A DNA stretch of 64,000 bases, from NCBI GenBank assembly GCA_041649315.1, contig JBAZNJ010000002.1, positions 64,851 through 128,850 of the forward strand, written 5' to 3'. The notes beneath the pieces are model-generated. The model made no database searches. It was not told where the DNA came from and saw nothing but the letters and a program-made list of their open reading frames with translations. Of this stretch, positions 1 through 64,000 are shown one piece after another. The position numbers and the translations under genes are program-made. The stretch comes from Patescibacteria group bacterium. GTDB taxonomy: Bacteria; Patescibacteriota; Patescibacteriia; Patescibacteriales; UBA12465. Each line of letters opens with the position of its first letter. Within the stretch, counting starts at the first letter, position 1.

Positions 1-68
1 ACGCTTCCGGCGTTGAGGCGCGCCGTCAGGGTCGCAGCTGCTATGGCGCGAAAAAACCTAAAAAATAA
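1..68 (+). CDS. rpsL: 30S ribosomal protein S12, C-terminal fragment (starts upstream of window)
   Basis: Frame 3 reads ASGVEARRQGRSCYGAKKPKK then TAA at 66-68. This matches the conserved S12 C-terminus, and the position directly upstream of rpsG-fusA fits. Confidence 0.8.
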   Translation, partial: ASGVEARRQGRSCYGAKKPKK

Positions 69-105
69 TCCGACTGCTTAAATTCAACTTTTAAATTAAA
101 TTTAT

Positions 106-573
106 ATGAGAGGAAAACCAGCTCCGAAAAGAGACATTGAAGGCGATTCAAAATATAACGATATCAATATCGCTAAATTTATTAATTACGTCATGGAAAG
201 CGGCAAGAAAAGCGTCGCTGAATCAATTGTTTACGACGCCTTTGAAATTTTAAAAGATAAGACGAAACAGGATCCGCGCCATATTTTTAATAAGGCGATT
301 AAGAAGGTTTCGCCGCTTGTTGAAGTGCGCGGCAAACGCGTCGGCGGCGCGAATTTTCAGGTACCGTTTCAGGTTCGCGGTGAAAGACGCTATTTTTTAG
401 CTTGTAATTGGATGATTACCGCGGCGCAAGACCGTAAGGGCAAGTCCATGGCGGAAAAATTGGCTTATGAGATTTTAGACGCTTCTAACGGTGAAGGCGC
501 GGCGGCGAAGAAGAGGGAGGCGGTGCATAAGATGGCGGAGGCCAACAAAGCCTTTGCCCATTTTGCCCGATAA
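106..573 (+). CDS. rpsG: 30S ribosomal protein S7
   Basis: 155-aa ORF with S7 hallmarks (VEVRGKRVGGANFQVP, KMAEANKAFAHFR-type C-terminus) and str-operon position. Confidence 0.97.
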   Translation: MRGKPAPKRDIEGDSKYNDINIAKFINYVMESGKKSVAESIVYDAFEILKDKTKQDPRHIFNKAIKKVSPLVEVRGKRVGGANFQVPFQVRGERRYFLACNWMITAAQDRKGKSMAEKLAYEILDASNGEGAAAKKREAVHKMAEANKAFAHFAR

Positions 574-691
574 AACTTTTATTTTTGGCGATCTCCTTCG
601 TCAGCATCGGCTTGCCTGCGCTCAACGTATGTTTAATACGTTTCGCTGGTCTCGCCTCGCTTCCTTGGATCTCATCCAAAAATAAAAGTTT
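573..691. repeat. Perfect 16-bp inverted repeat enclosing an 87-nt structured spacer between rpsG and fusA
   Basis: AAACTTTTATTTTTGG (573-588) is the exact reverse complement of CCAAAAATAAAAGTTT (676-691). An inner hairpin AACGTAT/ATACGTT lies between them. Confidence 0.55.
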
Positions 692-811
692 CCAATCAAT
701 TGTTTCAGTTTCCGCGCCTCGCTTCTTCCTCGAAATCTCTTAAAAATTAATTTATCCATTAAAATATTTTAATCTTTTAATCTTAAATTTTTAATTTTTC
801 AATATTACAAT

Positions 812-2890
812 ATGCCTCGAGACTACACTTTAGACAACATTAGAAACATTGGTATCATGGCGCACATCGACGCCGGAAAAACCACGTTCACGGAACGCGT
901 TCTTTTTTATACCGGGAAAAAACATAAGATGGGTGAAACCCATGAAGGTTCGGCTGATATGGATTGGATGGAGCAGGAAAAGGAAAGAGGAATCACGATT
1001 ACTTCAGCGGCCACGACTTGTTTTTGGAAAAATAAGAAAATCAATATTATTGATACTCCCGGGCACGTTGACTTTACGGTTGAAGTTGAGCGCTCGCTGC
1101 GTGTTTTAGACGGCGCAATCGCGGTTTTTGATGGCCAGGCTGGCGTGGAACCGCAGTCTGAGACCGTCTGGCGCCAGGCGGATAAATATAAAGTTCCTCG
1201 CTTATGTTTCGTAAATAAGATGGATAAAATGGGAGCGGATTTTTATATGAGCCTTGATTCTATCCGCAAGCGCCTTAATCCGAAAGCGGTTGCGCTTCAA
1301 TTGCCGATTGGCGCGGAAAGCGACTTATCCGGTGTTATTGATCTTCTGGCTAAGAAAGCCTATAAATTTTCCGGCGCTTTTGGGGTTAATATGGAAGAAA
1401 TTCCGGTGCCGGAGGATATGGTTGCGAAGGTTGAACAATTTCGTAATGAATTAGTGGAAAAGGCTGTGGAATGCGATGAGGCGACTATGGAAAAATATTT
1501 AGCCGGGACTGAAGTATCGGTTGAGGAATTGAAAATAGCGATTCGCAAAGGAGTGATAGCTAATGAGATTTATCCGGTTTTATGCGGTACGGCTTTACAG
1601 AATATCGGTGTTCAATTGGCTTTAGATGCGGTTGTAGAATATTTACCGTCGCCTTTGGAGGTTCCGGAAATTGAAGCAACCGATGTCCGTGATCCGGAAA
1701 AGAAAATTCTGGTGAGTGCCGATGATAGCAAACCCTTCGTCGGTTTAGCTTTTAAGATTGCGACTGATCCTTTTGTCGGTAAGCTTTGTTTTGTCCGGGT
1801 TTATCAAGGCGTTTTATCAGCCGGATCATATATTGTCAATTCTTCTAAAGGGACAAAGGAAAGAATCGGGCGTTTAGTCCGGATGCATGCTAATCATCGC
1901 GAAGAAATTAAAGAAATTTATGCCGGCGATATTGCCGCGGTTATTGGTTTGAAAAATACGACAACCGGTAATACTTTATGCGACGAGGATAACCAGATGC
2001 TTTTAGAATCAATTAATTTTCCGGAACCGGTTATTAAGATCGCGGTTGAGCCGAAAACAAAGGCCGATCAGGAAAAGATGGGTGTGGCCTTACAGCGTTT
2101 AGCCGAAGAAGATCCGACTTTCCGGGTTGAGACCGATGAAGAAACTAATCAGGTTTTGATTTCCGGCATGGGCGAGCTTCATTTGGAAATTATTGTAGAT
2201 CGGATGAAGCGGGAATTCGGCGTGGAAGCGAATGTCGGTAATCCGCAGGTTTCTTATCGGGAAACGATTACCAAGACGGCAGAAGCGGAACATAAATATG
2301 CTAAGCAATCCGGCGGCCGCGGCCAATATGGCCACTGTTCCTTGCGGGTTGAACCACTTGAAGCCGGTCAGGGTTTTGAATTTGTTGATGAGGTTAAAGG
2401 CGGAATCATTCCTAAAGAATTTATTCCGGCGATTGAAAAAGGTGTTAAGGAGGCCTTGTTATCCGGCGGCGTGGCTGGTTATCCGATGGTTGATATTAAA
2501 ACGGCGGTTTTTTACGGCTCTTATCATGAAGTTGATTCTTCAGAAGTCGCCTTTAAAATGGCGGCCATCTTCGCTTTCCGCGATGCTTGCGCTAAGGCCG
2601 GTTCGGTTTTATTGGAACCGATTATGAAAGTCGAAGTTGTTACGCCAGAAGAATATATGGGTAATATTATTGGTGATTTAAATTCCAAACGCGGCCAGAT
2701 TGAAGAAATGGTGGACCGGGCTAATGTTAAAGCGGTAAAAGCGAAAGTGCCCTTAGCGGAAATGTTCGGCTATTCGACTTCTTTAAGATCAATGAGCCAA
2801 GGCCGTGCGAGCTATGTTATGGAATTTTCTCATTACGCCGAAGTGCCGCGGAATATTTTAGAAGCGATTAAGGAGAAGAAAGGGAAGTAA
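812..2890 (+). CDS. fusA: Translation elongation factor G
   Basis: 692 aa with GTPase motifs [17 protein letters not shown] and NKMD; full-length EF-G architecture. Confidence 0.98.
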
Positions 2891-2916
2891 ATTAAAAGTT
2901 ATAACTTAATGTTGTT

Positions 2917-3321
2917 ATGTTCCCGGAACAGTTAAAAAAAATCCTAAATTTAATTAAAAAAACCGGCGATCGGGTGGTGATTTATGATAGCGCGGAATCG
3001 GATGATTCTTATGTAGTAATGGGTTTGGATTCTTATGCTAACCTTAGAAAAATAAACAATGAAGGGAAATCAGCTGAAAATTATAGCGGGAATAATGTTG
3101 TAAATTTAGAGGAAAAATCAGCTAAGTTATCCACAAATTCTGTCCAATCTGAAAATTTGACAGGAGAAGATTTAACTGATAAAATAAATCGCGAAATCTC
3201 GATGTGGAAAAATCGAGATGATTCTGGCTTTTCGACTAATGAAAATGCGCAGACTGATAAGCCCAAAAAGGGTTGGCAAATACCGGCGCAAGTGAAAGAT
3301 AAGGCCCAGGAAGTTGAGTAA
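2917..3321 (+). CDS. Hypothetical protein (134 aa) inserted between fusA and tuf
   Basis: ORF only; acidic/Ser-rich with no motif I recognise. Same strand, with tight spacing after fusA. Confidence 0.5.
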   Translation: MFPEQLKKILNLIKKTGDRVVIYDSAESDDSYVVMGLDSYANLRKINNEGKSAENYSGNNVVNLEEKSAKLSTNSVQSENLTGEDLTDKINREISMWKNRDDSGFSTNENAQTDKPKKGWQIPAQVKDKAQEVE

Positions 3322-3492
3322 TCAAGAGATTAAAAATTAAAAAATTCAAATATAAATTTTTAATTTTAAATATTAAATATTAAATTTTAAATTAATCAAG
3401 TTCGGCTGGTCTCCTGCTATAGGCCGTTAGGTCTATTAGGGAAAAACCCTGTTTCGCTAATTAGCGGAAAACGGGGGCCGTACAACAAAAAC

Positions 3493-4680
3493 ATGGCAGA
3501 AAAATTTGAACGCAACAAGCCCCATGTGAACGTCGGTACTATCGGCCACGTTGACCATGGGAAAACCACTTTAACCGCCGCGATGCTGGCTGTTTTTAAT
3601 GCTAAAGGCATGACGGCCTCCAAGAAGAACGTCGGCGAAATTGATGCCGCGCCGGAAGAGAAAGAAAGAGGTATCACGATTGCGACCGCGCACGTTGAAT
3701 ATGAATCTGAAAAGCGCCATTACGCGCATGTTGACTGTCCGGGGCACGCTGATTATGTAAAGAACATGATTACCGGCGCCGCTCAGATGGACGGTTCAAT
3801 TTTAGTCGTTTCTGCGACTGACGGTCCGATGCCGCAGACCCGCGAACACATCCTTTTAGCCCGTCAAGTCGGTGTCCCGTATATTATTGTCTTCTTGAAT
3901 AAATGCGATATGGTTGAAGACAAGGAACTTATCGATTTAGTCGAAGAAGAAATCCGCGATTTGCTTAAGAAATATGAGTTCCCGGGCGAAACCACGCCGA
4001 TTATTCGGGGTAGCGCTTTAAAGGCCTTGGAAAATCCGACTGGTCCGGACGCGGAGCCAATCATGAAATTAATGGAGACCTTGGATACGTATATTCCGGA
4101 ACCGACTAGAGATGTTGATAAGCCGTATTTAATGCCGATTGAAGATATCTTCTCGATTGAAGGCCGCGGCACGGTTGTAACCGGCCGGATCGAAAGAGGT
4201 ATTGTTAAGGTCGGCGAAGAAGTGGAAATTGTCGGTTTAATGGATACTAAGAAAACGACGGTTACCGGCGTAGAAATGTTTAATAAATCTTTAGACCAAG
4301 GACAGGCGGGCGATAATGCCGGTATCTTATTGCGCGGTACGAAAAAAGACGAAGTTGAACGCGGCCAGGTTCTCTGCAAGCCGGGTTCGATTACTCCGCA
4401 TACCGAATTTACCGCCGAGGTTTATGTATTATCCAAGGAAGAAGGTGGGCGCCATAAGCCGTTTTTCAATGGCTATAAGCCGCAATTCTATTTCAAGACG
4501 ACTGATGTTACCGGTGATATTACTTTGCCGGCCGGAACCGAAATGGTTATGCCTGGCGATACGATTAACTTGAATGTTAAGTTGATTGCTCCGATTGCGC
4601 TTGAAGACAAACAGAAATTCACGATTCGCGAGGGTGGCCGTACGGTCGGCGCCGGTGCGGTGACTAAGATTATAAAGTAA
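3493..4680 (+). CDS. tuf: Translation elongation factor Tu
   Basis: 395 aa with [17 protein letters not shown] and NKCD motifs. Confidence 0.99.
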
Positions 4681-4688
4681 GCACTTTG

Positions 4689-4713
4689 CCCCGCTCTTTC
4701 TAAAAGGGCGGGG
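4689..4713 (+). terminator. GC-rich hairpin after tuf (weak terminator, no clean T-run)
   Basis: CCCCGC...GCGGGG stem immediately after the tuf stop codon. Confidence 0.35.
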
Positions 4714-4740
4714 TTGTAGTGTATATTTTAAATAATAATT

Positions 4741-5076
4741 ATGTCCGAAAACAAAAAAGACGAAAAAGAATACAAACAGAGGATCAGAATTAAGATCAAA
4801 GCTTTTGATCATAAGATCATTGATCAATCAACAAAAACGATCGTGGAAACTATCGGGCGCAGTGATGCGAATTTTTTCGGTCCGATCCCGTTGCCGACCG
4901 AGAAGCGTAAATATACTATAAATCGTTCGACTTTTGTCCATAAAGACGCGCGCGACCAATACGAGATGCGTATCCATAAGCGGATGATTGATATTATTGA
5001 TCCGACGGCTAAAACTATTGAAGATTTAACGAATTTAAGTTTACCGGCTGGGGTTGACGTGGAAATAAAAATGTAG
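4741..5076 (+). CDS. rpsJ: 30S ribosomal protein S10
   Basis: 111 aa; [18 protein letters not shown] ... PLPTEK match the S10 core. Confidence 0.97.
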
Positions 5077-5233
5077 TAGGATAAAAAAGTGATAATTAAA
5101 TAGCTTATGCTCGTTCGGATAACTCTGTATTTAGAAAGTGTCCAAGCGAAAATTAGCTAAAATTAGGAGGTAAGTCAGTTAGACAAGCAAAATATAAAAA
5201 TAAATTGAATTTTTTATTTTTCTTTTGTTTTCA

Positions 5234-5265
5234 GCTGGTTTATCAAAACCAGTTTTTGTTTTTAA
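5234..5265 (+). terminator. Terminator-like hairpin plus T-run 6 nt upstream of the rplC start (possible attenuator)
   Basis: GCTGGTTT-atca-AAACCAG followed by TTTTTGTTTTT. Confidence 0.45.
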
Positions 5266-5270
5266 ACCTT

Positions 5271-6167
5271 ATGAAATGCATTTTAGGAAAAAAAATGAGC
5301 ATGACCCAGATCTGGGTTGATGATAAAGTTGTTGGCGTAACTCCGCTTATGGCCGGCCCTTGTGTTATTACTCAGGTTAAGAATAAAGAAAAAGACGGAT
5401 ATGAAGCTTTACAGTTGGCTTATGGCGAACGTAAAGAAAAAAACATTAAGAAGCCCCAACGCGGCCATTTTAAAAAAACCGAAGTTAAGCCGGCTCATGT
5501 GCGGGAATTTCGTTTGGAAAAAGCGATTGATTTTAAGATTGGCGATGTCGTGAGCGTGGAGGCTTTCGCCGTCGGAGAAGTAGTGAGCGCGACCGGTGTT
5601 TCTAAGGGGCGCGGCTTCCAGGGTGTAGTTAAACGTCATCATTTTCATGGTTTTCGAAAAACGCATGGTAATAAAGATCAAGAAAGAATGCCTGGTTCAA
5701 TCGGCCCGAAAGGCCCGGCTCATGTTTTCAAGGGTACACGCATGGGCGGACGGATGGGCGGCGATCGGGTGACGGTGACCAATTTAAAAATCGTAGCGAT
5801 TGACGCCGAAAAGAATATTTTGTTTGTGTCCGGCGCTTTGCCGGGCGCGCTTAATTCTTTAGTGATTATAAAGAATGAGGGTGAATTACAGGTTAATTTA
5901 AAGAAGAACGCGACCGTATCGAACGAGGAGGCGAAAATGGAAACTTCTAATGAAGAAATAAAAACCGAGGTTTCGATTGAAGAAAATAAATCCGAAGAAG
6001 TAAAAGTCGAAGTTCCGGCTGAAGAAGTTAAAGAGGAGGCTAAAGCTCCGGGAGCTAAAGCGGAAGTTAAGGATGAAGTTAAAGAAACCGCTTCGGCCGA
6101 AGAAGTCAAGGACGCTTCGGTTGGGGAGACTAAAGCAGAAGAAGCTAAAACGGAAACAAATTCATAA
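5271..6167 (+). CDS. rplC: 50S ribosomal protein L3 with a ~94-aa E/K/V-rich C-terminal extension
   Basis: MKCILGKKMSMTQIW is the canonical L3 N-terminus, so I start at ATG 5271 rather than the track's TTG at 5205. The conserved core ends near aa 204. Confidence 0.95.
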   Translation: MKCILGKKMSMTQIWVDDKVVGVTPLMAGPCVITQVKNKEKDGYEALQLAYGERKEKNIKKPQRGHFKKTEVKPAHVREFRLEKAIDFKIGDVVSVEAFAVGEVVSATGVSKGRGFQGVVKRHHFHGFRKTHGNKDQERMPGSIGPKGPAHVFKGTRMGGRMGGDRVTVTNLKIVAIDAEKNILFVSGALPGALNSLVIIKNEGELQVNLKKNATVSNEEAKMETSNEEIKTEVSIEENKSEEVKVEVPAEEVKEEAKAPGAKAEVKDEVKETASAEEVKDASVGETKAEEAKTETNS

Positions 6168-6172
6168 ATTAT

Positions 6173-6835
6173 ATGCCATTAAGCGTTAAAGTATACAATC
6201 AAAAAGCAGAGGCGGTTAAAGATCTGAATTTACCGGAAAAGATTTTTGGCGTTAAGCCGAATAATGAATTATTGCATCAGGCGGTTATTACTCAGCAAGC
6301 CAACGCTCGCCAGGTTTTAGCGCATACTAAAGATCGAAGTGAGGTGAGGGGCGGTGGCAAAAAACCCTGGAAACAGAAAGGCACGGGTCGGGCACGCGTC
6401 GGCTCTAGCCGTTCGCCGATTTGGATTGGCGGGGGCGTGACTTTTGGTCCGCGAAAGGAACGAAATTTTAAAAAAGATATTAATCAAAAGATGAAGCAGA
6501 AGGCCTTATTTATGGCTTTATCCGATAAAGTAGCGACTTCTTCTTTAGTAGTTTTGGATAAATTGGAGTGTGCCGAATATAAAACTAAAAAATTTAACGA
6601 AATAATGACGGTCTTAGAAAAAAAGGTTTTAAATAACAATCGGCGCGATATTTTGGTTGTTAACGATGTTAAAGACGAAAAGACTCGCAATTCCGGAAGA
6701 AATTTAGCCGGAGTAAAGTTGATTAACCTGGAAAATATTAATTTATTGGAAATTTTAAATCATAAGAATCTTTTATTAACGGAAAAGGCCGTGGAGATTT
6801 TAAGCGGTCGTTATAGCAAGGAAGCCAAGAAATAA
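6173..6835 (+). CDS. rplD: 50S ribosomal protein L4
   Basis: 220 aa; RGGGKKPWKQKGTGRAR motif and S10-operon order. Confidence 0.95.
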   Translation: MPLSVKVYNQKAEAVKDLNLPEKIFGVKPNNELLHQAVITQQANARQVLAHTKDRSEVRGGGKKPWKQKGTGRARVGSSRSPIWIGGGVTFGPRKERNFKKDINQKMKQKALFMALSDKVATSSLVVLDKLECAEYKTKKFNEIMTVLEKKVLNNNRRDILVVNDVKDEKTRNSGRNLAGVKLINLENINLLEILNHKNLLLTEKAVEILSGRYSKEAKK

Positions 6836-6847
6836 TCGCTTAAATTT

Positions 6848-7333
6848 ATGTCTTTATTTGGTAAGAAAAAAACTGACGGGGATAATAACGACTCTGTTTC
6901 TAAAAAAACTGAGGCGGAGAAAACTGTTAAAAAATCTAACGCGAAGAAGGATGTGTCCGAGGCGGTTAGCATGCGGGATTTATATAGCGAAGATAAGAAA
7001 ACGGTACGCTCAGACGGAAAGAAATCTTCCGAAAAGACCCCGTCTAATAAAAGTGCCTATCGTATTTTAGCGAAACCCTTGATTACGGAAAAAGCGACCG
7101 ACCTTAGCGCGGAAAATAAATACGTTTTTATGGTGGCCGCGGGAGCGAATAAAATAGAAATCGCTAAGGCGATTCATTCTGTTTACGGTATCAAGCCGAT
7201 TAAAGTTAATTTAATCAATATCCCGGGTAAGCGTGTTAGTCGTGGCCGGATTAGCGGACAGCGGAAAGATCGCCGTAAAGCGGTAATTACTTTGGCTAAA
7301 GGTGAGAGTATTAAGATTTACGAAGGCGTTTAA
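6848..7333 (+). CDS. rplW: 50S ribosomal protein L23 with a ~65-aa K/S-rich N-terminal extension
   Basis: The C-terminal 95 aa ([14 protein letters not shown] ... KAVITL) are L23-like; operon order fits. Confidence 0.93.
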
Positions 7334-7362
7334 TCTTTAATTTTCAATTTTTAATTTACTAT

Positions 7363-8199
7363 ATGGGAATCAAGAAAGTAAAAGCGAATACCCCGGGACG
7401 ACGTCAAGCGACTTTTGACGATTTTAAAGATATAACTAAAAGCTCTCCGGAGAAGGCCTTGGTAATGATTAAAAAAAGACATGGCGGTCGCAATGCTCAA
7501 GGTAAAATTACTGTCCGTCATCGCGGCGGCGGCGCGAAACGCTATATCCGCTTAGTTGATTTTAAGCGGGATAAGTTTGATATTCCGGCGACGGTCGCGG
7601 CAATTGAATATGATCCGAATCGCGGCGCGCGCTTAGCACTCCTAAATTACGCTGACGGCGCGAAAAAATATATTATTGCTCCGGTTGATCTTAAAGTCGG
7701 CGAAAAAATTGTTAGTTCTAAAGAATTAGTGGAAATAAAAACCGGCAATGCTTTGCCGCTTAAATTCATTCCGGCCGGGATGCCGGTGAGTTGCGTGGAG
7801 CTGGAGCCGGGTCAGGGAGCCAAAATTGCTCGCGGGGCCGGCAATGTCGTTTATGTTATGGGCGTGGAAGGGAAGTATGCGCAGTTGAAAATGCCGTCTG
7901 GCGAAATTCGCTTGGTTAAAAAAGAATGTTTATGTACGGTTGGCAAGGTTAGTAATCCGGACCTCCGTCATGTTTCTTTAGGCAAGGCGGGCCGGATGCG
8001 CTATTTAGGTTTCCGTCCGACGGTTCGCGGTACGGCTATGAATCCGGTTGACCATCCGCACGGCGGCGGTGAAGGTAAACAATCAATTGGTTTGAAACAT
8101 CCGAAAACTCCTTGGGGCAAGCCGGCTTTGGGCGTTAAGACCCGGAAGAAACGCCGCTCTAACCGTTTGATCGTTAAAAGACGGGCAAAACGTAAATAA
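7363..8199 (+). CDS. rplB: 50S ribosomal protein L2
   Basis: 278 aa; [18 protein letters not shown] motif. Confidence 0.98.
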
Positions 8200-8252
8200 T
8201 AATCAATAAAAAATCTTTCAATTTTAAATTTTCAATGTTTAATTAGTAATAT

Positions 8253-8546
8253 ATGTCCAGAAGTTTAAAAAAGGGCCCTTACATCAATTTGCGCCTGCTT
8301 AATAAAATAAAGAATTTGAAACCGGGCGATAAGACCGTGATTAAGGTTTGGGATCGGGCGGCAACGATTACGCCGGAAATGGTCGGTTTTACTATCGGTG
8401 TCCATAACGGGAAGACCCACGTGCCGGTTTATGTGGTTGAAAATATGGTTGGGCATCGTTTGGGTGAATTTTCGCCAACGCGTAAATTTATTTCTCATGG
8501 CGGTAAGATGGCTAAGTCCCAGGCCGGAGATAAGCCGAGTAAGTAA
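8253..8546 (+). CDS. rpsS: 30S ribosomal protein S19
   Basis: [10 protein letters not shown] ... VHNGK.H.PVYV motifs. Confidence 0.97.
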
Positions 8547-8613
8547 TTACCGGAGCTAAGTAATCAAGTAATTAATCGTCCGATAATTTTAGCGAATTAA
8601 TTAATTTATAAAT

Positions 8614-9123
8614 ATGGAAGTTAAAGCTAGTTTAAAACATTTAAGGATGTCGGCGCAAAAGATCCGCTTGGTGATCGATTTGGTCCGGGGCTTGCCGGTT
8701 GCGGCGGCGCTTGATCAGTTGCGTTTTAATAATAAGTTGGCGGCGCGGCCGGTGGCGAAGTTATTGAAATCGGCGATTGCTAATGGAGTTAATACCTATA
8801 ATTTAGCCAGCGATAATTTATATATTAAGGAAATTAAAGCTGATGAAGGCGTGACCCTGAAACGTTGGATGCCGAGGGCGCATGGACGAGCGACTTCTAT
8901 TCGTAAGCGCGCTTGCCATATTAATCTTACTTTAGCGGAGATAAAAGATAGCGGTAAAAAGGAAAAGAAAGTCGTAAAGGCCGCGGAACCGGTTAAGCTT
9001 GAGAAGTTAGCCAAGGAAGGCGAGAAAACTATGGCGAAAAATGTTGTTAAGGCGGATAAAGATAAAAATAAGAAACAAGCGGTATTAGAAAAAGCTAAGG
9101 TTTTTCGCCGCAAGTCCGGATAA
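8614..9123 (+). CDS. rplV: 50S ribosomal protein L22 with a ~55-aa K-rich C-terminal extension
   Basis: The N-terminal ~112 aa match L22 (SAQKIRLVIDLVRG ... RAHGRA); operon order fits. Confidence 0.95.
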   Translation: MEVKASLKHLRMSAQKIRLVIDLVRGLPVAAALDQLRFNNKLAARPVAKLLKSAIANGVNTYNLASDNLYIKEIKADEGVTLKRWMPRAHGRATSIRKRACHINLTLAEIKDSGKKEKKVVKAAEPVKLEKLAKEGEKTMAKNVVKADKDKNKKQAVLEKAKVFRRKSG

Positions 9124-9141
9124 ATAATAAATTTAATCTGT

Positions 9142-9822
9142 ATGGGAAAAAAAGTTAATCCGAAAATTCTACGCATGGGAATCACCAAAACTTGGCCGTC
9201 TTTATGGTTTGAAAAAGGTGATCAATATGTGAAAAATGTCAAACAGGATATCGGAATCCGCAAATATTTAATTAGAGAATTCAGAGAAGCGGGGATTGAT
9301 AAGGTAGAAATCGCTCGCGGTCTTAATAAGATAGAAATAAATATTACGACCGCTAAACCGGGTTTGATTATCGGCCGGGGCGGTAACGGGATTGAAGAAT
9401 TGAAAAAGAAACTTCATGATAATTTTCTAAAGAATTTCCGGATGAACGAGATAAATTTGAATGTAAAAGAGCTTGGCCGGGCCAATTTAAGCGCCCAGAT
9501 TACGGTTCAAAGCATGATTTTAGAAATTGAGAAACGGATGCCTTTTCGAAAAGTTATGAAGCAAACGCTTGGCCGAATTGAACGAGCTGGCGCTTTAGGT
9601 GCGAAAGTCATGGTAGCCGGTCGTTTAAACGGCGCGGAAATTGCGCGAGAAGAGAAGTTGGTTTGGGGTAAAGTTCCCTTGGCAACTTTACGGGCGGATA
9701 TTGATTACGCGCGTGGGGCCGCTCATACGACTTATGGTTTAATCGGAATCAAGGTTTGGATTTATAAAGGAGAAATTTTTGAAAAAGAAAGCGCCGGTAA
9801 AGGCGAGGTGATTGCCGAATAA
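9142..9822 (+). CDS. rpsC: 30S ribosomal protein S3
   Basis: MGKKVNPKILRMGI ... KH-domain GLIIGRGG motif. Confidence 0.97.
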   Translation: MGKKVNPKILRMGITKTWPSLWFEKGDQYVKNVKQDIGIRKYLIREFREAGIDKVEIARGLNKIEINITTAKPGLIIGRGGNGIEELKKKLHDNFLKNFRMNEINLNVKELGRANLSAQITVQSMILEIEKRMPFRKVMKQTLGRIERAGALGAKVMVAGRLNGAEIAREEKLVWGKVPLATLRADIDYARGAAHTTYGLIGIKVWIYKGEIFEKESAGKGEVIAE

Positions 9823-9843
9823 TTTTTCAATCAAAGAAAAGAT

Positions 9844-10251
9844 ATGTTAATGCCAAAGAAAACTAAATGGAGAAAAGATCATAAACGGAGCCGGGGCGGT
9901 TATGCGACCCGTCATCTTAATATTAGTTTCGGCAGTTATGGCCTGAAGAGCTTGTCGGCTTGCTGGGTTGATTCCCGCCAGATTGAGGCGGCACGCCGAG
10001 TTATGACTAAATATGTTAAGAAGGGCGGTAAGATTTGGATTCGTCTTTTTCCGGATAAGCCGGTAACGGCGCATGGTGGCGAATTGCCGATGGGTAAAGG
10101 TAAGGGTGCGGTTGACCATTATGTCGCGATTGTTAAACCGGGTATGGTGATGTTTGAGATGGAAGGCGTTGATAAGGAAACAGCGAAAAAAGCGATGATG
10201 CTGGCCGCATATAAGCTTCCGGTCAAATGCGGCTTTATTACTAAAGAATAA
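9844..10251 (+). CDS. rplP: 50S ribosomal protein L16
   Basis: MLMPKKTKWRK N-terminus and operon order. Confidence 0.97.
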   Translation: MLMPKKTKWRKDHKRSRGGYATRHLNISFGSYGLKSLSACWVDSRQIEAARRVMTKYVKKGGKIWIRLFPDKPVTAHGGELPMGKGKGAVDHYVAIVKPGMVMFEMEGVDKETAKKAMMLAAYKLPVKCGFITKE

Positions 10252-10282
10252 ATAAACGAATAGCGAATTTATTAGAAATAAT

Positions 10283-10468
10283 ATGGAATTAAAAGAATTA
10301 CAAGCCAAAGATCACGAAGAATTACGGAAGCTCCTTGAATCAAATCGGGAGAAGATGCGTGAATTGCGCTTTAAAGATTCTAATAAGCAATTGAAGAATA
10401 TCCGGGAGATCCGAGCCCTTAGGCGTTTGATTGCCCGAATTTTAACTATTTTAAATAAGAAAAAATAA
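10283..10468 (+). CDS. rpmC: 50S ribosomal protein L29
   Basis: 61-aa helical K/R/E-rich ORF in the L16-L29-S17 position. Confidence 0.9.
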   Translation: MELKELQAKDHEELRKLLESNREKMRELRFKDSNKQLKNIREIRALRRLIARILTILNKKK

Positions 10469-10469
10469 T

Positions 10470-10709
10470 ATGGCGGAAATCATCAAGCGCCGTTTCACTG
10501 GAGTAGTTGTCGGCGATAAAAATGATAAAACAATAATTGTTAAAGTCGAAACGGTCAAAAAACACCCGAAATATCAGAAACGCTACAAGGTTAGCCGGCG
10601 CTATAAGGTTCATGATGAAAATAATGAACATAAGATTGGCGATAAGGTTTCTTTTGTTGAATGCCGGCCTTTAAGCCGCGATAAAAGATGGCGGATAGTT
10701 AAGGCCTAA
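10470..10709 (+). CDS. rpsQ: 30S ribosomal protein S17
   Basis: GVVVGDKNDKTIIV ... KHPKYQK ... HDENN core motifs. Confidence 0.93.
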   Translation: MAEIIKRRFTGVVVGDKNDKTIIVKVETVKKHPKYQKRYKVSRRYKVHDENNEHKIGDKVSFVECRPLSRDKRWRIVKA

Positions 10710-10754
10710 AGTCGGATAGACCAGGGTTTAGCAAAATTAGTTTTAAATAAATTT

Positions 10755-11129
10755 ATGATTCAGGTTCAAACATATTTAAAAGTAGCGGATAATTCCGGTG
10801 GGAAAGAGGTCCAATGTATCCGGGTTTTAGGCGGTTATCGCCGTCGTTACGGGCATGTCGGCAATATTATTATTGCTGCGGTTAAATCCGCCACGCCGCA
10901 CGCCGCGGTTAAGAAGGGCGATGTGGTAAAAGCAGTTATTGTCCGGACGAAGAAGGAAATCCGCCGGGCGGACGGTTCTTATTTGCGCTTTGACGACAAT
11001 GCCTGTGTCTTAATAAATGACGCGGAGAAGAAAGAACCGCGAGGAACCCGTATTTTTGGGCCGATTGCCCGGGAAGTGCGTCGCGCCGGTTTCGTCAAGA
11101 TCGCTTCTTTGGCGCCGGAAGTTTTATAA
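10755..11129 (+). CDS. rplN: 50S ribosomal protein L14
   Basis: [16 protein letters not shown]-terminus. Confidence 0.97.
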
Positions 11130-11153
11130 ATATTCAGTGAAGATTTGAAATAT

Positions 11154-11489
11154 ATGAATATCAAAAAGAATGATAAGGTAAAAATTTTAGCCGGGAAAGA
11201 CAAGGGGAAGACCGGAAAGGTTCTCCAGATTATGCCTGGGAATTCCCGAACGGACGCGCGCGCGAGCGTGGAGGGTTTGAATTTATTAATCAAACATCTT
11301 CGTCCGCAGAAACAGGGCGAACCGGGCCAGCGGATTGAATTTCCGGCTTTTATTAATATTTCAAATCTCGCTTTAATCTGTCCGAAATGCGGTCGGGCGA
11401 CTCGGGTCGGCTATAAGACCGTAAAAGTCGAGGGCAAGAAAGACAAGAAGTTCCGCGTTTGCCAGAAATGTAAAGAAGTTATTGAGTAA
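11154..11489 (+). CDS. rplX: 50S ribosomal protein L24 with a C-terminal CxxC...CxxC cluster
   Basis: MNIKKNDKVKILAGKDKGKTGKV matches the KOW motif. I prefer ATG 11154 over the track's TTG at 11145. Confidence 0.93.
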   Translation: MNIKKNDKVKILAGKDKGKTGKVLQIMPGNSRTDARASVEGLNLLIKHLRPQKQGEPGQRIEFPAFINISNLALICPKCGRATRVGYKTVKVEGKKDKKFRVCQKCKEVIE

Positions 11490-11510
11490 GATCAGGATAA
11501 TTGTTAATAT

Positions 11511-12059
11511 ATGAAATTAAAAGAAAAATATCAAAAACAAATCGTTCCGGCCTTAATAGAAAAATTTGGGCTTAAGAGCGCGATGCTTGCCCCTCGTTTT
11601 ACCAAGGTTGTTTTGAATGTCGGATTTGGTCACCATGCCAAAGAAAAGGAATTTATGACCAGCGTTGAAAAAGGGTTAACCAAGATCGCGGGTCAGAAAC
11701 CGGTTTTCACCGCGGCTAAAAAATCCGTTTCCGCTTTTAAAATCAGAGAAGGAATGACTATCGGCGCCAAGGTGACTCTTCGGGGGCAGCGGATGTATGA
11801 TTTTATTGATAAGTTGGTAAATATAACTTTCCCGCGCGTTCGTGATTTCCGCGGTTTAAGCGAAAAAGCCGTTGATAATAAAGGAAATTTAACGGTCGGG
11901 TTTAAGGAATTTGTTTCTTTTCCGGAAATTAGGGTTGAGGAAATTGATAATAATATGTATGGCCTGGAAGTTTGTTTAGCGACTAATTCCAGAAATCGGG
12001 AAGAGGGTTTGGAGCTGTTTCAGCTCGCCGGCTTTCCTTTTAAAAAAGACAGCAAATAA
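11511..12059 (+). CDS. rplE: 50S ribosomal protein L5
   Basis: 182 aa; LKEKY...VP.L and FPRVRDFRG motifs. Confidence 0.97.
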   Translation: MKLKEKYQKQIVPALIEKFGLKSAMLAPRFTKVVLNVGFGHHAKEKEFMTSVEKGLTKIAGQKPVFTAAKKSVSAFKIREGMTIGAKVTLRGQRMYDFIDKLVNITFPRVRDFRGLSEKAVDNKGNLTVGFKEFVSFPEIRVEEIDNNMYGLEVCLATNSRNREEGLELFQLAGFPFKKDSK

Positions 12060-12070
12060 TTTAAATATCT

Positions 12071-12256
12071 ATGGCTAGAACTGCATTAATTGTTAAAGCG
12101 AAAAGAAAGCCGAAATTTTCTACCCGGAAAATTAATCGTTGCTGGCGTTGCGGCCGCAATCACGGCTATTTGCGCGATTTTAAATTATGCCGGATTTGTT
12201 TTCGGGAACTGGCGGATAATGGGGATTTACCGGGAATTAGAAAATCAAGCTGGTAA
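12071..12256 (+). CDS. rpsN: 30S ribosomal protein S14, short zinc-binding (type Z) form
   Basis: 61 aa with [20 protein letters not shown] (Cys4). Confidence 0.95.
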
Positions 12257-12336
12257 TCAAACGGAAATTGGAAAATCGAAAATAAATAAAAATATATTTT
12301 TAATCTTTCAATCTTTTAATCTTTTAATTTAACGAT

Positions 12337-12747
12337 ATGATGGATCCCATCGCAGACATGTTCACAAGAATAAGGAATGCTTCCGCCGTCCATAAGCCGG
12401 AGCTGGTTTTGCCAATGAGCAAATTGAAATATGAAATCGCTCAAATTTTAGAGCGGGAGGGCTGGATTAAAAAAGCGGAAATTGTTCCTGGCGGCCTTGA
12501 GGGCGCGTCTAATAAATTTGACGAGTTGCGGATATCTTTGAAATACCGCAAGAACGGCAAATCGCAAATTACCTCAATCCAAAGAGTGAGTCGGCCGGGC
12601 TTACGCATTTATGTTTCTAAAGATCAGATTCCGACGGTTTTGAATGGTTTTGGGTTAGCACTTATTTCTACTTCCGCCGGTTTAATGACCGGAAACGAAG
12701 CAAAAAAACAGAAAGTCGGCGGCGAAATCGTTGGCGAGATTTATTAA
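12337..12747 (+). CDS. rpsH: 30S ribosomal protein S8
   Basis: DPIADMFTRIRNA N-terminal motif. Confidence 0.96.
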   Translation: MMDPIADMFTRIRNASAVHKPELVLPMSKLKYEIAQILEREGWIKKAEIVPGGLEGASNKFDELRISLKYRKNGKSQITSIQRVSRPGLRIYVSKDQIPTVLNGFGLALISTSAGLMTGNEAKKQKVGGEIVGEIY

Positions 12748-12790
12748 GATTTAGATTTGTTTTTAAAATTTATATTTAAGTTTATAACAT

Positions 12791-13336
12791 ATGTCACGTT
12801 TAGGAAAATTACCGATTAAATTAGATCCAAAGACGCAAGCAACGCTTAGCGATGGCGTTTTGAAATTTAAGGGCGCAAAAGGGGAGTTTTCTTTAGAAAT
12901 TCATCCTTCAGTAGAAGTCAAGGTTGAAAACGGCGAAATCAAAGTTTCTCCTAAGGATTTAACGGCAAAAAATGCCAAAGCTTTTTGGGGATTGATGTGG
13001 CGTTTAATCAGTAATGCGGCCGAAGGCGTGACCCTTGGTTTTTCTAAAAAATTAGAAATTAACGGCGTCGGTTATCGGGCGGCGGTGAGCGGCAGAAAAT
13101 TAAATTTGAATTTAGGTTTTTCTCATCCGATAGAATTTAATTTACCGGAAGGGATTACGGCGGCGGTAGAAGGGAACGTAGTAACTTTAAGTGGAGTTGA
13201 TAAAACTTTAGTCGGGGAGACCGCATCTCGAATCAGGAAACTGCGTAAGCCGGAACCTTATAAAGGTAAGGGGGTTAAATATATTGATGAAACGATCAGA
13301 CGCAAAGCCGGAAAGGCGGCCGCGAAAGGCAAGTAA
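12791..13336 (+). CDS. rplF: 50S ribosomal protein L6
   Basis: MSRLGKLPI ... GVGYRA ... PEPYKGKG motifs. Confidence 0.96.
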
Positions 13337-13356
13337 AGGAGTATAATCTTTTAATT

Positions 13357-13372
13357 CCTGCCGGCCGGCAGG
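13357..13372. repeat. Perfect 16-nt GC palindrome in the AT-rich rplF-rplR spacer
   Basis: CCTGCCGGCCGGCAGG is self-complementary. Confidence 0.6.
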
Positions 13373-13404
13373 CGAGTTTAATCTTTCAATTTTTAATTAA
13401 AAAT

Positions 13405-13758
13405 ATGGATAAGAATAAAGCGAAAAATCAACGGCAGGGACGGCGCCATGCTAGAGTACGGGCGAAAGTTTCCGGTACTGAAGCGCGTCCGCGGCTTAAT
13501 GTTTTCCGGTCTAATCGGGGAATGTTTTTGCAATTAATTGATGATGCTGAAGGAAAAACCTTGGCGAGTGCCGCGACCAAAGAAGTTAAGAAGGCGTCCG
13601 GAAAAGTCGAGGCGAGCCGGGAAGCTGGAAAATCATTAGCGGCCAAAGCAAAAGCGAAAAAAATAACTAAAGCGGTATTTGACCGAGGCGCTTATAAATA
13701 TCATGGCCGCGTTAAAGCGGCGGCTGAGGGCGCGCGCGAGGGCGGCTTAGAATTTTAA
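13405..13758 (+). CDS. rplR: 50S ribosomal protein L18
   Basis: [11 protein letters not shown] ... [14 protein letters not shown] motifs. Confidence 0.95.
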
Positions 13759-13769
13759 TTATCTTTAAT

Positions 13770-14444
13770 ATGGAAGACAAAAAAGTGAAAACTGAAAATA
13801 AAACCGTTGCCGGGACCGGTGCGGCTGAGACCGTGGCAAAAGATCTTTACGGTGCCGGAGCGGCGGTGGGAGCGGGAGGCGCTCGTCGGTCGGATCGAGG
13901 TAATCGTAATAATAGCCGCGGACCGCGGCGGAGCGGTGGTCGTGATGGGCAGAAAGATGATATGGATCAGCGGATTCTAGAAGTGGCTCGGGTGACGCGC
14001 GTTATGGCCGGCGGTAAAAGGATGAATTTTCGGGCTTGTGTGGCGATTGGCGACAAGAAAGGCAGTGTCGGCGTTGGTTTGGGTAAAGGGGCGGATGTTA
14101 CTATGGCGGTCAATAAGGCAGTTAATAAGGCGAAAAAGAAGATGGTTAAAGTCCCTTTGGTTAAAGGCACGATTCCGCATGTGGTTGCTTATAAATCCGG
14201 AGCGGCTCGTTTGATTATGAAACCGGCTAAGCAGGGTCGGGGTATTATTGCCGGCGGTGTCGCTCGGGCGATTTTTGAATTAGCCGGTATTGGTAATATT
14301 ACCAGTAAAACATTAGGATCAAAGAGTAAAATCAATAACGCTCGTTGCGTTATTGAAGCTTTAGAAACTTTACGCCGTCCGGAAAAAAAAGATGAGAACG
14401 ATAAAGGAATTTTGAAAGAAAAATCGGTTAATAAAGAAAGATAG
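13770..14444 (+). CDS. rpsE: 30S ribosomal protein S5 with a G/R-rich N-terminal extension and a K/E-rich C-terminal tail
   Basis: Core VARVTRVMAGGKRMNFRA ... GIIAGG motifs. Confidence 0.95.
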   Translation: MEDKKVKTENKTVAGTGAAETVAKDLYGAGAAVGAGGARRSDRGNRNNSRGPRRSGGRDGQKDDMDQRILEVARVTRVMAGGKRMNFRACVAIGDKKGSVGVGLGKGADVTMAVNKAVNKAKKKMVKVPLVKGTIPHVVAYKSGAARLIMKPAKQGRGIIAGGVARAIFELAGIGNITSKTLGSKSKINNARCVIEALETLRRPEKKDENDKGILKEKSVNKER

Positions 14445-14523
14445 AAATAGAAATGGTCGCATTTTTATTAAGAAAACGAAACTAAAATTAAAATTTTTAA
14501 TTTTTGAATTTTTAATTAATTTT

Positions 14524-14940
14524 ATGTTATCACTTAACGCTATTAAGAAAACTAAAGGCAGCGGGAAGAAAGCTAAACGCGTCGGGCGCGGCAATGCTTC
14601 CGGACGAGGGACTTATAGTACCCGCGGTTTAAAGGGGCAGAAATCCCGCTCCGGTGTTTCTGGATTGAAACGCTTAGGCATGCGTCAGGTCCTTTTAAGA
14701 ACACCTAAATCGCGTGGTTTTAAATCCGCCAAGCCGAAAAATCAGGTCGTGAGCGTTAAAGCGATCAACCAGTATTTTAAAGATAACGAAGTTGTGAGCC
14801 CGGCCTCTTTAATGGAGAAGAAGTTGGTTTCTTCAACCGCTTTGCCGGTTAAGATTTTAGGCAAAGAAAAGTTGACCGTTAAAGTCAAATTTGAGAAGAT
14901 AAAGATGAGCGAATCGGTTAAAGGACAGCTTAAGGCCTAA
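14524..14940 (+). CDS. rplO: 50S ribosomal protein L15
   Basis: KRVGRGNASGRGTYSTRGLKGQKSRSG motif. Follows rpsE directly, with no rpmD between. Confidence 0.93.
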   Translation: MLSLNAIKKTKGSGKKAKRVGRGNASGRGTYSTRGLKGQKSRSGVSGLKRLGMRQVLLRTPKSRGFKSAKPKNQVVSVKAINQYFKDNEVVSPASLMEKKLVSSTALPVKILGKEKLTVKVKFEKIKMSESVKGQLKA

Positions 14941-14954
14941 AAGGAACAAGTTTT

Positions 14955-16226
14955 ATGTTTAATAAATTAGAGCAAATTTGGAAAGCCAGGGATTTGAGGA
15001 ACAATATTCTTTATGTTTTAGGCATGTTGGTCATTTTTCGTTTAGCCGCTCATATACCGGTCCCGGGCGTTGACGCGGGGGCTTTAAAAAATTTATTCGC
15101 TTCTAATCAGATTTTAGGTCTAATGAACTTGTTTTCCGGCGGCGGCATGGAAAATTTCTCCATTGTCATGATGGGCGTTGCTCCGTATATTACTTCCTCG
15201 ATTATTTTTCAGCTTTTAGGGATGGTCGTGCCGAGCTTAGAAGAAATGCAGAAAGAAGAATCCGGCCGTCAGAAGATAAACAGCTGGACGCGTTGGCTCA
15301 CGATTCCGTTGGCTATTTTGCAATCCTACGGCATGATTACTTTATTGCGTCGCAGTTCGGCCGGAATCTTAGGCGATATTAGTATGTTTGATTTTAGCGT
15401 AATGATTATTACGATTACCGCCGGAACGATTTTCTTAATGTGGATCGGCGAGCTGATTTCCGAGAAGAAAATAGGTAACGGTATTTCTTTATTGATTTTT
15501 GCCGGTATTGTCGCGAGTTTACCGCAATCGGTTAAGCAGATTATCGCGACCTTTGACCCGACCCAGTTGTTCATGCTGATTGGTTTCGTGGTTATCGCCA
15601 TTATCACGATTGTCGGCGTGGTTATAATTAACGAAGGCCAGCGTAATATTCCGGTCCAGTACGCCCGTCAGATTCGCGGTCAACGCGCTTTCGGCGGCAC
15701 GAGCACCCATTTGCCCTTACGCGTTAATATGGCCGGAGTTATTCCGATTATTTTCGCTATTTCTGTCGTTTTGTTTCCTTCTATGGTCGCGCAATTTTTT
15801 ATCCATGCTAAGACGGCCTGGATCGCGAATTTTGCCCAGTGGACTATTAGTGTTTTTAATAATCAGTTGATTTACGGCATAGTTTATTTTGTTTTAGTCG
15901 TGGCCTTTACTTATTTTTATACGGAAGTCGTTTTCCATCCGTCCCAGATTGCGGAGAATCTTCAAAAACAGGGCGGTTTTATTCCGGGTATCCGGCCGGG
16001 CAAACATACCAGCGATTATTTAACTTATACGACTCATCGGATAATTTTCGTCGGCGCCTTATTCTTAGGTATTATCGCGGTTCTTCCTTTAGTGATGCAA
16101 TATTTTACCGGCATGCAGGCCTTCGCTATCGGCGGCACGAGCTTGTTGATTGTAGTTTCCGTAGTTATTGAAACGGTTAAACAGCTTGAATCCCAGCTCA
16201 CGATGCGGGAGTATGATGGGTTGTAA
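14955..16226 (+). CDS. secY: Preprotein translocase subunit SecY
   Basis: 423 aa, about 10 TM segments; GVAPYITSSII and GGFIPGIRPG motifs. Confidence 0.97.
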   Translation: MFNKLEQIWKARDLRNNILYVLGMLVIFRLAAHIPVPGVDAGALKNLFASNQILGLMNLFSGGGMENFSIVMMGVAPYITSSIIFQLLGMVVPSLEEMQKEESGRQKINSWTRWLTIPLAILQSYGMITLLRRSSAGILGDISMFDFSVMIITITAGTIFLMWIGELISEKKIGNGISLLIFAGIVASLPQSVKQIIATFDPTQLFMLIGFVVIAIITIVGVVIINEGQRNIPVQYARQIRGQRAFGGTSTHLPLRVNMAGVIPIIFAISVVLFPSMVAQFFIHAKTAWIANFAQWTISVFNNQLIYGIVYFVLVVAFTYFYTEVVFHPSQIAENLQKQGGFIPGIRPGKHTSDYLTYTTHRIIFVGALFLGIIAVLPLVMQYFTGMQAFAIGGTSLLIVVSVVIETVKQLESQLTMREYDGL

Positions 16227-16296
16227 GGGAATTAGTGGTTGGCCTAAAAAAGAAAGAGGAATAAAGATTGTTTTAACATTTAAAAGTTGTTTAGAA

Positions 16297-16326
16297 AACT
16301 TAGCTAACATCAGCTAAGTTTTTTGT
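16297..16326 (+). terminator. Intrinsic terminator after secY
   Basis: AACTTAGCT-aacatc-AGCTAAGTT followed by a T-run. Confidence 0.6.
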
Positions 16327-16393
16327 TATTAAAATTTTTTTCTCTTTTATTTTTGTTTATTTTGTGTTATAATCAAAAAATAATTCATAAAAT

Positions 16394-16687
16394 ATGGATT
16401 TAAAAGATGTTTCCAAGGATTTAACCAAGCAGACCGCTTATCGCTTAGAGCAGCGCTTTCTTCGTTTATTAAGGACAAATCCGCGTTATAAGAATTTAGA
16501 TGCCGGAAACCGGGATTTGATTTTAGATTTGCTTGATAAATATAAAGATAAGTTGCGCCATGGGATAAGACCGTCGCGCTTAACAATTAAGAAAGATATG
16601 TATCGCTTATATCGGAATCGTTTAGAATTAAAATTAACTTATAATGATTTAGATCAGATTCGGGATTTACTTGAAGAATTTAAATAA
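16394..16687 (+). CDS. Hypothetical protein (97 aa, basic, helical)
   Basis: ORF only. Its C-terminal LTYNDLDQIRDLLEEF resembles LTYKDKRDIKQVLKHLE in the next ORF. Confidence 0.45.
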   Translation: MDLKDVSKDLTKQTAYRLEQRFLRLLRTNPRYKNLDAGNRDLILDLLDKYKDKLRHGIRPSRLTIKKDMYRLYRNRLELKLTYNDLDQIRDLLEEFK

Positions 16688-16733
16688 ATGACCTGACCCC
16701 GTGGATTTGCCGCGGGGAAATAAATGAAAATAT

Positions 16734-17411
16734 ATGGAGACAAGTAAATTAAGAAGTTTGCCGGGCGGCGGCGCCGGTTTTGACGCCGGTAAATTCGCGA
16801 GCAGATTCAAGTCGGCGACTAAGTATACTCTGCGGGATAAGGGCGCCGGCGTTGCCAAAGTAATCGGCGGATCGGCCGCGGCAATTCGCGCCGGACGATT
16901 TAATAGCCAGCGGGCTTGGGGGAAAATAGATAAAAAGGATTTAACTTATAAGGATAAGCGGGATATTAAACAGGTTTTAAAACATTTAGAAAAGACCTCT
17001 TCGTTATCAGCTTCCCGCCAAAACTCTAATCAAGGCCAAGAAAGTAGCTCTGAGGTTGTCCCGGATAGAATTAAGCGAGCTAATATTTTATCGGCTGGCC
17101 GAGCTTATGAAGAAGCCCAGAAATTGGGCGGCGGCACGGCGGCCCAGAATATCCAGAAAAAAGCTTTAGAGCGTTTAAAATCTTTAGATGCCGATGCCGC
17201 CAAAGAAGCGCTCGGTGGCGGTCGAACAACTAATACTGGATTAGCTGGTGGCGCGCGGCCAGGGAATCCTGGTTTTGCCGGATCTAGCCGGGTTAATCGC
17301 AGTGGCGGACTTGGCGCTTCTAATAATCTTAATCGCGGCGGCGGCCTTGACGGCTCAAGCGGCTTGGCTAGCCCCGGTCGGAGTTCCGGGCTTAATCGTC
17401 TTAGTTTATGA
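16734..17411 (+). CDS. Hypothetical Gly/Ser/Asn/Arg-rich, probably disordered protein (225 aa)
   Basis: ORF only. Its stop overlaps the map start (ATGA), implying translational coupling. Confidence 0.5.
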   Translation: METSKLRSLPGGGAGFDAGKFASRFKSATKYTLRDKGAGVAKVIGGSAAAIRAGRFNSQRAWGKIDKKDLTYKDKRDIKQVLKHLEKTSSLSASRQNSNQGQESSSEVVPDRIKRANILSAGRAYEEAQKLGGGTAAQNIQKKALERLKSLDADAAKEALGGGRTTNTGLAGGARPGNPGFAGSSRVNRSGGLGASNNLNRGGGLDGSSGLASPGRSSGLNRLSL

Positions 17412-18238
17412 TTTATATAAAATCAGCAGAAGAAATCAGGATAATTCGGGAAGGCGGCCGGCGTTTGGCCGCTATTTTGGCACGGTTATTAAAAGAAGTC
17501 CGGCCGGGTGTAGCGACCGGTGCTTTAGAAAGTTTAGCTAATAAATTAATCAAAGAAATCGGCGGCCGGCCGGCGTTTAAGGATTATCCGATGGGCGGCG
17601 GCCTATTTTTCCCGTCGGCGCTATGCGTGTCTATAAACGATGAAGTTGTTCATGGCACGGCTTTACCGTCGCGCATTATTAAGTCCGGCGATATTGTTGA
17701 TCTTGATATCGGCATGGAATGGCCGATGACCGCGGAATTGCGTGTGAAATTTAAAGCGCCGCTTAATCCGCATTCCCAGGGCGGCGGTTTTTTTACGGAT
17801 ATGTGTTCGACAATCGGAGCCGGTAAGATCAGCACAGAGAGCAAGAAACTGTTGCGAACCGCGCGCGAGTGCCTGGATTTAGGAATTAAGGCGGTCAAAC
17901 CGGGACGAACGATTAATGATATTGCCCGGCCGATTCAGGCGCGAGCGGAGAGCCGGGGCTACGGCGTAGTGCGTGATTTAGTCGGACATGGCGTCGGATA
18001 TTTTGCCCATGAGGCGCCGGATGTTTTTAATTTTGAAATTAATGAAAATTCTTCGGAAAATATTGTTTTAAAACCCGGGATGGTAATTGCTATTGAACCG
18101 ATGATTAATGCCGGTGATTGGCGGACCAAAATTACTAAGAATGGCTATACTTTTCGAACAGCAGATGGTAGTCCGAGCGCGCATTTTGAACATACGGTCG
18201 CGGTAACTGAAAAAGGTTATGAAATTTTAACTAAATGA
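17408..18238 (+). CDS. map: Methionine aminopeptidase type I, with a ~20-aa insertion between metal-ligand Asp residues
   Basis: GDIVDLDI ... GHGVG ... AIEPM ... HFEHTV motifs. Confidence 0.95.
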   Translation: MIYIKSAEEIRIIREGGRRLAAILARLLKEVRPGVATGALESLANKLIKEIGGRPAFKDYPMGGGLFFPSALCVSINDEVVHGTALPSRIIKSGDIVDLDIGMEWPMTAELRVKFKAPLNPHSQGGGFFTDMCSTIGAGKISTESKKLLRTARECLDLGIKAVKPGRTINDIARPIQARAESRGYGVVRDLVGHGVGYFAHEAPDVFNFEINENSSENIVLKPGMVIAIEPMINAGDWRTKITKNGYTFRTADGSPSAHFEHTVAVTEKGYEILTK

Positions 18239-18630
18239 ACATGGAAAACATGAAAAATTATCTTGGCGTTGATTGGGGAGAGAAACGGATTGGCTTAGCC
18301 AGCGCCGATAGCGAAACCCGGTTGGCCCTACCCTTGAAAACCGTGGCGACTTTAGCCGAACTCTTGGTAGTCATAGACGAGGAAGAAATCGACGAGGTTG
18401 TTTTAGGCGCGCCACAAAAGATGAGCGGCGCCGCGGCTGATAGTCCGGCTTGGCAAAATTTTTTGACGCGCTTGAAAGAGCAGGGCGGCCGGCCAGTCAA
18501 ATTAGTTGACGAGCGTTTAAGTAGCTTAGCGGCCGATTCTTTAGCCGGTAAAAAAACGGAAAAAGCCGGACGCGATGAAATCGCCGCTACCCTAATCCTG
18601 CAAAATTACTTGGATCGGAACGTAAATTAA
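18235..18630 (+). CDS. ruvX: YqgF/RuvX-family putative Holliday junction resolvase / pre-16S rRNA nuclease
   Basis: YLGVDWGEKRIGLA N-terminal motif; overlaps the map stop. Confidence 0.85.
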   Translation: MNMENMKNYLGVDWGEKRIGLASADSETRLALPLKTVATLAELLVVIDEEEIDEVVLGAPQKMSGAAADSPAWQNFLTRLKEQGGRPVKLVDERLSSLAADSLAGKKTEKAGRDEIAATLILQNYLDRNVN

Positions 18631-18632
18631 AT

Positions 18633-19370
18633 ATGGAAGAAACTAAAAATACTCCGGCCATAATTTTAAATCGCCAGGACTATCGGGAACAAGATATTTT
18701 AGTAACGGTCTATGCCCGCGATTTTGGCAAGCGGACTTTAGTCGCCCGTGGTGCGAAAAAACCTGGCTCTAAGCTTGCCGGCCATATTGAACCCCTGGCC
18801 TTAGCTGATATCTTAGTCGTTAAAGGGAAGGGGCGGGATTATATCGGTAGCGCTTTAACTCGCCGGGCGCATCAGGGAATTCGAGCGGATTTAAATAAAT
18901 TATATTACGCCGGCCAGGCAGTTGGGCTTTTTAGTCGCCTGGTTAAGGATAGCCAGCCCGAAGAGGAAATATTTTCACTTTTGTCGGATTGGCTCGGAGC
19001 GCTTGATGATTTTATTGGTTCCGCGGATTTTAACCGAGAGGAGGGAGAATTATTTTATAATTTTTTTGCTTTAAAATTATTAGCGGTGTCTGGCTATGCG
19101 CCGGCTTGGCGGACTTGCTTGGCTTGCGGGCGGAAAATTGAACCGGGTCGGAATTTTTTCGCGGCCCGTGGCGGCGGCTTAGTTTGCAGCACCTGTTTTG
19201 ATCAAAAAAGAGCATCTGGTCAGGATTTATCCGACTTATTGATTATTTCTGATAATTGTGTTAAATTAATTCGTTATTTAAGCGACAGCCAAAATTTAAA
19301 AATAAAAGTTGATAAGAAAATAATTAGGGAAGCGAAAAAAGTTATTGATTTCTTTGTAAATTATTTATAA
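18633..19370 (+). CDS. recO: DNA repair protein RecO
   Basis: OB-fold-type N-terminus plus a CLACGRK...CSTC zinc finger; 245 aa. Confidence 0.85.
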   Translation: MEETKNTPAIILNRQDYREQDILVTVYARDFGKRTLVARGAKKPGSKLAGHIEPLALADILVVKGKGRDYIGSALTRRAHQGIRADLNKLYYAGQAVGLFSRLVKDSQPEEEIFSLLSDWLGALDDFIGSADFNREEGELFYNFFALKLLAVSGYAPAWRTCLACGRKIEPGRNFFAARGGGLVCSTCFDQKRASGQDLSDLLIISDNCVKLIRYLSDSQNLKIKVDKKIIREAKKVIDFFVNYL

Positions 19371-19387
19371 TTATTTAATAAACATTT

Positions 19388-19412
19388 AAAAGAGGCAAAT
19401 ATTGCCTCTTTT
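19388..19412 (+). terminator. Intrinsic terminator after recO
   Basis: AAAGAGGCAA-aata-TTGCCTCTTT followed by T. Confidence 0.6.
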
Positions 19413-19637
19413 AAATTATTTTAAAATTAGCCAAAAAGCGACAAAAGTAGGTAAATTTAATAAGAGCTTGTTAATAACTTTAGTCATTAATTTAGCAGGT
19501 TTTTGCCTTTAGTTTTTATTAAAGATTCAGTTGATCGTCGTTCTTGCTAAAAGGGTAAAAATAAGGTAAAATTTAAGCAGAAAATAAATAATTTTAATTA
19601 AATTCAGGCCAAAAATGGTCGGGGTTTATTTCGTTAT

Positions 19638-20939
19638 ATGTCAAGAATTCTAATCAAAGAAGCAAAAGAGAAAGTAAGCGGTAGCGTGACGATTGCCGGT
19701 TGGGTTCGTAATCTCCGGGCGCATAAAGGTTTGGTTTTTATTGATTTAGTTGATATTTCCGGGACGATGCAGGTCGTTTTTACAGCCGATCAGGACGGCT
19801 ATGAAATCGCGGAGAAGTTGACGCTGGAAAGCGTGGTTGAGGTTGTAGGCAATCTTCAAGAAAAACCGGCTAAGAAGAATGATCCGAATCCGGTAAAAGA
19901 TTTTGAATTATCGGCTACGGGCGTTAGCTTGGTTTCTCTAGCGGACGAAAATTTACCGATTCCGGTTTTAGTCAAAGCGGATAATGAAGCTAATTTAGAT
20001 AATCGTTTTGATTGGCGTTGGCTTGACTTACGACGTCCGGAACATCAGTTAATTTTTAAGGTTTGGACGAAATTAGAAGAGGGAATGAGGGAATATTTTC
20101 GGCAAAATGATTTTACTCAGCTTTATACTCCATGTTTAATGAGTACGGCCTCTGAATCCGGCGCTGAGGTTTTTGCTGTTAAATATTTTGACCGTCAGGC
20201 CTATTTAGCCCAGTCGCCGCAATTTTATAAACAGATGGCGATGGCCGCCGGTTTGGAGCGGGTTTTTATGGTTGGCACGGTTTTCCGAGCCGAGCCGTCT
20301 TTTACGACGCGCCATGTTACGGAATTTACCGGATGGGACGCGGAGGTTTCTTATGCTTCATATTCAGATGTGATGTCCATGGAAGAAGATATGTTGATTG
20401 CCGGTTTTCAGAAAGTTAAAGAAGATTTGGGTTTAGAGATTGAAGTGCCGGCTAAGCCATTTCCGAAGATGACATTAGCCGTCGCGAAGGAAAAATTAAA
20501 AGCCGCGGGAATAAAGAGCGAAAAAAATGATGATTTTTCCACGGAAGAGGAAAAAGTGCTCGGGGAAATAATTAAGAAAGAAAATGGCCATGATTTCGTA
20601 TTTGTGACTGATTATCCGATTACCGCCCGCCCCTTTTACCACATGCGCCATGAAAGCAACCCAGAACTGACTAAAAGTTTTGATCTTATTTATCGTGGTT
20701 TAGAAATAACGACCGGCGCCGAGCGTGAGCATCGCCTTGATGTTTTAGAAAAGCAAGCGCAGGAGAAGGGGATGAATCTTAATGAACTCAAAGATTATTT
20801 GAATTTTTTCCGTTATGGTTGCCCGGGGCATAGCGGGCTTGGTATCGGACCGGCGCGGATTATAATGAAAATGCTTAATTTGGGAAGCGTTAAGGAGGCC
20901 TGCTTCTTGCCACGGGATGTTAAGCGTTTAACCCCTTAA
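19638..20939 (+). CDS. aspS: Aspartyl-tRNA synthetase, short archaeal/eukaryal-type class IIb
   Basis: 433 aa; QSPQFYKQ, FRAEPSFTTRHVTEF and GLGIGPARI motifs. Confidence 0.9.
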   Translation: MSRILIKEAKEKVSGSVTIAGWVRNLRAHKGLVFIDLVDISGTMQVVFTADQDGYEIAEKLTLESVVEVVGNLQEKPAKKNDPNPVKDFELSATGVSLVSLADENLPIPVLVKADNEANLDNRFDWRWLDLRRPEHQLIFKVWTKLEEGMREYFRQNDFTQLYTPCLMSTASESGAEVFAVKYFDRQAYLAQSPQFYKQMAMAAGLERVFMVGTVFRAEPSFTTRHVTEFTGWDAEVSYASYSDVMSMEEDMLIAGFQKVKEDLGLEIEVPAKPFPKMTLAVAKEKLKAAGIKSEKNDDFSTEEEKVLGEIIKKENGHDFVFVTDYPITARPFYHMRHESNPELTKSFDLIYRGLEITTGAEREHRLDVLEKQAQEKGMNLNELKDYLNFFRYGCPGHSGLGIGPARIIMKMLNLGSVKEACFLPRDVKRLTP

Positions 20940-21033
20940 TTTTTTTAGAAATTATTTTTAAAGACAATTTTTAAGATAAGAGATTTTATTTTTTAGAAGT
21001 GATCTTTTATCCATAAATACCTTTTAAATAAAT

Positions 21034-22425
21034 ATGTCTTATATTCCAGTTAAATCATTATATCGCCATACGAAGGATTACCTCGGTCGAGAAATCTCCG
21101 TGGCTGGTTGGGTTCGAACAGCGCGCGGCTCTAAAGAATTTGGATTTATCGAATTAAATGACGGATCTTTTTTTAAAGGGCTTCAGATTGTTTTTAGCGC
21201 GGATCTGCCGAATTTCGCTGTGTTGGAAAATATTGCTGTTGGTTCGTCCTTGGAAGTGAGTGGCGAACTCGTGGAGTCCCCGGCCGCCGGCCAAGCCTTT
21301 GAGCTTAAGGCGAAAGAAATAAAAATTATAAACGCCGCGCCGGCTGATTATCCTTTACAGAAAAAAAGGCATAGCTTTGAATTCTTGCGGACAATCGCGC
21401 ATCTGCGCGGCCGGAGTAATACTTTTTCCGCGGTTTTCCGTCTCCGTTCGGCGCTTAGTTTTGCAATCCATCAATTTTTTAAAGAGGAAGGTTTTTCTTA
21501 TATTCATACCCCGATAATCTCGACGAGCGATTGCGAGGGAGCGGGCGAGATGTTCCAGGTCACGACTTTAGATTTAAAAAATCCAGCCAAAGACGATAAA
21601 GGAGAAATTGATTACAAGGAGGATTTTTTCGGCCAATCGGCCGGATTGACCGTAAGTGGCCAGCTTAATGCCGAAGCCCTAGTTATGGGCCTGAATAAGG
21701 TTTATACTTTCGGACCGACTTTCCGGGCGGAAAATTCAAATACGACCCGGCATGCTTCGGAATTCTGGATGATGGAGCCGGAAATGGCTTTTGCGGATTT
21801 AAATGATGATATGGATTTAGCGGAAAAGATGTTGAAATATTTGATTTCTTATGTTCTAAAAGAATTACCGGAAGAGATGGAATTTTTCAATAAGTTTATT
21901 GATCCGGGGATTATGGAGCGTTTGGATAATATTCTTAAGTCAGAATTCGGGCGTATCTCTTATACTGAAGCGATTAGTATCTTAGAAAAATCCGGGGAGA
22001 AATTCGTTTATCCGGTTGAATGGGGGATTGATTTGCAGACCGAACATGAACGCTATCTAACGGATAAGGTTTATCAAAAGCCGATTTTTGTTATTGATTA
22101 TCCGAAAGATATCAAAGCTTTCTATATGCGGCTGAATGATGATGGAAAAACCGTCGCGGCCATGGATTTACTCGTGCCCGGCGTCGGCGAAATTATCGGC
22201 GGCAGCCAAAGAGAAGAGCGCTTGGAAAAATTAGAGCAAAGGATGGATGAGATGGGCTTAAAAAAGGAAGATTACGCCTGGTATCTTGATTTGCGCAAAT
22301 ACGGTTCGGTGCCACATGCCGGCTTTGGTCTTGGTTTTGAGCGCTTGATTATGTATTTGTCCGGCATGGCTAATATCCGCGACGTGATTCCGTTCCCGCG
22401 TACACCAAAGAGCGCGGAGTTTTAG
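21034..22425 (+). CDS. asnS: Asparaginyl-tRNA synthetase
   Basis: 463 aa; [24 protein letters not shown] and GFGLGFERL motifs. Confidence 0.93.
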
Positions 22426-22436
22426 AATAAAAAAAT

Positions 22437-23360
22437 ATGTCAAATAAACACAACGCCAAGTACACTTTTTATTATTTACTCTCGCTGGTCGCCCTGGTTT
22501 TTATGGCTTTATCGGTCGGGATGATCGCTTTTAGTATTATCGACAAAACGGTTGCCGATGTTCTGAATAATTTTATTTCTTATAACGACCGGCAGTTGAA
22601 ATTTGCGATTTCCGCCCTGTTTATTTCCGGACCGAGCTTTTATCTGGTATCCCGCCTGATTGGCCGGGGTTTGCGCCGGGGCGAGCTTGATAAAGAATCC
22701 GGCATCCGCCGCTGGCTGCTTTATTTTATCCTTTTTGTTTCTTCAATGGTTATCCTGGGCGTATTCATCGGTGTGATTAATAATTTTTTGTCCGGCGAGC
22801 TCACAGCCCGTTTCATCCTTAAAGCCGCTACGATTTTTATTATTTCCGCGGCCGTCTTTTCCTTCTATCTCCATGAAATAAAACGGGAAGAATTTAATAA
22901 GTCGGATTTAGTCGGCCGGATTTTCTTATTTGCTTCTCTAGCTGTTGTGCTCGCGGCTTTTGTTGCCGCTTGGTTTTTTGTAGAAGCGCCGAAAACGGCG
23001 CGGGCTCGCCTCTTGGACCAGAATTTGATTAATAATATTTATAATTTAGAGAATGCTGTAAATACTTATTATGATCGTTATCAAAAATTACCGGATAACT
23101 TGGAAAATTTAAAAATGGACGAAAATATTTATTTGGATTCAAGATCTTTGGTTGATTCGGAAACGCAAGTCCCGATTGTTTATAATAAATTAGGGGATAA
23201 GAGTTTTGAGTTATGCGCGACTTTCCGTTTAGATAGCGGCGAGATGGGGTTTAAAGGGGAGGTCGTGCCGCGATATTCTGGGGATAATAAAGATCATCGC
23301 GCCGGCTATCAATGTTTGAAAGGTAATCTTTGGTCCTTAGAAAAAGTGCCGCTTCAATAA
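22437..23360 (+). CDS. Membrane protein (4-5 TM N-terminal domain, DUF5671-like) with an extracytoplasmic C-terminal domain
   Basis: Hydrophobic segments in the N-terminal 190 aa. The family assignment is from memory of CPR proteins. Confidence 0.6.
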   Translation: MSNKHNAKYTFYYLLSLVALVFMALSVGMIAFSIIDKTVADVLNNFISYNDRQLKFAISALFISGPSFYLVSRLIGRGLRRGELDKESGIRRWLLYFILFVSSMVILGVFIGVINNFLSGELTARFILKAATIFIISAAVFSFYLHEIKREEFNKSDLVGRIFLFASLAVVLAAFVAAWFFVEAPKTARARLLDQNLINNIYNLENAVNTYYDRYQKLPDNLENLKMDENIYLDSRSLVDSETQVPIVYNKLGDKSFELCATFRLDSGEMGFKGEVVPRYSGDNKDHRAGYQCLKGNLWSLEKVPLQ

Positions 23361-23406
23361 TTTGTTATTATTTATCACAGAGGAAAAGGAGTTGCTTCAA
23401 TAATTT

Positions 23407-24168
23407 ATGCTTGAATTTACGACAGAAAAATTTTCCGGACCGCTCGGGCTCTTGCTTTCTTTAATTGAAGGCGAGGAGATGGATATCACGGAAATTTCTT
23501 TAGCGAAAATCGCCGATGAATATATTAACCATATTCGAGGCGCGTCCGATATTAATCCGGAAGAAATGGCGGATTTTTTAGTTATCGCCGCGAAATTGTT
23601 ATTCATAAAATCCAAGGCGCTTTTACCGTACTTATATTCGGGCGAAGAAGAAGAGGAAATTAGCGATCTTGAACGGCAATTAAAGATGTATAAAGAGTTT
23701 GTGGAGGCGAGCCGGAAAATCAAGGAGATTATTGCCGGACAGCATTGGCTTTTTTTGCCGCCCTTAACCAATAAAGCCAAGAATCGCCGAGCGCAGTTCA
23801 ATTTGCCGGTTTTTTCCGAGCCGAAGAACCTGGACTCCGGAATGATGCGCGATTTGTTCGTGAAAATTTTGGACGGCTTAAAGGAAGAGCTGGCCCGGGA
23901 ACAGGAAGAAAAATTAGGCGAAGAAACTTTGGAGCCGAAGATCAGTATTGATGATAAAATTTTTTCCATTAAGAAGATGCTGTTGGAGAAAATAAAAGTC
24001 AATTTTTCAAAGCTATTGGCGAGCGCCTCTTCTCGGACAGAGATAATCGTGAGCTTTCTTGCTGTCCTGGAGCTGGCAAAACAGAAAGAGCTTGTCTTTG
24101 AACAAGATGAATTATTTAGTGAAATAAATATCACCCGTTTAGAGCTTAATATCGGGAATAATGTTTAA
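23407..24168 (+). CDS. scpA: Segregation and condensation protein A
   Basis: FSGPLGLLLSLIEGEEMDITEISLAKI is the ScpA N-terminal signature. The 245-aa antisense ORF is rejected. Confidence 0.9.
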   Translation: MLEFTTEKFSGPLGLLLSLIEGEEMDITEISLAKIADEYINHIRGASDINPEEMADFLVIAAKLLFIKSKALLPYLYSGEEEEEISDLERQLKMYKEFVEASRKIKEIIAGQHWLFLPPLTNKAKNRRAQFNLPVFSEPKNLDSGMMRDLFVKILDGLKEELAREQEEKLGEETLEPKISIDDKIFSIKKMLLEKIKVNFSKLLASASSRTEIIVSFLAVLELAKQKELVFEQDELFSEINITRLELNIGNNV

Positions 24169-24268
24169 TATTGGTAATGTTTAACATCGGCTATGTCTGA
24201 TACTGGTAAGGCCGGAAATAATGCTTAACATTGTTCATGTTTAATATCGGAAATGTCGGAATAATAAT
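24145..24268. repeat. Degenerate 16-nt tandem repeat (6-7 units, consensus ATGTTTAAYATYGGNN) starting inside the scpA 3' end
   Basis: Units start at 24161, 24177, 24193, 24221, 24237 and 24253, with a leading partial unit covering the last scpA codons. Most units carry TAA or TGA. Confidence 0.7.
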
Positions 24269-24307
24269 TATTGAATTAAGAATAAAAACTTTAACGAGAA
24301 ATAATAT

Positions 24308-24916
24308 ATGCCTTTAAAATCACAAATAGAATCATTGCTCTTTGTCGCGGTCAAGCCCTTGTCGCTTAAGGAGTTAGCCTCTTTAACCAAGGCCAAGACG
24401 GACGCGGTAGAGAAATTTTTAAGCGAATTAAGCGCGGCTTACCAGGCGGCGGAGAGCGGATTGGCGATAGTCAAGAATAATAATCAATATCAATTAACGA
24501 CCGCCGGTGATAACGCCGCCCTGGTTCAGGAATTTTTAAAGAGCGAAACGAGCGGTGAATTATCCCAGCCGAGCTTGGAGGCCTTAACGATTATCGCTTA
24601 TCGCGGGCCGATCGCTAAATCAGCTTTAGATAAGATTCGCGGCATTAATTGTTCTTTGATTATCCGTAATCTGTTATTGCGCGGCTTGATTGAAGAAAAG
24701 TTTGATAAGATAAAAGGCGAGAATGTTTATATAGTGACTCATGATTTTATCCGCTTTCTCGGACTTAGCAGTGTGGAGGATTTGCCGGATTATACTAAAT
24801 TAAATCAGGACGAAGCGCCGGAACAGGTTTTAGCCGCGGCTGAAGAAGGAAAATCGGCTGAAGAGGGGAAGGCGGACGCGGAAGGGCAGATAGAAAATTC
24901 GATCCTTAATAATTAA
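24308..24916 (+). CDS. scpB: Segregation and condensation protein B
   Basis: SQPSLEALTIIAYRGPI motif; follows scpA. Confidence 0.9.
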   Translation: MPLKSQIESLLFVAVKPLSLKELASLTKAKTDAVEKFLSELSAAYQAAESGLAIVKNNNQYQLTTAGDNAALVQEFLKSETSGELSQPSLEALTIIAYRGPIAKSALDKIRGINCSLIIRNLLLRGLIEEKFDKIKGENVYIVTHDFIRFLGLSSVEDLPDYTKLNQDEAPEQVLAAAEEGKSAEEGKADAEGQIENSILNN

Positions 24917-24920
24917 AACC

Positions 24921-25817
24921 ATGGCTTATTTAGGAATTTTAAATTTGATATTGTCTTTATTTTTAATTGGTTCTAATTTTAGCCCGGCTTTACATTCAAA
25001 TCCGGATATTTTACATTTAGATCCGACCGCCTCGGTTTTTGAATTAGCCGCGGATAAAGGAGCGGTTTTAGACGGCAGCGGACGCTTTTTTCTGTTTGCG
25101 AAAAATGCTGATGAAATCCAGCCGATTGCCAGTATTACTAAATTAATGACCGCCTTGGTTTTTTTAGAACATAATCCGGGTTGGGAAGTTATTTATGAAA
25201 TCACGGCGGCTGATAGAGTTGAGGGCGGACGCTTAAACCTTTTTCCCGGCGATCAAGTGACGTTAAAAGATCTTTTTTACACGGCGCTCGTCGCCTCGGA
25301 TAATGGCGCGGCGCTGGCCTTGGCGCGGGCGAGTAATCTTGGTGAAGAAGGATTTATCGCGGCCATGAACGAGAAGGCTGCGGCGCTTGGCTTAAAAGCG
25401 ACGTGCTTCGTTGATCCGATTGGCCTGAGTGCTGATAATGTTTCGACGGCGCGCGAAGTGGCCTTTTTGGCTCAAGCCGCTTTAAATAAGCCGGAAATCC
25501 AAGAGGCAGTAGCTCTGCCGGAATATGAATTTTTAACGCGCGGCGGGCGGGAAAAGAAAATAGAATCAACTGATTATCTTTTATTTGATAATTCCCCGGG
25601 TTCTTTAAAGGCTTTAGGCGGGAAAACCGGTTATACCGAAAGCGCCGGTTATTGTTTTGTCGGTCGCTTGCGCGATCAGGCCGGCCGGGAACTTATTTCG
25701 GTCGTGCTTAATTCTTCCGGTCTTAACGAACGTTTTCGGGAGAGCCGGGCTTTGGCAGAATGGGTTTTTGATAATTACCATCGTTCGGCTGACGCCGGAA
25801 GCGGACAGAATCGCTAA
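24921..25817 (+). CDS. D-alanyl-D-alanine carboxypeptidase (S11, PBP5/6-like)
   Basis: SITK (SxxK), SDN (SxN) and KTG motifs in the correct order; N-terminal signal/anchor. Confidence 0.85.
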   Translation: MAYLGILNLILSLFLIGSNFSPALHSNPDILHLDPTASVFELAADKGAVLDGSGRFFLFAKNADEIQPIASITKLMTALVFLEHNPGWEVIYEITAADRVEGGRLNLFPGDQVTLKDLFYTALVASDNGAALALARASNLGEEGFIAAMNEKAAALGLKATCFVDPIGLSADNVSTAREVAFLAQAALNKPEIQEAVALPEYEFLTRGGREKKIESTDYLLFDNSPGSLKALGGKTGYTESAGYCFVGRLRDQAGRELISVVLNSSGLNERFRESRALAEWVFDNYHRSADAGSGQNR

Positions 25818-25829
25818 AGCTAAATTTTT

Positions 25830-26291
25830 ATGCGTTTAATCAATAAAATATATTATCGTTTTCGTTATTTTTTGTCTTCTCGTTTTCCGCGGACCTATGG
25901 ATTTTGCGATAGCCGAAAATCAATCGTAAAATTCATTATCGCCGGTTCGCTCGCCGCCGCCGTTGATTTGATTTTTTTATTCATCTTCCACGGTTTATTG
26001 AAGTTAGCGATTGTCCCGTCAACGACCCTGGCTTATATCCTGTCGCTTTTAGTGAGCTTTACTCTGCAGAAATTTTGGACTTTCCGGAATCATAATCGGG
26101 AAAAGATGTTCGGTCAATTAGGCCTTTATATCCTTAATACCTTTCTCGGTTTATATTTAAACGGTTTATTCATGTATCATCTGGTCGCTGGCTTTCATAT
26201 TTGGTATATCTTGGCCCAGGTTATGGTTAACCTAGTAATCGGACTCTGGAATTTCTTTATTTATAAGTTTATCATTTTCCGGAATAATTAA
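25830..26291 (+). CDS. GtrA-family membrane protein
   Basis: 153 aa, 4 TM; KFIIAGSLAAAVDL and QKFWTF motifs. Confidence 0.8.
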   Translation: MRLINKIYYRFRYFLSSRFPRTYGFCDSRKSIVKFIIAGSLAAAVDLIFLFIFHGLLKLAIVPSTTLAYILSLLVSFTLQKFWTFRNHNREKMFGQLGLYILNTFLGLYLNGLFMYHLVAGFHIWYILAQVMVNLVIGLWNFFIYKFIIFRNN

Positions 26292-26313
26292 AATTTAATA
26301 TTGAATTAATTTC

Positions 26314-26646
26314 ATGAAATTAATTGTCAATAAAAAACAATTATCGGAAACGCCGGAAATCTGGCTGAGGCGGGCTGGTTATGCTTTTATTCCGGAGCGC
26401 GAGGACGGTCAGCCGAGTTTTGCTCGCCGCCTGACGCGCGATTTTTATCCCCGTTTCCATATTTATTTTGCTATTAATCGCGACGCGGCCGGTGCTGAGC
26501 AAGTAATTTTTAATCTGCATTTAGATCAGAAACGGCCGGGTTATGCCGGCCAGAATCGTCATAACGCCGAATACGACGGGGGAGTAGTCGAGGCGGAAAT
26601 AGAGCGTTTAAAAACCTTTTTAACACCGGAGTTGTTTGTAAATTGA
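26314..26646 (+). CDS. Hypothetical protein (110 aa)
   Basis: ORF only. Confidence 0.5.
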   Translation: MKLIVNKKQLSETPEIWLRRAGYAFIPEREDGQPSFARRLTRDFYPRFHIYFAINRDAAGAEQVIFNLHLDQKRPGYAGQNRHNAEYDGGVVEAEIERLKTFLTPELFVN

Positions 26647-26653
26647 TTGAAGT

Positions 26654-26805
26654 CGTTCGGGCGACAGTGTTCCTGAACGCCTGTAATTTCGTAGAGTAAA
26701 ATTAAGCGCCGGCCGCCGGAGCACCGAGTAGGTGCGGAGGCGGAGGAGAGGCGATTAATTTTACCACAGAAATTACCGAAGCGAAGGAATACTGTCGCCC
26801 GAACG
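26654..26805. other. 152-nt near-perfect long hairpin (candidate structured RNA or MITE-like element)
   Basis: A 20-bp terminal stem (26654-26673 vs 26786-26805, 19 Watson-Crick plus 1 G-U). Nested stems are 26683-90/26769-76, 26696-705/26755-64, 26707-10/26750-53, 26713-17/26739-43 and 26721-25/26731-35. Confidence 0.6.
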
Positions 26806-26864
26806 AAGCTTCCTAATAAGAGATAGTTGATTGGAAAAAATATTATTTTTTGATAGCAATAACC

Positions 26865-28745
26865 ATGAATCAATCCGAGGAAATAAAATCAAAGCTGGAT
26901 ATCGTGGAAGTAATCCGCGAATACGTGCCGGTCAAAGCTGTCGGCGCGAATTTCCAGGCGCTCTGTCCTTTTCATAACGAGAAGACGCCGTCTTTTGTAA
27001 TTTCTCCGGAGAAGCAGATTTGGCATTGCTTCGGTTGTGGGCGGGGCGGCGATGTTTTTTCTTTTGTGATGGAAAAAGAGGGCTTAGGTTTTATGGAAGC
27101 GCTGCGCCTATTAGCGCCGAAAGCCGGCGTAGTTTTAAAATATGAGCGCTCTGAAGATTATTCTAAGCGTAATCGGATTATTGATATCATGGAGCTCGCT
27201 GGAAAATATTACGCTCATCTTTTAACTCAATCGGTCGGCGTAGCGGCCAAGGAGTATCTTTTACAACGTGGCTTAGATGAGGCGGAAATCGCTGATTGGC
27301 AGATTGGCTATAGTTTAGATTCCTGGGACGGATTATATAAATTCCTTAAAGCCCGGCCGCTCACCGGACCGAAATATACGGACGAGGAAATTTTTGCGGC
27401 CGGTTTGATAATCAAAAAGGAGGCGGTCGGCGCCCAGCGCGGTTATTATGACCGTTTTCGCGACCGGATTATGTTTCCGATCCATGATGTCCATAATAAT
27501 TTAGTCGCTTTTACGGCCCGGGTTAATCCGGTTAAAGAAAAAACGGAAAAAATAGGAAAGTATATCAATAGCCCGCAGACCGCGGTTTATGATAAGAGCC
27601 GGATTTTGTTTGCCTTGAATAAAGCCAAGAGCGCAATCAAGGAAGCGGATTTGGCGATTGTGGTTGAAGGGCAGATGGACGCGATTGCCGCTCATCGGCA
27701 CGGATTTAAGAATACGGTTGCTTCTTCGGGCACGGCTTTGACTACGGAACAGGTTAAGCTTTTAAAACGCTTTACTAATAATATTGCTTTGCTTTTTGAT
27801 ATGGATGACGCCGGGCAATTAGCGGCTGATCGCGGGATAAAGGAATGTTTGGCGCAGGAAGTTAATTTAAAGATTATCACTTTGCCGTCCGGGAAAGATC
27901 CGGATGAATGTTTAAAAAATAATCCGGAAGATTTTCAAGCGGCCGCGGCCGGCGCAAAACCGATGCTTGAATATTATTTTGATAAAGTGAGCGCTGGTTT
28001 AGATTTAACCCTTTTGGAGAATAAACAGGCGGTCGTTAAAAAAATGCTGGCGATGATCGCTTTGGTCTATAATAGTTTAGAGCAGGATTTCTGGTTAAAG
28101 AAATTAAGCGAAAATCTTGAAATAAAAGAAGCGATTTTGCGGGAGGCCTTGGATAAAATTGTTGTCCGGCCGGCTGTTTTAGAACCGGAAGCCGGACAGG
28201 GCTCAGGACGAGAACTGGGGCGGGAATCAGTACGGGAGCCCGGAACCGGCGCGGCGGCTATCAACAAGGAAAAAAATGAAGCGGCAATAGAAGCGAGCGA
28301 TGGCGGCCGGGAAGGGAAATTGGCTGAATCTTTTTTGGCGCTACTGCTCCGTTTTCCGGAATTTATTCCGTATGGCATTAGTGCTTTAAATCCGGAGGAA
28401 ATCAGCGTTTCCGCTCCGGCCGAGTTTTACAAGACCCTGGTAATTTACTATAATAAAAGCACCTCTTTAGTATATGAGGATTTTCGTGTTTATCTTGTAA
28501 ATCAGGGCGAAAATAAGGAAAAATTACTAGATAAACTAGTTTTATTGGGAGAAAAGGATTTTTATGATTATGATGCGGCGCGGGCTAAGGTCGGAATAAT
28601 GGATATTGTCGCGGAATTAAAAAAATATGAGCGCCAGAGAGAAATAGGGAAGCTCCAGAAGGAAATTGCCCGGGCGGAAAAAGAAGGCCGCGATAGCGAT
28701 GCCGAGGCCTTAATGGATAATTTAAAAAATTTAATGATTTCTTAG
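26865..28745 (+). CDS. dnaG: DNA primase
   Basis: [11 protein letters not shown]...CFGCG zinc finger and Toprim [10 protein letters not shown] start at ATG 26865 ([17 protein letters not shown]). Confidence 0.93.
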
Positions 28746-28758
28746 CCATAATATTTTT

Positions 28759-30129
28759 ATGCCGAAGAAAAATTTAAAAAAAACAAAAAATTTGGCCGCT
28801 AAGACCAAGATTAAAAATAAAATGAAAACGAAAAAGACGACCAGCAAGCCGATTAAGGCTAAAAGTACGACCAAAAAAACTCCGGCGAAAAAATCTTTGG
28901 TAAAAGCTACGGCCAAGAAGTCGGCCGTCGCGCGCCCTAAGAGTAATAAGACAAAAAAGAAAAAATTGCCGAAGCGGAGCATCCGTTTGGTTAAAGTCGC
29001 GCCGCGTGATCGGGCGCCGCGGGAAATAAAGAAGCCGGGCGAAGAGAGCTTGAAAAAATTGATTGATAAGGGACGCTTACGCGGTTTTGTTACTGAAACC
29101 GAGTTGCTCTATCTTTTTCCGGAAGTTGAGGAATATGTTTATGATTATGATGTCTTTTTAGGCGAATTACAGAAAGCCGGTGTTAAGATTGAAGAAGATT
29201 CCGGTCGGATTTTAGATACGGCCGGGAAAAAAGTTCTTGACAAGCCCTTAAGTGCGAAAGCGGCGGCTCATCAGGCGGCCTTAAATGTCGATCTCTCAAA
29301 ACTCAGCGCTGATTCAATCCAGATGTATTTAAAAGAAATCGGCAAAGTGCCGCTTTTAACCAGTGCGGAAGAAACCGAATTGGCCAAGCGTAAGGAAGTC
29401 GGCGACAAAGAAGCGGAAAAAAAGATTATTGAAGCGAATTTGCGTTTAGTCGTTTCGATTGCTAAAAAATTCGCCGGCGCTAAAGGCATGAGTTTATTAG
29501 ATCTTATTCAGGAAGGAAATATTGGTCTGTTTCGGGCAGTGGAAAAATTTGAATATCGTAAAGGTTTTAAATTCTCGACTTACGCGACCTGGTGGATTCG
29601 CCAGGCGATTACGCGCGCTTTAGCCGATCAGTCGCGGACGATTCGAATTCCGGTTCATATGGTCGAAACGATTAATAAATTTCAGCAGGTCCAGCGTAAT
29701 TTGATCCAGGAATTAGGCCGCGAGCCCTTAGCCGATGAAATCGCCGCGGAGATGGGAGAGGAATTGGATAAGGTTCGGTATATCATGAAGATTTCCCAGG
29801 ATACGATTTCTTTAGAAACGACGATTGGCGATGATGAGGAAGATTCAACCTTAGAAGATTTTATTGAAGACGTAAAGAACGTGACGCCGGATCGCGCCGC
29901 CGCCCTACAGCTTCTGCGCGATTACGTCCGCAATATCGTGGCCCAGTTGTCGCCGCGCGAGCAGAAGATTTTAGAAATGCGTTTCGGCCTGGTTGATGGC
30001 GTGGCCCATACTTTAGAAGAAGTCGGCCAGGAATTTGAGGTTACGCGGGAACGGATTCGGCAGATTGAATCAAAGGCCTTGGAGAAAATCCGGAAGTTTA
30101 AGGGTTTGGAGAAGTTGAGGGATTATTAA
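28759..30129 (+). CDS. rpoD: RNA polymerase primary sigma factor with a K-rich N-terminal tail
   Basis: Regions 2-4 are present ([39 protein letters not shown]). dnaG-rpoD order fits. Confidence 0.95.
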
Positions 30130-30153
30130 ATTAAAAATTGAAAGACTTAAAAT

Positions 30154-32091
30154 ATGCATAAAAACCAGGGGCAGAAAAATAAAAAAAAGAAATGGCTTTA
30201 TATCGGCGGCGGAATTGTCGTTATTATTATTTTATTGGTTTGGCTAGGCGGGAAAAAGCCGGAGCCGGTTTATTCAACGGTTGAAGTCGTTCAAGGGGAA
30301 CTGGTCCAGACCGTAAGCGAGACCGGCACGATTAAGCCCTTACAAAAAATAGAATTAAATTTTCCGCAGACCGGGAAAATAGCTAAGATTTTAGTCCGGG
30401 TCGGGGATCGGGTTATAGCGGATCAGGTTTTAGCTGAGCTTGATTATTCCTCTTTACTTATCCGGGAACAAGAGGCCCAAGCCGCCTTGGATTTGGCTTT
30501 GGCTAATCAGGATAAATTAAAACGAGGCGCGACCGCGGCGGAAATCGCGGTTTTAGCGGCCCAGGTGAGCCAGGCTAAAGCCGCTTACGAGGGCGCGGCT
30601 AATGATTATGATAAGACCCGGGCCTCAGTCGCGGAAACTATAAACCAGGCTGAGAAAAAACTTAGCGACCTTGAAGACGAGACCGCGGCCACGCCAACGG
30701 CCTTAGAACAGGCCGTAGCGATTGCCCAGCTTAACCTTAATAATGGCCGGACCAGTTATCAGCAGGCGATTGATAACGCGGAAAATAATTTTTTAACCGC
30801 GGCCGATTATGATATCACGGTTGCTAATTCGGCGCTTGATAAAATTTTAACGATTTTAAACGATGATGATTTAGAAAATATTTTAAGCGTTAAGAATATT
30901 AGTTATAAAATCGCGACCGAGAACTATTATAACGATGCTAAAGATTTAAAAGCCGCCGCTGATAGTGCCTTAGCCGCGGCACGCTTGAGTGGGGCAGAGG
31001 CCGATTTTAATGCGCTTAATACTGCGGTAGCCGCCTATCTTAACGCTACTTTTCAGGCCTTGAATAATTGTTATAGCGCTTTAGAAAATACGATTACGAC
31101 TTCCGGAATGACTCAGACGGAATTAGACGCTTTTAAAACTACGGTTAATACCCAGATTACGGCAGTCAATACCGGCTTAAGCTCCTTGCAGACCGCGAAA
31201 TATAATCTGGATAATGCTTTTTTATCTTATAGTAATAATATCGCCTCTTTGACCCAGTCCTTGACTCAGGCCGAGGTTAATTTAAGCGAAGGGATTACTA
31301 CGGCTCGTAATTCCTTATCTTCCGCCCGACTCACTGGCGATAAGCAGATTGCGGCCGCGAAAACCGCGATGGAGGCGGCTAAGGAGGCCTGGGGCGTAGC
31401 GGATCGGCAATTGACGAAGTTAAAAGCGCCGGCCCGATCCGAGGATTTAAGTTCGGCTGAGGCCCAGGTGCGCCAGGCTCAATCTAATTTAGAACTGATC
31501 AAAAAACAGCAGGCCGACAGTGTTCTAAAATCGCCGATTGATGGGCAGATTGTCGCCCTTAATTATGAGGTCGGCGAACAGTTTTCCGGCGCTAAAGCGA
31601 TGTTTGAAATTTTAACTGAGAATAATTTTGAAATTGAGGCGGATATTTCCGAAACGGATATTTCTAAAGTTAAGATTGACGATCGGGCGATTATAACTTT
31701 TGATGCTTTAGGCGAAAGCCATAAATTTAAGGGCCGAGTGAGTGCGGTTGAACCGAGCGCGACCGTTATCCAGGGGGTGATTTATTATAAAGTCAAAGTC
31801 GCTTTAGAGCATCCGCCGGTCGGTGATCAAGAATACGAGGCTTATAGCCTGATCAAACCGGAAATGTCGGCCAACCTTGTGGTTTATACTGATAGCCGAA
31901 GCGGCGCGCTTTTAGTGCCGAGCCGGGCGGTTTTAGAGAAGAATGGCCAGGGAAATTTTGTCCGTATTCTTGACGGCAAGGATTTACGCGAAGTGCCGGT
32001 TACGATTGGTTTGCGCGGCGACGGCGGTTTAGTGGAAATAGTTAATGGCGATATCAAACTTGGAGAATTGGCTGTCACTTTTGTGAAGTAG
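30154..32091 (+). CDS. HlyD/MacA-family membrane-fusion (periplasmic adaptor) protein, 645 aa with a very long helical hairpin
   Basis: N-terminal TM, a lipoyl-like segment (IKPLQKIELNFPQTGKIAKILVRVGDRV ... SPIDGQIVALN) and a beta-barrel C-terminus. Confidence 0.85.
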   Translation: MHKNQGQKNKKKKWLYIGGGIVVIIILLVWLGGKKPEPVYSTVEVVQGELVQTVSETGTIKPLQKIELNFPQTGKIAKILVRVGDRVIADQVLAELDYSSLLIREQEAQAALDLALANQDKLKRGATAAEIAVLAAQVSQAKAAYEGAANDYDKTRASVAETINQAEKKLSDLEDETAATPTALEQAVAIAQLNLNNGRTSYQQAIDNAENNFLTAADYDITVANSALDKILTILNDDDLENILSVKNISYKIATENYYNDAKDLKAAADSALAAARLSGAEADFNALNTAVAAYLNATFQALNNCYSALENTITTSGMTQTELDAFKTTVNTQITAVNTGLSSLQTAKYNLDNAFLSYSNNIASLTQSLTQAEVNLSEGITTARNSLSSARLTGDKQIAAAKTAMEAAKEAWGVADRQLTKLKAPARSEDLSSAEAQVRQAQSNLELIKKQQADSVLKSPIDGQIVALNYEVGEQFSGAKAMFEILTENNFEIEADISETDISKVKIDDRAIITFDALGESHKFKGRVSAVEPSATVIQGVIYYKVKVALEHPPVGDQEYEAYSLIKPEMSANLVVYTDSRSGALLVPSRAVLEKNGQGNFVRILDGKDLREVPVTIGLRGDGGLVEIVNGDIKLGELAVTFVK

Positions 32092-32137
32092 AAGGGGTGT
32101 TAAAAGTATATAATCTTAAATTAGTTTAATATTAGAT

Positions 32138-32166
32138 AAAAAGCAACGAATAGTCGTTGCTTTTTG
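32138..32166 (+). terminator. Intrinsic terminator after the adaptor gene
   Basis: AAGCAACGA-atag-TCGTTGCTT followed by TTT. Confidence 0.65.
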
Positions 32167-32183
32167 TTTAGGAGAATGAAAAG

Positions 32184-32219
32184 TTGACTTATTATTTCTT
32201 TGTGGTATAATATTACCAC
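32184..32219 (+). promoter_or_regulatory. Sigma70-like promoter with extended -10, overlapped by an inverted repeat (candidate operator)
   Basis: TTGACT (32184-89), 16-nt spacer, TGgTATAAT (-10 at 32206-11). GTGGTA (32202-07) and TACCAC (32214-19) are inverted half-sites. Confidence 0.5.
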
Positions 32220-32259
32220 AGACATGACTTTTATTAAATTTTTATAAAATAAGTAAAAA

Positions 32260-32643
32260 ATGAATTTTATGACGAAAAACTTAAAAAGATTCGGCGCTCA
32301 GCTTAACAAGCTAAGGGCTGAAAGCGATTTAAGCATTCGTGAAGTGTGTAAATTAGTGAGCTACGATCCGAGCAATTGGAGTAAAATCGAAAGAGGATTA
32401 ATTTCTCCGCCGTCGGATGAAAAAGCTCTACTAACTTGGGCTAAAGCCCTAAAGGTAAAGAAAAATGATGTCCAAGGATTTCTGGATAATGCTCAGATCG
32501 CTCAGGGGATTATTCCCGACGACATCTTAGATAGGAAGGAAATGTTAGAGCTTATGCCGGCTTTTTTCCGAGTAATACGCAGTAAAAAATCAAGTAAGAA
32601 AGAGATTGATAATTTAATTAAACTTATAAAACAGGCCAATTAA
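32260..32643 (+). CDS. XRE-family helix-turn-helix protein (possible controller of the R-M locus)
   Basis: SIREVCKLVSYDPSNWSKIERG is a typical HTH_3 core. First gene of the island, same strand as hsdM. Confidence 0.75.
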   Translation: MNFMTKNLKRFGAQLNKLRAESDLSIREVCKLVSYDPSNWSKIERGLISPPSDEKALLTWAKALKVKKNDVQGFLDNAQIAQGIIPDDILDRKEMLELMPAFFRVIRSKKSSKKEIDNLIKLIKQAN

Positions 32644-32645
32644 GT

Positions 32646-32677
32646 AATGTTTAACCTTGCATAAACATTGCTTTTTT
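32646..32677 (+). terminator. Hairpin plus T-run between the HTH gene and hsdM
   Basis: AATGTTTA-accttgca-TAAACATT followed by gCTTTTTT. Confidence 0.5.
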
Positions 32678-32732
32678 GTAATTTTAGGGATAAAATTGAG
32701 ATAAGAGAATATAATTTCCATCTTATTTTTAT

Positions 32733-34184
32733 ATGTTTGAACAATCATTTAAAAATATTGATAACATTCTTCATACCGATTCCGGCTGCGGAACGGAGCT
32801 TGATTATGTAGAGCAAACTTCATGGATTTTATTTTTGAAATATCTTGATGATTTGGAAGAAGACAAAAAAAAGTCAGCTACCTTGTCCGGCAAAAGTTAT
32901 GAATATATTTTATCCCCAGAATATCGCTGGAACACTTGGGCTTGCCCAAAAAACGGCGGTGAAAAATTGGATCATAACAAAGCGCTGGATGGCGATGATC
33001 TGAAAGATTTTGTAAATAACAAACTTTTTCCTTATCTAAAAAAATTTAGAGCCGAAGACCCAAATACAATTGAATACAAAATTGGTGAGATATTTTCCGA
33101 ACTCAAAAATAAAATTTCCAGCGGATACAAACTCCGAGAAATTTTAAATATCGTTGATGATATGCATTTCCGGCTTTATGAAGAAAAGCACGAACTCTCT
33201 CATCTCTATGAAGCCAAAATCAAAAACATGGGAAACGCCGGACGAAACGGCGGTGAATATTACACGCCACGACCACTGATTAAAACGATTGTCAAAGTAG
33301 TGGATCCTAAAATCGGCGACACGATTTATGACGGCGCTTGTGGGAGTGCGGGATTTTTAGTGGAAGCCTACAAATATCTCACAGAAAATCAATCCAAACT
33401 GTCTTCAAGTCAAATGGCGACTTTGCAGACCAAAACTTTTTACGGCAAGGAAATCAAATCCCTCGCCTACATCATCGGCATTATGAATATGATTTTGCAC
33501 GGCATTGAAGCGCCGAATATCCGCCACACGAATACATTGGCGGAAAACATCAATGATATTCAGGGAAAAGACCGGTTTGACATCATCTTAGCTAATCCAC
33601 CCTTTGGCGCTGGTATTGGTCGCGAAATCCAACAAAATTTTCCTATCAAAACTGGCGAAACCGCTTTTCTGTTCTTGCAACATTTTATAAAGATTTTAAA
33701 AGCTGGCGGAAAGGCTGGAATTGTCATTAAAAATACTTTTCTTTCCAACACGGATAATGCCAGCGTATCGCTTCGCAAACTGCTTTTGGAAAATTGCAAT
33801 TTGCATACGGTTTTGGATTTGCCCGGAGGAGCTTTTCAAGGCGCGGGAGTAAAAACTGTAATTTTATTTTTTGAAAAAGGAGCGCCAACAAAAAAAGTTT
33901 GGTTTTATCAGCTTAATCTCGCACGCAATCTTGGCAAAGGGCAGCCCTTAAGTGAAACCGACTTGGCGGAATTTGTGGAGTTACAAAAAACGAAGGCGGA
34001 CAGCACAAATTCATGGTCAATAGATGTGAAAAATGTTGATCAAAATACTTTTGATTTATCGGTAAAAAATCCGAATAAAAATGACGAAGTAGTTTTAAGA
34101 GAGCCAAAAGAGATTTTGGAGGAGATGAATAAATTGGATTCAGAGAGTAAGAAAATTTTAGATAATATCAATCAATTTTTATAA
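32733..34184 (+). CDS. hsdM: Type I restriction-modification system, DNA methyltransferase subunit M
   Basis: HsdM_N-like N-terminus (DYVEQTSWILFLKYLDD), motif I DGACGSAGFL, motif IV NPPFG. Confidence 0.95.
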   Translation: MFEQSFKNIDNILHTDSGCGTELDYVEQTSWILFLKYLDDLEEDKKKSATLSGKSYEYILSPEYRWNTWACPKNGGEKLDHNKALDGDDLKDFVNNKLFPYLKKFRAEDPNTIEYKIGEIFSELKNKISSGYKLREILNIVDDMHFRLYEEKHELSHLYEAKIKNMGNAGRNGGEYYTPRPLIKTIVKVVDPKIGDTIYDGACGSAGFLVEAYKYLTENQSKLSSSQMATLQTKTFYGKEIKSLAYIIGIMNMILHGIEAPNIRHTNTLAENINDIQGKDRFDIILANPPFGAGIGREIQQNFPIKTGETAFLFLQHFIKILKAGGKAGIVIKNTFLSNTDNASVSLRKLLLENCNLHTVLDLPGGAFQGAGVKTVILFFEKGAPTKKVWFYQLNLARNLGKGQPLSETDLAEFVELQKTKADSTNSWSIDVKNVDQNTFDLSVKNPNKNDEVVLREPKEILEEMNKLDSESKKILDNINQFL

Positions 34185-34186
34185 TT

Positions 34187-35452
34187 ATGGATAATACTGA
34201 ACAAAAAATTAAATGCCCTAAATGTGGAGAATCAATCTCGATTGATGATGTTTTGACGCACCAAATTGAGGAAAAAATTAAAAAAGATTTTGAAACAAAA
34301 CAAAAGGTAAAAGAGGCGGAGTTAGAACAGAAAGAAACAGATTTAAAGAAACAAGCTGATGCGCTTGCCACGAGTAAAAAAGAAATTGATTCGGTCGTCG
34401 CAAAGCAAGTAGACGATAAGATGGGCAAAGAAAGATTAAAGCTATACAAAGAGGCAAAGACAGAGGCAGAAAAAGAGCAAAATGTAAAAACAGCCCTTCT
34501 TGAAGAACAACTCAAAAATAAAGAAGAAAAATTGGCTCAAGCGACAAAAAATGAGATCGAATTACGCAAAGAAAAAATAAAACTGGACGAGGAAAAACAG
34601 GCATTCGAACTAGAGAAAATGAGACAATTGGAAGAAGCAAAAAAGACAATCGTTGAAGAGGCAAACAAGAAAGCAACCGAGGAACAGCAATATGTTATTG
34701 CACAACTAAAAAAACAGCTAACCGATGCGACAAAGGCCAAAGATGATTTGGCTAGAAAGCTTGAACAAGGATCACAACAAACACAGGGTGAAGTTTTGGA
34801 ATTAGAGCTTGAAGAAATCTTAAAAGCAGAATTTCCACAGGATGAAATTGTGCCGGTGCCGAAAGGCGTTAAAGGTGCCGATGTTATTCATAAAATCATT
34901 GATCGATCCGGTGGCTTATGTGGGCAGATAATTTGGGAATCGAAAAAAACCAAAGCATGGAGCGAAGGATGGATTCAAAAACTTAAAGATGATCAACGCG
35001 CAATTAAGGCTGATTTAGCGGTAATTGTATCAATAGTTTTACCGACAGACGTAAAAGGATTTTCGCTTCGTGACGGTGTTTTTGTTTGTGATGTAAAGTT
35101 GGCTATCAATTTAGCTTCTTTACTAAGATACGATTTATTAAAAGTTTCCGAAGCGAACAGAGCTTTAACTGGGAAAGACGAAAAAAGAGACGTGGTTTAC
35201 GCTTATGTAAACAGTGTAGATTTCAAGCAAAGAATTCAAACTATTGCGGAAGCTTTTATTGAAATGAAAAATGATATTGATAAAGAAAAAAGATCATATC
35301 AAGCCATTTGGGCAAAGAGAGAAAAACAAGTTCAAAGAGTTATAGATAATACGTTCGGAATTTATGGCGATTTAAAAGGCTTAACTGGTGGCACTATGCA
35401 AGAAATTAAATTGCTTGAGTTGGGTGAAGGCGAAAATGAAGAAAATAAATAA
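34187..35452 (+). CDS. DUF2130-like protein: zinc-ribbon-like N-terminus, long K/E coiled coil, C-terminal PD-(D/E)xK-like module
   Basis: KCPKCGESISIDD; about 200 aa of heptad-like K/E/Q repeats; GADVIHKI...GQIIWESKKTK. Family name is from memory. Confidence 0.7.
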   Translation: MDNTEQKIKCPKCGESISIDDVLTHQIEEKIKKDFETKQKVKEAELEQKETDLKKQADALATSKKEIDSVVAKQVDDKMGKERLKLYKEAKTEAEKEQNVKTALLEEQLKNKEEKLAQATKNEIELRKEKIKLDEEKQAFELEKMRQLEEAKKTIVEEANKKATEEQQYVIAQLKKQLTDATKAKDDLARKLEQGSQQTQGEVLELELEEILKAEFPQDEIVPVPKGVKGADVIHKIIDRSGGLCGQIIWESKKTKAWSEGWIQKLKDDQRAIKADLAVIVSIVLPTDVKGFSLRDGVFVCDVKLAINLASLLRYDLLKVSEANRALTGKDEKRDVVYAYVNSVDFKQRIQTIAEAFIEMKNDIDKEKRSYQAIWAKREKQVQRVIDNTFGIYGDLKGLTGGTMQEIKLLELGEGENEENK

Positions 35453-35478
35453 TATTATTAATAATTAACTTAAACAAT

Positions 35479-35802
35479 ATGAACAATTATCAAAATTTTT
35501 TAAATGCAATAGATCAAAAGAAAATTATAAAAGTTAAATTTAATTCTCAAGAAAAAGGAATGATTGAACGAGATTGCGTTCCGTTTGATTTTGGACCATC
35601 AAGAAGAAATCTTTCACCGAATCCAGACAGGTATCATTTGTATGATCTCAATAGCCCGGATGGAAGCCACAATTTATCCATTTTGCCTGAACAAATTATT
35701 ATAATAGAAATCACAAGTCAGAGTTTTGAGCCAGCAGATTATATAACATGGCAACCGCCATATAATTGGTTTATTGCTCGTGATTGGGGTGCTTATTCAT
35801 AA
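35479..35802 (+). CDS. Hypothetical small soluble protein (107 aa)
   Basis: ORF only. The pattern ERDCVPFDF...YHLYD...LSILPEQIIIIEIT..F.P is faintly WYL/SH3-barrel-like (speculative). Confidence 0.5.
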   Translation: MNNYQNFLNAIDQKKIIKVKFNSQEKGMIERDCVPFDFGPSRRNLSPNPDRYHLYDLNSPDGSHNLSILPEQIIIIEITSQSFEPADYITWQPPYNWFIARDWGAYS

Positions 35803-35805
35803 ATT

Positions 35806-37704
35806 ATGTTTTTATCAAAATTCATCATCTTAAATAATAAAAGTTGCAAAAATATTAATCTTGCTCAGTCTAAAACTGAACCGGAAGTTTTAATTGGTAT
35901 AAATGATTGTGGTAAATCAACTATATTGAAATCTTTGGATGTTTTTTTTGATGAGAAAAAAAGTCTTAATTTTCTTCGAGAAGACCAGCAAAAAAGTGAT
36001 TTTTCTAACTCGCCACTTAATGAAGAAGAATTTAATCAAATATTGAACGATAACACTTATCCATCATTTCAAAAGTATTCCGGAAATATAATCGGAATTT
36101 TATGCGAATTTGAATTAGAAGAAGCTGATAAAACAGATACTGATTTTCAAGATAGTGCAAAAAATACGCATTTAAAATGGGCAATTGGAGATTCTGATAA
36201 AATTGCTATCTTACGCATTTTCCATGATAACTCTGACGGAAGTCAAAATTTAACTGGGTATTATTTATTGACCAATGATTATAAAAAAGATGAAAATTTT
36301 ATAGAAGCATGGAGCAAAACTAAAGATGGTTTAAAAAAAATCCGCAAAGACCTTGATGTAAAAGATGAAGATGTAACAAATGAAAATGGCAAAGGACCTT
36401 TTAAGAATATCGAAGAAATAAGAGCTATTTATAAAAAAGTTGAAACCGATTTGAAGCCGACATGGTTTTTATACAAAGATTTTTCTAGAGACAAAACATT
36501 TTTCCCAAGTTTTAAGTATCTTAACTGGGATTTTTCTCTAAAAGATTTAGAAGATATGGCCACAGAGGCCATGAATGAAGTAACGAGTCCATTGCTCGGA
36601 GAAATAAAAGCATTAGCATCGACAAAGCAAGCCGAAGCAGTTGAAGGCGTAAATAATAAATTTGACGAATTAATGGGCGATCTGAAAGATGAATTGCCTT
36701 CAAGCATAAAAAAAATTAGCTCCTCTGTGTTTTTTAATGTTAACCAAAAAATTACTGATATAAAATTAACAAAAGAGAATGTGGATGGTGAGGTGCATAT
36801 TGATAATCAAGGCGATGGAATAAAAAGACAAATTTGGTTCGCATTATTAAAATGGCGTAGTAAACTACCCGCAAGCGAAATAAAAAGAAATAAATATGTT
36901 TGGTGTTTTGATGAGCCAGAAACACATTTGTATCCGTCGGCGCAAAGACAGCTTTTTAGTACTTTCCGCGATATGTGCGAGAAAGAATTTCAAATTTTAT
37001 TAAGCACTCATTCCACGGTATTTATTGATAGAACAAAAATCAACAATATTAATAAAGTTGTTTTAAATGATGGCTATTCCGTAATTAATAAAACAGATAG
37101 CATAGATGATATTTTTGATTGCTTGGGTTTGCAGAACAGTGATTTTTTATTTTTTGATAAATTTCTTGCCGTTGAAGGACCAACCGAATATGAATTGATT
37201 CCAAAATTGTATAAATTAAAATTTGGCAAAACCTTAATTGAAGATGGAATTCAATTGATAAATTTAAAAGGTAAATCGCAATGTCAAAATCATAAGCAAA
37301 TTTTAGAAGATATTTTGTCAAAATTTCAAAAGACTGACGACAAAATTTATTATTTATTTGATACTGATACGGGAATCACAAGTACAACAAATATTTGCAC
37401 TTTAGGTGCTTATGATATAGAAGATTTAATTCCAAACAATATATGGATAAAATTCGTTAAAGATAATTGCGATATTGATATTACGGAATCAATTTTGAAT
37501 GATGAGATACGAGCAAAATTAGCGGGTGAACGAAACAAGAAATTTTATAAATTACTTAGAGATTATGTAGCAAATAATGTTGTAGATGATAAATATTTAC
37601 CATCAAAAGGTAGCGATTCTGGATCACTATTAGCAGAATGTTTTACCGATAAAAAAGAAATACCAACCAGTATTAGTGATTTTTTTGACTGTATAAATAC
37701 ATAA
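35806..37704 (+). CDS. OLD-family nuclease (N-terminal ABC-type ATPase plus C-terminal Toprim)
   Basis: Walker A GINDCGKST, Walker B/D-loop WCFDEPETHLYP, H-loop LLSTHS, Toprim AVEGPTEYE and LFDTDTG. Confidence 0.8.
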   Translation: MFLSKFIILNNKSCKNINLAQSKTEPEVLIGINDCGKSTILKSLDVFFDEKKSLNFLREDQQKSDFSNSPLNEEEFNQILNDNTYPSFQKYSGNIIGILCEFELEEADKTDTDFQDSAKNTHLKWAIGDSDKIAILRIFHDNSDGSQNLTGYYLLTNDYKKDENFIEAWSKTKDGLKKIRKDLDVKDEDVTNENGKGPFKNIEEIRAIYKKVETDLKPTWFLYKDFSRDKTFFPSFKYLNWDFSLKDLEDMATEAMNEVTSPLLGEIKALASTKQAEAVEGVNNKFDELMGDLKDELPSSIKKISSSVFFNVNQKITDIKLTKENVDGEVHIDNQGDGIKRQIWFALLKWRSKLPASEIKRNKYVWCFDEPETHLYPSAQRQLFSTFRDMCEKEFQILLSTHSTVFIDRTKINNINKVVLNDGYSVINKTDSIDDIFDCLGLQNSDFLFFDKFLAVEGPTEYELIPKLYKLKFGKTLIEDGIQLINLKGKSQCQNHKQILEDILSKFQKTDDKIYYLFDTDTGITSTTNICTLGAYDIEDLIPNNIWIKFVKDNCDIDITESILNDEIRAKLAGERNKKFYKLLRDYVANNVVDDKYLPSKGSDSGSLLAECFTDKKEIPTSISDFFDCINT

Positions 37705-37705
37705 T

Positions 37706-38902
37706 ATGAACAAAACCGATAAAACTAACTGGCAAACAAAAAAACTCGGTGAAGTTTGTGATATTGGCGCTGGAAATTCCGCTCCACAAAAAAAAGAGTA
37801 TTTTGTTGATGGAGTTTATCCATTTTTTAGAACTTCCGATATTGGTCAGATTCATATTGGAAGAATTACAGAATCCTCTGATTACCTTAATGAAAAAGGG
37901 ATTAAAGGTTTAAAATTATTCAATAAAGGAACAATTCTTTTGCCAAAGAGCGGCGCTTCGACCTTTCTCAATCATCGAGTTGTTTTGGACATAGATGGTT
38001 ATGTTTCCAGTCACTTGGCGACAGTAAAAACGGATGAAAAAGTTTTAAACAATAATTATTTATTTTACTTTTTACAAGAAGTTAAAGCTCAAGACTTAAT
38101 TCAGGATCACAAGTATCCATCTCTAAATTTGCCAGTGATAGGAAATATCGAAATTTCTTATCCAAAATCCCTCCCCGAGCAACACCGCATTGTCAAAATT
38201 TTGGATGAGGTTTTTGCGGATGTGGCGAAGGCGAAAGAAAATGCGGAAAAAAATCTCCAAAACTCCAAAGAACTTTTTGAGTCGTATTTGCAGAGGGTTT
38301 TTGCAAATCCGGGGCATGATTGGGAAGAGAAAAGATTGGGCGAAGCTTACGATGTCCGTGACGGAACTCATGATTCGCCAAAATATCAAAAAGAGGGCTA
38401 CGCTTTAATTACTTCAAAAAATCTCAAAAGAGATGAACTAGATTATCAAAAGATTAAGTACATCTCGGAAAAGGATTACAAAAAAATTAATGAACGAAGC
38501 AAGGTACACAAGGGAGACATTTTATTTGCAATGATTGGCACCATCGGTAATCCTGTTGTGATAAAAACAGAACCAGACTTTGCTATAAAAAACGTTGCTT
38601 TATTTAAAATACCAAAAGAACAAAACAGCTATTTTCTCAAATACTTTTTAGATTCAAAATTTGTTATTGATAAAATGATGAGTGAAGCCAAAGGAACAAC
38701 TCAAAAATTTGTTGGTTTAGGCTATTTAAGAAATTTCAAAATTCAATTACCAAAATTAGACGAACAAAAATCCATCGTCGCTAAACTAGACGCGCTTTCT
38801 GCTGAAACCAGAAAACTGGAAACGATTTACCAACAAAAATTAACTGATTTAGAGGAGCTGAAAAAATCAGTCCTTAAACGAGCCTTTAATGGCGATTTAT
38901 AA
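37706..38902 (+). CDS. hsdS: Type I R-M specificity subunit S (two target-recognition domains)
   Basis: Duplicated TRD plus conserved helices (LPEQHRIVKILDEVF... and LDEQKSIVAKLDALS...); starts with WQTKKLGEV. Confidence 0.93.
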   Translation: MNKTDKTNWQTKKLGEVCDIGAGNSAPQKKEYFVDGVYPFFRTSDIGQIHIGRITESSDYLNEKGIKGLKLFNKGTILLPKSGASTFLNHRVVLDIDGYVSSHLATVKTDEKVLNNNYLFYFLQEVKAQDLIQDHKYPSLNLPVIGNIEISYPKSLPEQHRIVKILDEVFADVAKAKENAEKNLQNSKELFESYLQRVFANPGHDWEEKRLGEAYDVRDGTHDSPKYQKEGYALITSKNLKRDELDYQKIKYISEKDYKKINERSKVHKGDILFAMIGTIGNPVVIKTEPDFAIKNVALFKIPKEQNSYFLKYFLDSKFVIDKMMSEAKGTTQKFVGLGYLRNFKIQLPKLDEQKSIVAKLDALSAETRKLETIYQQKLTDLEELKKSVLKRAFNGDL

Positions 38903-38914
38903 TAAAATAAACTT

Positions 38915-41203
38915 ATGAACGAATCAGAAACAAGAGCCGAATATATTGACCCAAAACTTAAAGCGAGCGGTTGGGGTGAAATTGAGGGGTCAAAGGTTCT
39001 GCGCGAATTTCGCATTACTGACGGCAAAATTCAAACAGGTGGCACAAGAAGCAAGCCGGAGATTGCCGACTATATTTTGGTGTATAAAAATCAAAAGATT
39101 GGTGTGATAGAAGCCAAAGCCGAGGGTTTGGCTGTCACCGAAGGAGTGGCGCAAGCCAAAGCGTATGCCGAGAAACTGCATATTGATTATACCTACGCCA
39201 CCAATGGTAAAGAGATTTACGCGATATCCATGAAAACCGGCGAGGAAGGCGAGATTGCCGACTTCCCAACTCCTGACGAACTTTGGAATAATACTTTTGC
39301 GGATTGGAGCGAATGGAAAGAAAAATTTGCGAGCGTTCCCAACGAAGGTGAATACGGCAAAAGATATTATCAGGAAATTGCCATCAATAATGTTTTAAAT
39401 GCGGTAGCGGAAGAAAAAGATAGAATACTTTTGACAATGGCTACTGGAACCGGAAAAACCGCCGTTGCTTTTCAAGTCGCTTGGAAGCTTTTTCAAACTC
39501 GCTGGAATTTAAAACGAGACGGCGCGCGAAGACCGCGAATTTTGTTTTTAGCCGACCGGAATATTTTAGCCGATCAAGCGTTTAACACTTTTTCCGCTTT
39601 TAATGAAGACGCGTTGGTTCGTATTAATCCTTTAGATATTCGTAAAAAGGGCGGGGTGCCGATGAGCGGTAGCGTTTATTTTACAATCTTCCAAACTTTC
39701 ATGAGCGGTCCGAACGGTACGCCGTATTTCGGCGATTATCCGCCAGATTTTTTCGATTTTATTATTATTGACGAGTGCCATCGCGGCGGCGCGAATGACG
39801 AGAGTAATTGGCGCGGGATTTTGGAATATTTTTCGCCGGCGGTTCAGCTTGGTTTGACTGCCACGCCGAAACGGCAAGATAATATTGATACTTATAAATA
39901 TTTTGGCGAACCGGTTTATACTTATTCGCTAAAAGAAGGCGTAAATGACGGATTTTTAACGCCGTTTAAAGTCAAGAGAATTAAAACAACACTAGATGAT
40001 TATGTTTACACCTCGGACGACCAGATTATTGAGGGTGAAGTAGAAGAAGGTAAAATCTATGAAGAGCCGGATTTCAATAAAATTATTGTTATCAAAGAGC
40101 GTGAAGCCAAAAGGGTGCGAGTTGTTTTGGATGAAATAAACCAGAATGAGAAAACAATTATTTTTTGCGCTACGCAAGATCATGCTTTAGCTGTTCGTGA
40201 TTTGGTAAATCAAATGAAAGAAAGTAAAGATCCAAATTATTGTGTAAGAGTAACAGCTAACGACGGCGCGCGCGGAGAACAATTTTTGCGAGAATTTCAA
40301 GACAATGAAAAAACAATCCCCACAATTTTAACCACTTCTCAAAAACTTTCTACCGGCGTAGACGCGCGAAATATCCGCAATATCGTTTTAATGAGACCGG
40401 TCAATTCAATGATTGAGTTTAAACAAATTATCGGTCGTGGAACTAGGCTTTTTGACGGCAAGGAATATTTTACCATTTATGATTTTGTTGATGCTTATAA
40501 GCATTTTTCCGATCCGGAATGGGATGGTGAGCCGATTGATGAAACGACCGAGAAAGAACCGCGTGAATCAAGAGAAAAATGTATTAAAGAGCCATTGTCA
40601 GAATCACTGGAAGAGCCAAAGAAGAAATTAAAAATCAAATTACGCGACGGCAAAGAACGGGAAATCCAGCATATGATCGCCACTTCTTTTTGGGGTACCG
40701 ACGGGAAGCCGATTTCGGCCGAAGAGTTTTTAAAAAATATTTTTGGAACTTTGCCGGAATTTTTTAAGAATGAGGAAGAGCTAAGAAAAATCTGGGCCAA
40801 TCCGGCAACCAGAAAAATGTTTTTGGAAAAAATGTCGGAGTTGGGCTACGATCGAGAAAAATTAGAAAATTTACAAATAATGGTTAACGCCGCTGACAGC
40901 GATTTGTTTGATGTTTTAGCTTATATCTCTTTCGCGATCCAACCGATTACGCGAGTTGAAAGAGTTAGCGAAGTTAAAAAGATTATTTTTGAGAAATTGA
41001 ATGATAAAGAAAAAGAGTTTTTGAATTTTGTATTAACGAAATATATTGAAAAAGGGTTTGAAGAGCTGGACGAAGAGAAATTGCCGGTTTTATTAAATCT
41101 GAAATATAACGCCATCGCCAATGCTGAACAAAAGCTCGGCGATGTGGAAAAAATCCGTTCAATTTTTTTCTCCTTTCAGAAGAAGCTATATATGAAAGTG
41201 TGA
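38915..41203 (+). CDS. hsdR: Type I R-M restriction subunit R (EcoEI-like, 762 aa)
   Basis: HSDR_N-type start NESETRAEYIDPKLKASGW, helicase motifs ATGTGKT and DECHRG, EcoEI_R_C-like tail (DSDLFDVLAYISF). Confidence 0.95.
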   Translation: MNESETRAEYIDPKLKASGWGEIEGSKVLREFRITDGKIQTGGTRSKPEIADYILVYKNQKIGVIEAKAEGLAVTEGVAQAKAYAEKLHIDYTYATNGKEIYAISMKTGEEGEIADFPTPDELWNNTFADWSEWKEKFASVPNEGEYGKRYYQEIAINNVLNAVAEEKDRILLTMATGTGKTAVAFQVAWKLFQTRWNLKRDGARRPRILFLADRNILADQAFNTFSAFNEDALVRINPLDIRKKGGVPMSGSVYFTIFQTFMSGPNGTPYFGDYPPDFFDFIIIDECHRGGANDESNWRGILEYFSPAVQLGLTATPKRQDNIDTYKYFGEPVYTYSLKEGVNDGFLTPFKVKRIKTTLDDYVYTSDDQIIEGEVEEGKIYEEPDFNKIIVIKEREAKRVRVVLDEINQNEKTIIFCATQDHALAVRDLVNQMKESKDPNYCVRVTANDGARGEQFLREFQDNEKTIPTILTTSQKLSTGVDARNIRNIVLMRPVNSMIEFKQIIGRGTRLFDGKEYFTIYDFVDAYKHFSDPEWDGEPIDETTEKEPRESREKCIKEPLSESLEEPKKKLKIKLRDGKEREIQHMIATSFWGTDGKPISAEEFLKNIFGTLPEFFKNEEELRKIWANPATRKMFLEKMSELGYDREKLENLQIMVNAADSDLFDVLAYISFAIQPITRVERVSEVKKIIFEKLNDKEKEFLNFVLTKYIEKGFEELDEEKLPVLLNLKYNAIANAEQKLGDVEKIRSIFFSFQKKLYMKV

Positions 41204-41226
41204 GGAATATAAAAAAAGAAATAAAT

Positions 41227-41454
41227 ATGAAATGTACGTATAATTATCAAAAAATTGCCGCTGCTATGTTGAGCGAGGTCGGCAACACGTTATCTACTTC
41301 GAAGATAGTTGAGCTCGTTAGAAAAAAATTCCCTGAAGTCAAAAGAAGTGTTATTTTGCCTGGTGATTATTGTAATAATCACGAGAATAAAGATCCGTTT
41401 TCTAGCAGGCACTACATATTTAAAAAAAGGGGTATGGACAATATGAAGTTTTAA
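41227..41454 (+). CDS. Hypothetical small protein trailing hsdR (75 aa from ATG 41227; the track ORF begins at 41200)
   Basis: ORF only, same strand, immediately after hsdR. Possible winged-helix-like segment (speculative). Confidence 0.4.
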   Translation: MKCTYNYQKIAAAMLSEVGNTLSTSKIVELVRKKFPEVKRSVILPGDYCNNHENKDPFSSRHYIFKKRGMDNMKF

Positions 41455-41528
41455 ATAAATATGCAATTTTAAATAAAATTGAGGTTTTGCGTCGCGGTTA
41501 TAACGGCATCGGAAAATAATTTATTTAT

Positions 41529-41726
41529 ATGTCAAATATAATTTTCATAACAATTATAATATTAGCCATTGTATTAATAATATGGTTAGTTTCCATGATT
41601 TTTTCTAAGAGATTTTGGAAAGCCGTGAAAGAGCGTATTTTTACAGAAATAGTTAAATACGTTGGTAAAATATTTTTTATTTTAATAATTTTAGCGGTTA
41701 TCATTTTAGTTACAATATTTTCATAA
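41529..41726 (+). CDS. Possible small two-TM membrane protein (65 aa)
   Basis: ORF only. Very AT-rich, and an equally long antisense ORF exists. Confidence 0.3.
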   Translation: MSNIIFITIIILAIVLIIWLVSMIFSKRFWKAVKERIFTEIVKYVGKIFFILIILAVIILVTIFS

Positions 41727-41769
41727 ATACCCATCTATAACTCCTCACTTTTCATATCAATCATCCTCT

Positions 41770-42129
41770 ATGCGCATCTGGGATCTTGATCCGAAATATC
41801 TCTGCCGTCAACATCTTTTAGCCGAACATCGCGAACTGCATGGGCTTTGGAATATTCTGACTATCCATCAGGGCCGGGGCGGCTATTCGCGTCATCCGGA
41901 AACTCTGCGCTGGGTCGGGAAAACGCGCGCACTCTACGAACGGCATGAGGCCTTAGTTAAGGAATTCGCCCGTCGCGGCTATAAACATCACTCACCGCTG
42001 GATAAGCGCCTGGCGAAGGGCCAGAGCCGCCAGACGGCCTATCTTAACACAATAGCCGAGCAAAAAGTGATACTTAAGAAAAAACCCTGCGCCTGCCTTT
42101 TGCATACTAAAAAGTCTGCCGCGGGTTAA
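41770..42129 (+). CDS. Pyrimidine-dimer DNA glycosylase (T4 endonuclease V / DenV family)
   Basis: MRIWDLDPKYLCRQHLLAEHRELHGLW...HPETLRW...RHEALVKEF..RGYKH match the family signature from memory. Confidence 0.85.
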   Translation: MRIWDLDPKYLCRQHLLAEHRELHGLWNILTIHQGRGGYSRHPETLRWVGKTRALYERHEALVKEFARRGYKHHSPLDKRLAKGQSRQTAYLNTIAEQKVILKKKPCACLLHTKKSAAG

Positions 42130-42198
42130 TGTTTTTCGTGTGCTAAAAAGTCCGCCGTGAGTTAAATTTTTGCGTGTTTAAAAAACTCCGCGGGTTAA
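42097..42198 (+). repeat. Three tandem ~33-36-nt repeats, each ending in TAA; the first is the 3' end of the glycosylase gene
   Basis: Units are 42097-42129, 42130-42165 and 42166-42198. Core is YTAAAAAGTCYGCCGYGRGTTAA. Confidence 0.75.
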
Positions 42199-42210
42199 TT
42201 AAAAGTTTTT

Positions 42211-42507
42211 ATGTTAATGAATAATTATTTTTTTTCCATTCTAATCATCTTCGGCTTAATAAACCTCCTCGCTTTTTTAATCATGGCCGCGGATAAGATA
42301 AAATCAAGCCGGCCGGACGCGCCGCGGATTTCCGAAGGGAAGTTGTTTTTTATGGCGACCGCTTTTGGCGCGCTCGGCGTTTATCTCGGCATGTTCACTT
42401 TCCGGCATAAGACGCGGAAATGGTATTTTCTAGCCGGCATTCCGCTTCTAATCGTCCAGAACGCAGCGACGGCCTATTTGGTTTACTTATTGATTATTTC
42501 CTCTTAG
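42211..42507 (+). CDS. DUF1294-family membrane protein
   Basis: MAADKIKS...PRISEGKLF..A.FGALGVYLGMFTFRHKTRKWYF motif. Confidence 0.8.
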   Translation: MLMNNYFFSILIIFGLINLLAFLIMAADKIKSSRPDAPRISEGKLFFMATAFGALGVYLGMFTFRHKTRKWYFLAGIPLLIVQNAATAYLVYLLIISS

Positions 42508-42625
42508 AGTATTCGGCGGCGCCCATTTAAAGTAAAAGTAAAATAAATTTTTATAAAATATTTATCTTAGTTTTAACCTCGATACCTTATAATAGAATTG
42601 ATTTAATTTTAATTCTATTAAAGAT

Positions 42626-43051
42626 ATGGAGGATTTTTTAATTCAAAACCAAAAGGAAAATGATTTCGCGGATTGGGCAAAACTAAAATCTAAAATTCAT
42701 TTTCATCATGATGAGAATAAGATATATTTTAAAAATAGAGAAATTTGGTGGGCGAGCTTGGGGGTTAATATTGGAAAAGAGGAAAATGGGAAGAATGGAA
42801 GATTCGAGCGGCCGGTTTTGATATTAAATAAAATAAATAAATATACGCTAATCATTGTTCCTTTATCAAGTAAAATTAAGCAAGACAGATTCCATTATCA
42901 ATTACTTGTTAATAATCGGTTTGAATCAGTTTTGATTTTTCAAGTCCGGACGATTAGCAGTAAAAGATTGAGTCGTAAAATCGGATGTTTGGATAAGATT
43001 AGTTTTCAAGAAGTGAAAGATAAAATTAATTCTATTTTCGCTTGTAATTAA
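42626..43051 (+). CDS. PemK/MazF-fold toxin-like protein with no adjacent antitoxin ORF
   Basis: REIWWASLGVNIGKEENG...RPVLIL...LIIVPLSSK matches the MazF/PemK pattern. The 118-bp upstream spacer has no ORF. Confidence 0.7.
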   Translation: MEDFLIQNQKENDFADWAKLKSKIHFHHDENKIYFKNREIWWASLGVNIGKEENGKNGRFERPVLILNKINKYTLIIVPLSSKIKQDRFHYQLLVNNRFESVLIFQVRTISSKRLSRKIGCLDKISFQEVKDKINSIFACN

Positions 43052-43165
43052 AAAGAACCCCCGGTTGGGGATTCTTGAGACTTATCATCACTGATAAGCC
43101 CAAAAACGAAACGGCTCCCAAAAACATTCGCAAAGGTTTGGAGCCTCGGAGGCCTAAGCCCGTAT
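43052..43165 (-). ncRNA. Candidate ~115-nt small RNA, convergent with the MazF-like gene
   Basis: Minus strand: promoter, then three hairpins (GGCUCC/GGAGCC, CUUAUCA/UGAUAAG, GAAUCCCC/GGGGGUUC), the last followed by UCUUUU as an intrinsic terminator. The A-run/T-run orientation fits the minus strand only. Confidence 0.4.
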
Positions 43166-43171
43166 AATTAT

Positions 43172-43200
43172 AGTATATATAAAAATAAAACTGATGTCAA
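43172..43200 (-). promoter_or_regulatory. Sigma70-like promoter for the candidate sRNA
   Basis: Minus strand: TTGACA (43200-43195), 17-nt spacer, TATACT (43177-43172). Confidence 0.4.
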
Positions 43201-43402
43201 CGATGTTCGTGGGCTTGAACGCTGAATTTTTTTAATCATTTTTTTCAAGCGTTTGCGCTCACCTCATAAATAGGTTAAAATTAGGGTGTAAACGGGGGCG
43301 CTGTTGAATGCCGTTTTCGTTCTAAGCCCCTATATTAGCATTATTAATAAATGTTATTTTCCCCTAATTTTTTATATTTTAGCAAATTTTGTAAAATATT
43401 TT

Positions 43403-44116
43403 ATGCTTATCCAAATAAAAAATCTGATTAAAAATTACCAGACCGACGAGCTTATCACGCCGGTGCTTCATGACTTGTCTTTTGATATTGAGGCCGGAGA
43501 ATTTGTCTCAATCATGGGGCCTTCCGGTTCGGGCAAGTCAACGCTGATGCATATCCTCGGCCTGCTTGACCGGCCGACTGAGGGTTCTTATAAGCTTAAT
43601 AACCGCGAAGTCGGCTCTTTAAGCGATGATCAACTCGCCGTTTATCGTAATGAAAAAATCGGTTTTGTTTTCCAATCCTTTAATCTTCTGCCCCGCACGA
43701 CTGTTTTGGAAAACGTGGAATTGCCGCTTTTTTATTCGGCTCATCATGAGCACGCCGCCGCCCGCGCGAAAAAAGTTTTAGAAGCGGTCGGTCTCGGCCA
43801 TCGCCTTGATTATTATACGAACCAGATTTCCGGCGGCGAAAAACAGCGCGTGGCGATTGCTCGGGCTTTAGTTAATGATCCGGACGTTATTTTCGCGGAT
43901 GAACCGACCGGCAATCTTGACTCTAAATCCGGTATCCAGATCATGGAAATTCTCCAGAATTTAAACGAAGAAGGCCGGACGATTATTTTAGTAACCCATG
44001 AAACCTATACCGCCGAACACGCGAAGCGGATTATCCGTCTTAAAGACGGAAAAATAACTTCCGACCATGTTGTTGCCAGCCGCCGCCGTGCCAAGGACGG
44101 GGAATTGTTGAAATAA
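43403..44116 (+). CDS. ABC transporter ATP-binding protein, MacB/LolD type
   Basis: [24 protein letters not shown] and ADEPTGNLD motifs. I start at ATG 43403 (MLIQIKNL) rather than the track's 43304. Confidence 0.93.
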
Positions 44117-44126
44117 TTAATACCTT

Positions 44127-45383
44127 ATGTCTTTTTTAGATTTCCGCCGTGCCGTCATGAATTCGCTCCGCTCTTTACGCAAGAACAAGAGCCGGAGTTT
44201 TTTAACGATGCTCGGAATTATTATCGGCGTGGCCGCCGTAATCATGATCATGTCGCTCGGCGCCGGAGCGCAAAGTTTAATTTTAGATCAGGTTGAAGTT
44301 CTTGGCTCGGATCTGATTTCGATTACGCCTGGTAAATCAAATAAGGACGAGCCGCCTTCTTCGGTTATGGGAATCATTATTACGACGCTTACTTATGAAG
44401 ATTATGAAGTGATAAACGATCAAAACCGCTTACCGGATTTGGCCGCGGTCGCCGCTTCGGTCAACGGCAATGTTTCTTTGTCCTGGCGCGACAATTCTTA
44501 TGACGCGGCCATGGAAGGGACAACCGCCTCTTACTTTGATGTTTATGGCGGAGAAATTGAGTTCGGTCGGTTTTTTAATAAAGAAGAAGAAAAAAATCTC
44601 GCCAAGGTCGTAGTGCTCGGTCCGACGGTTAAGGAAGAATTATTTGGCGATTCCGACGCACTCGGTCAGAAAATAAAAATTAATAGGCAGGTATTTGAAG
44701 TTATTGGTATAAATAAAAAGCGGGGAAAGGTAATGTTTAGCGATTTTGATGGCCAGATTTTTGTGCCGGTCCGGAGCGCCCAGCGTCTGATTTTAGGCAT
44801 CAACCATCTTAACTTCGTTGCCGCTAAAGCCGCGCCGGAAACTGAGATGGCCGCGGTCGTTGAGGAAATTAGCGCCCTTTTGCGCGATCGCCATGATATT
44901 TCCGATTCGAGTGGCGAGAGCGATGATTTTACGGTCCGAGAAGCGGCCGAAGCGATTGATATGCTCCGGACGATTACCGACGCCATGAAATATTTTTTGG
45001 CGGTGATGGCCGCTTTATCATTATTAGTCGGCGGTATCGGGATTATGAATATCATGTTCATTAGCGTCAATGAGCGAGTGAGGGAAATCGGCTTGCGCAA
45101 AGCGGTCGGCGCGAAGAACAGCAATATCATCTGGCAATTTTTAATTGAAGCCGCGGTTCTAACTTTAGTCGGCGGAATTATCGGCATCGCGGTCGGCGCC
45201 CTAATTTCTTTTTTAGCTTCTTTGGTTATAAATTTTTTAGGTTATAGCTGGGCCTTCCGAATTTCTTTCGGGTCCATAATCCTGGCCGTTTTTACTTCCG
45301 GCGCGATTGGGATAATTTTCGGCTATTATCCGGCCCGCCGGGCCAGCCGCTTGTCGCCGGTCGAGGCGCTTAGTTATGAATAG
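44127..45383 (+). CDS. ABC transporter permease, MacB/FtsX type (MacB periplasmic domain plus FtsX TM domain)
   Basis: 418 aa; N-terminal TM, large extracytoplasmic domain, C-terminal 3 TM with REIGLRKAVGA motif. Confidence 0.9.
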   Translation: MSFLDFRRAVMNSLRSLRKNKSRSFLTMLGIIIGVAAVIMIMSLGAGAQSLILDQVEVLGSDLISITPGKSNKDEPPSSVMGIIITTLTYEDYEVINDQNRLPDLAAVAASVNGNVSLSWRDNSYDAAMEGTTASYFDVYGGEIEFGRFFNKEEEKNLAKVVVLGPTVKEELFGDSDALGQKIKINRQVFEVIGINKKRGKVMFSDFDGQIFVPVRSAQRLILGINHLNFVAAKAAPETEMAAVVEEISALLRDRHDISDSSGESDDFTVREAAEAIDMLRTITDAMKYFLAVMAALSLLVGGIGIMNIMFISVNERVREIGLRKAVGAKNSNIIWQFLIEAAVLTLVGGIIGIAVGALISFLASLVINFLGYSWAFRISFGSIILAVFTSGAIGIIFGYYPARRASRLSPVEALSYE

Positions 45384-45475
45384 AAGTTTAGCCGCAGAAA
45401 TAGAAACTCGGTTATTAATAAAAATTATATAGTTATAATTAAGAAACCTGATTATAAACAGAGCGTTGAAATAAT

Positions 45476-46735
45476 ATGGATAAATATCTAAATTCCGCCA
45501 AGATGGCTTTTAAATCCATGCTCGCCAATCGCCTGCGCACGGCTTTGACTATGCTCGGCATCGTTATTGGCGTGGCCAGCGTGATTGTCGTTTATTCGGC
45601 CGGGGAGGGAATTTATGATTTATTATTAAGCCAGGTTGAGTCATTCGGCACGAATATCATTGAGACCGAAATCAAAGTGCCGAGCAATAAAAAGGGCGGT
45701 GAAGCGGAAACAGATAACGCGATGTCTTTGGCTTCCGGTGTTCAGATTACAACTTTAAAAATAGAAGACCTTGAAGATATAAAAAAGCTCAGCAATGTTT
45801 CCGGCGGCTATGCCGGAGTTATGAGCCAGGATTGGGTGAGTTATGGCGGCGAAATTAAGCGCGCCTTCCTTTTCGGCGCGAGCGCGGATTATATTAATAT
45901 TGACCGAGGCGAACTTGAGGCCGGCCGGTTTTTCAGTGAGGCCGAAGACAAGTCCTTGGCGCAAGTGGCGGTTTTAGGTTCTAAAGTCAAAGATGATTTG
46001 TTCGGCGATTCGGACGCAATCGGCCGCTTTATTACCGTCCATAAAAGCAAATATCAGGTCATCGGTGTGATGGAAGAGCGCGGCGGTTCTTTTGGCATGA
46101 ATTTTGATGATTATGTTTTTTTACCGCTTCGGACTTTACAGAAGCGGATTATGGGCATTGACCATGTGATGTATATGGTTCATCAGCTTTATGATCCGAA
46201 TCGGGCGGACGAAACCGCGGCTGAGGCCAGGGAAATTTTGCGTGATAATCATGAAATCAGTGATCCGGCCAAGGACGATTTCCGGGTCGTGACTATGGAC
46301 GAGATGATGGATATGCTTAATACCATAACCGGCGCTTTGACGATTTTATTATTGGCAATAATTATTATTTCGCTGATTGTCGGCGGGGTCGGAATTTTAA
46401 ATGTGATGCACGTGACTGTTACCGAACGGACTTCAGAGATTGGTTTGCGTAAGGCGGTCGGCGCTAAATACCGCGATATTATCCGGCAATTTTTAACCGA
46501 ATCTGTGGTTATAACTTTATGCGGTGGCTTGCTCGGTATTATTGTCGGTGTTTTAGTATCCTATGGTTTAGCGATTGGTGCCCGGCGTTTCGGCCTTGAT
46601 TGGCATTTTTCCGTCCCGCTAAAGGCCTTTATCGTTTCCTTACTATTTTCTTCGGCTTTTGGCATTATCTTCGGACTTGGTCCGGCTAAGCGGGCGGCCC
46701 GGCTTGATCCAGTTGAGGCAATGCGGAAGGAGTAG
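45476..46735 (+). CDS. Second MacB/FtsX-type ABC permease (paralog)
   Basis: 419 aa, same architecture; SEIGLRKAVGA motif. Confidence 0.9.
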   Translation: MDKYLNSAKMAFKSMLANRLRTALTMLGIVIGVASVIVVYSAGEGIYDLLLSQVESFGTNIIETEIKVPSNKKGGEAETDNAMSLASGVQITTLKIEDLEDIKKLSNVSGGYAGVMSQDWVSYGGEIKRAFLFGASADYINIDRGELEAGRFFSEAEDKSLAQVAVLGSKVKDDLFGDSDAIGRFITVHKSKYQVIGVMEERGGSFGMNFDDYVFLPLRTLQKRIMGIDHVMYMVHQLYDPNRADETAAEAREILRDNHEISDPAKDDFRVVTMDEMMDMLNTITGALTILLLAIIIISLIVGGVGILNVMHVTVTERTSEIGLRKAVGAKYRDIIRQFLTESVVITLCGGLLGIIVGVLVSYGLAIGARRFGLDWHFSVPLKAFIVSLLFSSAFGIIFGLGPAKRAARLDPVEAMRKE

Positions 46736-46857
46736 GGGGTGGGCGCAGGGCAGAAGGGGATTTATAGAGAGCGCAGGAAAGGGTCGAAAAAATCAGAGGG
46801 TAAAGGCTAAAAATAACAGGGAATTGACATAACGCCGTAATCTGTTATTATATTAGT

Positions 46858-46887
46858 AAATATTTCTATTGAAATATTTTGTTTTTT
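46858..46887 (+). terminator. Intrinsic terminator-like hairpin downstream of the ABC operon
   Basis: AAATATTTC-tatt-GAAATATTT followed by TGTTTTTT. Confidence 0.5.
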
Positions 46888-46936
46888 GCGGGTTGTCCGA
46901 CTATTCAGATTCGGCTTTCCGCCTACAATTTAATAT

Positions 46937-47241
46937 TCCCGGGTGGCGCAGCGGTAGCGCAGTTGGCTGTGAAATGACGCAGCTTCCTCAAGTAATTGAG
47001 GTCGAATAACGAGGTGAATTGTCTGGAAGCCTAAATCCGAGAGGATATGGTAATCAGCAGCCAAGGCCTGAAATTTCAGGCAAGGTTCAGAGACTATCCC
47101 GAAAGGGAGTAGGTCCGTCGCAAGACGGCCCGAAGCGCCTCGCATCCATTTTAGTGGATGATGATATAGTCCACCCCATTAAGAAATTAGTGGATAAGTG
47201 TAACCAATTGGTCGTCGGTTCGAATCCGACCCCGGGAGCCA
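46937..47241 (+). tRNA. tRNA-Asn(GUU) split by a group I intron; exons 46937-46970 and 47201-47241, CCA encoded
   Basis: Acceptor TCCCGGG/CCCGGGA, D arm GCGC-AGCGGTA-GCGC, anticodon stem GTTGG/CCAAT, spliced loop CTGTTAA, T arm GTCGG-TTCGAAT-CCGAC, discriminator G. The body closely resembles Bacillus tRNA-Asn from memory. Confidence 0.85.
46971..47200 (+). ncRNA. Group I self-splicing intron (230 nt, no ORF)
   Basis: P1 pairs exon GCTGT with GCAGC (46979-83), with a U-G pair at the splice site. Also seen: conserved GCCTAAATC, R-like GTTCAGAGACTA and S-like GATATAGTCC cores, GNRA loops (GTAA, GAAA, GCAA), and a terminal G at 47200. Confidence 0.85.
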
Positions 47242-47251
47242 ACGTAGATTA

Positions 47252-47280
47252 AGCGAGGTTAAATCCTCGTTTTTTCTTTT
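47252..47280 (+). terminator. Intrinsic terminator after the tRNA
   Basis: GCGAGG-ttaaat-CCTCGT followed by TTTTTCTTTT. Confidence 0.6.
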
Positions 47281-47435
47281 ATTTTCGCCAAAATATGTCG
47301 GTTCGAACCTAGAGATTTCATTGTTAAATTTTTCAACATTATTTCGAGAAGGAATAAGTCATAAAGATTTATAAAATTAGGCCCCTTTTTTTGTTTTATG
47401 CTATAATTTATATGTAATTCAATAATATAAAAATT

Positions 47436-47924
47436 ATGAATAATGAAAATAAAGAGTGTTGTCCTAAATTTAACCCAGAAAAATGGGATAAAAAAAATCA
47501 CGTTTGGGACAATAAATTATTCATAAAAGAAACCATCCCGACTATTTTTCACATTCCGCTTCCATATATGATTGGAAAAAGTGTTGGAAAAATGTGTAAA
47601 TTAGTTGAAGACGCTAAAGTGGCGCCTATTAATAGCGAAGATGCCTTGTTACTATTCCGTGACCCAAGCGCTTTTAAGTCGGAAATATATTTAACAACAA
47701 CCAGCACCGTGATAGGCGCCGAAAATGTAAATATTTCTGGTAATTTTATTAGTCGTGTGTTTGCTGGACCGTATAATACAGTGCCCAAATTTATAAAGGA
47801 AATGAGTGAGTATTTGACCGCGGAAGGAAAAGTAGCGGTTGATTATTATATTCATTATGCTTATTGCCCAAAATGTGCCAAAAGATATGGTAATAATTAT
47901 ATGATTATTTTCGCCAAGATTTAA
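47436..47924 (+). CDS. Hypothetical Cys-containing protein (162 aa; CCPKF...CPKC)
   Basis: ORF; recalls an uncharacterised conserved family starting ...ECCPKF(N/D)PE.WD. No function known to me. Confidence 0.55.
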   Translation: MNNENKECCPKFNPEKWDKKNHVWDNKLFIKETIPTIFHIPLPYMIGKSVGKMCKLVEDAKVAPINSEDALLLFRDPSAFKSEIYLTTTSTVIGAENVNISGNFISRVFAGPYNTVPKFIKEMSEYLTAEGKVAVDYYIHYAYCPKCAKRYGNNYMIIFAKI

Positions 47925-48188
47925 ATAGAACATCTTAATTTTTAAAGTATTTACAAAAATAAAATTTGAAAGCAGTCCCTCCAAGCGAGCACAGCAAAAA
48001 AGAAGTAATATATCGCCTTTTTTTATTATTCGCCTCGAAGAGGCGGGTATTTGAACTAGACAGAAGAGAGGCAAGCACGAGCCGCTATTCCGAGCGGCGA
48101 AAAGGAGATTGCCGGGCGCTGACTGCGACAACGAAGCGAATGAGCGGCGGCGAATTCACTGAGGCGGAAATCCCTATTCCTGAGCAGA

Positions 48189-48218
48189 TTGACAAAAATA
48201 ATACCTTTATGGTATTAT
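48189..48218 (+). promoter_or_regulatory. Sigma70-like promoter upstream of the 137-aa gene
   Basis: TTGACA (48189-94), 18-nt spacer, TATTAT (48213-18). Confidence 0.5.
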
Positions 48219-48262
48219 TTTTTATTACCTTAACAATTTGTTTAATTTAAAAAAAGGAGGTT

Positions 48263-48676
48263 GTGATGAAAGCCGATCTTTCTTTATATGTCGGTTGCGC
48301 TTTAACACATGCGACTGAAGAATTTAAGAAAAACGTTCAAGCTTTAAAGGAAAAATTAAAAAAAGTTTGCAAAGTCCTTGAATTTATCGGTTTAGTGGAT
48401 GGCACTGCGCGAGACGTCTATAATCATGACATTAATGTTTGTGTTCATGGTTGCGATCTTTTTGTTGGCATCTGTGACCAGGCCTCAATTGGTCTAGGTT
48501 ATGAATTGGCGACTCAAGTCGAAGATCGTAAAATGCCGGCATTAGGCGTTGCTCATATTAACTCAAAAGTGACTCGTTTGGTTTTAGGAATTGATAAACC
48601 AAATTTTGAGTTTCAGACCTATGAAGATTTTAATGATCTTTATAGTATCATTATCAAAAAACTTGAAACACTTTGA
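48263..48676 (+). CDS. Possible nucleoside 2-deoxyribosyltransferase-like (Rossmann-like) protein, 137 aa
   Basis: Strong SD AAGGAGG upstream. The pattern LYVGCAL...CDLFVGICDQASIGLGYELA...PALGV resembles the NDT-like fold (tentative). Confidence 0.5.
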   Translation: MMKADLSLYVGCALTHATEEFKKNVQALKEKLKKVCKVLEFIGLVDGTARDVYNHDINVCVHGCDLFVGICDQASIGLGYELATQVEDRKMPALGVAHINSKVTRLVLGIDKPNFEFQTYEDFNDLYSIIIKKLETL

Positions 48677-48681
48677 AAATG

Positions 48682-48706
48682 GCCCGTGATAAAAAACGGG
48701 CTTTTA
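48682..48706 (+). terminator. Intrinsic terminator
   Basis: GCCCGT-gataaaaa-ACGGGC followed by TTTT. Confidence 0.7.
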
Positions 48707-48841
48707 TTATATCCTGGTTCAATAAAAAATGGTTTAATGGTCAAAAATAGTTGACAATAATGTTAGAATTATATAACATATAAATAGTTAGAAATAATTA
48801 ACAAAAATTTTATGACTGTAAAACAATAAAAAATTTGTCGT

Positions 48842-49198
48842 TTGGCGATAATCATCGTGTTATCAATGTCCATCAGTATTTCTCTCGGTTTAGAAAATTA
48901 TTATTTACCTATTATTTTTATGTTAAGTGGTATCGCGGGGATGTATTATTGCCGCAAGCAGTTAAAAACCGAAAAAGTTATAGCTGATGAGCGTGATTAT
49001 CAGGTCGCGGGGAATGCGGCTCGTTATACAATCTTTATTTATGGCTGGATTGGTGCCATTGGCACTTTTGTTTTAATGGCCATATCAGAAAAAGAAGGTG
49101 TACTTTATACTTTAAGCCAGTATTTAGCTTTCAGCGTGTGTTTTCTTATGCTTTTAAACGCTTTTTTGTTTAAATATTTAAGTAAAAGAAATAAATAA
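48842..49198 (+). CDS. Small 4-TM membrane protein (DUF2178-like partner of the downstream HTH)
   Basis: Hydrophobic 118-aa ORF (TTG start) 3 nt upstream of an XRE regulator; a known gene pairing from memory. Confidence 0.5.
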   Translation: MAIIIVLSMSISISLGLENYYLPIIFMLSGIAGMYYCRKQLKTEKVIADERDYQVAGNAARYTIFIYGWIGAIGTFVLMAISEKEGVLYTLSQYLAFSVCFLMLLNAFLFKYLSKRNK

Positions 49199-49201
49199 AA
49201 A

Positions 49202-49390
49202 ATGAAAAACAGAATAAAAAAAATAAGAAACAATTTTGGCATTACTCAAGAAGAATTGGCCGACAAGGTGGGTGTGAGAAGGGAAACGATTGTTTTTTTG
49301 GAAAAAGAGAAATATAATCCGTCGCTTAAATTGGCTATGGATATAGCAAAGTTTTTTAAAATGAAAGTAGATGATATTTTTTATGATTAA
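49202..49390 (+). CDS. Short XRE-family HTH transcriptional regulator (62 aa)
   Basis: [39 protein letters not shown]. Confidence 0.85.
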
Positions 49391-49431
49391 TAATCAAATT
49401 TGTGTTATGATTAGAATATCAATCTGATATT

Positions 49432-50238
49432 ATGTCAAAAATTATAAAATTAATTTTAATTTCCATATTTTCCGCCCTTATCGGCGCGTTAATATTTAGT
49501 TTTATCATTGCCGAGAAATTATATTTTCCAAATACTAAAGAAATAGCAAACGATACCGGAGCGGGGTTACATTTAAACGCCTATCAATACGAACCATGGC
49601 TTTGGAATAAGGAAAAAATTACTGTTATAAATATCCATGATAGAAAAAATGATGCTCCTAATGTCCAATATAAATTAAAAGGCGAAGTTTATAATATACG
49701 CCTTATTTATAGTGGGGAAGATTATGCCTTAATTGCTTATAGTGATCCTAATTTTTTTACAATGGAGAGCGGCTATATTGTTCGTCGTTCACCAAAATCA
49801 GAAAGTGAAAACACAATTAAAGAAATACACATTGGCGGTAATATTATTGCAGTGGCCCCGGATGAAAGCGGTTATTTTTATATCTCAAATAATGATAAAA
49901 TATTTAAAAGAAGTTGGCAGGGAGAAACAATAATGAGCGCGGAGCTCGAAATAGAAATTGAGCCTATCTTAGGAACACAGTTAATAGGTATAGGAAATAG
50001 GCGAAGTCATCAACCAGTATTATTTTTTAGTGATAATAAAAAAATGGCTTTTTGGGGAACCCCACTTGGCGAGCGTTGGTCCGACGGTTATTTGTTTATT
50101 TGGGATTTGGAAAATAATAAGATAGAAAAAATTTTTAGACAAAATATCGGAGATTATAATGATTTGAGAGTAGAGGATGATAAGTTGTATGTAGAAAGAA
50201 TGGATAGTGTAATTTCTAAGAAATTGATTGCGGAATAA
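49432..50238 (+). CDS. Hypothetical membrane-anchored protein (268 aa)
   Basis: N-terminal TM, then a probably beta-rich domain; no motif recognised. Confidence 0.5.
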   Translation: MSKIIKLILISIFSALIGALIFSFIIAEKLYFPNTKEIANDTGAGLHLNAYQYEPWLWNKEKITVINIHDRKNDAPNVQYKLKGEVYNIRLIYSGEDYALIAYSDPNFFTMESGYIVRRSPKSESENTIKEIHIGGNIIAVAPDESGYFYISNNDKIFKRSWQGETIMSAELEIEIEPILGTQLIGIGNRRSHQPVLFFSDNKKMAFWGTPLGERWSDGYLFIWDLENNKIEKIFRQNIGDYNDLRVEDDKLYVERMDSVISKKLIAE

Positions 50239-50273
50239 TTTGTTAATTTGTTTTATATAATTTTAAAAATTTT

Positions 50274-50789
50274 ATGACTATTATTTACATTATCGCTGGT
50301 ATTATAATAATCGCCGCTATTGTGTTGGCGATTTTTCGCGGTAATTTTGATTTCGCGGGCAATGACGCGGCCGAGGAAGAAAAAATAAAATATCAGTATA
50401 AGAAAAAGAATTTTTTCTTAACCCGTTCGGAACATTATTTTTATGATGCGCTTGTAGACGCCGTCGGAAAGGATTACCGAATTTTTGCCCAAGTTCATTT
50501 ATCCGCACTTGTTAATCATAAAATTAGTGGACAGGATTGGCGCGCCGCGTTAGCGCATATTAACCGGAAGTCAGTTGACTTTTTGCTTTGTGATAAAGCG
50601 TACCTTTCGCCTAAATTAGCAATTGAGCTTGATGATAGATCGCATGAGCGTCCGGATCGTCAGAATCGTGATTGGGAAGTGGAAAGAATTTTTCAAGCTG
50701 TCGGTTTGCCGCTTTTACGTCTTAAAAATCAAGCTGAATTTAATTCGGATAATTTAGCGGAACAAATTAAAGCTAAAATAATTTCATAA
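50274..50789 (+). CDS. DUF2726-family protein (N-terminal TM plus restriction-endonuclease-like fold)
   Basis: FLTRSEHYFYDAL...FAQVHLSAL...SVDFLLCD...LAIELDD.SH match the DUF2726 pattern from memory. Confidence 0.7.
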   Translation: MTIIYIIAGIIIIAAIVLAIFRGNFDFAGNDAAEEEKIKYQYKKKNFFLTRSEHYFYDALVDAVGKDYRIFAQVHLSALVNHKISGQDWRAALAHINRKSVDFLLCDKAYLSPKLAIELDDRSHERPDRQNRDWEVERIFQAVGLPLLRLKNQAEFNSDNLAEQIKAKIIS

Positions 50790-50799
50790 ACAACCTCCT

Positions 50800-51276
50800 A
50801 TGACCCTAAAAAACTTTTTAAAACTCATTATCGCTATCTCCGTGTCTGAAGCGGCCGGACTTATCGGTTCGCTATTTACGCGTCCGGCGATTGACGGCTG
50901 GTACGCGGAGCTGGCCCGGCCGGAACTGGCGCCGCCGAATTGGCTTTTCGCCCCGGTTTGGACAACGCTGTTTATCCTAATGGGCGTCGCGGCTTTCTTA
51001 ATTTGGAAAAAGGGCCTGGCGCGCCGGGAAGTAAAAATCGCGCTCGGGATTTTTATCGGCCAGCTCGTTTTGAATACGCTCTGGTCGTTTATTTTTTTCG
51101 GTTTGCGTAATCCGGGCGGCGCTTTAATTGAAATAATTTTTCTCTGGCTCGCTATCTTAGCGACGATTATCGCTTTTGCCAAAATCTCCAAGCCGGCCGC
51201 CTGGCTGCTTGCGCCATATATCCTCTGGGTGAGTTTCGCCGCTTACCTTAATGCCGCGATTTGGCTAATTAATTAG
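50800..51276 (+). CDS. tspO: TspO/MBR (tryptophan-rich sensory protein) family
   Basis: 158 aa, 5 TM; WYAEL.RP...PPNW.F.PVWT.L motif. Confidence 0.9.
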   Translation: MTLKNFLKLIIAISVSEAAGLIGSLFTRPAIDGWYAELARPELAPPNWLFAPVWTTLFILMGVAAFLIWKKGLARREVKIALGIFIGQLVLNTLWSFIFFGLRNPGGALIEIIFLWLAILATIIAFAKISKPAAWLLAPYILWVSFAAYLNAAIWLIN

Positions 51277-51382
51277 ATTGATTAGAGTCGGTAGAGCAAG
51301 ATTAACCAAATTCATTTCCTCTTTACATAAAATTTATCGCCCTTGACTAAAAAGCGGCTATAATGTTATATTTTCTTATTAC

Positions 51383-51407
51383 CTTAAAAATATTGTTTAA
51401 CTTAAAT
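51383..51407 (+). promoter_or_regulatory. Third, slightly divergent copy of the shared 5' leader motif
   Basis: CTTAAAAATATTGTTTAACTTAAAT, 8 nt upstream of the ddh ATG. 16 nt are identical to the 61325-61340 copy. Confidence 0.5.
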
Positions 51408-51415
51408 TTGTAATA

Positions 51416-52450
51416 ATGGGAAAAATAAAGATTTTGTTAGTTGGTTTCGGCAACATCGGCCGGAGTGTTATTACTGCCGCGCCGCGGTTTCCGGATTTAG
51501 AAATAATCGGCATTGTTACTCGGCGACCGGATAAAGTAAGGGAAGAGTTGAATCAGTTATTCGTTGCTGGAGATTCTGTCTTCATTTCTGTTTATGATCT
51601 AAAGGATCCGGAAAGTTATCTTAATTGCGGTGCTGATGTAGCGATTATGTGCGGCGGTTCTAAAGCAGATCTTCCGAAGCAGACGCCCTATTTTGCTCAG
51701 CACTTTAATGTGGTTGATTCCTTTGATACACATGACCATATCGGTCCCTATATCGACGAAGAAGGACAGCCGCGCGTCGGACATTTTCAGGAAGTTAATA
51801 TCGTAGCTGAAAATGCTAAAAATATGGCCATTGTCGGGGTTGGTTGGGATCCTGGAACTTTCTCTTTAATGCGTGTGCTTTTAAGTGCTGGCTTGGGGAT
51901 TGATAAGGCCTATGCTTTTTATGGTTTAACTGAAAAAGGCGGACTATCAATGGGGCATAGCAACGCCGTAAAAGGCATACCTGGTGTTGTTGACGCCCGG
52001 CAATATACGCACGCCAATATGGAGACAATCCAGAAATTGCGTGACAATCCAGATTTTCATCCGAGCACAAGGGAAATGCATTGGCGGGAGTGCCGGGTTG
52101 TGATTGCGCCGGATGCCGACCAAGAAAAAATTAAGCAGGCAATCATTAGCATGCCGGCTTATTTTGCTCCTTATGACACGACCGTAAAATTTGTATCCCA
52201 GACCGAGCTGGATGAGGAGAAAGATAATTTCTCCCATGATGGTTTAGTAATCGCGACGGGGGCCGCTGGGTATATGGAATTTAAAAATATCTGGAAGTCG
52301 AATCCGCTCGGAACTGCTGGATTTTTATTGGCTTATGCCCGGGCGGCTTATTGGGCCAATGAAAATGGAGGCTATGGAGCCTTCACGACGATAGATATTC
52401 CGTTAGGCAATCTTTTACCAGATTTTGGCAAAAGATTAAATTTTTTTTAA
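51416..52450 (+). CDS. ddh: meso-Diaminopimelate D-dehydrogenase
   Basis: Collinear with Corynebacterium Ddh from memory: VGFGNIGRSV, GWDPGTFS, SMGHSNAVKGIPGV..A.QYT. Confidence 0.85.
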   Translation: MGKIKILLVGFGNIGRSVITAAPRFPDLEIIGIVTRRPDKVREELNQLFVAGDSVFISVYDLKDPESYLNCGADVAIMCGGSKADLPKQTPYFAQHFNVVDSFDTHDHIGPYIDEEGQPRVGHFQEVNIVAENAKNMAIVGVGWDPGTFSLMRVLLSAGLGIDKAYAFYGLTEKGGLSMGHSNAVKGIPGVVDARQYTHANMETIQKLRDNPDFHPSTREMHWRECRVVIAPDADQEKIKQAIISMPAYFAPYDTTVKFVSQTELDEEKDNFSHDGLVIATGAAGYMEFKNIWKSNPLGTAGFLLAYARAAYWANENGGYGAFTTIDIPLGNLLPDFGKRLNFF

Positions 52451-52454
52451 TCAT

Positions 52455-52500
52455 AAAAAACGACCGGTGCTTGATGTAAAGCACCGGTCTTTTATTTTTT
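52455..52500 (+). terminator. Intrinsic terminator after ddh
   Basis: GACCGGTGC-10 nt-GCACCGGTC followed by TTTTATTTTTT. Confidence 0.7.
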
Positions 52501-52611
52501 CCGGTATTTTTTTCACTTGGTTTGTCTTTTTTTGTTTTCTGTTTTAAACTTAAATAGTTATTAAAATAATATTTAGGGATAGCTTCTATATAGTTGTTAA
52601 AAAATAAAATT

Positions 52612-53943
52612 ATGAATAAGAAAAAAAGAATATTTTGGCTTATCGCTGGAGCCCTAATTTTGGCTATCGGGATTTTTTGTTTAGCTCGAAGCGGAGTTTT
52701 TAGCGGCGGACGGCAATCCCTAACGGAAAGCGAGGCGATCTTCATAGAACCGGATTCGAAAACGATCGTGGAAATTAGCGCTAACGCGACTTTTAGCGGC
52801 CTGATGGCCCAGACTGGCCTAGATCCGGTTCTGGTTAATGAAATTTATCAGGCGGCCCTGGAAACTTATGATTTAGCCAAGATTAAAGCCGGCCGTTTTT
52901 TAGAATTAACTTTTTCTAAAGATAATGGCGAATTTAAGGAACTAGTTTACAAGATTGATTCCGAAGAGGAGTTAGTCGTCCGATGTGCGTCAGCGGCGGG
53001 ATCGGATGCGGTTTCGGATGTTGCGTCGCCGGATGCTCCAGGCGTTGCTGTTTTTACTGATGTTGAAGCTATTGATTCCGCTGTTCCGACCGTCCCAGCC
53101 GTGGCGTCTGTGGCGGCTTACGAAGCCTTTATCCGCCCGATTGCTTATGAAGTCCGTATTGCGACGAAAGAAGGAGAGATAAAAACTTCAATGTACGAAG
53201 CGGCGCTTGAGAACGATATTGACGAGCGGGCGATTATTGCCTTAGCCGACGCCTTTCAATGGTCAATAGATTTTGCCATGGATCCGCGGGTCGACGACAC
53301 TTTCAAGCTTATTTATGAAGAGAGATATTTGGACGGGGAATATCAGATGCCGGGTAAAATTTTAGCCGGCCAATACATTAACGATGGGAAAAAATACCAG
53401 GTTTATTATTTTGAAGAAGACGAAGATAATTCCGGATATTTTGACGAAGAAGGAAATTCGGTTCAGAAAATGTTTTTGAAAGCTCCGGTCGCTTTTAAAT
53501 ATATTTCTTCCGGTTTTACGACCGGTTTGCGCTATGTCGAGGCCTTTAATGTTTCAACTGGGCATCGGGCGATTGACTACGCGGCTCCTATCGGTACGCC
53601 GATTCGCGCGGTTGGCGACGGAACAATAATTTCAGCGGGTTGGAATGGATCTTATGGTTATATGATTAAGCTCCGCCATAATGGTACTTACCAGACAAAT
53701 TATGCTCATTTATCAAAATTCGCGGTTAAGAGTGGAGCGAAAGTAAAGCAGGGCGATGTTATCGGTTATGTCGGTTCAACTGGATTTTCTACCGGGCCGC
53801 ATTTGCATTATGAGATGGTTAAAAACGGCGTGAAAATAAATCCTTTGACCGAAGTTTTGCCGCCAGGCAAGGCAATCAGAGAAGAGAATCGGGTGCGCTT
53901 TTTTGAAGAAATCGCGTCTTGGCAGGCGGTTTTAGAAGAGTAA
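52612..53943 (+). CDS. M23-family metallopeptidase (peptidoglycan DD-endopeptidase type) with N-terminal anchor
   Basis: HRAIDYAAP.GTP...GYVGSTGFSTGPHLHYE. ATG 52612 is preferred over the track's TTG at 52594. Confidence 0.88.
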   Translation: MNKKKRIFWLIAGALILAIGIFCLARSGVFSGGRQSLTESEAIFIEPDSKTIVEISANATFSGLMAQTGLDPVLVNEIYQAALETYDLAKIKAGRFLELTFSKDNGEFKELVYKIDSEEELVVRCASAAGSDAVSDVASPDAPGVAVFTDVEAIDSAVPTVPAVASVAAYEAFIRPIAYEVRIATKEGEIKTSMYEAALENDIDERAIIALADAFQWSIDFAMDPRVDDTFKLIYEERYLDGEYQMPGKILAGQYINDGKKYQVYYFEEDEDNSGYFDEEGNSVQKMFLKAPVAFKYISSGFTTGLRYVEAFNVSTGHRAIDYAAPIGTPIRAVGDGTIISAGWNGSYGYMIKLRHNGTYQTNYAHLSKFAVKSGAKVKQGDVIGYVGSTGFSTGPHLHYEMVKNGVKINPLTEVLPPGKAIREENRVRFFEEIASWQAVLEE

Positions 53944-54044
53944 GAGACGATTGCTTATTTTCAGATTTTAGTTTTTATGTTAAAATATAAGTGTATGAGG
54001 CTGGCCAACGCTTATTATATATAGACCAGCCAAATTCTGATCAT

Positions 54045-54599
54045 ATGAAAAAAACTAACTCCGATAATTGCGATAGCGGAGAAAAAAATAAAAATGTTGA
54101 TGATATCGCGAAAAAATATCTAGATAGCGCCGGGGTGATTATTGTCGCCTTGGATGCCGATGCTAATATTGTTTTTTTGAATAAGAAGGGCTGCGAGATT
54201 ATCGGTTGTGAAAGGGGGAATTTTATCGGGAAGAATTGGTTTGATGCTTGCTTGCCGCCGGAAGAAGCAACAAAAGTAAAAGAAGTTTTTCGGAAAGGTA
54301 TATCCGGCGAGATAGAGCAGGTAGAAAATTTTGAAAATGAAATCATCACCAAGAATAAAGAGCGGAGAATGATAAAATGGTATAATACTTTAACTAAAGA
54401 TGAGGAGGGGAAAATAAATGGGATTCTCAGCTCAGGCATGGATATAACGGATATAATAAAGATGGAAGATGCGCTAAAGGCCAAAAGTGAGGAGTTGGAG
54501 CTTACCAATAAAGTCTTTGTCAATCGGGAATTAAAAATGGTTGAGCTTAAGAAAGAAATTGAGGAATTGGAAAAACGCTTGGCGAAATACAAAAAATAA
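54045..54599 (+). CDS. PAS-domain protein with a C-terminal coiled coil
   Basis: PAS-like core (AGVIIVALDADANIVFLNKKGCEIIG...NGILSSGMDITD). I start at ATG 54045. Confidence 0.65.
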   Translation: MKKTNSDNCDSGEKNKNVDDIAKKYLDSAGVIIVALDADANIVFLNKKGCEIIGCERGNFIGKNWFDACLPPEEATKVKEVFRKGISGEIEQVENFENEIITKNKERRMIKWYNTLTKDEEGKINGILSSGMDITDIIKMEDALKAKSEELELTNKVFVNRELKMVELKKEIEELEKRLAKYKK

Positions 54600-54660
54600 T
54601 TTAATTCCGTATTTTCCGGTTTTATTGTATAATAAAGGCATAATCCACCTTTATTTTTTT

Positions 54661-55653
54661 ATGGTTAATGACTCAAAAAATTATTATCCGAAAGATAGTG
54701 CCGGCCGCCTGATGAATAATCAGGTCCCGACGGCTTTGTCTACTGCCACTATCGGCGAGGCGGAAAAAGATCTGCGGGAACGGATTAAAGATTTAGAATC
54801 AATTAATTATATTTACGTGCTTGATGAGGCCGGAGTTTTAAAAGGAGCGGTTTCTATCAAGGAATTTTTTCGTCCGGACAAGGAGCGCCGCTGGTGCCAG
54901 ATAATGGATAAGAATTTAGTGACCGCCCGGCTTTATACTGACCAGGAACGGGTCGCTTATCTGGCGCTTAAGAATAATATAAAATCCGTGCCGATCGTTG
55001 ACCACGAAGGCCGGTTTTTAGGAGCGGTCTTAAATGATGATATTGTTAATATCGTTTTTAGTGAAAGTCAGGAAGATATTTCCCATTTAGCCGGTGTTAA
55101 CGAGGGAAATCTTTCGAAATTAGGCAATCCTTTATTGCTGCCATTATGGGCTTCTTTGCGCCATCGTTTGCCTTGGCTGATTTTAGGTTTGGTGGGCGGT
55201 TTGGCAGCCGCCGGAGTAATCAGTTTTTTTGAAAATACTCTGGCGGAAAATATTCTGTTGGCCGCTTTTATCCCTTTGATCGTCTATATGGCCAGCGCCG
55301 TGAGTACTCAGCTCGGTTATTTTATCGTCCGTGATTTAGCTATTCATCATAAAATAAATTTCCGCCCTTATGTTTGGCGGCAATTTCGGATAATTGTTTT
55401 AATGGGTGCTATAATCAGTGCTTTGGTTTTTGGTGCGGTCGTTCTTATTTACCAGGAGTTGCTGGTTGCTGCGGTTTTAGCCGCGGCGATGTGGCTGGCG
55501 GTTATCTCCTCGGTATTTACCGGTATTTTTATTCCTTATTTATTTAGCCGCCTTAAATTTGATCCGGCCGATGCCAGCGGTCCGATCGGCACCATTATCC
55601 AGGATCTTTTAACGGTTGTTATTTATTTATTAGTCGCTAGTATTTGGTTGTAA
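54661..55653 (+). CDS. mgtE: Magnesium transporter MgtE (CBS pair plus TM domain; short N-terminus)
   Basis: The CBS region and DPADASGPIGTIIQDLLTVVIYL are typical of MgtE. I start at ATG 54661. Confidence 0.88.
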   Translation: MVNDSKNYYPKDSAGRLMNNQVPTALSTATIGEAEKDLRERIKDLESINYIYVLDEAGVLKGAVSIKEFFRPDKERRWCQIMDKNLVTARLYTDQERVAYLALKNNIKSVPIVDHEGRFLGAVLNDDIVNIVFSESQEDISHLAGVNEGNLSKLGNPLLLPLWASLRHRLPWLILGLVGGLAAAGVISFFENTLAENILLAAFIPLIVYMASAVSTQLGYFIVRDLAIHHKINFRPYVWRQFRIIVLMGAIISALVFGAVVLIYQELLVAAVLAAAMWLAVISSVFTGIFIPYLFSRLKFDPADASGPIGTIIQDLLTVVIYLLVASIWL

Positions 55654-55715
55654 ATTTGATTTATCATCTCTTTGCTTAAATGTCCGGTTTTAAAAACGGC
55701 TGGGAGCCAGATGGC

Positions 55716-55761
55716 GCTCAGCCGATTTTTATTATTTCGCTCAGCCGATTTTTATTATTTC
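55716..55761. repeat. Perfect 23-bp tandem duplication covering the greA stop codon and last 6 codons
   Basis: GCTCAGCCGATTTTTATTATTTC occurs at 55716-55738 and again at 55739-55761. Confidence 0.85.
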
Positions 55762-56241
55762 ATATTCTCGATCTTGGTTATTGATCCGGAGTTTTATTTT
55801 TTCTCCAAGGCGCCGATTTAAGAGCGCCGCGCCGAGCGGGGAATTATGGGAGATTATTCCGGCGGCCGGATCGCTTTCCGTTGCCCCTAAAATTTGATAA
55901 TTTTTCTCTTGTCCGCTTTGGCGCAGGGTAACGCGGCTGCCGAGCCGGATTGTTTCTGTATTTTTTTCTGGTCGGATTATTTCCGCGTTTTTTAGGCGAT
56001 ATTCTAAATCAAGGATCTTTTGGTTCAAACCGCGCAAACGGCCTTTGGCCAATTGGTAGCCGGCGTTTTCCGAAAAGTCGCCCATTTCAGCCAGGCGCTT
56101 TACTTCGCGCGCTAGTTCGGGGCGGGCGCTAAGCATTTTTTCTAATTTAGCTTTTAATTCCCGAAATTTATCTTCGGTCAGATAGGGATCAAGCTTGGCT
56201 TTTTGATGATTTTTTTCCGCTCGCCGAGTTGGTATTTGCAT
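55741..56241 (-). CDS. greA: Transcription elongation factor GreA
   Basis: GDFSENAGYQLAKGR motif; coiled-coil plus FKBP-like C-terminal domain. Confidence 0.93.
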   Translation of the reverse strand: MQIPTRRAEKNHQKAKLDPYLTEDKFRELKAKLEKMLSARPELAREVKRLAEMGDFSENAGYQLAKGRLRGLNQKILDLEYRLKNAEIIRPEKNTETIRLGSRVTLRQSGQEKNYQILGATESDPAAGIISHNSPLGAALLNRRLGEKIKLRINNQDREYEIIKIG

Positions 56242-56426
56242 AGATTTTTAGATTATGGGAATAGGCCGCCGAATTATTAAGATGATTAAATGATTTAGTT
56301 TTAGCTTATCAAGAGGCGCGATTAAGCGGCTGATATTATTATAAATTAAAAAATAAGAAATAGCCAAATTTGTTTCTATCGCTATTTTGCGGTATAATAT
56401 AAGTATAATAAAATTAATAAAAATTT

Positions 56427-56825
56427 ATGAAAGGATTTAATGACAACATTGAAAAATTAACTTTGGAAAATGAAAATTTTCGCCGTGTGCTTTATACCGG
56501 CAAGAACAGCCAACTGGTTTTAATGAGCTTGAAGCCGAATGAAGAAATCGGTTCGGAAGTCCATCCGGCCAACGACCAGTTTTTCCGCTTTGAAGCCGGA
56601 GAGGGCAAGGTCGTCATTGACGGCAACGAATATCCGGTCAAAGACGGCGACGCGGTTATCGTACCGGCCGGCGCGGAGCATAATGTGATTAATCTATCCG
56701 CGGCGGAAGCGTTAAAAATGTACACGATTTATTCGCCGGCGCATCATCGCGACGGAATCGTCCGCGCTACCAAGGAGGAGGCCGAAGCTAACGATGAGGA
56801 GTTTGATGGCCAGACCACAGAATAG
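56427..56825 (+). CDS. Cupin-domain protein
   Basis: G.EVH.....Q.F....G ... G....VPAG..H...N two-motif cupin pattern. Confidence 0.75.
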   Translation: MKGFNDNIEKLTLENENFRRVLYTGKNSQLVLMSLKPNEEIGSEVHPANDQFFRFEAGEGKVVIDGNEYPVKDGDAVIVPAGAEHNVINLSAAEALKMYTIYSPAHHRDGIVRATKEEAEANDEEFDGQTTE

Positions 56826-56903
56826 ATCAGCGTTTAAAATCCCAATTTTTTCTAAAATGATTTTTTTAAAAAAGGTTTCTAGTGATCTATTGATATAGAG
56901 TTT

Positions 56904-57440
56904 ATGAAAAAAATAATTTTTTTACTGGCCTTTATTTTGCTGGCTGTCGGGGTTTCGGCTTGCGCGCGCAAAGACGCACCTGCGGGCGGACTTTGGAACG
57001 GGGAAGAGATTAAGCCGGTCGGAGAAACAAAAACTATTAAGCTCTATTATTATAATCCGGATATTGATCGGGACGAAGCCGGGAATATCGTTTGCTCCGA
57101 ACAAGGTTTAGTCGCGGTTGAGCGGGAAATCGGCGGCTTAGATAGCTTATCGGCCGAAGAAAAAATTAAAGTGATTATCGGTTTATTGCTCCAAGGCGAA
57201 CTAAGCGCCGCCGAGCAAGATAGTGGGATTACGACAGAATTTCCTTTGTCGGGTTTGGAGTTAGCTGGTTTATCTTTAAACGACGGGGAATTGATTTTAG
57301 AATTTTCTGATTCGGAAAATAAGACCGGCGGCGGCTCTTGCCGCGTAGCTATTCTCTGGGCGCAGATTGCGGCGACCGCGCGCCAGTTTCCGGAAGTTGA
57401 GGCGGTTAGTTTTAGTCCGGAAGAACTTTTCCAGCCCTAG
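56904..57440 (+). CDS. Lipoprotein with a GerMN-like domain
   Basis: Lipobox LAVGVSAC; C-terminal pattern (LILEFSD...) resembles the GerMN domain (tentative). Confidence 0.6.
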   Translation: MKKIIFLLAFILLAVGVSACARKDAPAGGLWNGEEIKPVGETKTIKLYYYNPDIDRDEAGNIVCSEQGLVAVEREIGGLDSLSAEEKIKVIIGLLLQGELSAAEQDSGITTEFPLSGLELAGLSLNDGELILEFSDSENKTGGGSCRVAILWAQIAATARQFPEVEAVSFSPEELFQP

Positions 57441-57473
57441 AAAACATTAAAATAGTTATCGGATTTTTTAAAT

Positions 57474-57507
57474 GAAAAAAACCTATCATTGGATGACAGG
57501 TTTTTTT
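57474..57507. terminator. Bidirectional terminator between convergent genes
   Basis: AAAAAAACCTATCAT-tgg-ATGACAGGTTTTTTT (one mismatch in the stem). Confidence 0.6.
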
Positions 57508-57529
57508 GCTCGTAACCTTTAATTATTTT

Positions 57530-57932
57530 TTAATTCAATGCTACGGACGCAAAATTAGAAATTTCTTCCCGCCGGGTAGTGTAATAGCATCTGAGGATGC
57601 CTAGTACCTTGCCCTTTTGTTTTTTAGATAAGCAACTTGTGCCTATTAATGGTAGGGGATTCGGTGCCTGGTTAAACACCTCTTCCAGACAGTTTATTTC
57701 TCGCCCCTCGTTTAAGGCTTTTATAGCTTCTAAGATAGCAGGAAGCAATATGGACCTTTCTACATCACTAAAGGACAAAATATCCTTTATGAAATGTGAG
57801 AAAAATCCCTTTGTATCCCCAGGAATTATCTTATTAGCGATTTGATCGGCGTTTTTTTTTGTTCACGACGATTTCTTCCTGTTCATCTTTCCCCTCATTA
57901 ATAAGATAACGAATTTCGTTTATTTCTTCCAT
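57530..57932 (-). pseudogene. Unknown ~134-aa gene split by a frameshift at an A9 run (T9 on plus strand, 57852-57860)
   Basis: From ATG 57932, MEEINEIRYLINEGKDEQEEIVVNKKK runs into a stop 18 nt past the run. The +1 frame opens at a TGA just before the run and continues NADQIANKII...SFSDVER... to 57530. Confidence 0.6.
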
Positions 57933-58121
57933 GTTATATTGTTTTTTGTTAATAATACGACTTTTTAATTCTAACCCTATTATACAATATAAATAATATT
58001 TTGTCAATAGATTAAGGCAGAATGCGGAATAAGACCTTTTAATTACTAAATAAGGCCTTTGGAATCGCTAAATAAGGCTTTTTATTTAAAAATAGCGACT
58101 CTTAACAATCAGCAAAATCCC

Positions 58122-58150
58122 TTGACTTCTTTTTTTATATATGTTATGCT
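58122..58150 (+). promoter_or_regulatory. Sigma70-like promoter upstream of the cold-shock gene (about 125-nt leader)
   Basis: TTGACT (58122-27), 17-nt spacer, TATGCT (58145-50). Confidence 0.5.
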
Positions 58151-58276
58151 TGTTTTAGAGCAAAAATATAGTGATTAGAAAGAGTAGTCGAATTTCAATT
58201 AGTCATATCTGGGATTTTTAGATAATATCGAAAAATCCCTGCAATTTGCCCTTTTATTTACTAAGTTTTAAAGACC

Positions 58277-58474
58277 ATGACTGGTACTATTAAAACTCTT
58301 ACTGACAGAGGTTTTGGTTTCATCACCGCTGAAGGTCAAGAAAAGGATTTATTCTTCCATAGCAATGCTTTGGTTGGAGTCCAATTCAATGAACTTCGCG
58401 AAGGTGACGCTGTTACTTTTGACACGGAGAACTCTCCGAAAGGTATGAACGCGGTTAATGTTAAGCGCGCTTAA
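58277..58474 (+). CDS. cspA: Cold-shock protein (CspA family)
   Basis: GTIKTLTDRGFGFITAEGQEKDLFFH contains the RNP1/RNP2 motifs. Confidence 0.95.
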   Translation: MTGTIKTLTDRGFGFITAEGQEKDLFFHSNALVGVQFNELREGDAVTFDTENSPKGMNAVNVKRA

Positions 58475-58485
58475 GATCTTTCGTT

Positions 58486-58517
58486 AAAAATCGCCCGGGT
58501 AATGCCGGGCGGTTTTT
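58486..58517 (+). terminator. Intrinsic terminator after csp
   Basis: CGCCCGG-gtaatg-CCGGGCG followed by GTTTTT. Confidence 0.7.
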
Positions 58518-58563
58518 AAATAGCAGGCCTTTACAAAAGTAAGATAAAATTATAAGATTAGAT

Positions 58564-58587
58564 ATTCTTTAAAAATTATTGTTTAAC
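58564..58587 (+). promoter_or_regulatory. Shared 24-nt 5' leader element, copy A
   Basis: ATTCTTTAAAAATTATTGTTTAAC is identical to 61311-61334. It starts about 7 nt after a TATAAG -10-like hexamer (58551-56). Confidence 0.6.
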
Positions 58588-58604
58588 CTTTAATACCTCA
58601 GAAA

Positions 58605-59285
58605 ATGATCAGAAGAGTAGAAAAAATTGACGACTTGGTTCCGATTAAGAACGTCGTTATTTCCGTTTCGGATAAACGAAATTTGGATGTTTTGGCAATC
58701 GGTTTGTTGAAATATTGTCCGGGAGTAAAAATTTATGCTTCTGGTGGCACTCATGAGGCCCTAAAAGCATTAATAAGTCCAGCCGGAGCTGAGCAGTATT
58801 TATGTGAAATTAGCGAATACACTGGTCAGCCGGAAACCGAGGGTGGTTTAGTAAAAACTTTACATCACAAATTATTCCTTGGTTATCTAACTGAAACATA
58901 TTGTTCGGCGCATCAAAATGATTTAGCCAGGGAAAAGGCGACGCCGATTGACCTGGTAGTAATAAATCTTTATCCCTTTAAAAAAACTATCGCTAAACCG
59001 GAAACGACTTTCGAAGATGCCCGCGGCAATATTGATGTTGGCGGCCCCTCTGCCCTACGGGCGGCTGCTAAAAATTTTCTTCGGGTTATGACCTGTGTTA
59101 ATCCGGAAGATTATAATTCGTTAGCAGATGAACTGGAAATGTTTTCTGGGTTTATTTCTTTAAATTCCAGAATTCACGCCGCTAAAAGGACATTTAAAAT
59201 GTTAAGCGAATACGACAGCGCTATCGCTAAATATTTGGGTGAAGCGAATATTTGCGATATTATGAATGAATATGATATAGTGTAG
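58605..59285 (+). CDS. Stand-alone IMP cyclohydrolase-like protein (PurH N-terminal MGS-like domain only)
   Basis: Collinear with E. coli PurH residues ~1-200 from memory: ISVSDK, SGGT, VKTLHHK, VVINLYPF, NIDVGGPSALRAAAKN. No AICARFT domain. Confidence 0.75.
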   Translation: MIRRVEKIDDLVPIKNVVISVSDKRNLDVLAIGLLKYCPGVKIYASGGTHEALKALISPAGAEQYLCEISEYTGQPETEGGLVKTLHHKLFLGYLTETYCSAHQNDLAREKATPIDLVVINLYPFKKTIAKPETTFEDARGNIDVGGPSALRAAAKNFLRVMTCVNPEDYNSLADELEMFSGFISLNSRIHAAKRTFKMLSEYDSAIAKYLGEANICDIMNEYDIV

Positions 59286-59306
59286 GGGTAAATCGCTATC
59301 TAAAAA

Positions 59307-59337
59307 CAAAAAAGCTCTCTTTTATGGAGAGCTTTTA
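59307..59337 (+). terminator. Intrinsic terminator
   Basis: AAGCTCTC-ttttatg-GAGAGCTT followed by TT. Confidence 0.65.
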
Positions 59338-59357
59338 TATTTATGCCAATAAAGCTC

Positions 59358-59386
59358 TTGACTGCTATTAAAAAACGATGTATTAT
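59358..59386 (+). promoter_or_regulatory. Sigma70-like promoter of typA
   Basis: TTGACT (59358-63), 17-nt spacer, TATTAT (59381-86). Confidence 0.5.
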
Positions 59387-59413
59387 CAAAACTACCGAAA
59401 TGACTATCAAAAG

Positions 59414-59440
59414 ATTACGTCAGGGGGCGTAATTTTTTTT
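59414..59440 (+). terminator. Terminator-like hairpin inside the typA leader (possible attenuator)
   Basis: ATTACG-tcaggggg-CGTAAT followed by T8, between the promoter and ATG 59455. Confidence 0.4.
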
Positions 59441-59454
59441 AATTATAAATAATT

Positions 59455-61239
59455 ATGGAAATCAGAAATATTGCCATTATCGCCCATGTTGACCATGGCA
59501 AGACAACTCTTACCGACGCCTTGATGCGCCAGACCGGGATGTCCGACGACAGTGTGAGCATGGACTCTAATGATTTAGAAAAAGAGCGGGGGATTACGAT
59601 CTATTCGAAAAATACTTCGGTCTTTTATCGTGATACGAAAATTAATATCGTTGATACGCCCGGGCACGCGGATTTTAGTTCGGAAGTGGAGCGGATTTTG
59701 CGTTCTATAGATTGCGTGCTTTTACTTGTTGACGCCCAGGAAGGCCCGATGCCGCAGACGAAGTTTGTTTTAAAAAAATCTTTGGAACTCGGCCTTAAGC
59801 CGATTGTGGTAATCAATAAGATTGACAAGCCGGCGGCGCGGCCGGAAGCGGTGAACGAAATGGTTTATGAATTATTTTTGGACTTAGGCGCGAATGACGA
59901 GCAGCTTGATTTTCCGGTAATCTACGCCGCTTCAAAACAGGGAATCGCGAAGAAATCCTTAAGCGATGAATCGGCTAATCTTGATCCGCTTTTGGATTTG
60001 ATTTTAGAACATGTACCGGCCGCTTCTAGTATCGAAGCCGCGGGGAAAAGATTATTAGCCCAGCCCTTTAATTTAGCTTATGATAATTTTCTTGGCCGTC
60101 TGGCAATCTGCCGGATTTATGAGGGAAAGATTAAGGCGGCGCAAACGGTCTATATTGAGAATTTAAACGGCGAGACCAGAAGCGGCAAGACCACGAAACT
60201 TTTTACTTTTAGCGGTTTGAATCGGAAAGAAGTTATTGAAGCGGTGGCCGGCGATATTGTTATGGTCGCGGGTTTACCGGACATTTATATCGGCGAGACA
60301 ATCGCTGAAGCGCCGGAGCAGGAACCTTTGCCGGCCATTAAAATTGATGAACCGACGATTTCACTTAATTTTTTAGTTAATAATTCGCCCTTTGCCGGAA
60401 AAGAAGGGAAGTTTGTTACTAACCGCCAGATCAAAGAACGTCTGGAAAAGGAACTGGAAGTTAATGTCGGTTTGAAAATTGATTTTTCTAATAATAGTTT
60501 TTATAAAGTTTTCGGTCGCGGCGAGCTCCATATTGCAATTCTTTTAGAGAACCTGCGGCGGGAAAATTACGAACTTCAGGTTTCCCAGCCCCAGGTAATC
60601 ATTAAAGAAGAAAATGGCGTTAAATTAGAGCCGTTTGAGGAAATTACGATTGATATTCCGGAAGAGATGACCGGAGTAATTATGGAAAAAGTTTCTCGGC
60701 GCAAGGGCCAGCTCAAAGATTTAAAAACTCATAACGGCCAATCGCGTTTGATTTTTGAAATTCCGACGCGCGGCCTGCTCGGTTATCGCAATGAATTTAT
60801 TGTCGATACGCGCGGCGAAGGAATTTTATGTACACATTTTGCCGGCTTTAAGCCGTATACCGGAGAGATTGAGCGGAGCCATTTAGGTTCTATGGTTTCA
60901 ATGATTACCGGCAAGGCCCTGGCTTTTTCTTTATGGAATCTCCAGGATCGGGGAGTTTTATATATTAAGCCGAATACCGAGGTTTATGAAGGAATGGTAA
61001 TCGGAAATGTGGCTAAAGGGAACGACATGTCGGTTAATCCGATTAAAGGAAAACAACTCACTAATGTCCGGGCTTCTGGTTCGGATGAAGCGATTATTTT
61101 AACGCCGCCTTTGGATCTAAATCTGGAAACGGCATTAAGTATTATGAATGAGGATGAATATCTAGAGATTACTCCGAAGAATATCCGTTTGCGCAAACAG
61201 CTTTTAACCGAGAATGAACGGGTGAGGGCGAAGCGGTAA
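59455..61239 (+). CDS. typA: Translational GTPase TypA/BipA
   Basis: 594 aa; [21 protein letters not shown]; BipA-type C-terminal domain. Confidence 0.96.
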   Translation: MEIRNIAIIAHVDHGKTTLTDALMRQTGMSDDSVSMDSNDLEKERGITIYSKNTSVFYRDTKINIVDTPGHADFSSEVERILRSIDCVLLLVDAQEGPMPQTKFVLKKSLELGLKPIVVINKIDKPAARPEAVNEMVYELFLDLGANDEQLDFPVIYAASKQGIAKKSLSDESANLDPLLDLILEHVPAASSIEAAGKRLLAQPFNLAYDNFLGRLAICRIYEGKIKAAQTVYIENLNGETRSGKTTKLFTFSGLNRKEVIEAVAGDIVMVAGLPDIYIGETIAEAPEQEPLPAIKIDEPTISLNFLVNNSPFAGKEGKFVTNRQIKERLEKELEVNVGLKIDFSNNSFYKVFGRGELHIAILLENLRRENYELQVSQPQVIIKEENGVKLEPFEEITIDIPEEMTGVIMEKVSRRKGQLKDLKTHNGQSRLIFEIPTRGLLGYRNEFIVDTRGEGILCTHFAGFKPYTGEIERSHLGSMVSMITGKALAFSLWNLQDRGVLYIKPNTEVYEGMVIGNVAKGNDMSVNPIKGKQLTNVRASGSDEAIILTPPLDLNLETALSIMNEDEYLEITPKNIRLRKQLLTENERVRAKR

Positions 61240-61275
61240 ACTAAAACTGACGAAGAGGACTAGTTAAAATTCCGT

Positions 61276-61305
61276 TTGACAATGAGCGGATTTTTATTTT
61301 ATAAT
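61276..61305 (+). promoter_or_regulatory. Consensus sigma70-like promoter of the PurM-like gene
   Basis: TTGACA (61276-81), 18-nt spacer, TATAAT (61300-05). The predicted +1 falls at the start of the shared leader. Confidence 0.6.
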
Positions 61306-61310
61306 AAGGG

Positions 61311-61334
61311 ATTCTTTAAAAATTATTGTTTAAC
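61311..61334 (+). promoter_or_regulatory. Shared 24-nt 5' leader element, copy B
   Basis: ATTCTTTAAAAATTATTGTTTAAC is identical to 58564-58587. It is followed by TTAAATAGGAGGAATATG. Confidence 0.6.
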
Positions 61335-61349
61335 TTAAATAGGAGGAAT

Positions 61350-62576
61350 ATGGAAAAAGCAGGATTTCAAACAGAAACTAAAGACGGTAGCCGAGAAAAC
61401 GACCAATACGCCGCCTTAGGCGTAGATGCCGATAAGACCAGCGTCCGCCAAGCTTTCAAGCCGATAATTGATAATGATTATCCAAGAGCTTTCGTTAATA
61501 TTGTTAAGAATCCCTTTGGACAGGGTGTGCTTACTCAGCACCAGGACGGCGATGGCAGTAAATCTGTCCAGCGCTTGCTCCATTATTTAATAACTGGAGA
61601 TAGGAAACAGTTAGGGTATATGGTGGATGATGCTTTATCTATGAACGCTTCAGATATTTCCGCTAGCGGTTTTGTTTTCGGCCCCTGGGTTATTTCTCAA
61701 GTTTTAAATGCTAATTTGGAAACTTTAGAAGAGGGACTTAAGGGGATAGTCATGCAGGAAATTAGCCGCCGTTGGGCTGAGATTAGGAAATTTTATGAAG
61801 ATAACGGTTTTAAGATTAAGTTCTTAGGTGGTGAAACTGCCGACTTACCCGATCAGGTTCGTTCTTCGGTTTTTGATATGACTATTACCGCGCAGGCAGA
61901 AGAGAGCGATATTATCAAAGGCGAGGTTAAGCCCGGTGACAGAATTTGGGGCTTAGCTAGCGATGGCCAAGCCGCTTGGGAGAAAGAGTGGAATTCCGGG
62001 ATTATGGCCAACGGTTTGACGCTGGCAAGGTCGGTTTTGATGGGTAAGAATTATAATTTGATTTTTCTTAATCTTAACCTGCGTGGCGATTATTACCGCG
62101 GCCGGTTCCAGATTAATGACAAGCCAAGCATTCTTAATGGCTTGACCGTAAGTGAGGCTTTGCTATCACCGACTAGGCCGTGGGCGATTATTATCAGGAA
62201 GATTTTGGAAAGATTAAAATGGAATAATCGACTCCATATGTTGCATGGAATAAGCATCAATACCGGCGGCGGTGCTACTAAGATCAAGCATGTCGGTCAA
62301 GGAATTATTTATGATAAGACTATGCCAATTCCGCCACCTATATTTTTATTAATTCAGCAAGAATCCAAGGAATTATGGGAAAACATGTTCCGATCTTTCA
62401 ATTGCGGCATCGGCGTCGATCTCGTCGGTGAAGACGATCCTGTTTTTGAACGGATAATTTTTGACGCCGCTTACGAATGCGGAATAGTCTTAAATAGTTT
62501 AGGCAGATGTTTTCGCAGTGGGGAGGAAAAAAATAAAGTTATGTTAAGGACTCCCTATGGAACTTTTAAATATTAA
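61350..62576 (+). CDS. Divergent PurM/AIR-synthase-superfamily protein
   Basis: Collinear with PurM motifs from memory: YAALGVD, DGDGSKSV (cf. DGVGTK), GGETADLP (cf. GGETAEMP), LLSPTRPW, INTGGG, FNCGIG. I start at ATG 61350, after AGGAGG. Confidence 0.7.
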   Translation: MEKAGFQTETKDGSRENDQYAALGVDADKTSVRQAFKPIIDNDYPRAFVNIVKNPFGQGVLTQHQDGDGSKSVQRLLHYLITGDRKQLGYMVDDALSMNASDISASGFVFGPWVISQVLNANLETLEEGLKGIVMQEISRRWAEIRKFYEDNGFKIKFLGGETADLPDQVRSSVFDMTITAQAEESDIIKGEVKPGDRIWGLASDGQAAWEKEWNSGIMANGLTLARSVLMGKNYNLIFLNLNLRGDYYRGRFQINDKPSILNGLTVSEALLSPTRPWAIIIRKILERLKWNNRLHMLHGISINTGGGATKIKHVGQGIIYDKTMPIPPPIFLLIQQESKELWENMFRSFNCGIGVDLVGEDDPVFERIIFDAAYECGIVLNSLGRCFRSGEEKNKVMLRTPYGTFKY

Positions 62577-62593
62577 AAGTCCGGAGGTCAAAA

Positions 62594-62626
62594 ATAAAAA
62601 ACCCGTTAGTGATAACGGGTTTTTGA
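62594..62626 (+). terminator. Intrinsic terminator
   Basis: AACCCGTTA-gtga-TAACGGGTT followed by TTT. Confidence 0.7.
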
Positions 62627-62703
62627 TTGATTGGGCTATTTCGGCCTTTATCTTTTCATCATTTTCTGCTATAATTTTTCCATAAATTAAAAACAAAAAA
62701 CCT

Positions 62704-63279
62704 ATGAAAAAGACAAAAAAAACTTGGTTAATCATTTTGGCGGTCGTGATTATCATCGGCGGCTGGCTTTGGTCGTCCTATAATAAATTAGTGATGGCGA
62801 ACGAGGGCGTGGATAATCAATGGGCGCAAGTCGAGACGCAATATCAGCGGCGTTTTGATTTAATCCCTAATTTAGTCGCCTCGGTCAAAGGCGCGATGGA
62901 GCAGGAACAGACGGTTTTTGGCGATTTAGCCGAAGCTCGGACCCGTTATAGCGGTGCGCAGTCGGTCAACGAGAAAGCGGCGGCCGCAACTGCGGTCGAA
63001 AGCGCTTTAGGACGCTTATTGGTAATTATGGAGAATTATCCGGAACTTAAATCCATAGACGCGGTCCAGACCTTGATGGCTCAGCTTGAAGGCACGGAAA
63101 ATCGGGTGAGTGTTGAGCGCGGGCGCTTTAACGAAGCGGTTCGGGTTTATAATGTTTTAACCAAGCGCGTGCCGACAAATATGGTGGCCCGGTGGTTCGG
63201 CTTCTCTGAAAAAACTTATTTTGAAGCGGTTGAGGCGGCGGCTGAAGTGCCGAGTGTTAATCTGGATTTAAGCCAATAA
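62704..63279 (+). CDS. lemA: LemA-family protein
   Basis: N-terminal TM; NQWAQVETQYQRRFDLIPNLV signature. Confidence 0.9.
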   Translation: MKKTKKTWLIILAVVIIIGGWLWSSYNKLVMANEGVDNQWAQVETQYQRRFDLIPNLVASVKGAMEQEQTVFGDLAEARTRYSGAQSVNEKAAAATAVESALGRLLVIMENYPELKSIDAVQTLMAQLEGTENRVSVERGRFNEAVRVYNVLTKRVPTNMVARWFGFSEKTYFEAVEAAAEVPSVNLDLSQ

Positions 63280-63315
63280 TTCGTTCTGGCTATCCGAAAT
63301 TAATTTTATTATTCC

Positions 63316-64000
63316 ATGCGACGGCCTTTATTTTTAATCTTAACGATTTTTGTTTTTCTATTATCCGGCCTTCCGGCTCGGGCTTATTCTAGCCCGGGAA
63401 CGGCGGCCGGTTTTGTTAATGATTTCGCCGGTGTTTTAAGCGCGGAAGAGAAAGGCGCTTTGGAAGCGAAATTAGCGGCTTTTAACCAGGAATCAAGTAA
63501 TGAAATCGCGATTGTGACGCTTGATAACCTTGGCGGCGACACGATTGAGAATTTTGCGGTCGAGCTTTTTAAGGAATGGGGAATCGGAAAAGAGAAGTTT
63601 GATAATGGCGTTTTGCTTTTAGTTGCGCTTGAAGAGCGGCAGATGCGGATTGAGGTCGGCTATGGTTTAGAAGGCGCTTTGCCGGACGCAACCGCTTTTC
63701 AGATTATTACTAAAACCTTACAGCCGGCCTTCCGCGCTGATGATTATTATGGCGGGTTAGATAAAGCCGCGGGCGAGATCATGGCGGCAACGCGCGGCGA
63801 ATATATCGCGCCGGTCGGGGCAGACGCGATTGAAGATTTTACCTGGCGGAATATGGGTTCGGATTTATGGTTTTTTCTTTTATTCGTCCTTTATGCTTTG
63901 ATCGGTTCGGTCCGGCGCGGCTTAGGCAAGACCAAGCGCTGGTGGCCGGGCGGCCTTTGGGGCGCGGCACTTGGTCTAATAATTGCTTTGATATTTTTTC
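63316..64000 (+). CDS. TPM-domain (YgcG-like) protein, 3' end beyond the window
   Basis: My translation from ATG 63316 gives a signal peptide, then FVNDFAGVLSAEEKGALEAKL...NEIAIVTL...GVLLLVALEERQMRIEVGYGLEG. The frame stays open to the window edge. LemA-TPM is a common pairing. Confidence 0.85.
   Translation, partial: MRRPLFLILTIFVFLLSGLPARAYSSPGTAAGFVNDFAGVLSAEEKGALEAKLAAFNQESSNEIAIVTLDNLGGDTIENFAVELFKEWGIGKEKFDNGVLLLVALEERQMRIEVGYGLEGALPDATAFQIITKTLQPAFRADDYYGGLDKAAGEIMAATRGEYIAPVGADAIEDFTWRNMGSDLWFFLLFVLYALIGSVRRGLGKTKRWWPGGLWGAALGLIIALIFF

Follow-up and report, generated by a model that had tools for sequence, protein, structure and literature searches.

An OLD-family ATPase-Toprim gene with a WYL-like neighbor in the cargo slot of a type IB restriction-modification operon from a Patescibacteria genome

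The DNA analyzed here, a stretch of 64,000 nucleotides from a Patescibacteria genome (hereafter the window), contains a low-GC island of about 11 kb that splits a HlyD-ABC-MacB transporter operon. GC content is 42-47% in the flanks, 38-40% in the restriction-modification (R-M) genes hsdM and hsdR, and 29% in a gene of the OLD family that lies between them; this low value and the interrupted transporter operon together point to a foreign origin. The tail of the island carries a pyrimidine-dimer glycosylase gene and a MazF toxin gene.

All genes considered below lie on the plus strand in a single cluster. The first (32260..32643) encodes a 127-aa Xre-type HTH protein (Pfam HTH_31, 8.5e-10; PADLOC capH, 2e-5; PHROG transcriptional repressors) which, judging from its position and by analogy to R-M controller and RptR-type regulators (PMC12255303), is likely the regulator of the island. 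It is followed by hsdM (32733..34184), encoding a type I methyltransferase subunit of 483 aa (Pfam N6_Mtase 5e-65 and HsdM_N 1e-9; PADLOC MTase_I 2.8e-160), by a gene for a 421-aa DUF2130 protein (34187..35452; Pfam PF09903 at 206.7 bits, with 26.7 as the cut-off) and by a gene for a stand-alone protein of 107 aa (35479..35802), recognized as a WYL-like beta-barrel from an AlphaFold model and Foldseek. The OLD gene itself (35806-37704; 632 aa, ATG start) matches Pfam AAA_15 and OLD-like_TOPRIM as well as PADLOC 'Old'. Downstream of it lie hsdS (37706..38902), whose 398-aa product has two target-recognition domains (Methylase_S in two stretches, 5e-35; PADLOC Specificity_I 1e-51), and hsdR (38915..41203), encoding a 762-aa restriction/translocase subunit of the EcoAI (type IB) family (Pfam ResIII, EcoEI_R_C and HSDR_N_2) that scores 829 bits against NCBIfam NF046051 (restrict_EcoAI; cut-off 550). 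By these Pfam and NCBIfam matches the type IB set of HsdM, HsdS and HsdR genes is complete and intact, and the OLD gene is indeed embedded in an hsd operon, as a preliminary description of this DNA had proposed. An 84-aa ORF (41200..41454), which matches DUF7225 only weakly (26.3 bits, with 27 as the cut-off), shares 4 nt with the end of hsdR, and this overlap by itself suggests that the ORF may belong to the operon. A MADS system was considered for the locus and rejected, as the NCBIfam scores for MAD2, MAD3 and MAD5 were far under their cut-offs.

Intergenic distances within the operon range from -4 to +26 nt; among them, the gaps of 3 nt between the end of the 107-aa ORF (35802) and OLD and of 1 nt between OLD and the hsdS start are exactly as previously described. 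The best promoter candidate of the region, a sigma-70-like site at 32184..32211 (plus strand; TTGACT, a 16-nt spacer and TGnTATAAT; consensus match only), agrees with the consensus at 11 of 12 positions, includes an extended -10 TG and lies 5' of the first gene of the cluster, where it may act as the operon promoter. Terminator-like matches in the region (9 found, 7.3 expected from shuffled sequence) show no excess. Taken together, the tight gaps, the single strong promoter-like site upstream and the lack of a terminator excess support an operon structure, and the cluster from the HTH gene to hsdR is predicted to be co-transcribed. The earlier claim that OLD expression is locked to the specificity subunit went too far: the arrangement amounts to co-transcription at most, as the position of OLD is empty in one sister operon (L102), holds GajA-GajB in a related operon (L107), and other members of the OLD clade are found free of R-M genes.

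The OLD ORF contains every motif attributed to it. A script placed Walker A (GINDCGKS) at aa 31-38, the signature-like GDGIKRQ at aa 336-342, FDEPE at aa 368-372 within the Walker B region (aa 365-372), LLSTHS at aa 398-403, including the H-loop STHS (aa 400-403), and the Toprim motifs AVEGPTEYE and FDTDTG at aa 455-463 and 518-523, respectively. The ABC ATPase part, with the inserted region typical of the family, spans aa 1-407 (35806..37026) and is covered by AAA_15 (E 1e-33) over profile positions 1-374 of 374. The Toprim nuclease core occupies aa 448-541 (37147..37428), of which aa 448-503 match OLD-like_TOPRIM (5.5e-9, 36.9 bits, cut-off 23.2), and it is followed by a C-terminal helical region of aa 542-632 plus the stop codon (37429..37704; model helices 544-631). 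PADLOC 'Old' is the best model for the protein (7e-38). Among 8000 scored candidates, 369 homologues had E <= 1e-5, and all of the 120 homologues listed contain the same three Pfam domains. An alignment of 20 sequences showed the ATPase residues K37, Q335/G336/G338, D369/E370 and H402 to be invariant, along with the Toprim residues E457/G458, D519/D521 and D537/E539/D540 and, in the C-terminal region, K579 and K601. These matches and invariant residues go far past anything that chance would give.

Structure prediction, one of the checks proposed for this assignment, bears it out as well. The AlphaFold (AF2) model of OLD has a pLDDT of 84, and its best Foldseek matches in the PDB, aligned over the full length, are GajA (8u7i_A, 1.3e-15), TsOLD (6p74, 2.8e-15) and the OLD protein of retron Eco8 (9lpa_B, 2.9e-12), with low global TM scores (0.3-0.4) that we attribute to differing domain orientations. 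The Pfam and PADLOC matches and the resemblance of the model to these three proteins leave the OLD-family identity standing: by its sequence, this is a genuine OLD-family ABC ATPase plus Toprim protein with intact catalytic residues, and it would be expected to have nuclease and ATPase activity and to dimerize. No UvrD-type helicase gene lies within 32-43 kb of the window, where HsdR is the sole helicase, and Pfam found no reverse-transcriptase domain in the neighboring ORFs. Other searches were less informative, with PHROG returning a family of unassigned function and a plasmid tblastn returning only matches of about 25% identity.

The spacing of some 300 aa between Walker A and the signature/Walker B region, previously described as a long insertion, is real, but it is the standard layout of OLD proteins and not an added feature. 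AAA_15 runs through it as part of its aa 1-407 match, and P2 Old is built in the same way: its Walker motifs lie at aa 31 (A) and aa 299 (B), a spacing of 268 aa versus 338 aa in the window OLD, whose inserted region is about 70-90 aa longer. The insert would correspond to the dimerization domain known from OLD ABC ATPases (review PMC10568477), one of the types named in the preliminary description. The region is modeled with five strands plus helices (AF2 helices at aa 173-182, 201-211 and 245-292), including a single helix of 36 residues (aa 257-292), and not as a long coiled coil. A special SMC/Rad50-like coiled-coil insertion was therefore rejected, since AAA_15 spans the region end to end, P2 Old and TsOLD share the layout, and the model mixes strands with short helices.

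Two neighbors of OLD in the window, the 107-aa ORF and the DUF2130 gene, had been overlooked as recurrent partners of the OLD clade to which the window protein belongs. The 107-aa ORF has no Pfam, PADLOC or PHROG match, while the protein is 55-63% identical across phyla and its family, clustered at 50% identity, comprises 348 clusters, every one of them of stand-alone proteins with a length of about 100-115 aa. Its AlphaFold model (pLDDT 86) consists of one helix and five strands, and the best 25 Foldseek matches in the PDB are WYL domains only (best E 7e-4, TM about 0.5), including those of BrxR (7qfz, 7e-4), PafBC (6sj9), CapW (7tb5/9c5g) and DriD (7tzv); as modeled, the protein thus appears to adopt the Sm/SH3-like five-stranded barrel fold of WYL domains. 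Sequence comparisons were fainter. Pfam WYL (PF13280) gave nothing at E <= 10 for the window protein and 0.031, short of the cut-off, for a homologue (L063); hhalign of the family against a Pfam-positive WYL neighbor was weak (E 0.012, probability 3.5%); and searching PDB sequences with the profile of the 107-aa family found no match.

A WYL-like or KTSC gene stands directly upstream of OLD in 17 of 36 clade loci, and in most clade loci the small upstream gene is KTSC, placed where the WYL-like gene would stand. Genes of the 107-aa family stand upstream of other large ABC-type ATPases as well (L095, L184, L186). The closest relatives, L001 and L004, have no WYL-like gene, so it can be dispensed with or replaced; any role of the protein in an OLD cassette is suggested by its predicted fold and position. 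KTSC has been described as a DNA-binding partner of HerA-like defense ATPases (PMC9503650), and KTSC is fused to HerA in a solved HerA chain (8wiv). With this fusion in mind, the KTSC gene of L031, which overlaps the end of a HerA gene, was rejected as an OLD partner. A full-text literature search for 'KTSC' returned mostly unrelated acronyms.

The DUF2130 protein carries a CPxC motif in its N-terminal part, a coiled-coil region and, in its C-terminal part, a domain of the PD-(D/E)XK type; Steczkiewicz et al. 2012 (PMC3424549) assigned DUF2130 to the superfamily of that name. Its residues D232, E251 and K253 are invariant (alignment A2), and it may be regarded as a putative nuclease. PADLOC has no match for it, and a PDB sequence search with its profile gave spurious matches only. 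DUF2130 adjoins OLD in 8 of 38 clade loci, and either DUF2130 or a 343-aa PDDEXK_15-like protein (a borderline PDDEXK_15 match) is a neighbor in 13 of the 38. Gene order within these groups varies: DUF2130-WYL-OLD in the window, WYL-OLD-DUF2130 in L010 (Saccharimonadales) and L012 (likely of a Bacteroidota host, given its Por_Secre_tail neighbors), KTSC-OLD-DUF2130 in L021, DUF2130-KTSC-OLD in L005, and KTSC-OLD followed by the 343-aa protein in L029, L039 and L045. In 80 metagenomic loci seeded with DUF2130, on the other hand, OLD was almost never next to it, and the gene was overwhelmingly stand-alone, which rules out DUF2130 as a general OLD partner. Although DUF2130 accompanies the hsd lineage, it is also paired with OLD away from R-M loci, in L010, L012, L021 and L028.

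Comparison with sister operons identifies the position between DUF2130 and hsdS as an exchangeable cargo site. Each of the four variants known from this lineage of hsd operons contains DUF2130. L001 and L004 are arranged as hsdM-DUF2130-OLD-hsdS-hsdR, without the 107-aa gene. The near-identical operon L102 (hsdM-AntA-DUF2130-hsdS-Fic-hsdR) has no OLD, and its DUF2130 runs into hsdS, while in the related operon L107 (DUF2130-BroN-GajA-UvrD-hsdS-SLFN-hsdR) the slot is occupied by Gabija (GajA-GajB). DNA homology among the sister operons stops exactly at the DUF2130 stop codon, and hsdS is only 37-58% identical to its counterparts, as opposed to 82-96% for hsdM and hsdR. Gabija was also found within another hsd operon (L185), where it adjoins a gene of the 107-aa family.

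The window OLD belongs to a distinct clade of 38 loci, which a neighbor-joining (NJ) tree and BLAST set apart from P2 Old (28% identity over 181 aa), YbjD (E = 1) and GajA (27% to a GajA-like protein, over 129 aa). In the literature covered, which did not extend to the ABC ATPase classification of Krishnan et al. 2020, this clade and its partner genes were not found described. An R-M context, called unusual for OLD proteins in the preliminary description, is not unusual for this clade: 13 of the 38 loci are located within or next to an R-M system, and these systems are of four kinds, namely type I, IIB-like (L005, where a fused nuclease-methylase and a separate S subunit are read as such), Eco57I-like IIG and Type ISP-like. 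A gammaproteobacterial MAG (L040 and L017) also carries OLD between hsdM and hsdS, its OLD being 58-67% identical to that of the window. Other members lie outside any R-M locus (L008, L010, L012, L020-L024), and L008, L010, L012, L020, L023, L024 and L033 have no R-M gene within about 9 kb on long contigs; in L020, L023, L024 and L033 OLD stands alone amid housekeeping genes. Still others reside in other defense islands (L019, L025, L031, L041, L042).

OLD classes are set by gene neighbors (stand-alone, Gabija, retron, PARIS and archaeal Cran1), and eleven clades remain uncharacterized (PMC12796447). The window OLD resembles class 1 (P2 Old, Thermus scotoductus OLD 6P74, Vibrio cholerae Vc OLD and E. 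coli YbjD) in being a single-chain ABC ATPase with an inserted dimerization region and a Toprim E...DxD motif set, without a helicase or reverse-transcriptase partner, and TsOLD is among its top two structural matches. However, it is remote from P2 Old and YbjD, as noted above, and whereas a class 1 gene by definition stands alone, with no conserved neighborhood, the clade as a whole has recurrent small upstream genes (17/36), PD-(D/E)XK neighbors (13/38) and frequent R-M linkage (13/38). Gabija (class 2) is likewise a multi-gene defense system, and its GajA, the best PDB match of the window OLD, shares the ATPase-Toprim fold; on the other hand, the window OLD has no adjacent UvrD-like GajB, its identity to a GajA-like protein is low, and PADLOC GajA models score well under 'Old'. 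The reverse transcriptase of the class 3 (retron) OLDs was not found beside it. PARIS (AriA and AriB, class 4) also combines an OLD-type ABC ATPase with a Toprim nuclease, and as a second-line system triggered by anti-restriction proteins it conceptually resembles the cassette proposed below. Yet PARIS splits the two domains that the window OLD joins in one 632-aa ORF, the AriA match of the window OLD in PADLOC is restricted to the generic AAA_15 part, and tRNA cleavage and Ocr sensing are features of PARIS, while the window OLD is known from its sequence and model.

To find an OLD gene among R-M genes is in keeping with the 'guilt-by-embedding' picture, already well established, and by itself no surprise. 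HEC-04 (Hma), PrrC (EcoprrI), TgvAB (V. cholerae type I R-M) and DarTG2 (EPEC type I R-M) are all independent, co-oriented modules inside restriction genes, as here. HEC-04 is an ABC ATPase-TOPRIM fusion with the same two-domain make-up, and it depends on its Walker A site as well as on its Toprim site, though it is not among the best 25 of 84 PADLOC matches to the window OLD, which include 'Old', AriA, GajA, PtuA and HEC-01A (8e-11). The window OLD is inserted between hsdM/DUF2130 and hsdS and not, as in these precedents, between hsdS and hsdR, and the window differs further in its WYL-like and DUF2130 companions and its CPR host. The 107-aa protein, for its part, resembles the WYL sensors BrxR, CapW, PafBC and DriD in predicted fold and in having its gene directly beside a defense effector. 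The WYL domains of CapW, DriD and PafBC bind ssDNA, according to PDB entry titles. Unlike these sensors, the 107-aa protein has neither an HTH nor a WCX domain, and is thus not a transcription factor of their type. An accessory role for a WYL protein has a parallel in WYL1, an accessory of Cas13d. The KTSC-HerA pairs offer a second parallel, with KTSC genes upstream of OLD in most clade loci, although the window itself is of the WYL-like type.

Building on what was observed directly (the arrangement of domains, conserved motifs, the fold, synteny and the exchange of slot contents), we consider it probable, though far from assured, that OLD of this uncharacterized clade and the WYL-like gene form an autonomous, mobile, second-layer defense cassette in the cargo slot of a type IB R-M operon. 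The HTH, hsdM, DUF2130, WYL-like, OLD, hsdS and hsdR genes would be expressed as one transcript from the promoter 5' of the HTH gene, so that R-M and OLD would be produced together as two layers of defense. OLD, which would not be a subunit of the type I enzyme, may form dimers via the region inserted in its ATPase; upon a presumed trigger, nucleotide binding or hydrolysis would gate a two-metal Toprim site, and invading, replicating DNA would be nicked or degraded. The WYL-like protein, lacking a DNA-binding HTH of its own, could be a small nucleic-acid- or ligand-sensing partner of the ATPase. Points counted against this reading are that HEC-01, a related embedded ATPase plus TOPRIM pair, gave no defense in the assays of Payne et al., that L001 and L004 have no WYL-like gene, and that the allegiance of DUF2130 is ambiguous. 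As a further caution for any reading in terms of defense, CPR bacteria are episymbionts.

The very tight junctions of OLD, 3 nt upstream and 1 nt to hsdS, could also be those of a guard. In that case OLD, together with the small protein, DUF2130 or both, would be functionally tied to the restriction complex and supply backup cleavage of nucleic acid; it would either be silenced by the Hsd complex for as long as that is intact, or respond to anti-restriction proteins or DNA mimics by which Hsd is disabled. The linkage of 13 of 38 loci to four R-M types is above what simple co-location in islands might predict and may reflect a functional tie to R-M, the gammaproteobacterial MAG repeats the hsdM-OLD-hsdS placement, and there are precedents: PrrC is held by EcoprrI and occurs almost only inside type I R-M; PARIS and Gabija, as well as Zorya II, sense Ocr; and BREX has taken up OLD-ABC plus TOPRIM modules, which are proposed to counter Ocr. 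Nevertheless, clade members on long contigs manage without any R-M gene nearby, the sister operons dispense with OLD (L102) or hold another system in its place (L107), and the partner R-M types offer OLD no common subunit, save N6-methyltransferase and S-like modules; coupling of this kind, in either form, seems unlikely to us. We also find it unlikely that OLD, a small beta-barrel partner of the WYL-like or KTSC kind and a PD-(D/E)XK nuclease (DUF2130 or the 343-aa protein) make up an obligate three-gene system, no member of which would work by itself, and hence a new multi-gene OLD class. The trio does recur in varied orders and in different phyla (the window, L005, L010, L012, L021, L029, L039, L045), and the 8 of 38 clade loci in which DUF2130 adjoins OLD stand against almost none in the DUF2130-seeded set. 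But only about a third of the clade loci have the PD-(D/E)XK neighbor and about half the small upstream gene, some have OLD alone (L020, L023, L024, L033) or no small gene (L001, L004), and DUF2130 occurs where OLD is absent (L102), besides being mostly stand-alone.

That OLD has no part in defense, acting instead in chromosome function or repair like the archaeal OLD Cran1, or as an island-stabilizing addiction module, is highly improbable. Cran1 demonstrates that a housekeeping role is possible for OLD proteins (PMC12796447), and the pyrimidine-dimer glycosylase and MazF genes of the island tail would suit such a role. However, genes of the Cran1 type are conserved and pass down by vertical descent, a pattern that is not seen here: patchy occurrence, 29% GC, presence or absence in near-identical operons and neighbors in defense islands are marks of mobile accessory cargo.

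The reading of OLD and the WYL-like gene as a second-layer cassette has several implications. For one of the uncharacterized OLD clades, the locus provides a signature: upstream a small gene, either WYL-like or KTSC; a neighbor of the PD-(D/E)XK type; and frequent nesting in R-M. The near-identical type IB operons that hold nothing, OLD, WYL plus OLD, or Gabija in one slot are a natural experiment, and these variants could test whether embedded modules cooperate with restriction. A bolder proposal, which we put forward tentatively, is that this is an undescribed multi-gene OLD class in which a small, stand-alone, nucleic-acid-binding beta-barrel protein, WYL-like or interchangeably KTSC, licenses OLD and the PD-(D/E)XK nuclease (DUF2130 or the 343-aa protein) helps, the whole being nested preferentially in R-M and firing when restriction is inhibited or fails. 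If this were true, the unannotated 107-aa family of 348 clusters, a candidate sensor subunit for several ABC-type defense ATPases, would be a new general sensor subunit for such ATPases, since it also precedes AAA_13 and SMC_N-like ones. For the Patescibacteria, the locus would represent layered, nested immunity in a lineage of small genomes.

The reading frame at 35806-37704 on the forward strand and its 632-aa product were confirmed, and a script recovered every motif position given in the preliminary description: Walker A (GINDCGKS) at aa 31-38, GDGIKRQ at 336-342, FDEPE at 368-372, LLSTHS at 398-403, AVEGPTEYE at 455-463 and FDTDTG at 518-523. Several analyses bear out the assignment of this protein to the OLD family. 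Its Pfam matches are AAA_15 over aa 1-407 (1e-33, profile positions 1-374 of 374), AAA_21, and OLD-like_TOPRIM over aa 448-503 (5.5e-9), while its top PADLOC model is 'Old' (7e-38) and its sole PDB sequence match is the Thermus scotoductus OLD (TsOLD, 6p74). Scoring of 8000 candidates gave 369 homologues with E <= 1e-5, and the 120 of these that were listed all carry the three-domain signature; an identical protein is on record from a Patescibacteria MAG. The ATPase and Toprim catalytic residues are all invariant in a 20-sequence alignment extending down to 37% identity. Structure prediction, proposed earlier as a check, yielded an AlphaFold model from this alignment (mean pLDDT 84) whose top PDB matches, in full-length alignments, are GajA (8u7i_A, 1.3e-15), TsOLD (6p74, 2.8e-15) and the retron Eco8 OLD. 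The refuting case named beforehand, an AAA/ABC protein from outside the OLD family that lacks a Toprim fold, therefore does not apply.

The long insertion described between Walker A and Walker B is real as a wide spacing (338 aa, which is 70-90 aa more than in P2 Old or TsOLD), but it represents the ordinary architecture of the family rather than an extra insertion. The AAA_15 profile runs unbroken from Walker A through the H-loop, the Walker A and B motifs of the founding member P2 Old lie at aa 31 and aa 299, respectively, and Walker B of TsOLD aligns near residue 274. In OLD proteins of classes 1 and 2, the ABC ATPase contains an inserted dimerisation domain (PMC10568477). In the AlphaFold model the inserted region is not a coiled coil but comprises five strands (aa 95-103, 132-140, 151-161, 216-222 and 235-240) together with several helices, of which the longest spans aa 257-292.

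A scan of one genome per species gave 78 loci and, with metagenomic look-ups, placed the protein in a clade of 38 distinct loci (33-92% identity, 620-660 aa) from Patescibacteria, Bacteroidota, Gammaproteobacteria, Chloroflexota and Verrucomicrobiota. In a rough neighbour-joining tree (a distance method with neither bootstraps nor class 3 or class 4 references), this clade stands apart from P2 Old (28% identity to the window OLD over 181 aa), E. coli YbjD (E = 1) and a GajA-like protein (27% over 129 aa). Locus contexts were called from tblastn, clustering and Pfam scans. At 10 loci (the window and the related loci L001, L004, L015, L017 + L040, L026, L030, L034, L039 and L045) OLD lies within, or is appended to, a type I hsd operon, and at 3 it adjoins other restriction-modification (R-M) types: a fused nuclease-methylase with S subunit (L005), a Type ISP-like system (L028) and an Eco57I-like system (L029). 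Elsewhere, clade members stand beside SIR2-HerA and Wadjet (L031), a Septu-like pair (L042), Gabija (L041), an Mrr-STAND protein (L019) or an LRR-TIR protein (L025), or amid housekeeping genes (L020, L022, L023, L024, L033, L044). The L031 locus of Pedobacter nanyangensis (L031:6459-18432) is a single run of SIR2-HerA, a split-off KTSC gene, a 72-aa ORF, the clade OLD, a 346-aa PDDEXK_15-like protein and Wadjet JetABC.

Within the window, OLD belongs to a cluster of co-oriented forward-strand genes: an Xre-type HTH gene (32260-32643), hsdM (32733-34184), a DUF2130 gene (34187-35452), a 107-aa ORF (35479-35802), OLD, hsdS (37706-38902), an EcoAI-family hsdR (38915-41203; NCBIfam 829 bits against a cut-off of 550) and an 84-aa ORF (41200-41454). 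The junctions of OLD are as first described, with a 3-nt gap after the 107-aa ORF ends at 35802 and a 1-nt gap before the next gene starts at 37706. Intergenic gaps from hsdM onward measure -4 to +26 nt, the region's best promoter-like site lies 5' of the HTH gene (32184-32211; 11/12 matches, extended -10), and terminator-like matches across the region show no excess over shuffled sequence; co-transcription of the cluster is therefore likely. The 84-aa ORF, which begins with GTG, has a 4-nt overlap with the hsdR stop and scores 26.3 bits against DUF7225 (Pfam cut-off 27), may be a further small operon member.

GC content is 29-40% over 32-43 kb and 42-47% in the flanks, with the lowest value of the cluster in OLD itself (29.4%). 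This low-GC island of about 11 kb (about 32100-43100) comprises the R-M genes, OLD and a tail of small genes, and it parts an HlyD-type gene (30154-32091) from an ABC ATPase and MacB-type permeases (43304-46735). The island thereby splits what looks like a single transporter operon, in which an HlyD/MacA-like gene precedes those for an ABC ATPase and two MacB-type permeases; the related locus L005 has an ABC_tran gene immediately after an HlyD-like gene. The tail encodes a T4 DenV-like pyrimidine-dimer DNA glycosylase (41770-42129; Pyr_excise, 5e-26), a DUF1294 protein (42211-42507) and a MazF/PemK toxin with an N-terminal extension of about 36 aa (42626-43051), for which no obvious antitoxin gene was identified. 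Just 5' of the transporter genes and the island lie a dnaG primase gene (26850-28745) and an rpoD-type sigma factor gene (28759-30129), in the classic dnaG-rpoD order. A PADLOC 'MzaA' match of the sigma factor (2e-60) covers only generic sigma-70 regions and was read as a false positive for defence.

Comparison of sister operons indicates how OLD relates to the type I enzyme. L001 and L004, with OLD 92% and 85% identical to that of the window, have the order hsdM-DUF2130-OLD-hsdS-hsdR without the 107-aa gene. L102, whose hsdM, DUF2130 and hsdR are 88%, 96% and 84% identical to those of the window, has no OLD (hsdM-AntA-DUF2130-hsdS-Fic-hsdR), and in L107 the same slot is filled by Gabija (DUF2130-BroN-GajA-like OLD-UvrD helicase-hsdS-Schlafen/AlbA_2-hsdR). 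In a DNA alignment, homology between the sister operons stops at the DUF2130 stop codon, and hsdS is just 37-58% identical, compared with 82-96% for hsdM and hsdR. These observations argue that OLD is cargo of a recombination-prone slot rather than part of the type I enzyme; the proposal that its expression is locked to the specificity subunit is not borne out, given the contents of this slot in L102 and L107. In the type IB sister locus L107:1138-6951, the Bro-N, GajA-like OLD, UvrD-like helicase and Schlafen/AlbA_2 genes surround hsdS, and both the hsdM-hsdS and hsdS-hsdR junctions act as cargo sites in this hsd lineage. Two gammaproteobacterial MAG contig ends (L040:7716-8853 and L017:4-6498) look like the two parts of one locus, in the order hsdM-KTSC-OLD and OLD-265 aa-hsdS-hsdR. 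This arrangement, with OLD 58-67% identical to the Patescibacteria protein of the window, implies transfer of the OLD gene across phyla into the same relative position.

The 107-aa ORF has no match in Pfam, PADLOC or PHROG. It is 55-63% identical between phyla, above the conservation of OLD itself, and its family forms 348 clusters at 50% identity (1.84 billion representatives searched); the best 150 of these are short, mostly about 100-115 aa and at most 207 aa, with no sign among them of fusion to larger domains. The AlphaFold model (pLDDT 86) has a single helix and a five-stranded barrel, and all 25 best Foldseek PDB matches are WYL domains (BrxR, PafBC, CapW, DriD). As the sequence-level tie to WYL is not significant, we describe the protein as WYL-like by predicted fold only. 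Homologues lie directly 5' of clade OLDs (L008, L010, L012), of sister-group OLDs (L093, L063) and of non-OLD ABC-type ATPases (L095, L184, L186), the last of which suggests a wider family of two-gene modules pairing a 107-aa homologue with a large ATPase. The ATPase is an approximately 730-aa SMC_N-like protein in L095:8001-10598 (weak SMC_N match) and L184:6001-8575 (no Pfam match on record), and a 784-aa AAA_13 protein in L186:6001-8913; in L184 and L186 the pair adjoins a serine-recombinase-type gene (Recombinase/Zn_ribbon_recom domains). L185 has a homologue next to Gabija within another hsd operon. In the Staskawiczbacteria-like contigs L098-L101 (7026-12916), the family member occurs without any such ATPase. 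Its gene is flanked there by those for a Dam-type methyltransferase and an MmeI-type IIG enzyme, and genes for a 172-aa protein and a 341-aa protein (weak HATPase_c match) come next; OLD is absent there and is found elsewhere in this MAG lineage, after hsdR-YgjP (L015, 72% identical to that of the window).

A 70-aa KTSC-domain protein takes the position directly 5' of OLD in 13 clade loci, and overall a WYL-like or KTSC gene is directly upstream in 17 of the 36 clade loci with upstream sequence. KTSC has been described as binding DNA and partnering HerA-like defence ATPases (PMC9503650), and PDB 8wiv is a KTSC-HerA fusion. DUF2130, of the PD-(D/E)XK superfamily (PMC3424549) and with invariant D232, E251 and K253, adjoins OLD in 8 clade loci in three gene orders, its place being held in 5 more by a 343-aa protein whose PDDEXK_15 match is borderline. 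Because DUF2130 is overwhelmingly stand-alone (80 DUF2130-seeded loci) and this hsd lineage retains it even without OLD (L102), the association of DUF2130 with OLD is real but facultative.

The window thus holds an intact OLD enzyme with a WYL-like companion, packed tightly with a complete type IB R-M system in a slot with cargo-like exchange. By analogy with TsOLD, BpOLD, GajA and Vc OLD, the protein would dimerise via its inserted region, and ATP binding or hydrolysis would gate a two-metal Toprim site that nicks or degrades phage DNA. The 107-aa protein may sense a nucleic-acid or small ligand and modulate the ATPase, judging from its fold and from the WYL domains of CapW, DriD and PafBC, which bind ssDNA; the 107-aa protein has no HTH, so a role as a transcription factor is unlikely.

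R-M and OLD probably provide two layers of defence off one transcript, as do TgvAB, DarTG2, PrrC and the HEC systems, which are likewise nested in type I R-M, Hma and BREX loci. The main alternative is that OLD serves as a guard, either monitoring the restriction complex for its state or sensing anti-restriction proteins. While the linkage of the clade to R-M over four R-M types would fit such a guard, we consider it unlikely, given the clade members without R-M genes nearby and the sister operons with no OLD (L102) or with Gabija in its slot (L107). An obligate three-gene machine, which overlaps both the two-layer and the guard readings, is doubtful.

Gene context is what separates the published OLD classes (stand-alone, UvrD helicase, retron, split PARIS and archaeal Cran1; PMC10568477, PMC12796447), and eleven OLD clades are still uncharacterised (PMC12796447). 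We found no paper linking OLD with DUF2130, KTSC or a stand-alone WYL-like protein, though Krishnan et al. 2020, outside that search, may cover related neighbourhoods. For this clade the context is not as unusual as was initially thought, with 13 of the 38 loci in or beside R-M systems. The presence of ABC ATPase-Toprim genes inside restriction operons is, as such, an established theme; what is new is in the details, namely this OLD clade, its partners and the slot exchange.

Follow-up and report, generated by a model that had tools for sequence, protein, structure and literature searches.

A tRNA-Asn(GUU) gene of a Falkowbacteria-related genome as a further member of the Patescibacteria 35/36 group I intron family

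Group I introns inserted between anticodon positions 35 and 36 of tRNA-Asn have already been described in Patescibacteria. They were catalogued as type 'Asn.4Ug' (Williams 2020, bioRxiv 10.1101/2020.01.27.920355, as cited in PMC13011429), and a recent survey found 15 of them among 95 complete Patescibacteria genomes (Nakagawa et al., mSystems 2026, PMC13011429). In the same study, the intron of GCA_016700035.1 (Saccharimonadia) was spliced in vitro at 35/36 and the product was sequenced. The long tRNA-Asn introns of that survey are reported to carry HNH endonuclease ORFs. The class ABY1 is represented there by four complete genomes, each with one tRNA-Asn according to tRNAscan-SE and none listed in the table of intron-containing tRNAs (PMC13011429).

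Here, we examine one locus on a 64-kb stretch of DNA, hereafter the window. We are highly confident that positions 46937-47241 hold the tRNA-Asn(GUU) gene of a Falkowbacteria-related member of the Patescibacteria, interrupted between U35 and U36 by a group I intron that is predicted to splice itself. An earlier note on this DNA was not aware of any described tRNA-Asn example. That view has to be given up as the class is in print, both as Asn.4Ug (Williams 2020) and in PMC13011429, and the window intron is a further example of this family and not a new class. All features of the tRNA unit discussed below lie on the plus strand.

The interrupted gene and its relatives

The gene (46937-47241) is split by a 230-nt ORF-less intron (46971-47200). 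Exon 1 (46937-46970) supplies tRNA positions 1-35, namely the 5′ strand of the acceptor stem, the D arm, the 5′ strand of the anticodon stem and C32 U33 G34 U35. Exon 2 (47201-47241) contributes U36 A37 A38, the 3′ strand of the anticodon stem, the variable loop, the T arm, the 3′ strand of the acceptor stem, G73 and the CCA end (47239-47241). Spliced in silico, the two exons form a 75-nt cloverleaf with an anticodon loop CUGUUAA of the normal 7 nt, and ARAGORN calls the product tRNA-Asn(gtt) with an encoded CCA. The cloverleaf, the GUU anticodon and the CCA had been read in the same way in the earlier note, which also placed an asnS gene in the window; this gene is found at 21034-22425 (NCBIfam NF003037, 688.6 bits for a cut-off of 414). 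The encoded CCA is shared with one relative (L061) and absent in six others (L002, L032, L036, L100, L111 and L121).

Standard tRNA finders handle this gene poorly. With its default settings, ARAGORN reports zero tRNAs in the window, and in intron mode it returns tRNA-Thr (tgt) i(33,230). Whether intron mode is on or off, no further tRNA is detected in the 64 kb. In relatives, the program often misplaces the 3′ boundary and generates spurious Tyr, His, Ser or 'Stop' calls for genes which prove to be Asn on inspection.

The earlier note had also suggested a survey of related genomes. Our homologue scan, with one genome per species, covers at least 120 loci, and the same tRNA-Asn intron is found in at least 82 of them. 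The window intron shares 62-70% global identity with five published Patescibacteria tRNA-Asn introns, all core blocks being aligned, and 67% with the intron of GCA_016700035.1. Many relatives bear a homing-endonuclease ORF in loop L1 and, among the matches listed, about a quarter to a third have a form of 420-580 nt; the window copy is the ORF-less form, with an L1 of 6 nt. In a syntenic relative (L002), the same permease pair precedes a tRNA-Asn gene that is interrupted in the same way (RF00028, 94.6 bits). With the permease flanking the window gene, an NCBI 'Patescibacteria group bacterium' protein shares 100% identity and a Falkowbacteria protein 81%; NCBI places Falkowbacteria within the Patescibacteria group. 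The intron was probably inherited vertically. Judged from its sequence, the window gene is a real, functional-looking and ordinary member of the published intron family, which is abundant in Patescibacteria.

Introns at 35/36 also occur outside tRNA-Asn. Their presence in tRNA-Asn, in one tRNA-Asp (L066) and, as published, in tRNA-Tyr fits the idea of a common target C32-U33-G34-U35 in tRNAs with a GUN anticodon. As a rationalisation, introns at this site would use this target in all four GUN-anticodon ('queuosine-family') tRNAs. One apparent tRNA-His case (L029) was rejected, since ARAGORN had misread an Asn gene there.

Secondary structure and subgroup of the intron

The covariance model of group I introns (Rfam RF00028), whose use the earlier note had suggested, matches the intron over its full length (model positions 1-253) with 82.5 bits for a gathering score of 50 and an E-value of 1.8e-19. 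It is the sole Rfam match in the 64 kb, and its alignment places the conserved U·G of the model exactly onto U46970·G46979. The minimum-free-energy fold has a z-score of -4.97 relative to shuffled sequences and recovers P2, P3, P5a, P6a, P7.1, P7.2, P8 and P9 unaided. Two ORFs overlap the intron (71 and 77 aa), and a Pfam search with both returned no match even at E≤1.

Furthermore, we aligned 52 homologous ORF-less introns and scored their covariation by column. The alignment samples only part of the family because it was seeded by sequences sharing two exact core strings. Within these 52 introns, 90.8% of the cells are paired, compared with 34-42% in slid controls. Compensatory changes occur in 47 of the 73 pairs, and none of 500 shuffles reaches the observed values.

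P1 (46965-46984) joins GGCUGU(G) at 46965-46971 to the guide (C)GCAGCU at 46978-46984, with the wobble U46970·G46979 at the 5′ splice site. It is followed by P2 (46986-47001), a CCUCAA-GUAA-UUGAGG hairpin with 94.9% of its cells paired and compensatory changes at each of the six pairs; the G and the As of its GNRA loop L2 are almost invariant across homologues. P3 is formed by 47010-47016 and 47136-47142 (98.9% of cells paired, compensatory changes in three of seven pairs), its 3′ strand being assigned from the alignment covariation. The P4-P5-P5a domain (47020-47059) comprises P4 (47020-47026/47054-47059), P5 (47030-31/47049-50) and P5a (47035-38/47043-46) with a GAGA loop; P4 is 99.7% and P5 99% paired in the alignment, and P4 shows compensatory changes as well. 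A CCUAAA...UAUGG motif in P5, read by eye, presumably corresponds to something like the 11-nt GAAA-tetraloop receptor. The adjoining P6-P6a region (47060-47086) consists of P6 (47060-61/47085-86) and P6a (47066-71/47076-81), the latter with compensatory changes in six of six pairs and 91% of cells paired.

The guanosine-binding helix P7 pairs G-AGACUA (47090-47096, with the bulged A47091) with 47167-47172. It forms a pseudoknot with P3, and its six pairs are invariant in all 52 sequences and 100% paired. Covariation neither supports nor contradicts the P7 pairing because its pairs never vary; the core strings are conserved in the RF00028 alignment. Two hairpins follow the 5′ strand. P7.1 (47097-47108) pairs 47097-47100 with 47105-47108 under a GAAA loop, with compensatory changes in four of four pairs and 99.4% pairing where present. 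P7.2 (47112-47131) pairs 47112-47119 with 47124-47131 under a GCAA loop; compensatory changes are seen in seven of seven pairs. The P8 hairpin (47143-47160) is 86.5% paired, five of its six outer pairs show compensatory changes and C47146-G47157 is invariant. J8/7 (AUGAUA) and the 3′ strand of P7 (UAGUCC) form an invariant core at 47161-47172. The last element (47173-47200) contains P9.0 (47173-74 with 47198-99), P9 (47176-47193, GAAA loop, compensatory changes in six of seven pairs) and the terminal G47200. A P10 helix linking the 3′ exon to L1 was sought by inspection without a convincing candidate; its place is presumably taken by the anticodon stem.

Most of this architecture agrees with the earlier note, which had proposed an ORF-less intron at 46971-47200 ending in G, a P1 of GCTGT with GCAGC (46979-83) and a splice-site U-G pair, a P2-like GTAA hairpin and two further hairpins capped by GAAA and GCAA. 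The note had also listed conserved core strings, and GCCTAAATC, GTTCAGAGACTA and GATATAGTCC are indeed all present in the intron, which begins after a U. The IC3 type attributed to the intron on the basis of these strings does not stand. In the Michel-Westhof scheme, P7.1 and P7.2 between P7 and P3′ define subgroup IA. The 37-nt insert between P7 and the 3′ strand of P3 is made up of exactly these two covarying hairpins, and we therefore assign the intron to IA rather than IC3.

Would an IC3-type intron like those of cyanobacterial tRNA-Leu(UAA) or Azoarcus tRNA-Ile, at an insertion site new to that lineage, account for the data? We regard this as very unlikely. Classical IC3 introns reside in tRNA-Leu at 34/35, tRNA-fMet at 33/34 and tRNA-Arg or tRNA-Ile2 at 36/37, and the present host and site are tRNA-Asn and 35/36. 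The compact P2/P9 GNRA architecture is like that of Azoarcus, judging by a reading of the sequence. Moreover, three distant Limnocylindria homologues of the Asn family lack the insert between P7 and P3′ and consequently look IC3-like, and Saccharimonadia have a single long hairpin in its place. GGUGAAUUG, GGUUCAGAGACUA and GAUAUAGUC also occur in planctomycete tRNA(CAU) introns at 36/37, so that the core strings are not diagnostic of IC3 but the IC3 call was not baseless; going by their position, these planctomycete introns would correspond to the classical IC3 type Ile2.5Ug of Williams. Against these resemblances stand the covarying P7.1 and P7.2 and the published record: subgroup covariance models assigned 25 of the 28 introns at 35/36 to IA and no Patescibacteria tRNA intron to IC, and the 35/36 site itself has already been reported (PMC13011429).

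Flanking elements, integrity and splice sites

The tRNA unit appears to have its own borders. A putative sigma-70-type promoter (46824-46851) consists of TTGACA, a 16-nt spacer, TATTAT and the TG of an extended -10 element, and agrees with 11 of 12 consensus positions. The same layout (TTGACAT ... TGnTAnnAT) precedes the orthologous tRNA-Asn genes of six relatives (L002, L009, L032, L036, L100 and L111), despite different upstream genes, which points to a promoter function. Downstream, a predicted intrinsic terminator (47251-47282) has an 8-bp stem and a T-run, and a comparable hairpin with a T-run follows the orthologous genes.

These elements also bear on the integrity of the gene. One could propose that the intron is decayed and dead for splicing, that the tRNA is a pseudogene and that Asn codons are decoded by an intron-less gene elsewhere. 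The window covers 64 kb of a MAG contig of at least 270 kb, and the homing-endonuclease ORF is absent, both of which would suit such a relic. However, the window copy has lost none of the positions found invariant across the 52 introns, among them the U·G, the core of P7, J8/7 and the terminal G, and its helices are all intact apart from a single U-C mismatch in P7.2. The promoter and the terminator are likewise intact and conserved in relatives, and the syntenic L002 retains the same interrupted gene. Decay is thus highly improbable. For a functional gene, splicing of the window copy is expected from its homology to the intron spliced in vitro.

On comparative grounds, the splice sites are fixed by four features: U35·G, a covarying pair across the 5′ site, P9.0 and the terminal (omega) G. 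All 52 sequences have the U35·G wobble, and in all of them U33 (46968) is paired with A and hence cannot be the wobble. The G46971-C46978 pair which spans the 5′ splice site covaries (GC 23, AU 11, CG 7, UA 2). At the 3′ site, 40 of the sequences have C-G in P9.0 and 9 have U-A, and G47200 is invariant (52/52). The insertion site favoured in the earlier note, within the anticodon between positions 35 and 36, is borne out by these features, and the note was right to flag the competing reading at U33, which gives a Thr(UGU) anticodon and is now excluded by the comparative data.

In that reading, the gene would be a tRNA-Thr(UGU) with a 230-nt intron shifted by 2 nt, inserted at 33/34 after U33 (46968) and ending at G47198. 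The tRNA body has the Asn-like U1-A72 and G73, with U as first nucleotide in 83 of 84 family members; these are features of tRNA-Asn, and ThrRS recognises G1-C72. Two Patescibacteria tRNA-Thr genes in the loci of the homologue scan begin with G, a weak contrast given by ten intron-less tRNAs, none of them Asn. Although the Thr reading is the exact intron-mode call of ARAGORN, has U and G at both boundaries as well and is returned by tFind and ARAGORN for many homologues, we attach next to no probability to it: besides the invariant U35·G and the U33-A pairing, G47198 lies inside the covarying P9.0 and is replaced by A or U in 10 of the 52 homologues, 16 homologues have a U/G-bounded intron only under the Asn reading, and the sequenced splice product of a homologue has the 35/36 junction (PMC13011429).

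Proposed mechanism and comparison with known introns

For the tRNA-Asn gene spliced at 35/36, the process would comprise the following events. Transcription would start at the unit's own promoter (46824-46851) and stop at its own terminator (47251-47282). The guide GCAGC(U) would pair with the exon nucleotides (G30 G31) C32 U33 G34 U35 to form P1, in which U35·G marks the 5′ splice site. P7 would bind an exogenous guanosine, which would then attack after U46970. Subsequently, G47200, placed by P9.0, would take over from the exogenous guanosine, and the 3′-OH of U35 would attack after G47200, joining the exons with the loop CUGUUAA. For the GNRA loops L2 and L9, P8 and the receptor-like P5 motif are the probable docking sites, as in other compact bacterial tRNA introns.

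In passing, we observed a further element outside the intron proper. Between the promoter and the 5′ end of the tRNA, a predicted hairpin (AAAUAUUUC-UAUU-GAAAUAUUU, 46858-46879) is followed by a U-run (46880-46887), the whole element spanning 46858-46887. Across 46824-46888, L002 has the same sequence, and other relatives keep the hairpin and the U-run with different stem sequences.

It is conceivable, if distinctly unlikely, that the supply of tRNA-Asn is controlled at the RNA level by the intron and this leader together. If so, the amount of mature tRNA-Asn would follow nucleotide or growth status by way of premature termination and guanosine/GTP-dependent splicing. Such a control would operate in an organism devoid of most protein regulators and would explain the retention of the intron in hundreds of streamlined genomes. 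Nakagawa et al. (PMC13011429) only speculate on a regulatory role of the introns and make no mention of the leader element.

The main value of the locus concerns annotation, given that ARAGORN misses the tRNA-Asn gene by default and miscalls it as tRNA-Thr in intron mode. As standard finders miss or miscall the gene, a genome of this kind would be scored without tRNA-Asn or with an extra tRNA-Thr. Such errors distort completeness estimates and codon-usage inferences, a point already made in the literature. The locus contributes one more ORF-less example, apparently inherited vertically, from a lineage resembling Falkowbacteria, and opens no new question. The comparison of 52 species also strengthens the case for the family's splice sites and secondary structure.

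Lastly, we relate the window intron to known systems, starting with the more distant ones. The IC3 introns of Azoarcus tRNA-Ile(CAU) and Anabaena/Nostoc tRNA-Leu(UAA) are likewise small introns of about 200-250 nt that lack an ORF and interrupt the anticodon loop of a bacterial tRNA. They also build P1 from anticodon-loop nucleotides, carry GNRA loops on P2 and P9, have very similar J3/4-P4, J6/7-P7 and J8/7-P7 regions and follow the same two-step guanosine-initiated chemistry. In contrast to the window intron, with its 35/36 site and its P7.1 and P7.2, they are inserted at 36/37 (Azoarcus) or 34/35 (Anabaena/Nostoc) and have no helices between P7 and P3′. Phage IA2 introns (T4 td, Twort orf142-I2) do possess P7.1 and P7.2 between P7 and P3′, a likeness in helix layout, whereas they reside in protein-coding genes, are larger and often contain endonuclease ORFs.

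The closest counterparts are the other members of the Patescibacteria 35/36 family, which share the host tRNA, the insertion site, P1 (CUGU/GCAG with U35·G), the ...GUG|UAAC 3′ junction, the core sequences and the phylum. Even the confusion with Thr(UGU) at 33/34 by ARAGORN and tFind is common to them. The published list, drawn from complete genomes only, does not include the window copy, whose nearest named relatives are Falkowbacteria. Within the family, the intron of GCA_016700035.1 (Saccharimonadia) has one long hairpin between P7 and P3′ where the window intron has P7.1 and P7.2, whereas the Paceibacteria members GCA_016699245.1 and GCA_026016225.1 possess the same two-hairpin linker as the window intron.

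The interrupted gene and its surroundings

The gene at 46937-47241 (+) is a tRNA-Asn(GUU) interrupted between positions 35 and 36 by a 230-nt group I intron (46971-47200). This reading, proposed in an earlier note from the sequence alone, was right in its main interpretation according to the Rfam match, in silico splicing and a comparative alignment. The sole match in the window above an Rfam gathering threshold is to RF00028 (group I catalytic intron) at 46961-47193 (+). It is significant (82.5 bits against a gathering score of 50, E = 1.8e-19), covers the full model and places the conserved splice-site U·G on U46970·G46979. The strings quoted in the note are all present in 46700-47500. With default settings, ARAGORN reports no tRNA across the whole 64-kb window. 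Once 46937-46970 and 47201-47241 are joined, it folds the 75 nucleotides into a canonical tRNA-Asn(gtt) with an encoded CCA. The intron is ORF-less as noted: two mechanical ORFs overlapping it (71 and 77 aa) lack a Pfam match even at E ≤ 1, and it is too small for an endonuclease gene. The CCA (47239-47241) is also encoded in one relative (L061) and is absent from six others; CCA encoding thus switches among near neighbours of this gene.

The window encodes asparagine--tRNA ligase (asnS, 21034-22425; NF003037, 688.6 bits), so the organism charges tRNA-Asn directly and needs the tRNA-Asn described here. Immediately upstream lies aspS of the non-discriminating type (aspartate--tRNA(Asn) ligase, 19638-20939; NF003483, 462.5 bits). 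Judged by these genes, the genome may possess both direct and indirect routes to Asn-tRNA(Asn).

The gene has a predicted strong promoter of its own at 46824-46851 (+), which agrees with the consensus at 11 of 12 positions and carries a TG, and its own predicted terminator at 47251-47272 (+), followed by a T-run. We add to the published picture a conserved leader element between promoter and tRNA. It consists of a perfect, AT-rich, terminator-like hairpin (46858-46879, +) and a U-run (46880-46887), directly 3′ of the promoter and about 50 nt upstream of the tRNA 5′ end. The block 46824-46888 is identical at 6301-6365 of L002, a syntenic Falkowbacteria-like contig, and recurs in six further loci, where both the stem sequences and the upstream genes differ. 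It may act as an attenuator or as a processing signal, and is not discussed by Nakagawa et al. (mSystems 2026, PMC13011429; preprint 2025).

The upstream gene (45476-46735) encodes a MacB/FtsX-type ABC permease, 100% identical to an NCBI protein of a 'Patescibacteria group bacterium' MAG and sharing 81% identity with one from Candidatus Falkowbacteria GW2011_GWF2_43_32. On L002, the contig encoding the latter, the permease pair is likewise followed by the interrupted tRNA-Asn gene (RF00028, 94.6 bits; intron 77% and tRNA 96% identical to the window). This arrangement fits vertical inheritance of the intron. The genes preceding the ABC transporter operon differ between the two: the window has the R subunit of a type I restriction enzyme (ResIII, EcoEI_R_C and HSDR_N domains; region 38915-41203 and 42626-43051), L002 a helicase, Pyr_excise and a PemK toxin. 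Gene content upstream of the permeases is thus variable.

Splice sites and intron architecture

Moving both boundaries 2 nt upstream (46968/47198) would instead give a tRNA-Thr(UGU) with an insertion at 33/34. The shifted boundaries likewise yield a 230-nt intron with a preceding U, a terminal G and a cloverleaf with a UGU anticodon, and the intron mode of ARAGORN favours them. At the level of sequence comparison, the homologues settle the question for tRNA-Asn. They were collected with the core pattern GGTGAATTG-N50-80-GGTTCAGAGACTA, one genome per species, which returned at least 120 loci. The window intron, its syntenic relative and 50 further ORF-less homologues were aligned with 12 nt of exon on each side (n = 52).

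In all 52 sequences U35 faces G and U33 is paired with A; hence U33, which the note had named as the alternative site, cannot be the splice-site wobble. The pair between the first intron nucleotide and the one preceding the guide sequence covaries through four types (GC 23, AU 11, CG 7, UA 2), so P1 continues without a break across the 35/36 site. At the 3′ end, G47200 is invariant; the preceding two bases pair with 47173-47174 to form P9.0, again with covariation (C-G 40, U-A 9). The alternative terminal G, 47198, sits within P9.0, and 10 of the 52 sequences have no G there. On these grounds the tRNA-Thr reading was rejected. Among the matches listed, Asn is the only possible reading in 16 homologues. 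The tRNA body also has U1-A72 and G73, the first base being U in 83 of 84 family members among the matches listed, whereas the two tRNA-Thr genes from Patescibacteria among the loci collected begin with G.

The same alignment adds covariation support from 52 species for the helices as well as the splice sites. Across these core-pattern matches, and for the structure derived from the window sequence, standard pairs fill 90.8% of cells, compared with 34-42% after sliding the partners by 1-3 columns. Of the 73 pairs, 47 carry compensatory changes, and none of 500 shuffles comes up to any of the observed measures. Double changes are seen in P2, P3, P4, P5, P5a, P6a, P7.1, P7.2, P8, P9.0 and P9. 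P7 pairs perfectly without variation and, being invariant, is neutral evidence. A single-sequence fold of the window intron independently recovers most helices (z = -4.97). L2 (GNRA) and L9 (GAAA) show hardly any variation at their loop positions. Since CCUAAA...UAUGG in P5 looks like an 11-nt GAAA-tetraloop receptor, we infer that L9 would dock into P5 and L2 into P8, as in the Azoarcus intron.

Subgroup and the P7-P3′ linker

The note had likened the core strings to those of IC3-type introns, but an IC3 assignment is very unlikely. Because they fall between the P7 5′ strand and the P3 3′ strand, the two additional GNRA-capped hairpins correspond to P7.1 and P7.2, the peripheral helices by which the Michel-Westhof scheme defines subgroup IA. 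To our knowledge, IC3 introns have no helices between P7 and P3′. We also find that this linker takes three forms inside one homologous family, compared in the window and seven other loci. The window (47097-47131, +) has two hairpins, as do other members of Parcubacteria type. Saccharimonadia tRNA-Asn and planctomycete tRNA(CAU) 36/37 introns instead have a single long hairpin containing a conserved GUGAGYCC..AACAAUAAUC segment, and three Limnocylindria tRNA-Asn members have no insert. The IA hallmark has thus been gained or lost within the family, and this variation makes the line between IA and IC3 less sharp for tRNA introns of bacteria. The core strings that had suggested IC3 also occur in the planctomycete tRNA(CAU) 36/37 introns, whose insertion position matches the classical IC3 type, so the similarity is genuine without being diagnostic.

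Relation to known tRNA introns

The core-pattern scan recovers tRNA-Asn 35/36 introns in at least 82 of at least 120 species-representative loci (at least 83 by an independent pattern-based parse). Among the matches listed, most belong to Saccharibacteria, Parcubacteria/Paceibacterota, Falkowbacteria, Uhrbacteria and similar MAGs, and about a quarter to a third of the tRNA-Asn introns are 420-580-nt forms with a long L1. Eleven third-party-assembled MAG records titled 'uncultured Gammaproteobacteria bacterium' carry tRNA-Asn exons up to 99% and introns 75-81% identical to the window; such records either have unreliable taxonomy or contain mis-binned contigs. About 18 of the matches listed have both core strings and no surrounding tRNA found by ARAGORN (Clostridium, Faecalibacillus, Acidobacteria, Haliangium, a cyanobacterium and others). 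They presumably represent group I introns hosted by other elements, e.g. tmRNA, protein genes or IStrons.

The note knew of no described tRNA-Asn example, but the class is published. Williams (bioRxiv 2020, 10.1101/2020.01.27.920355) raised the number of intron-bearing bacterial tRNA types from four classical ones to 21. According to PMC13011429 that set includes 'Asn.4Ug', at times miscalled 'Thr.2Ug', and ARAGORN and tFind likewise confuse 35/36 introns with Thr(UGU) 33/34. In 95 complete Patescibacteria genomes the same study counts 15 tRNA-Asn(GUU) and 3 tRNA-Asp genes that carry a group I intron at 35/36; it assigns 25 of 28 introns at 35/36 to IA and no Patescibacteria tRNA intron to IC, and demonstrates precise in vitro self-splicing at 35/36 with product sequencing and a terminal-G mutant. 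Its long tRNA-Asn introns contain HNH endonuclease ORFs; their insert lies in L1, the position elongated in the long relatives found here. The window intron is 62-70% identical to five of the published sequences, and 67% to the experimentally validated one. It is real, and an ordinary member of this published, experimentally supported tRNA-Asn 35/36 family.
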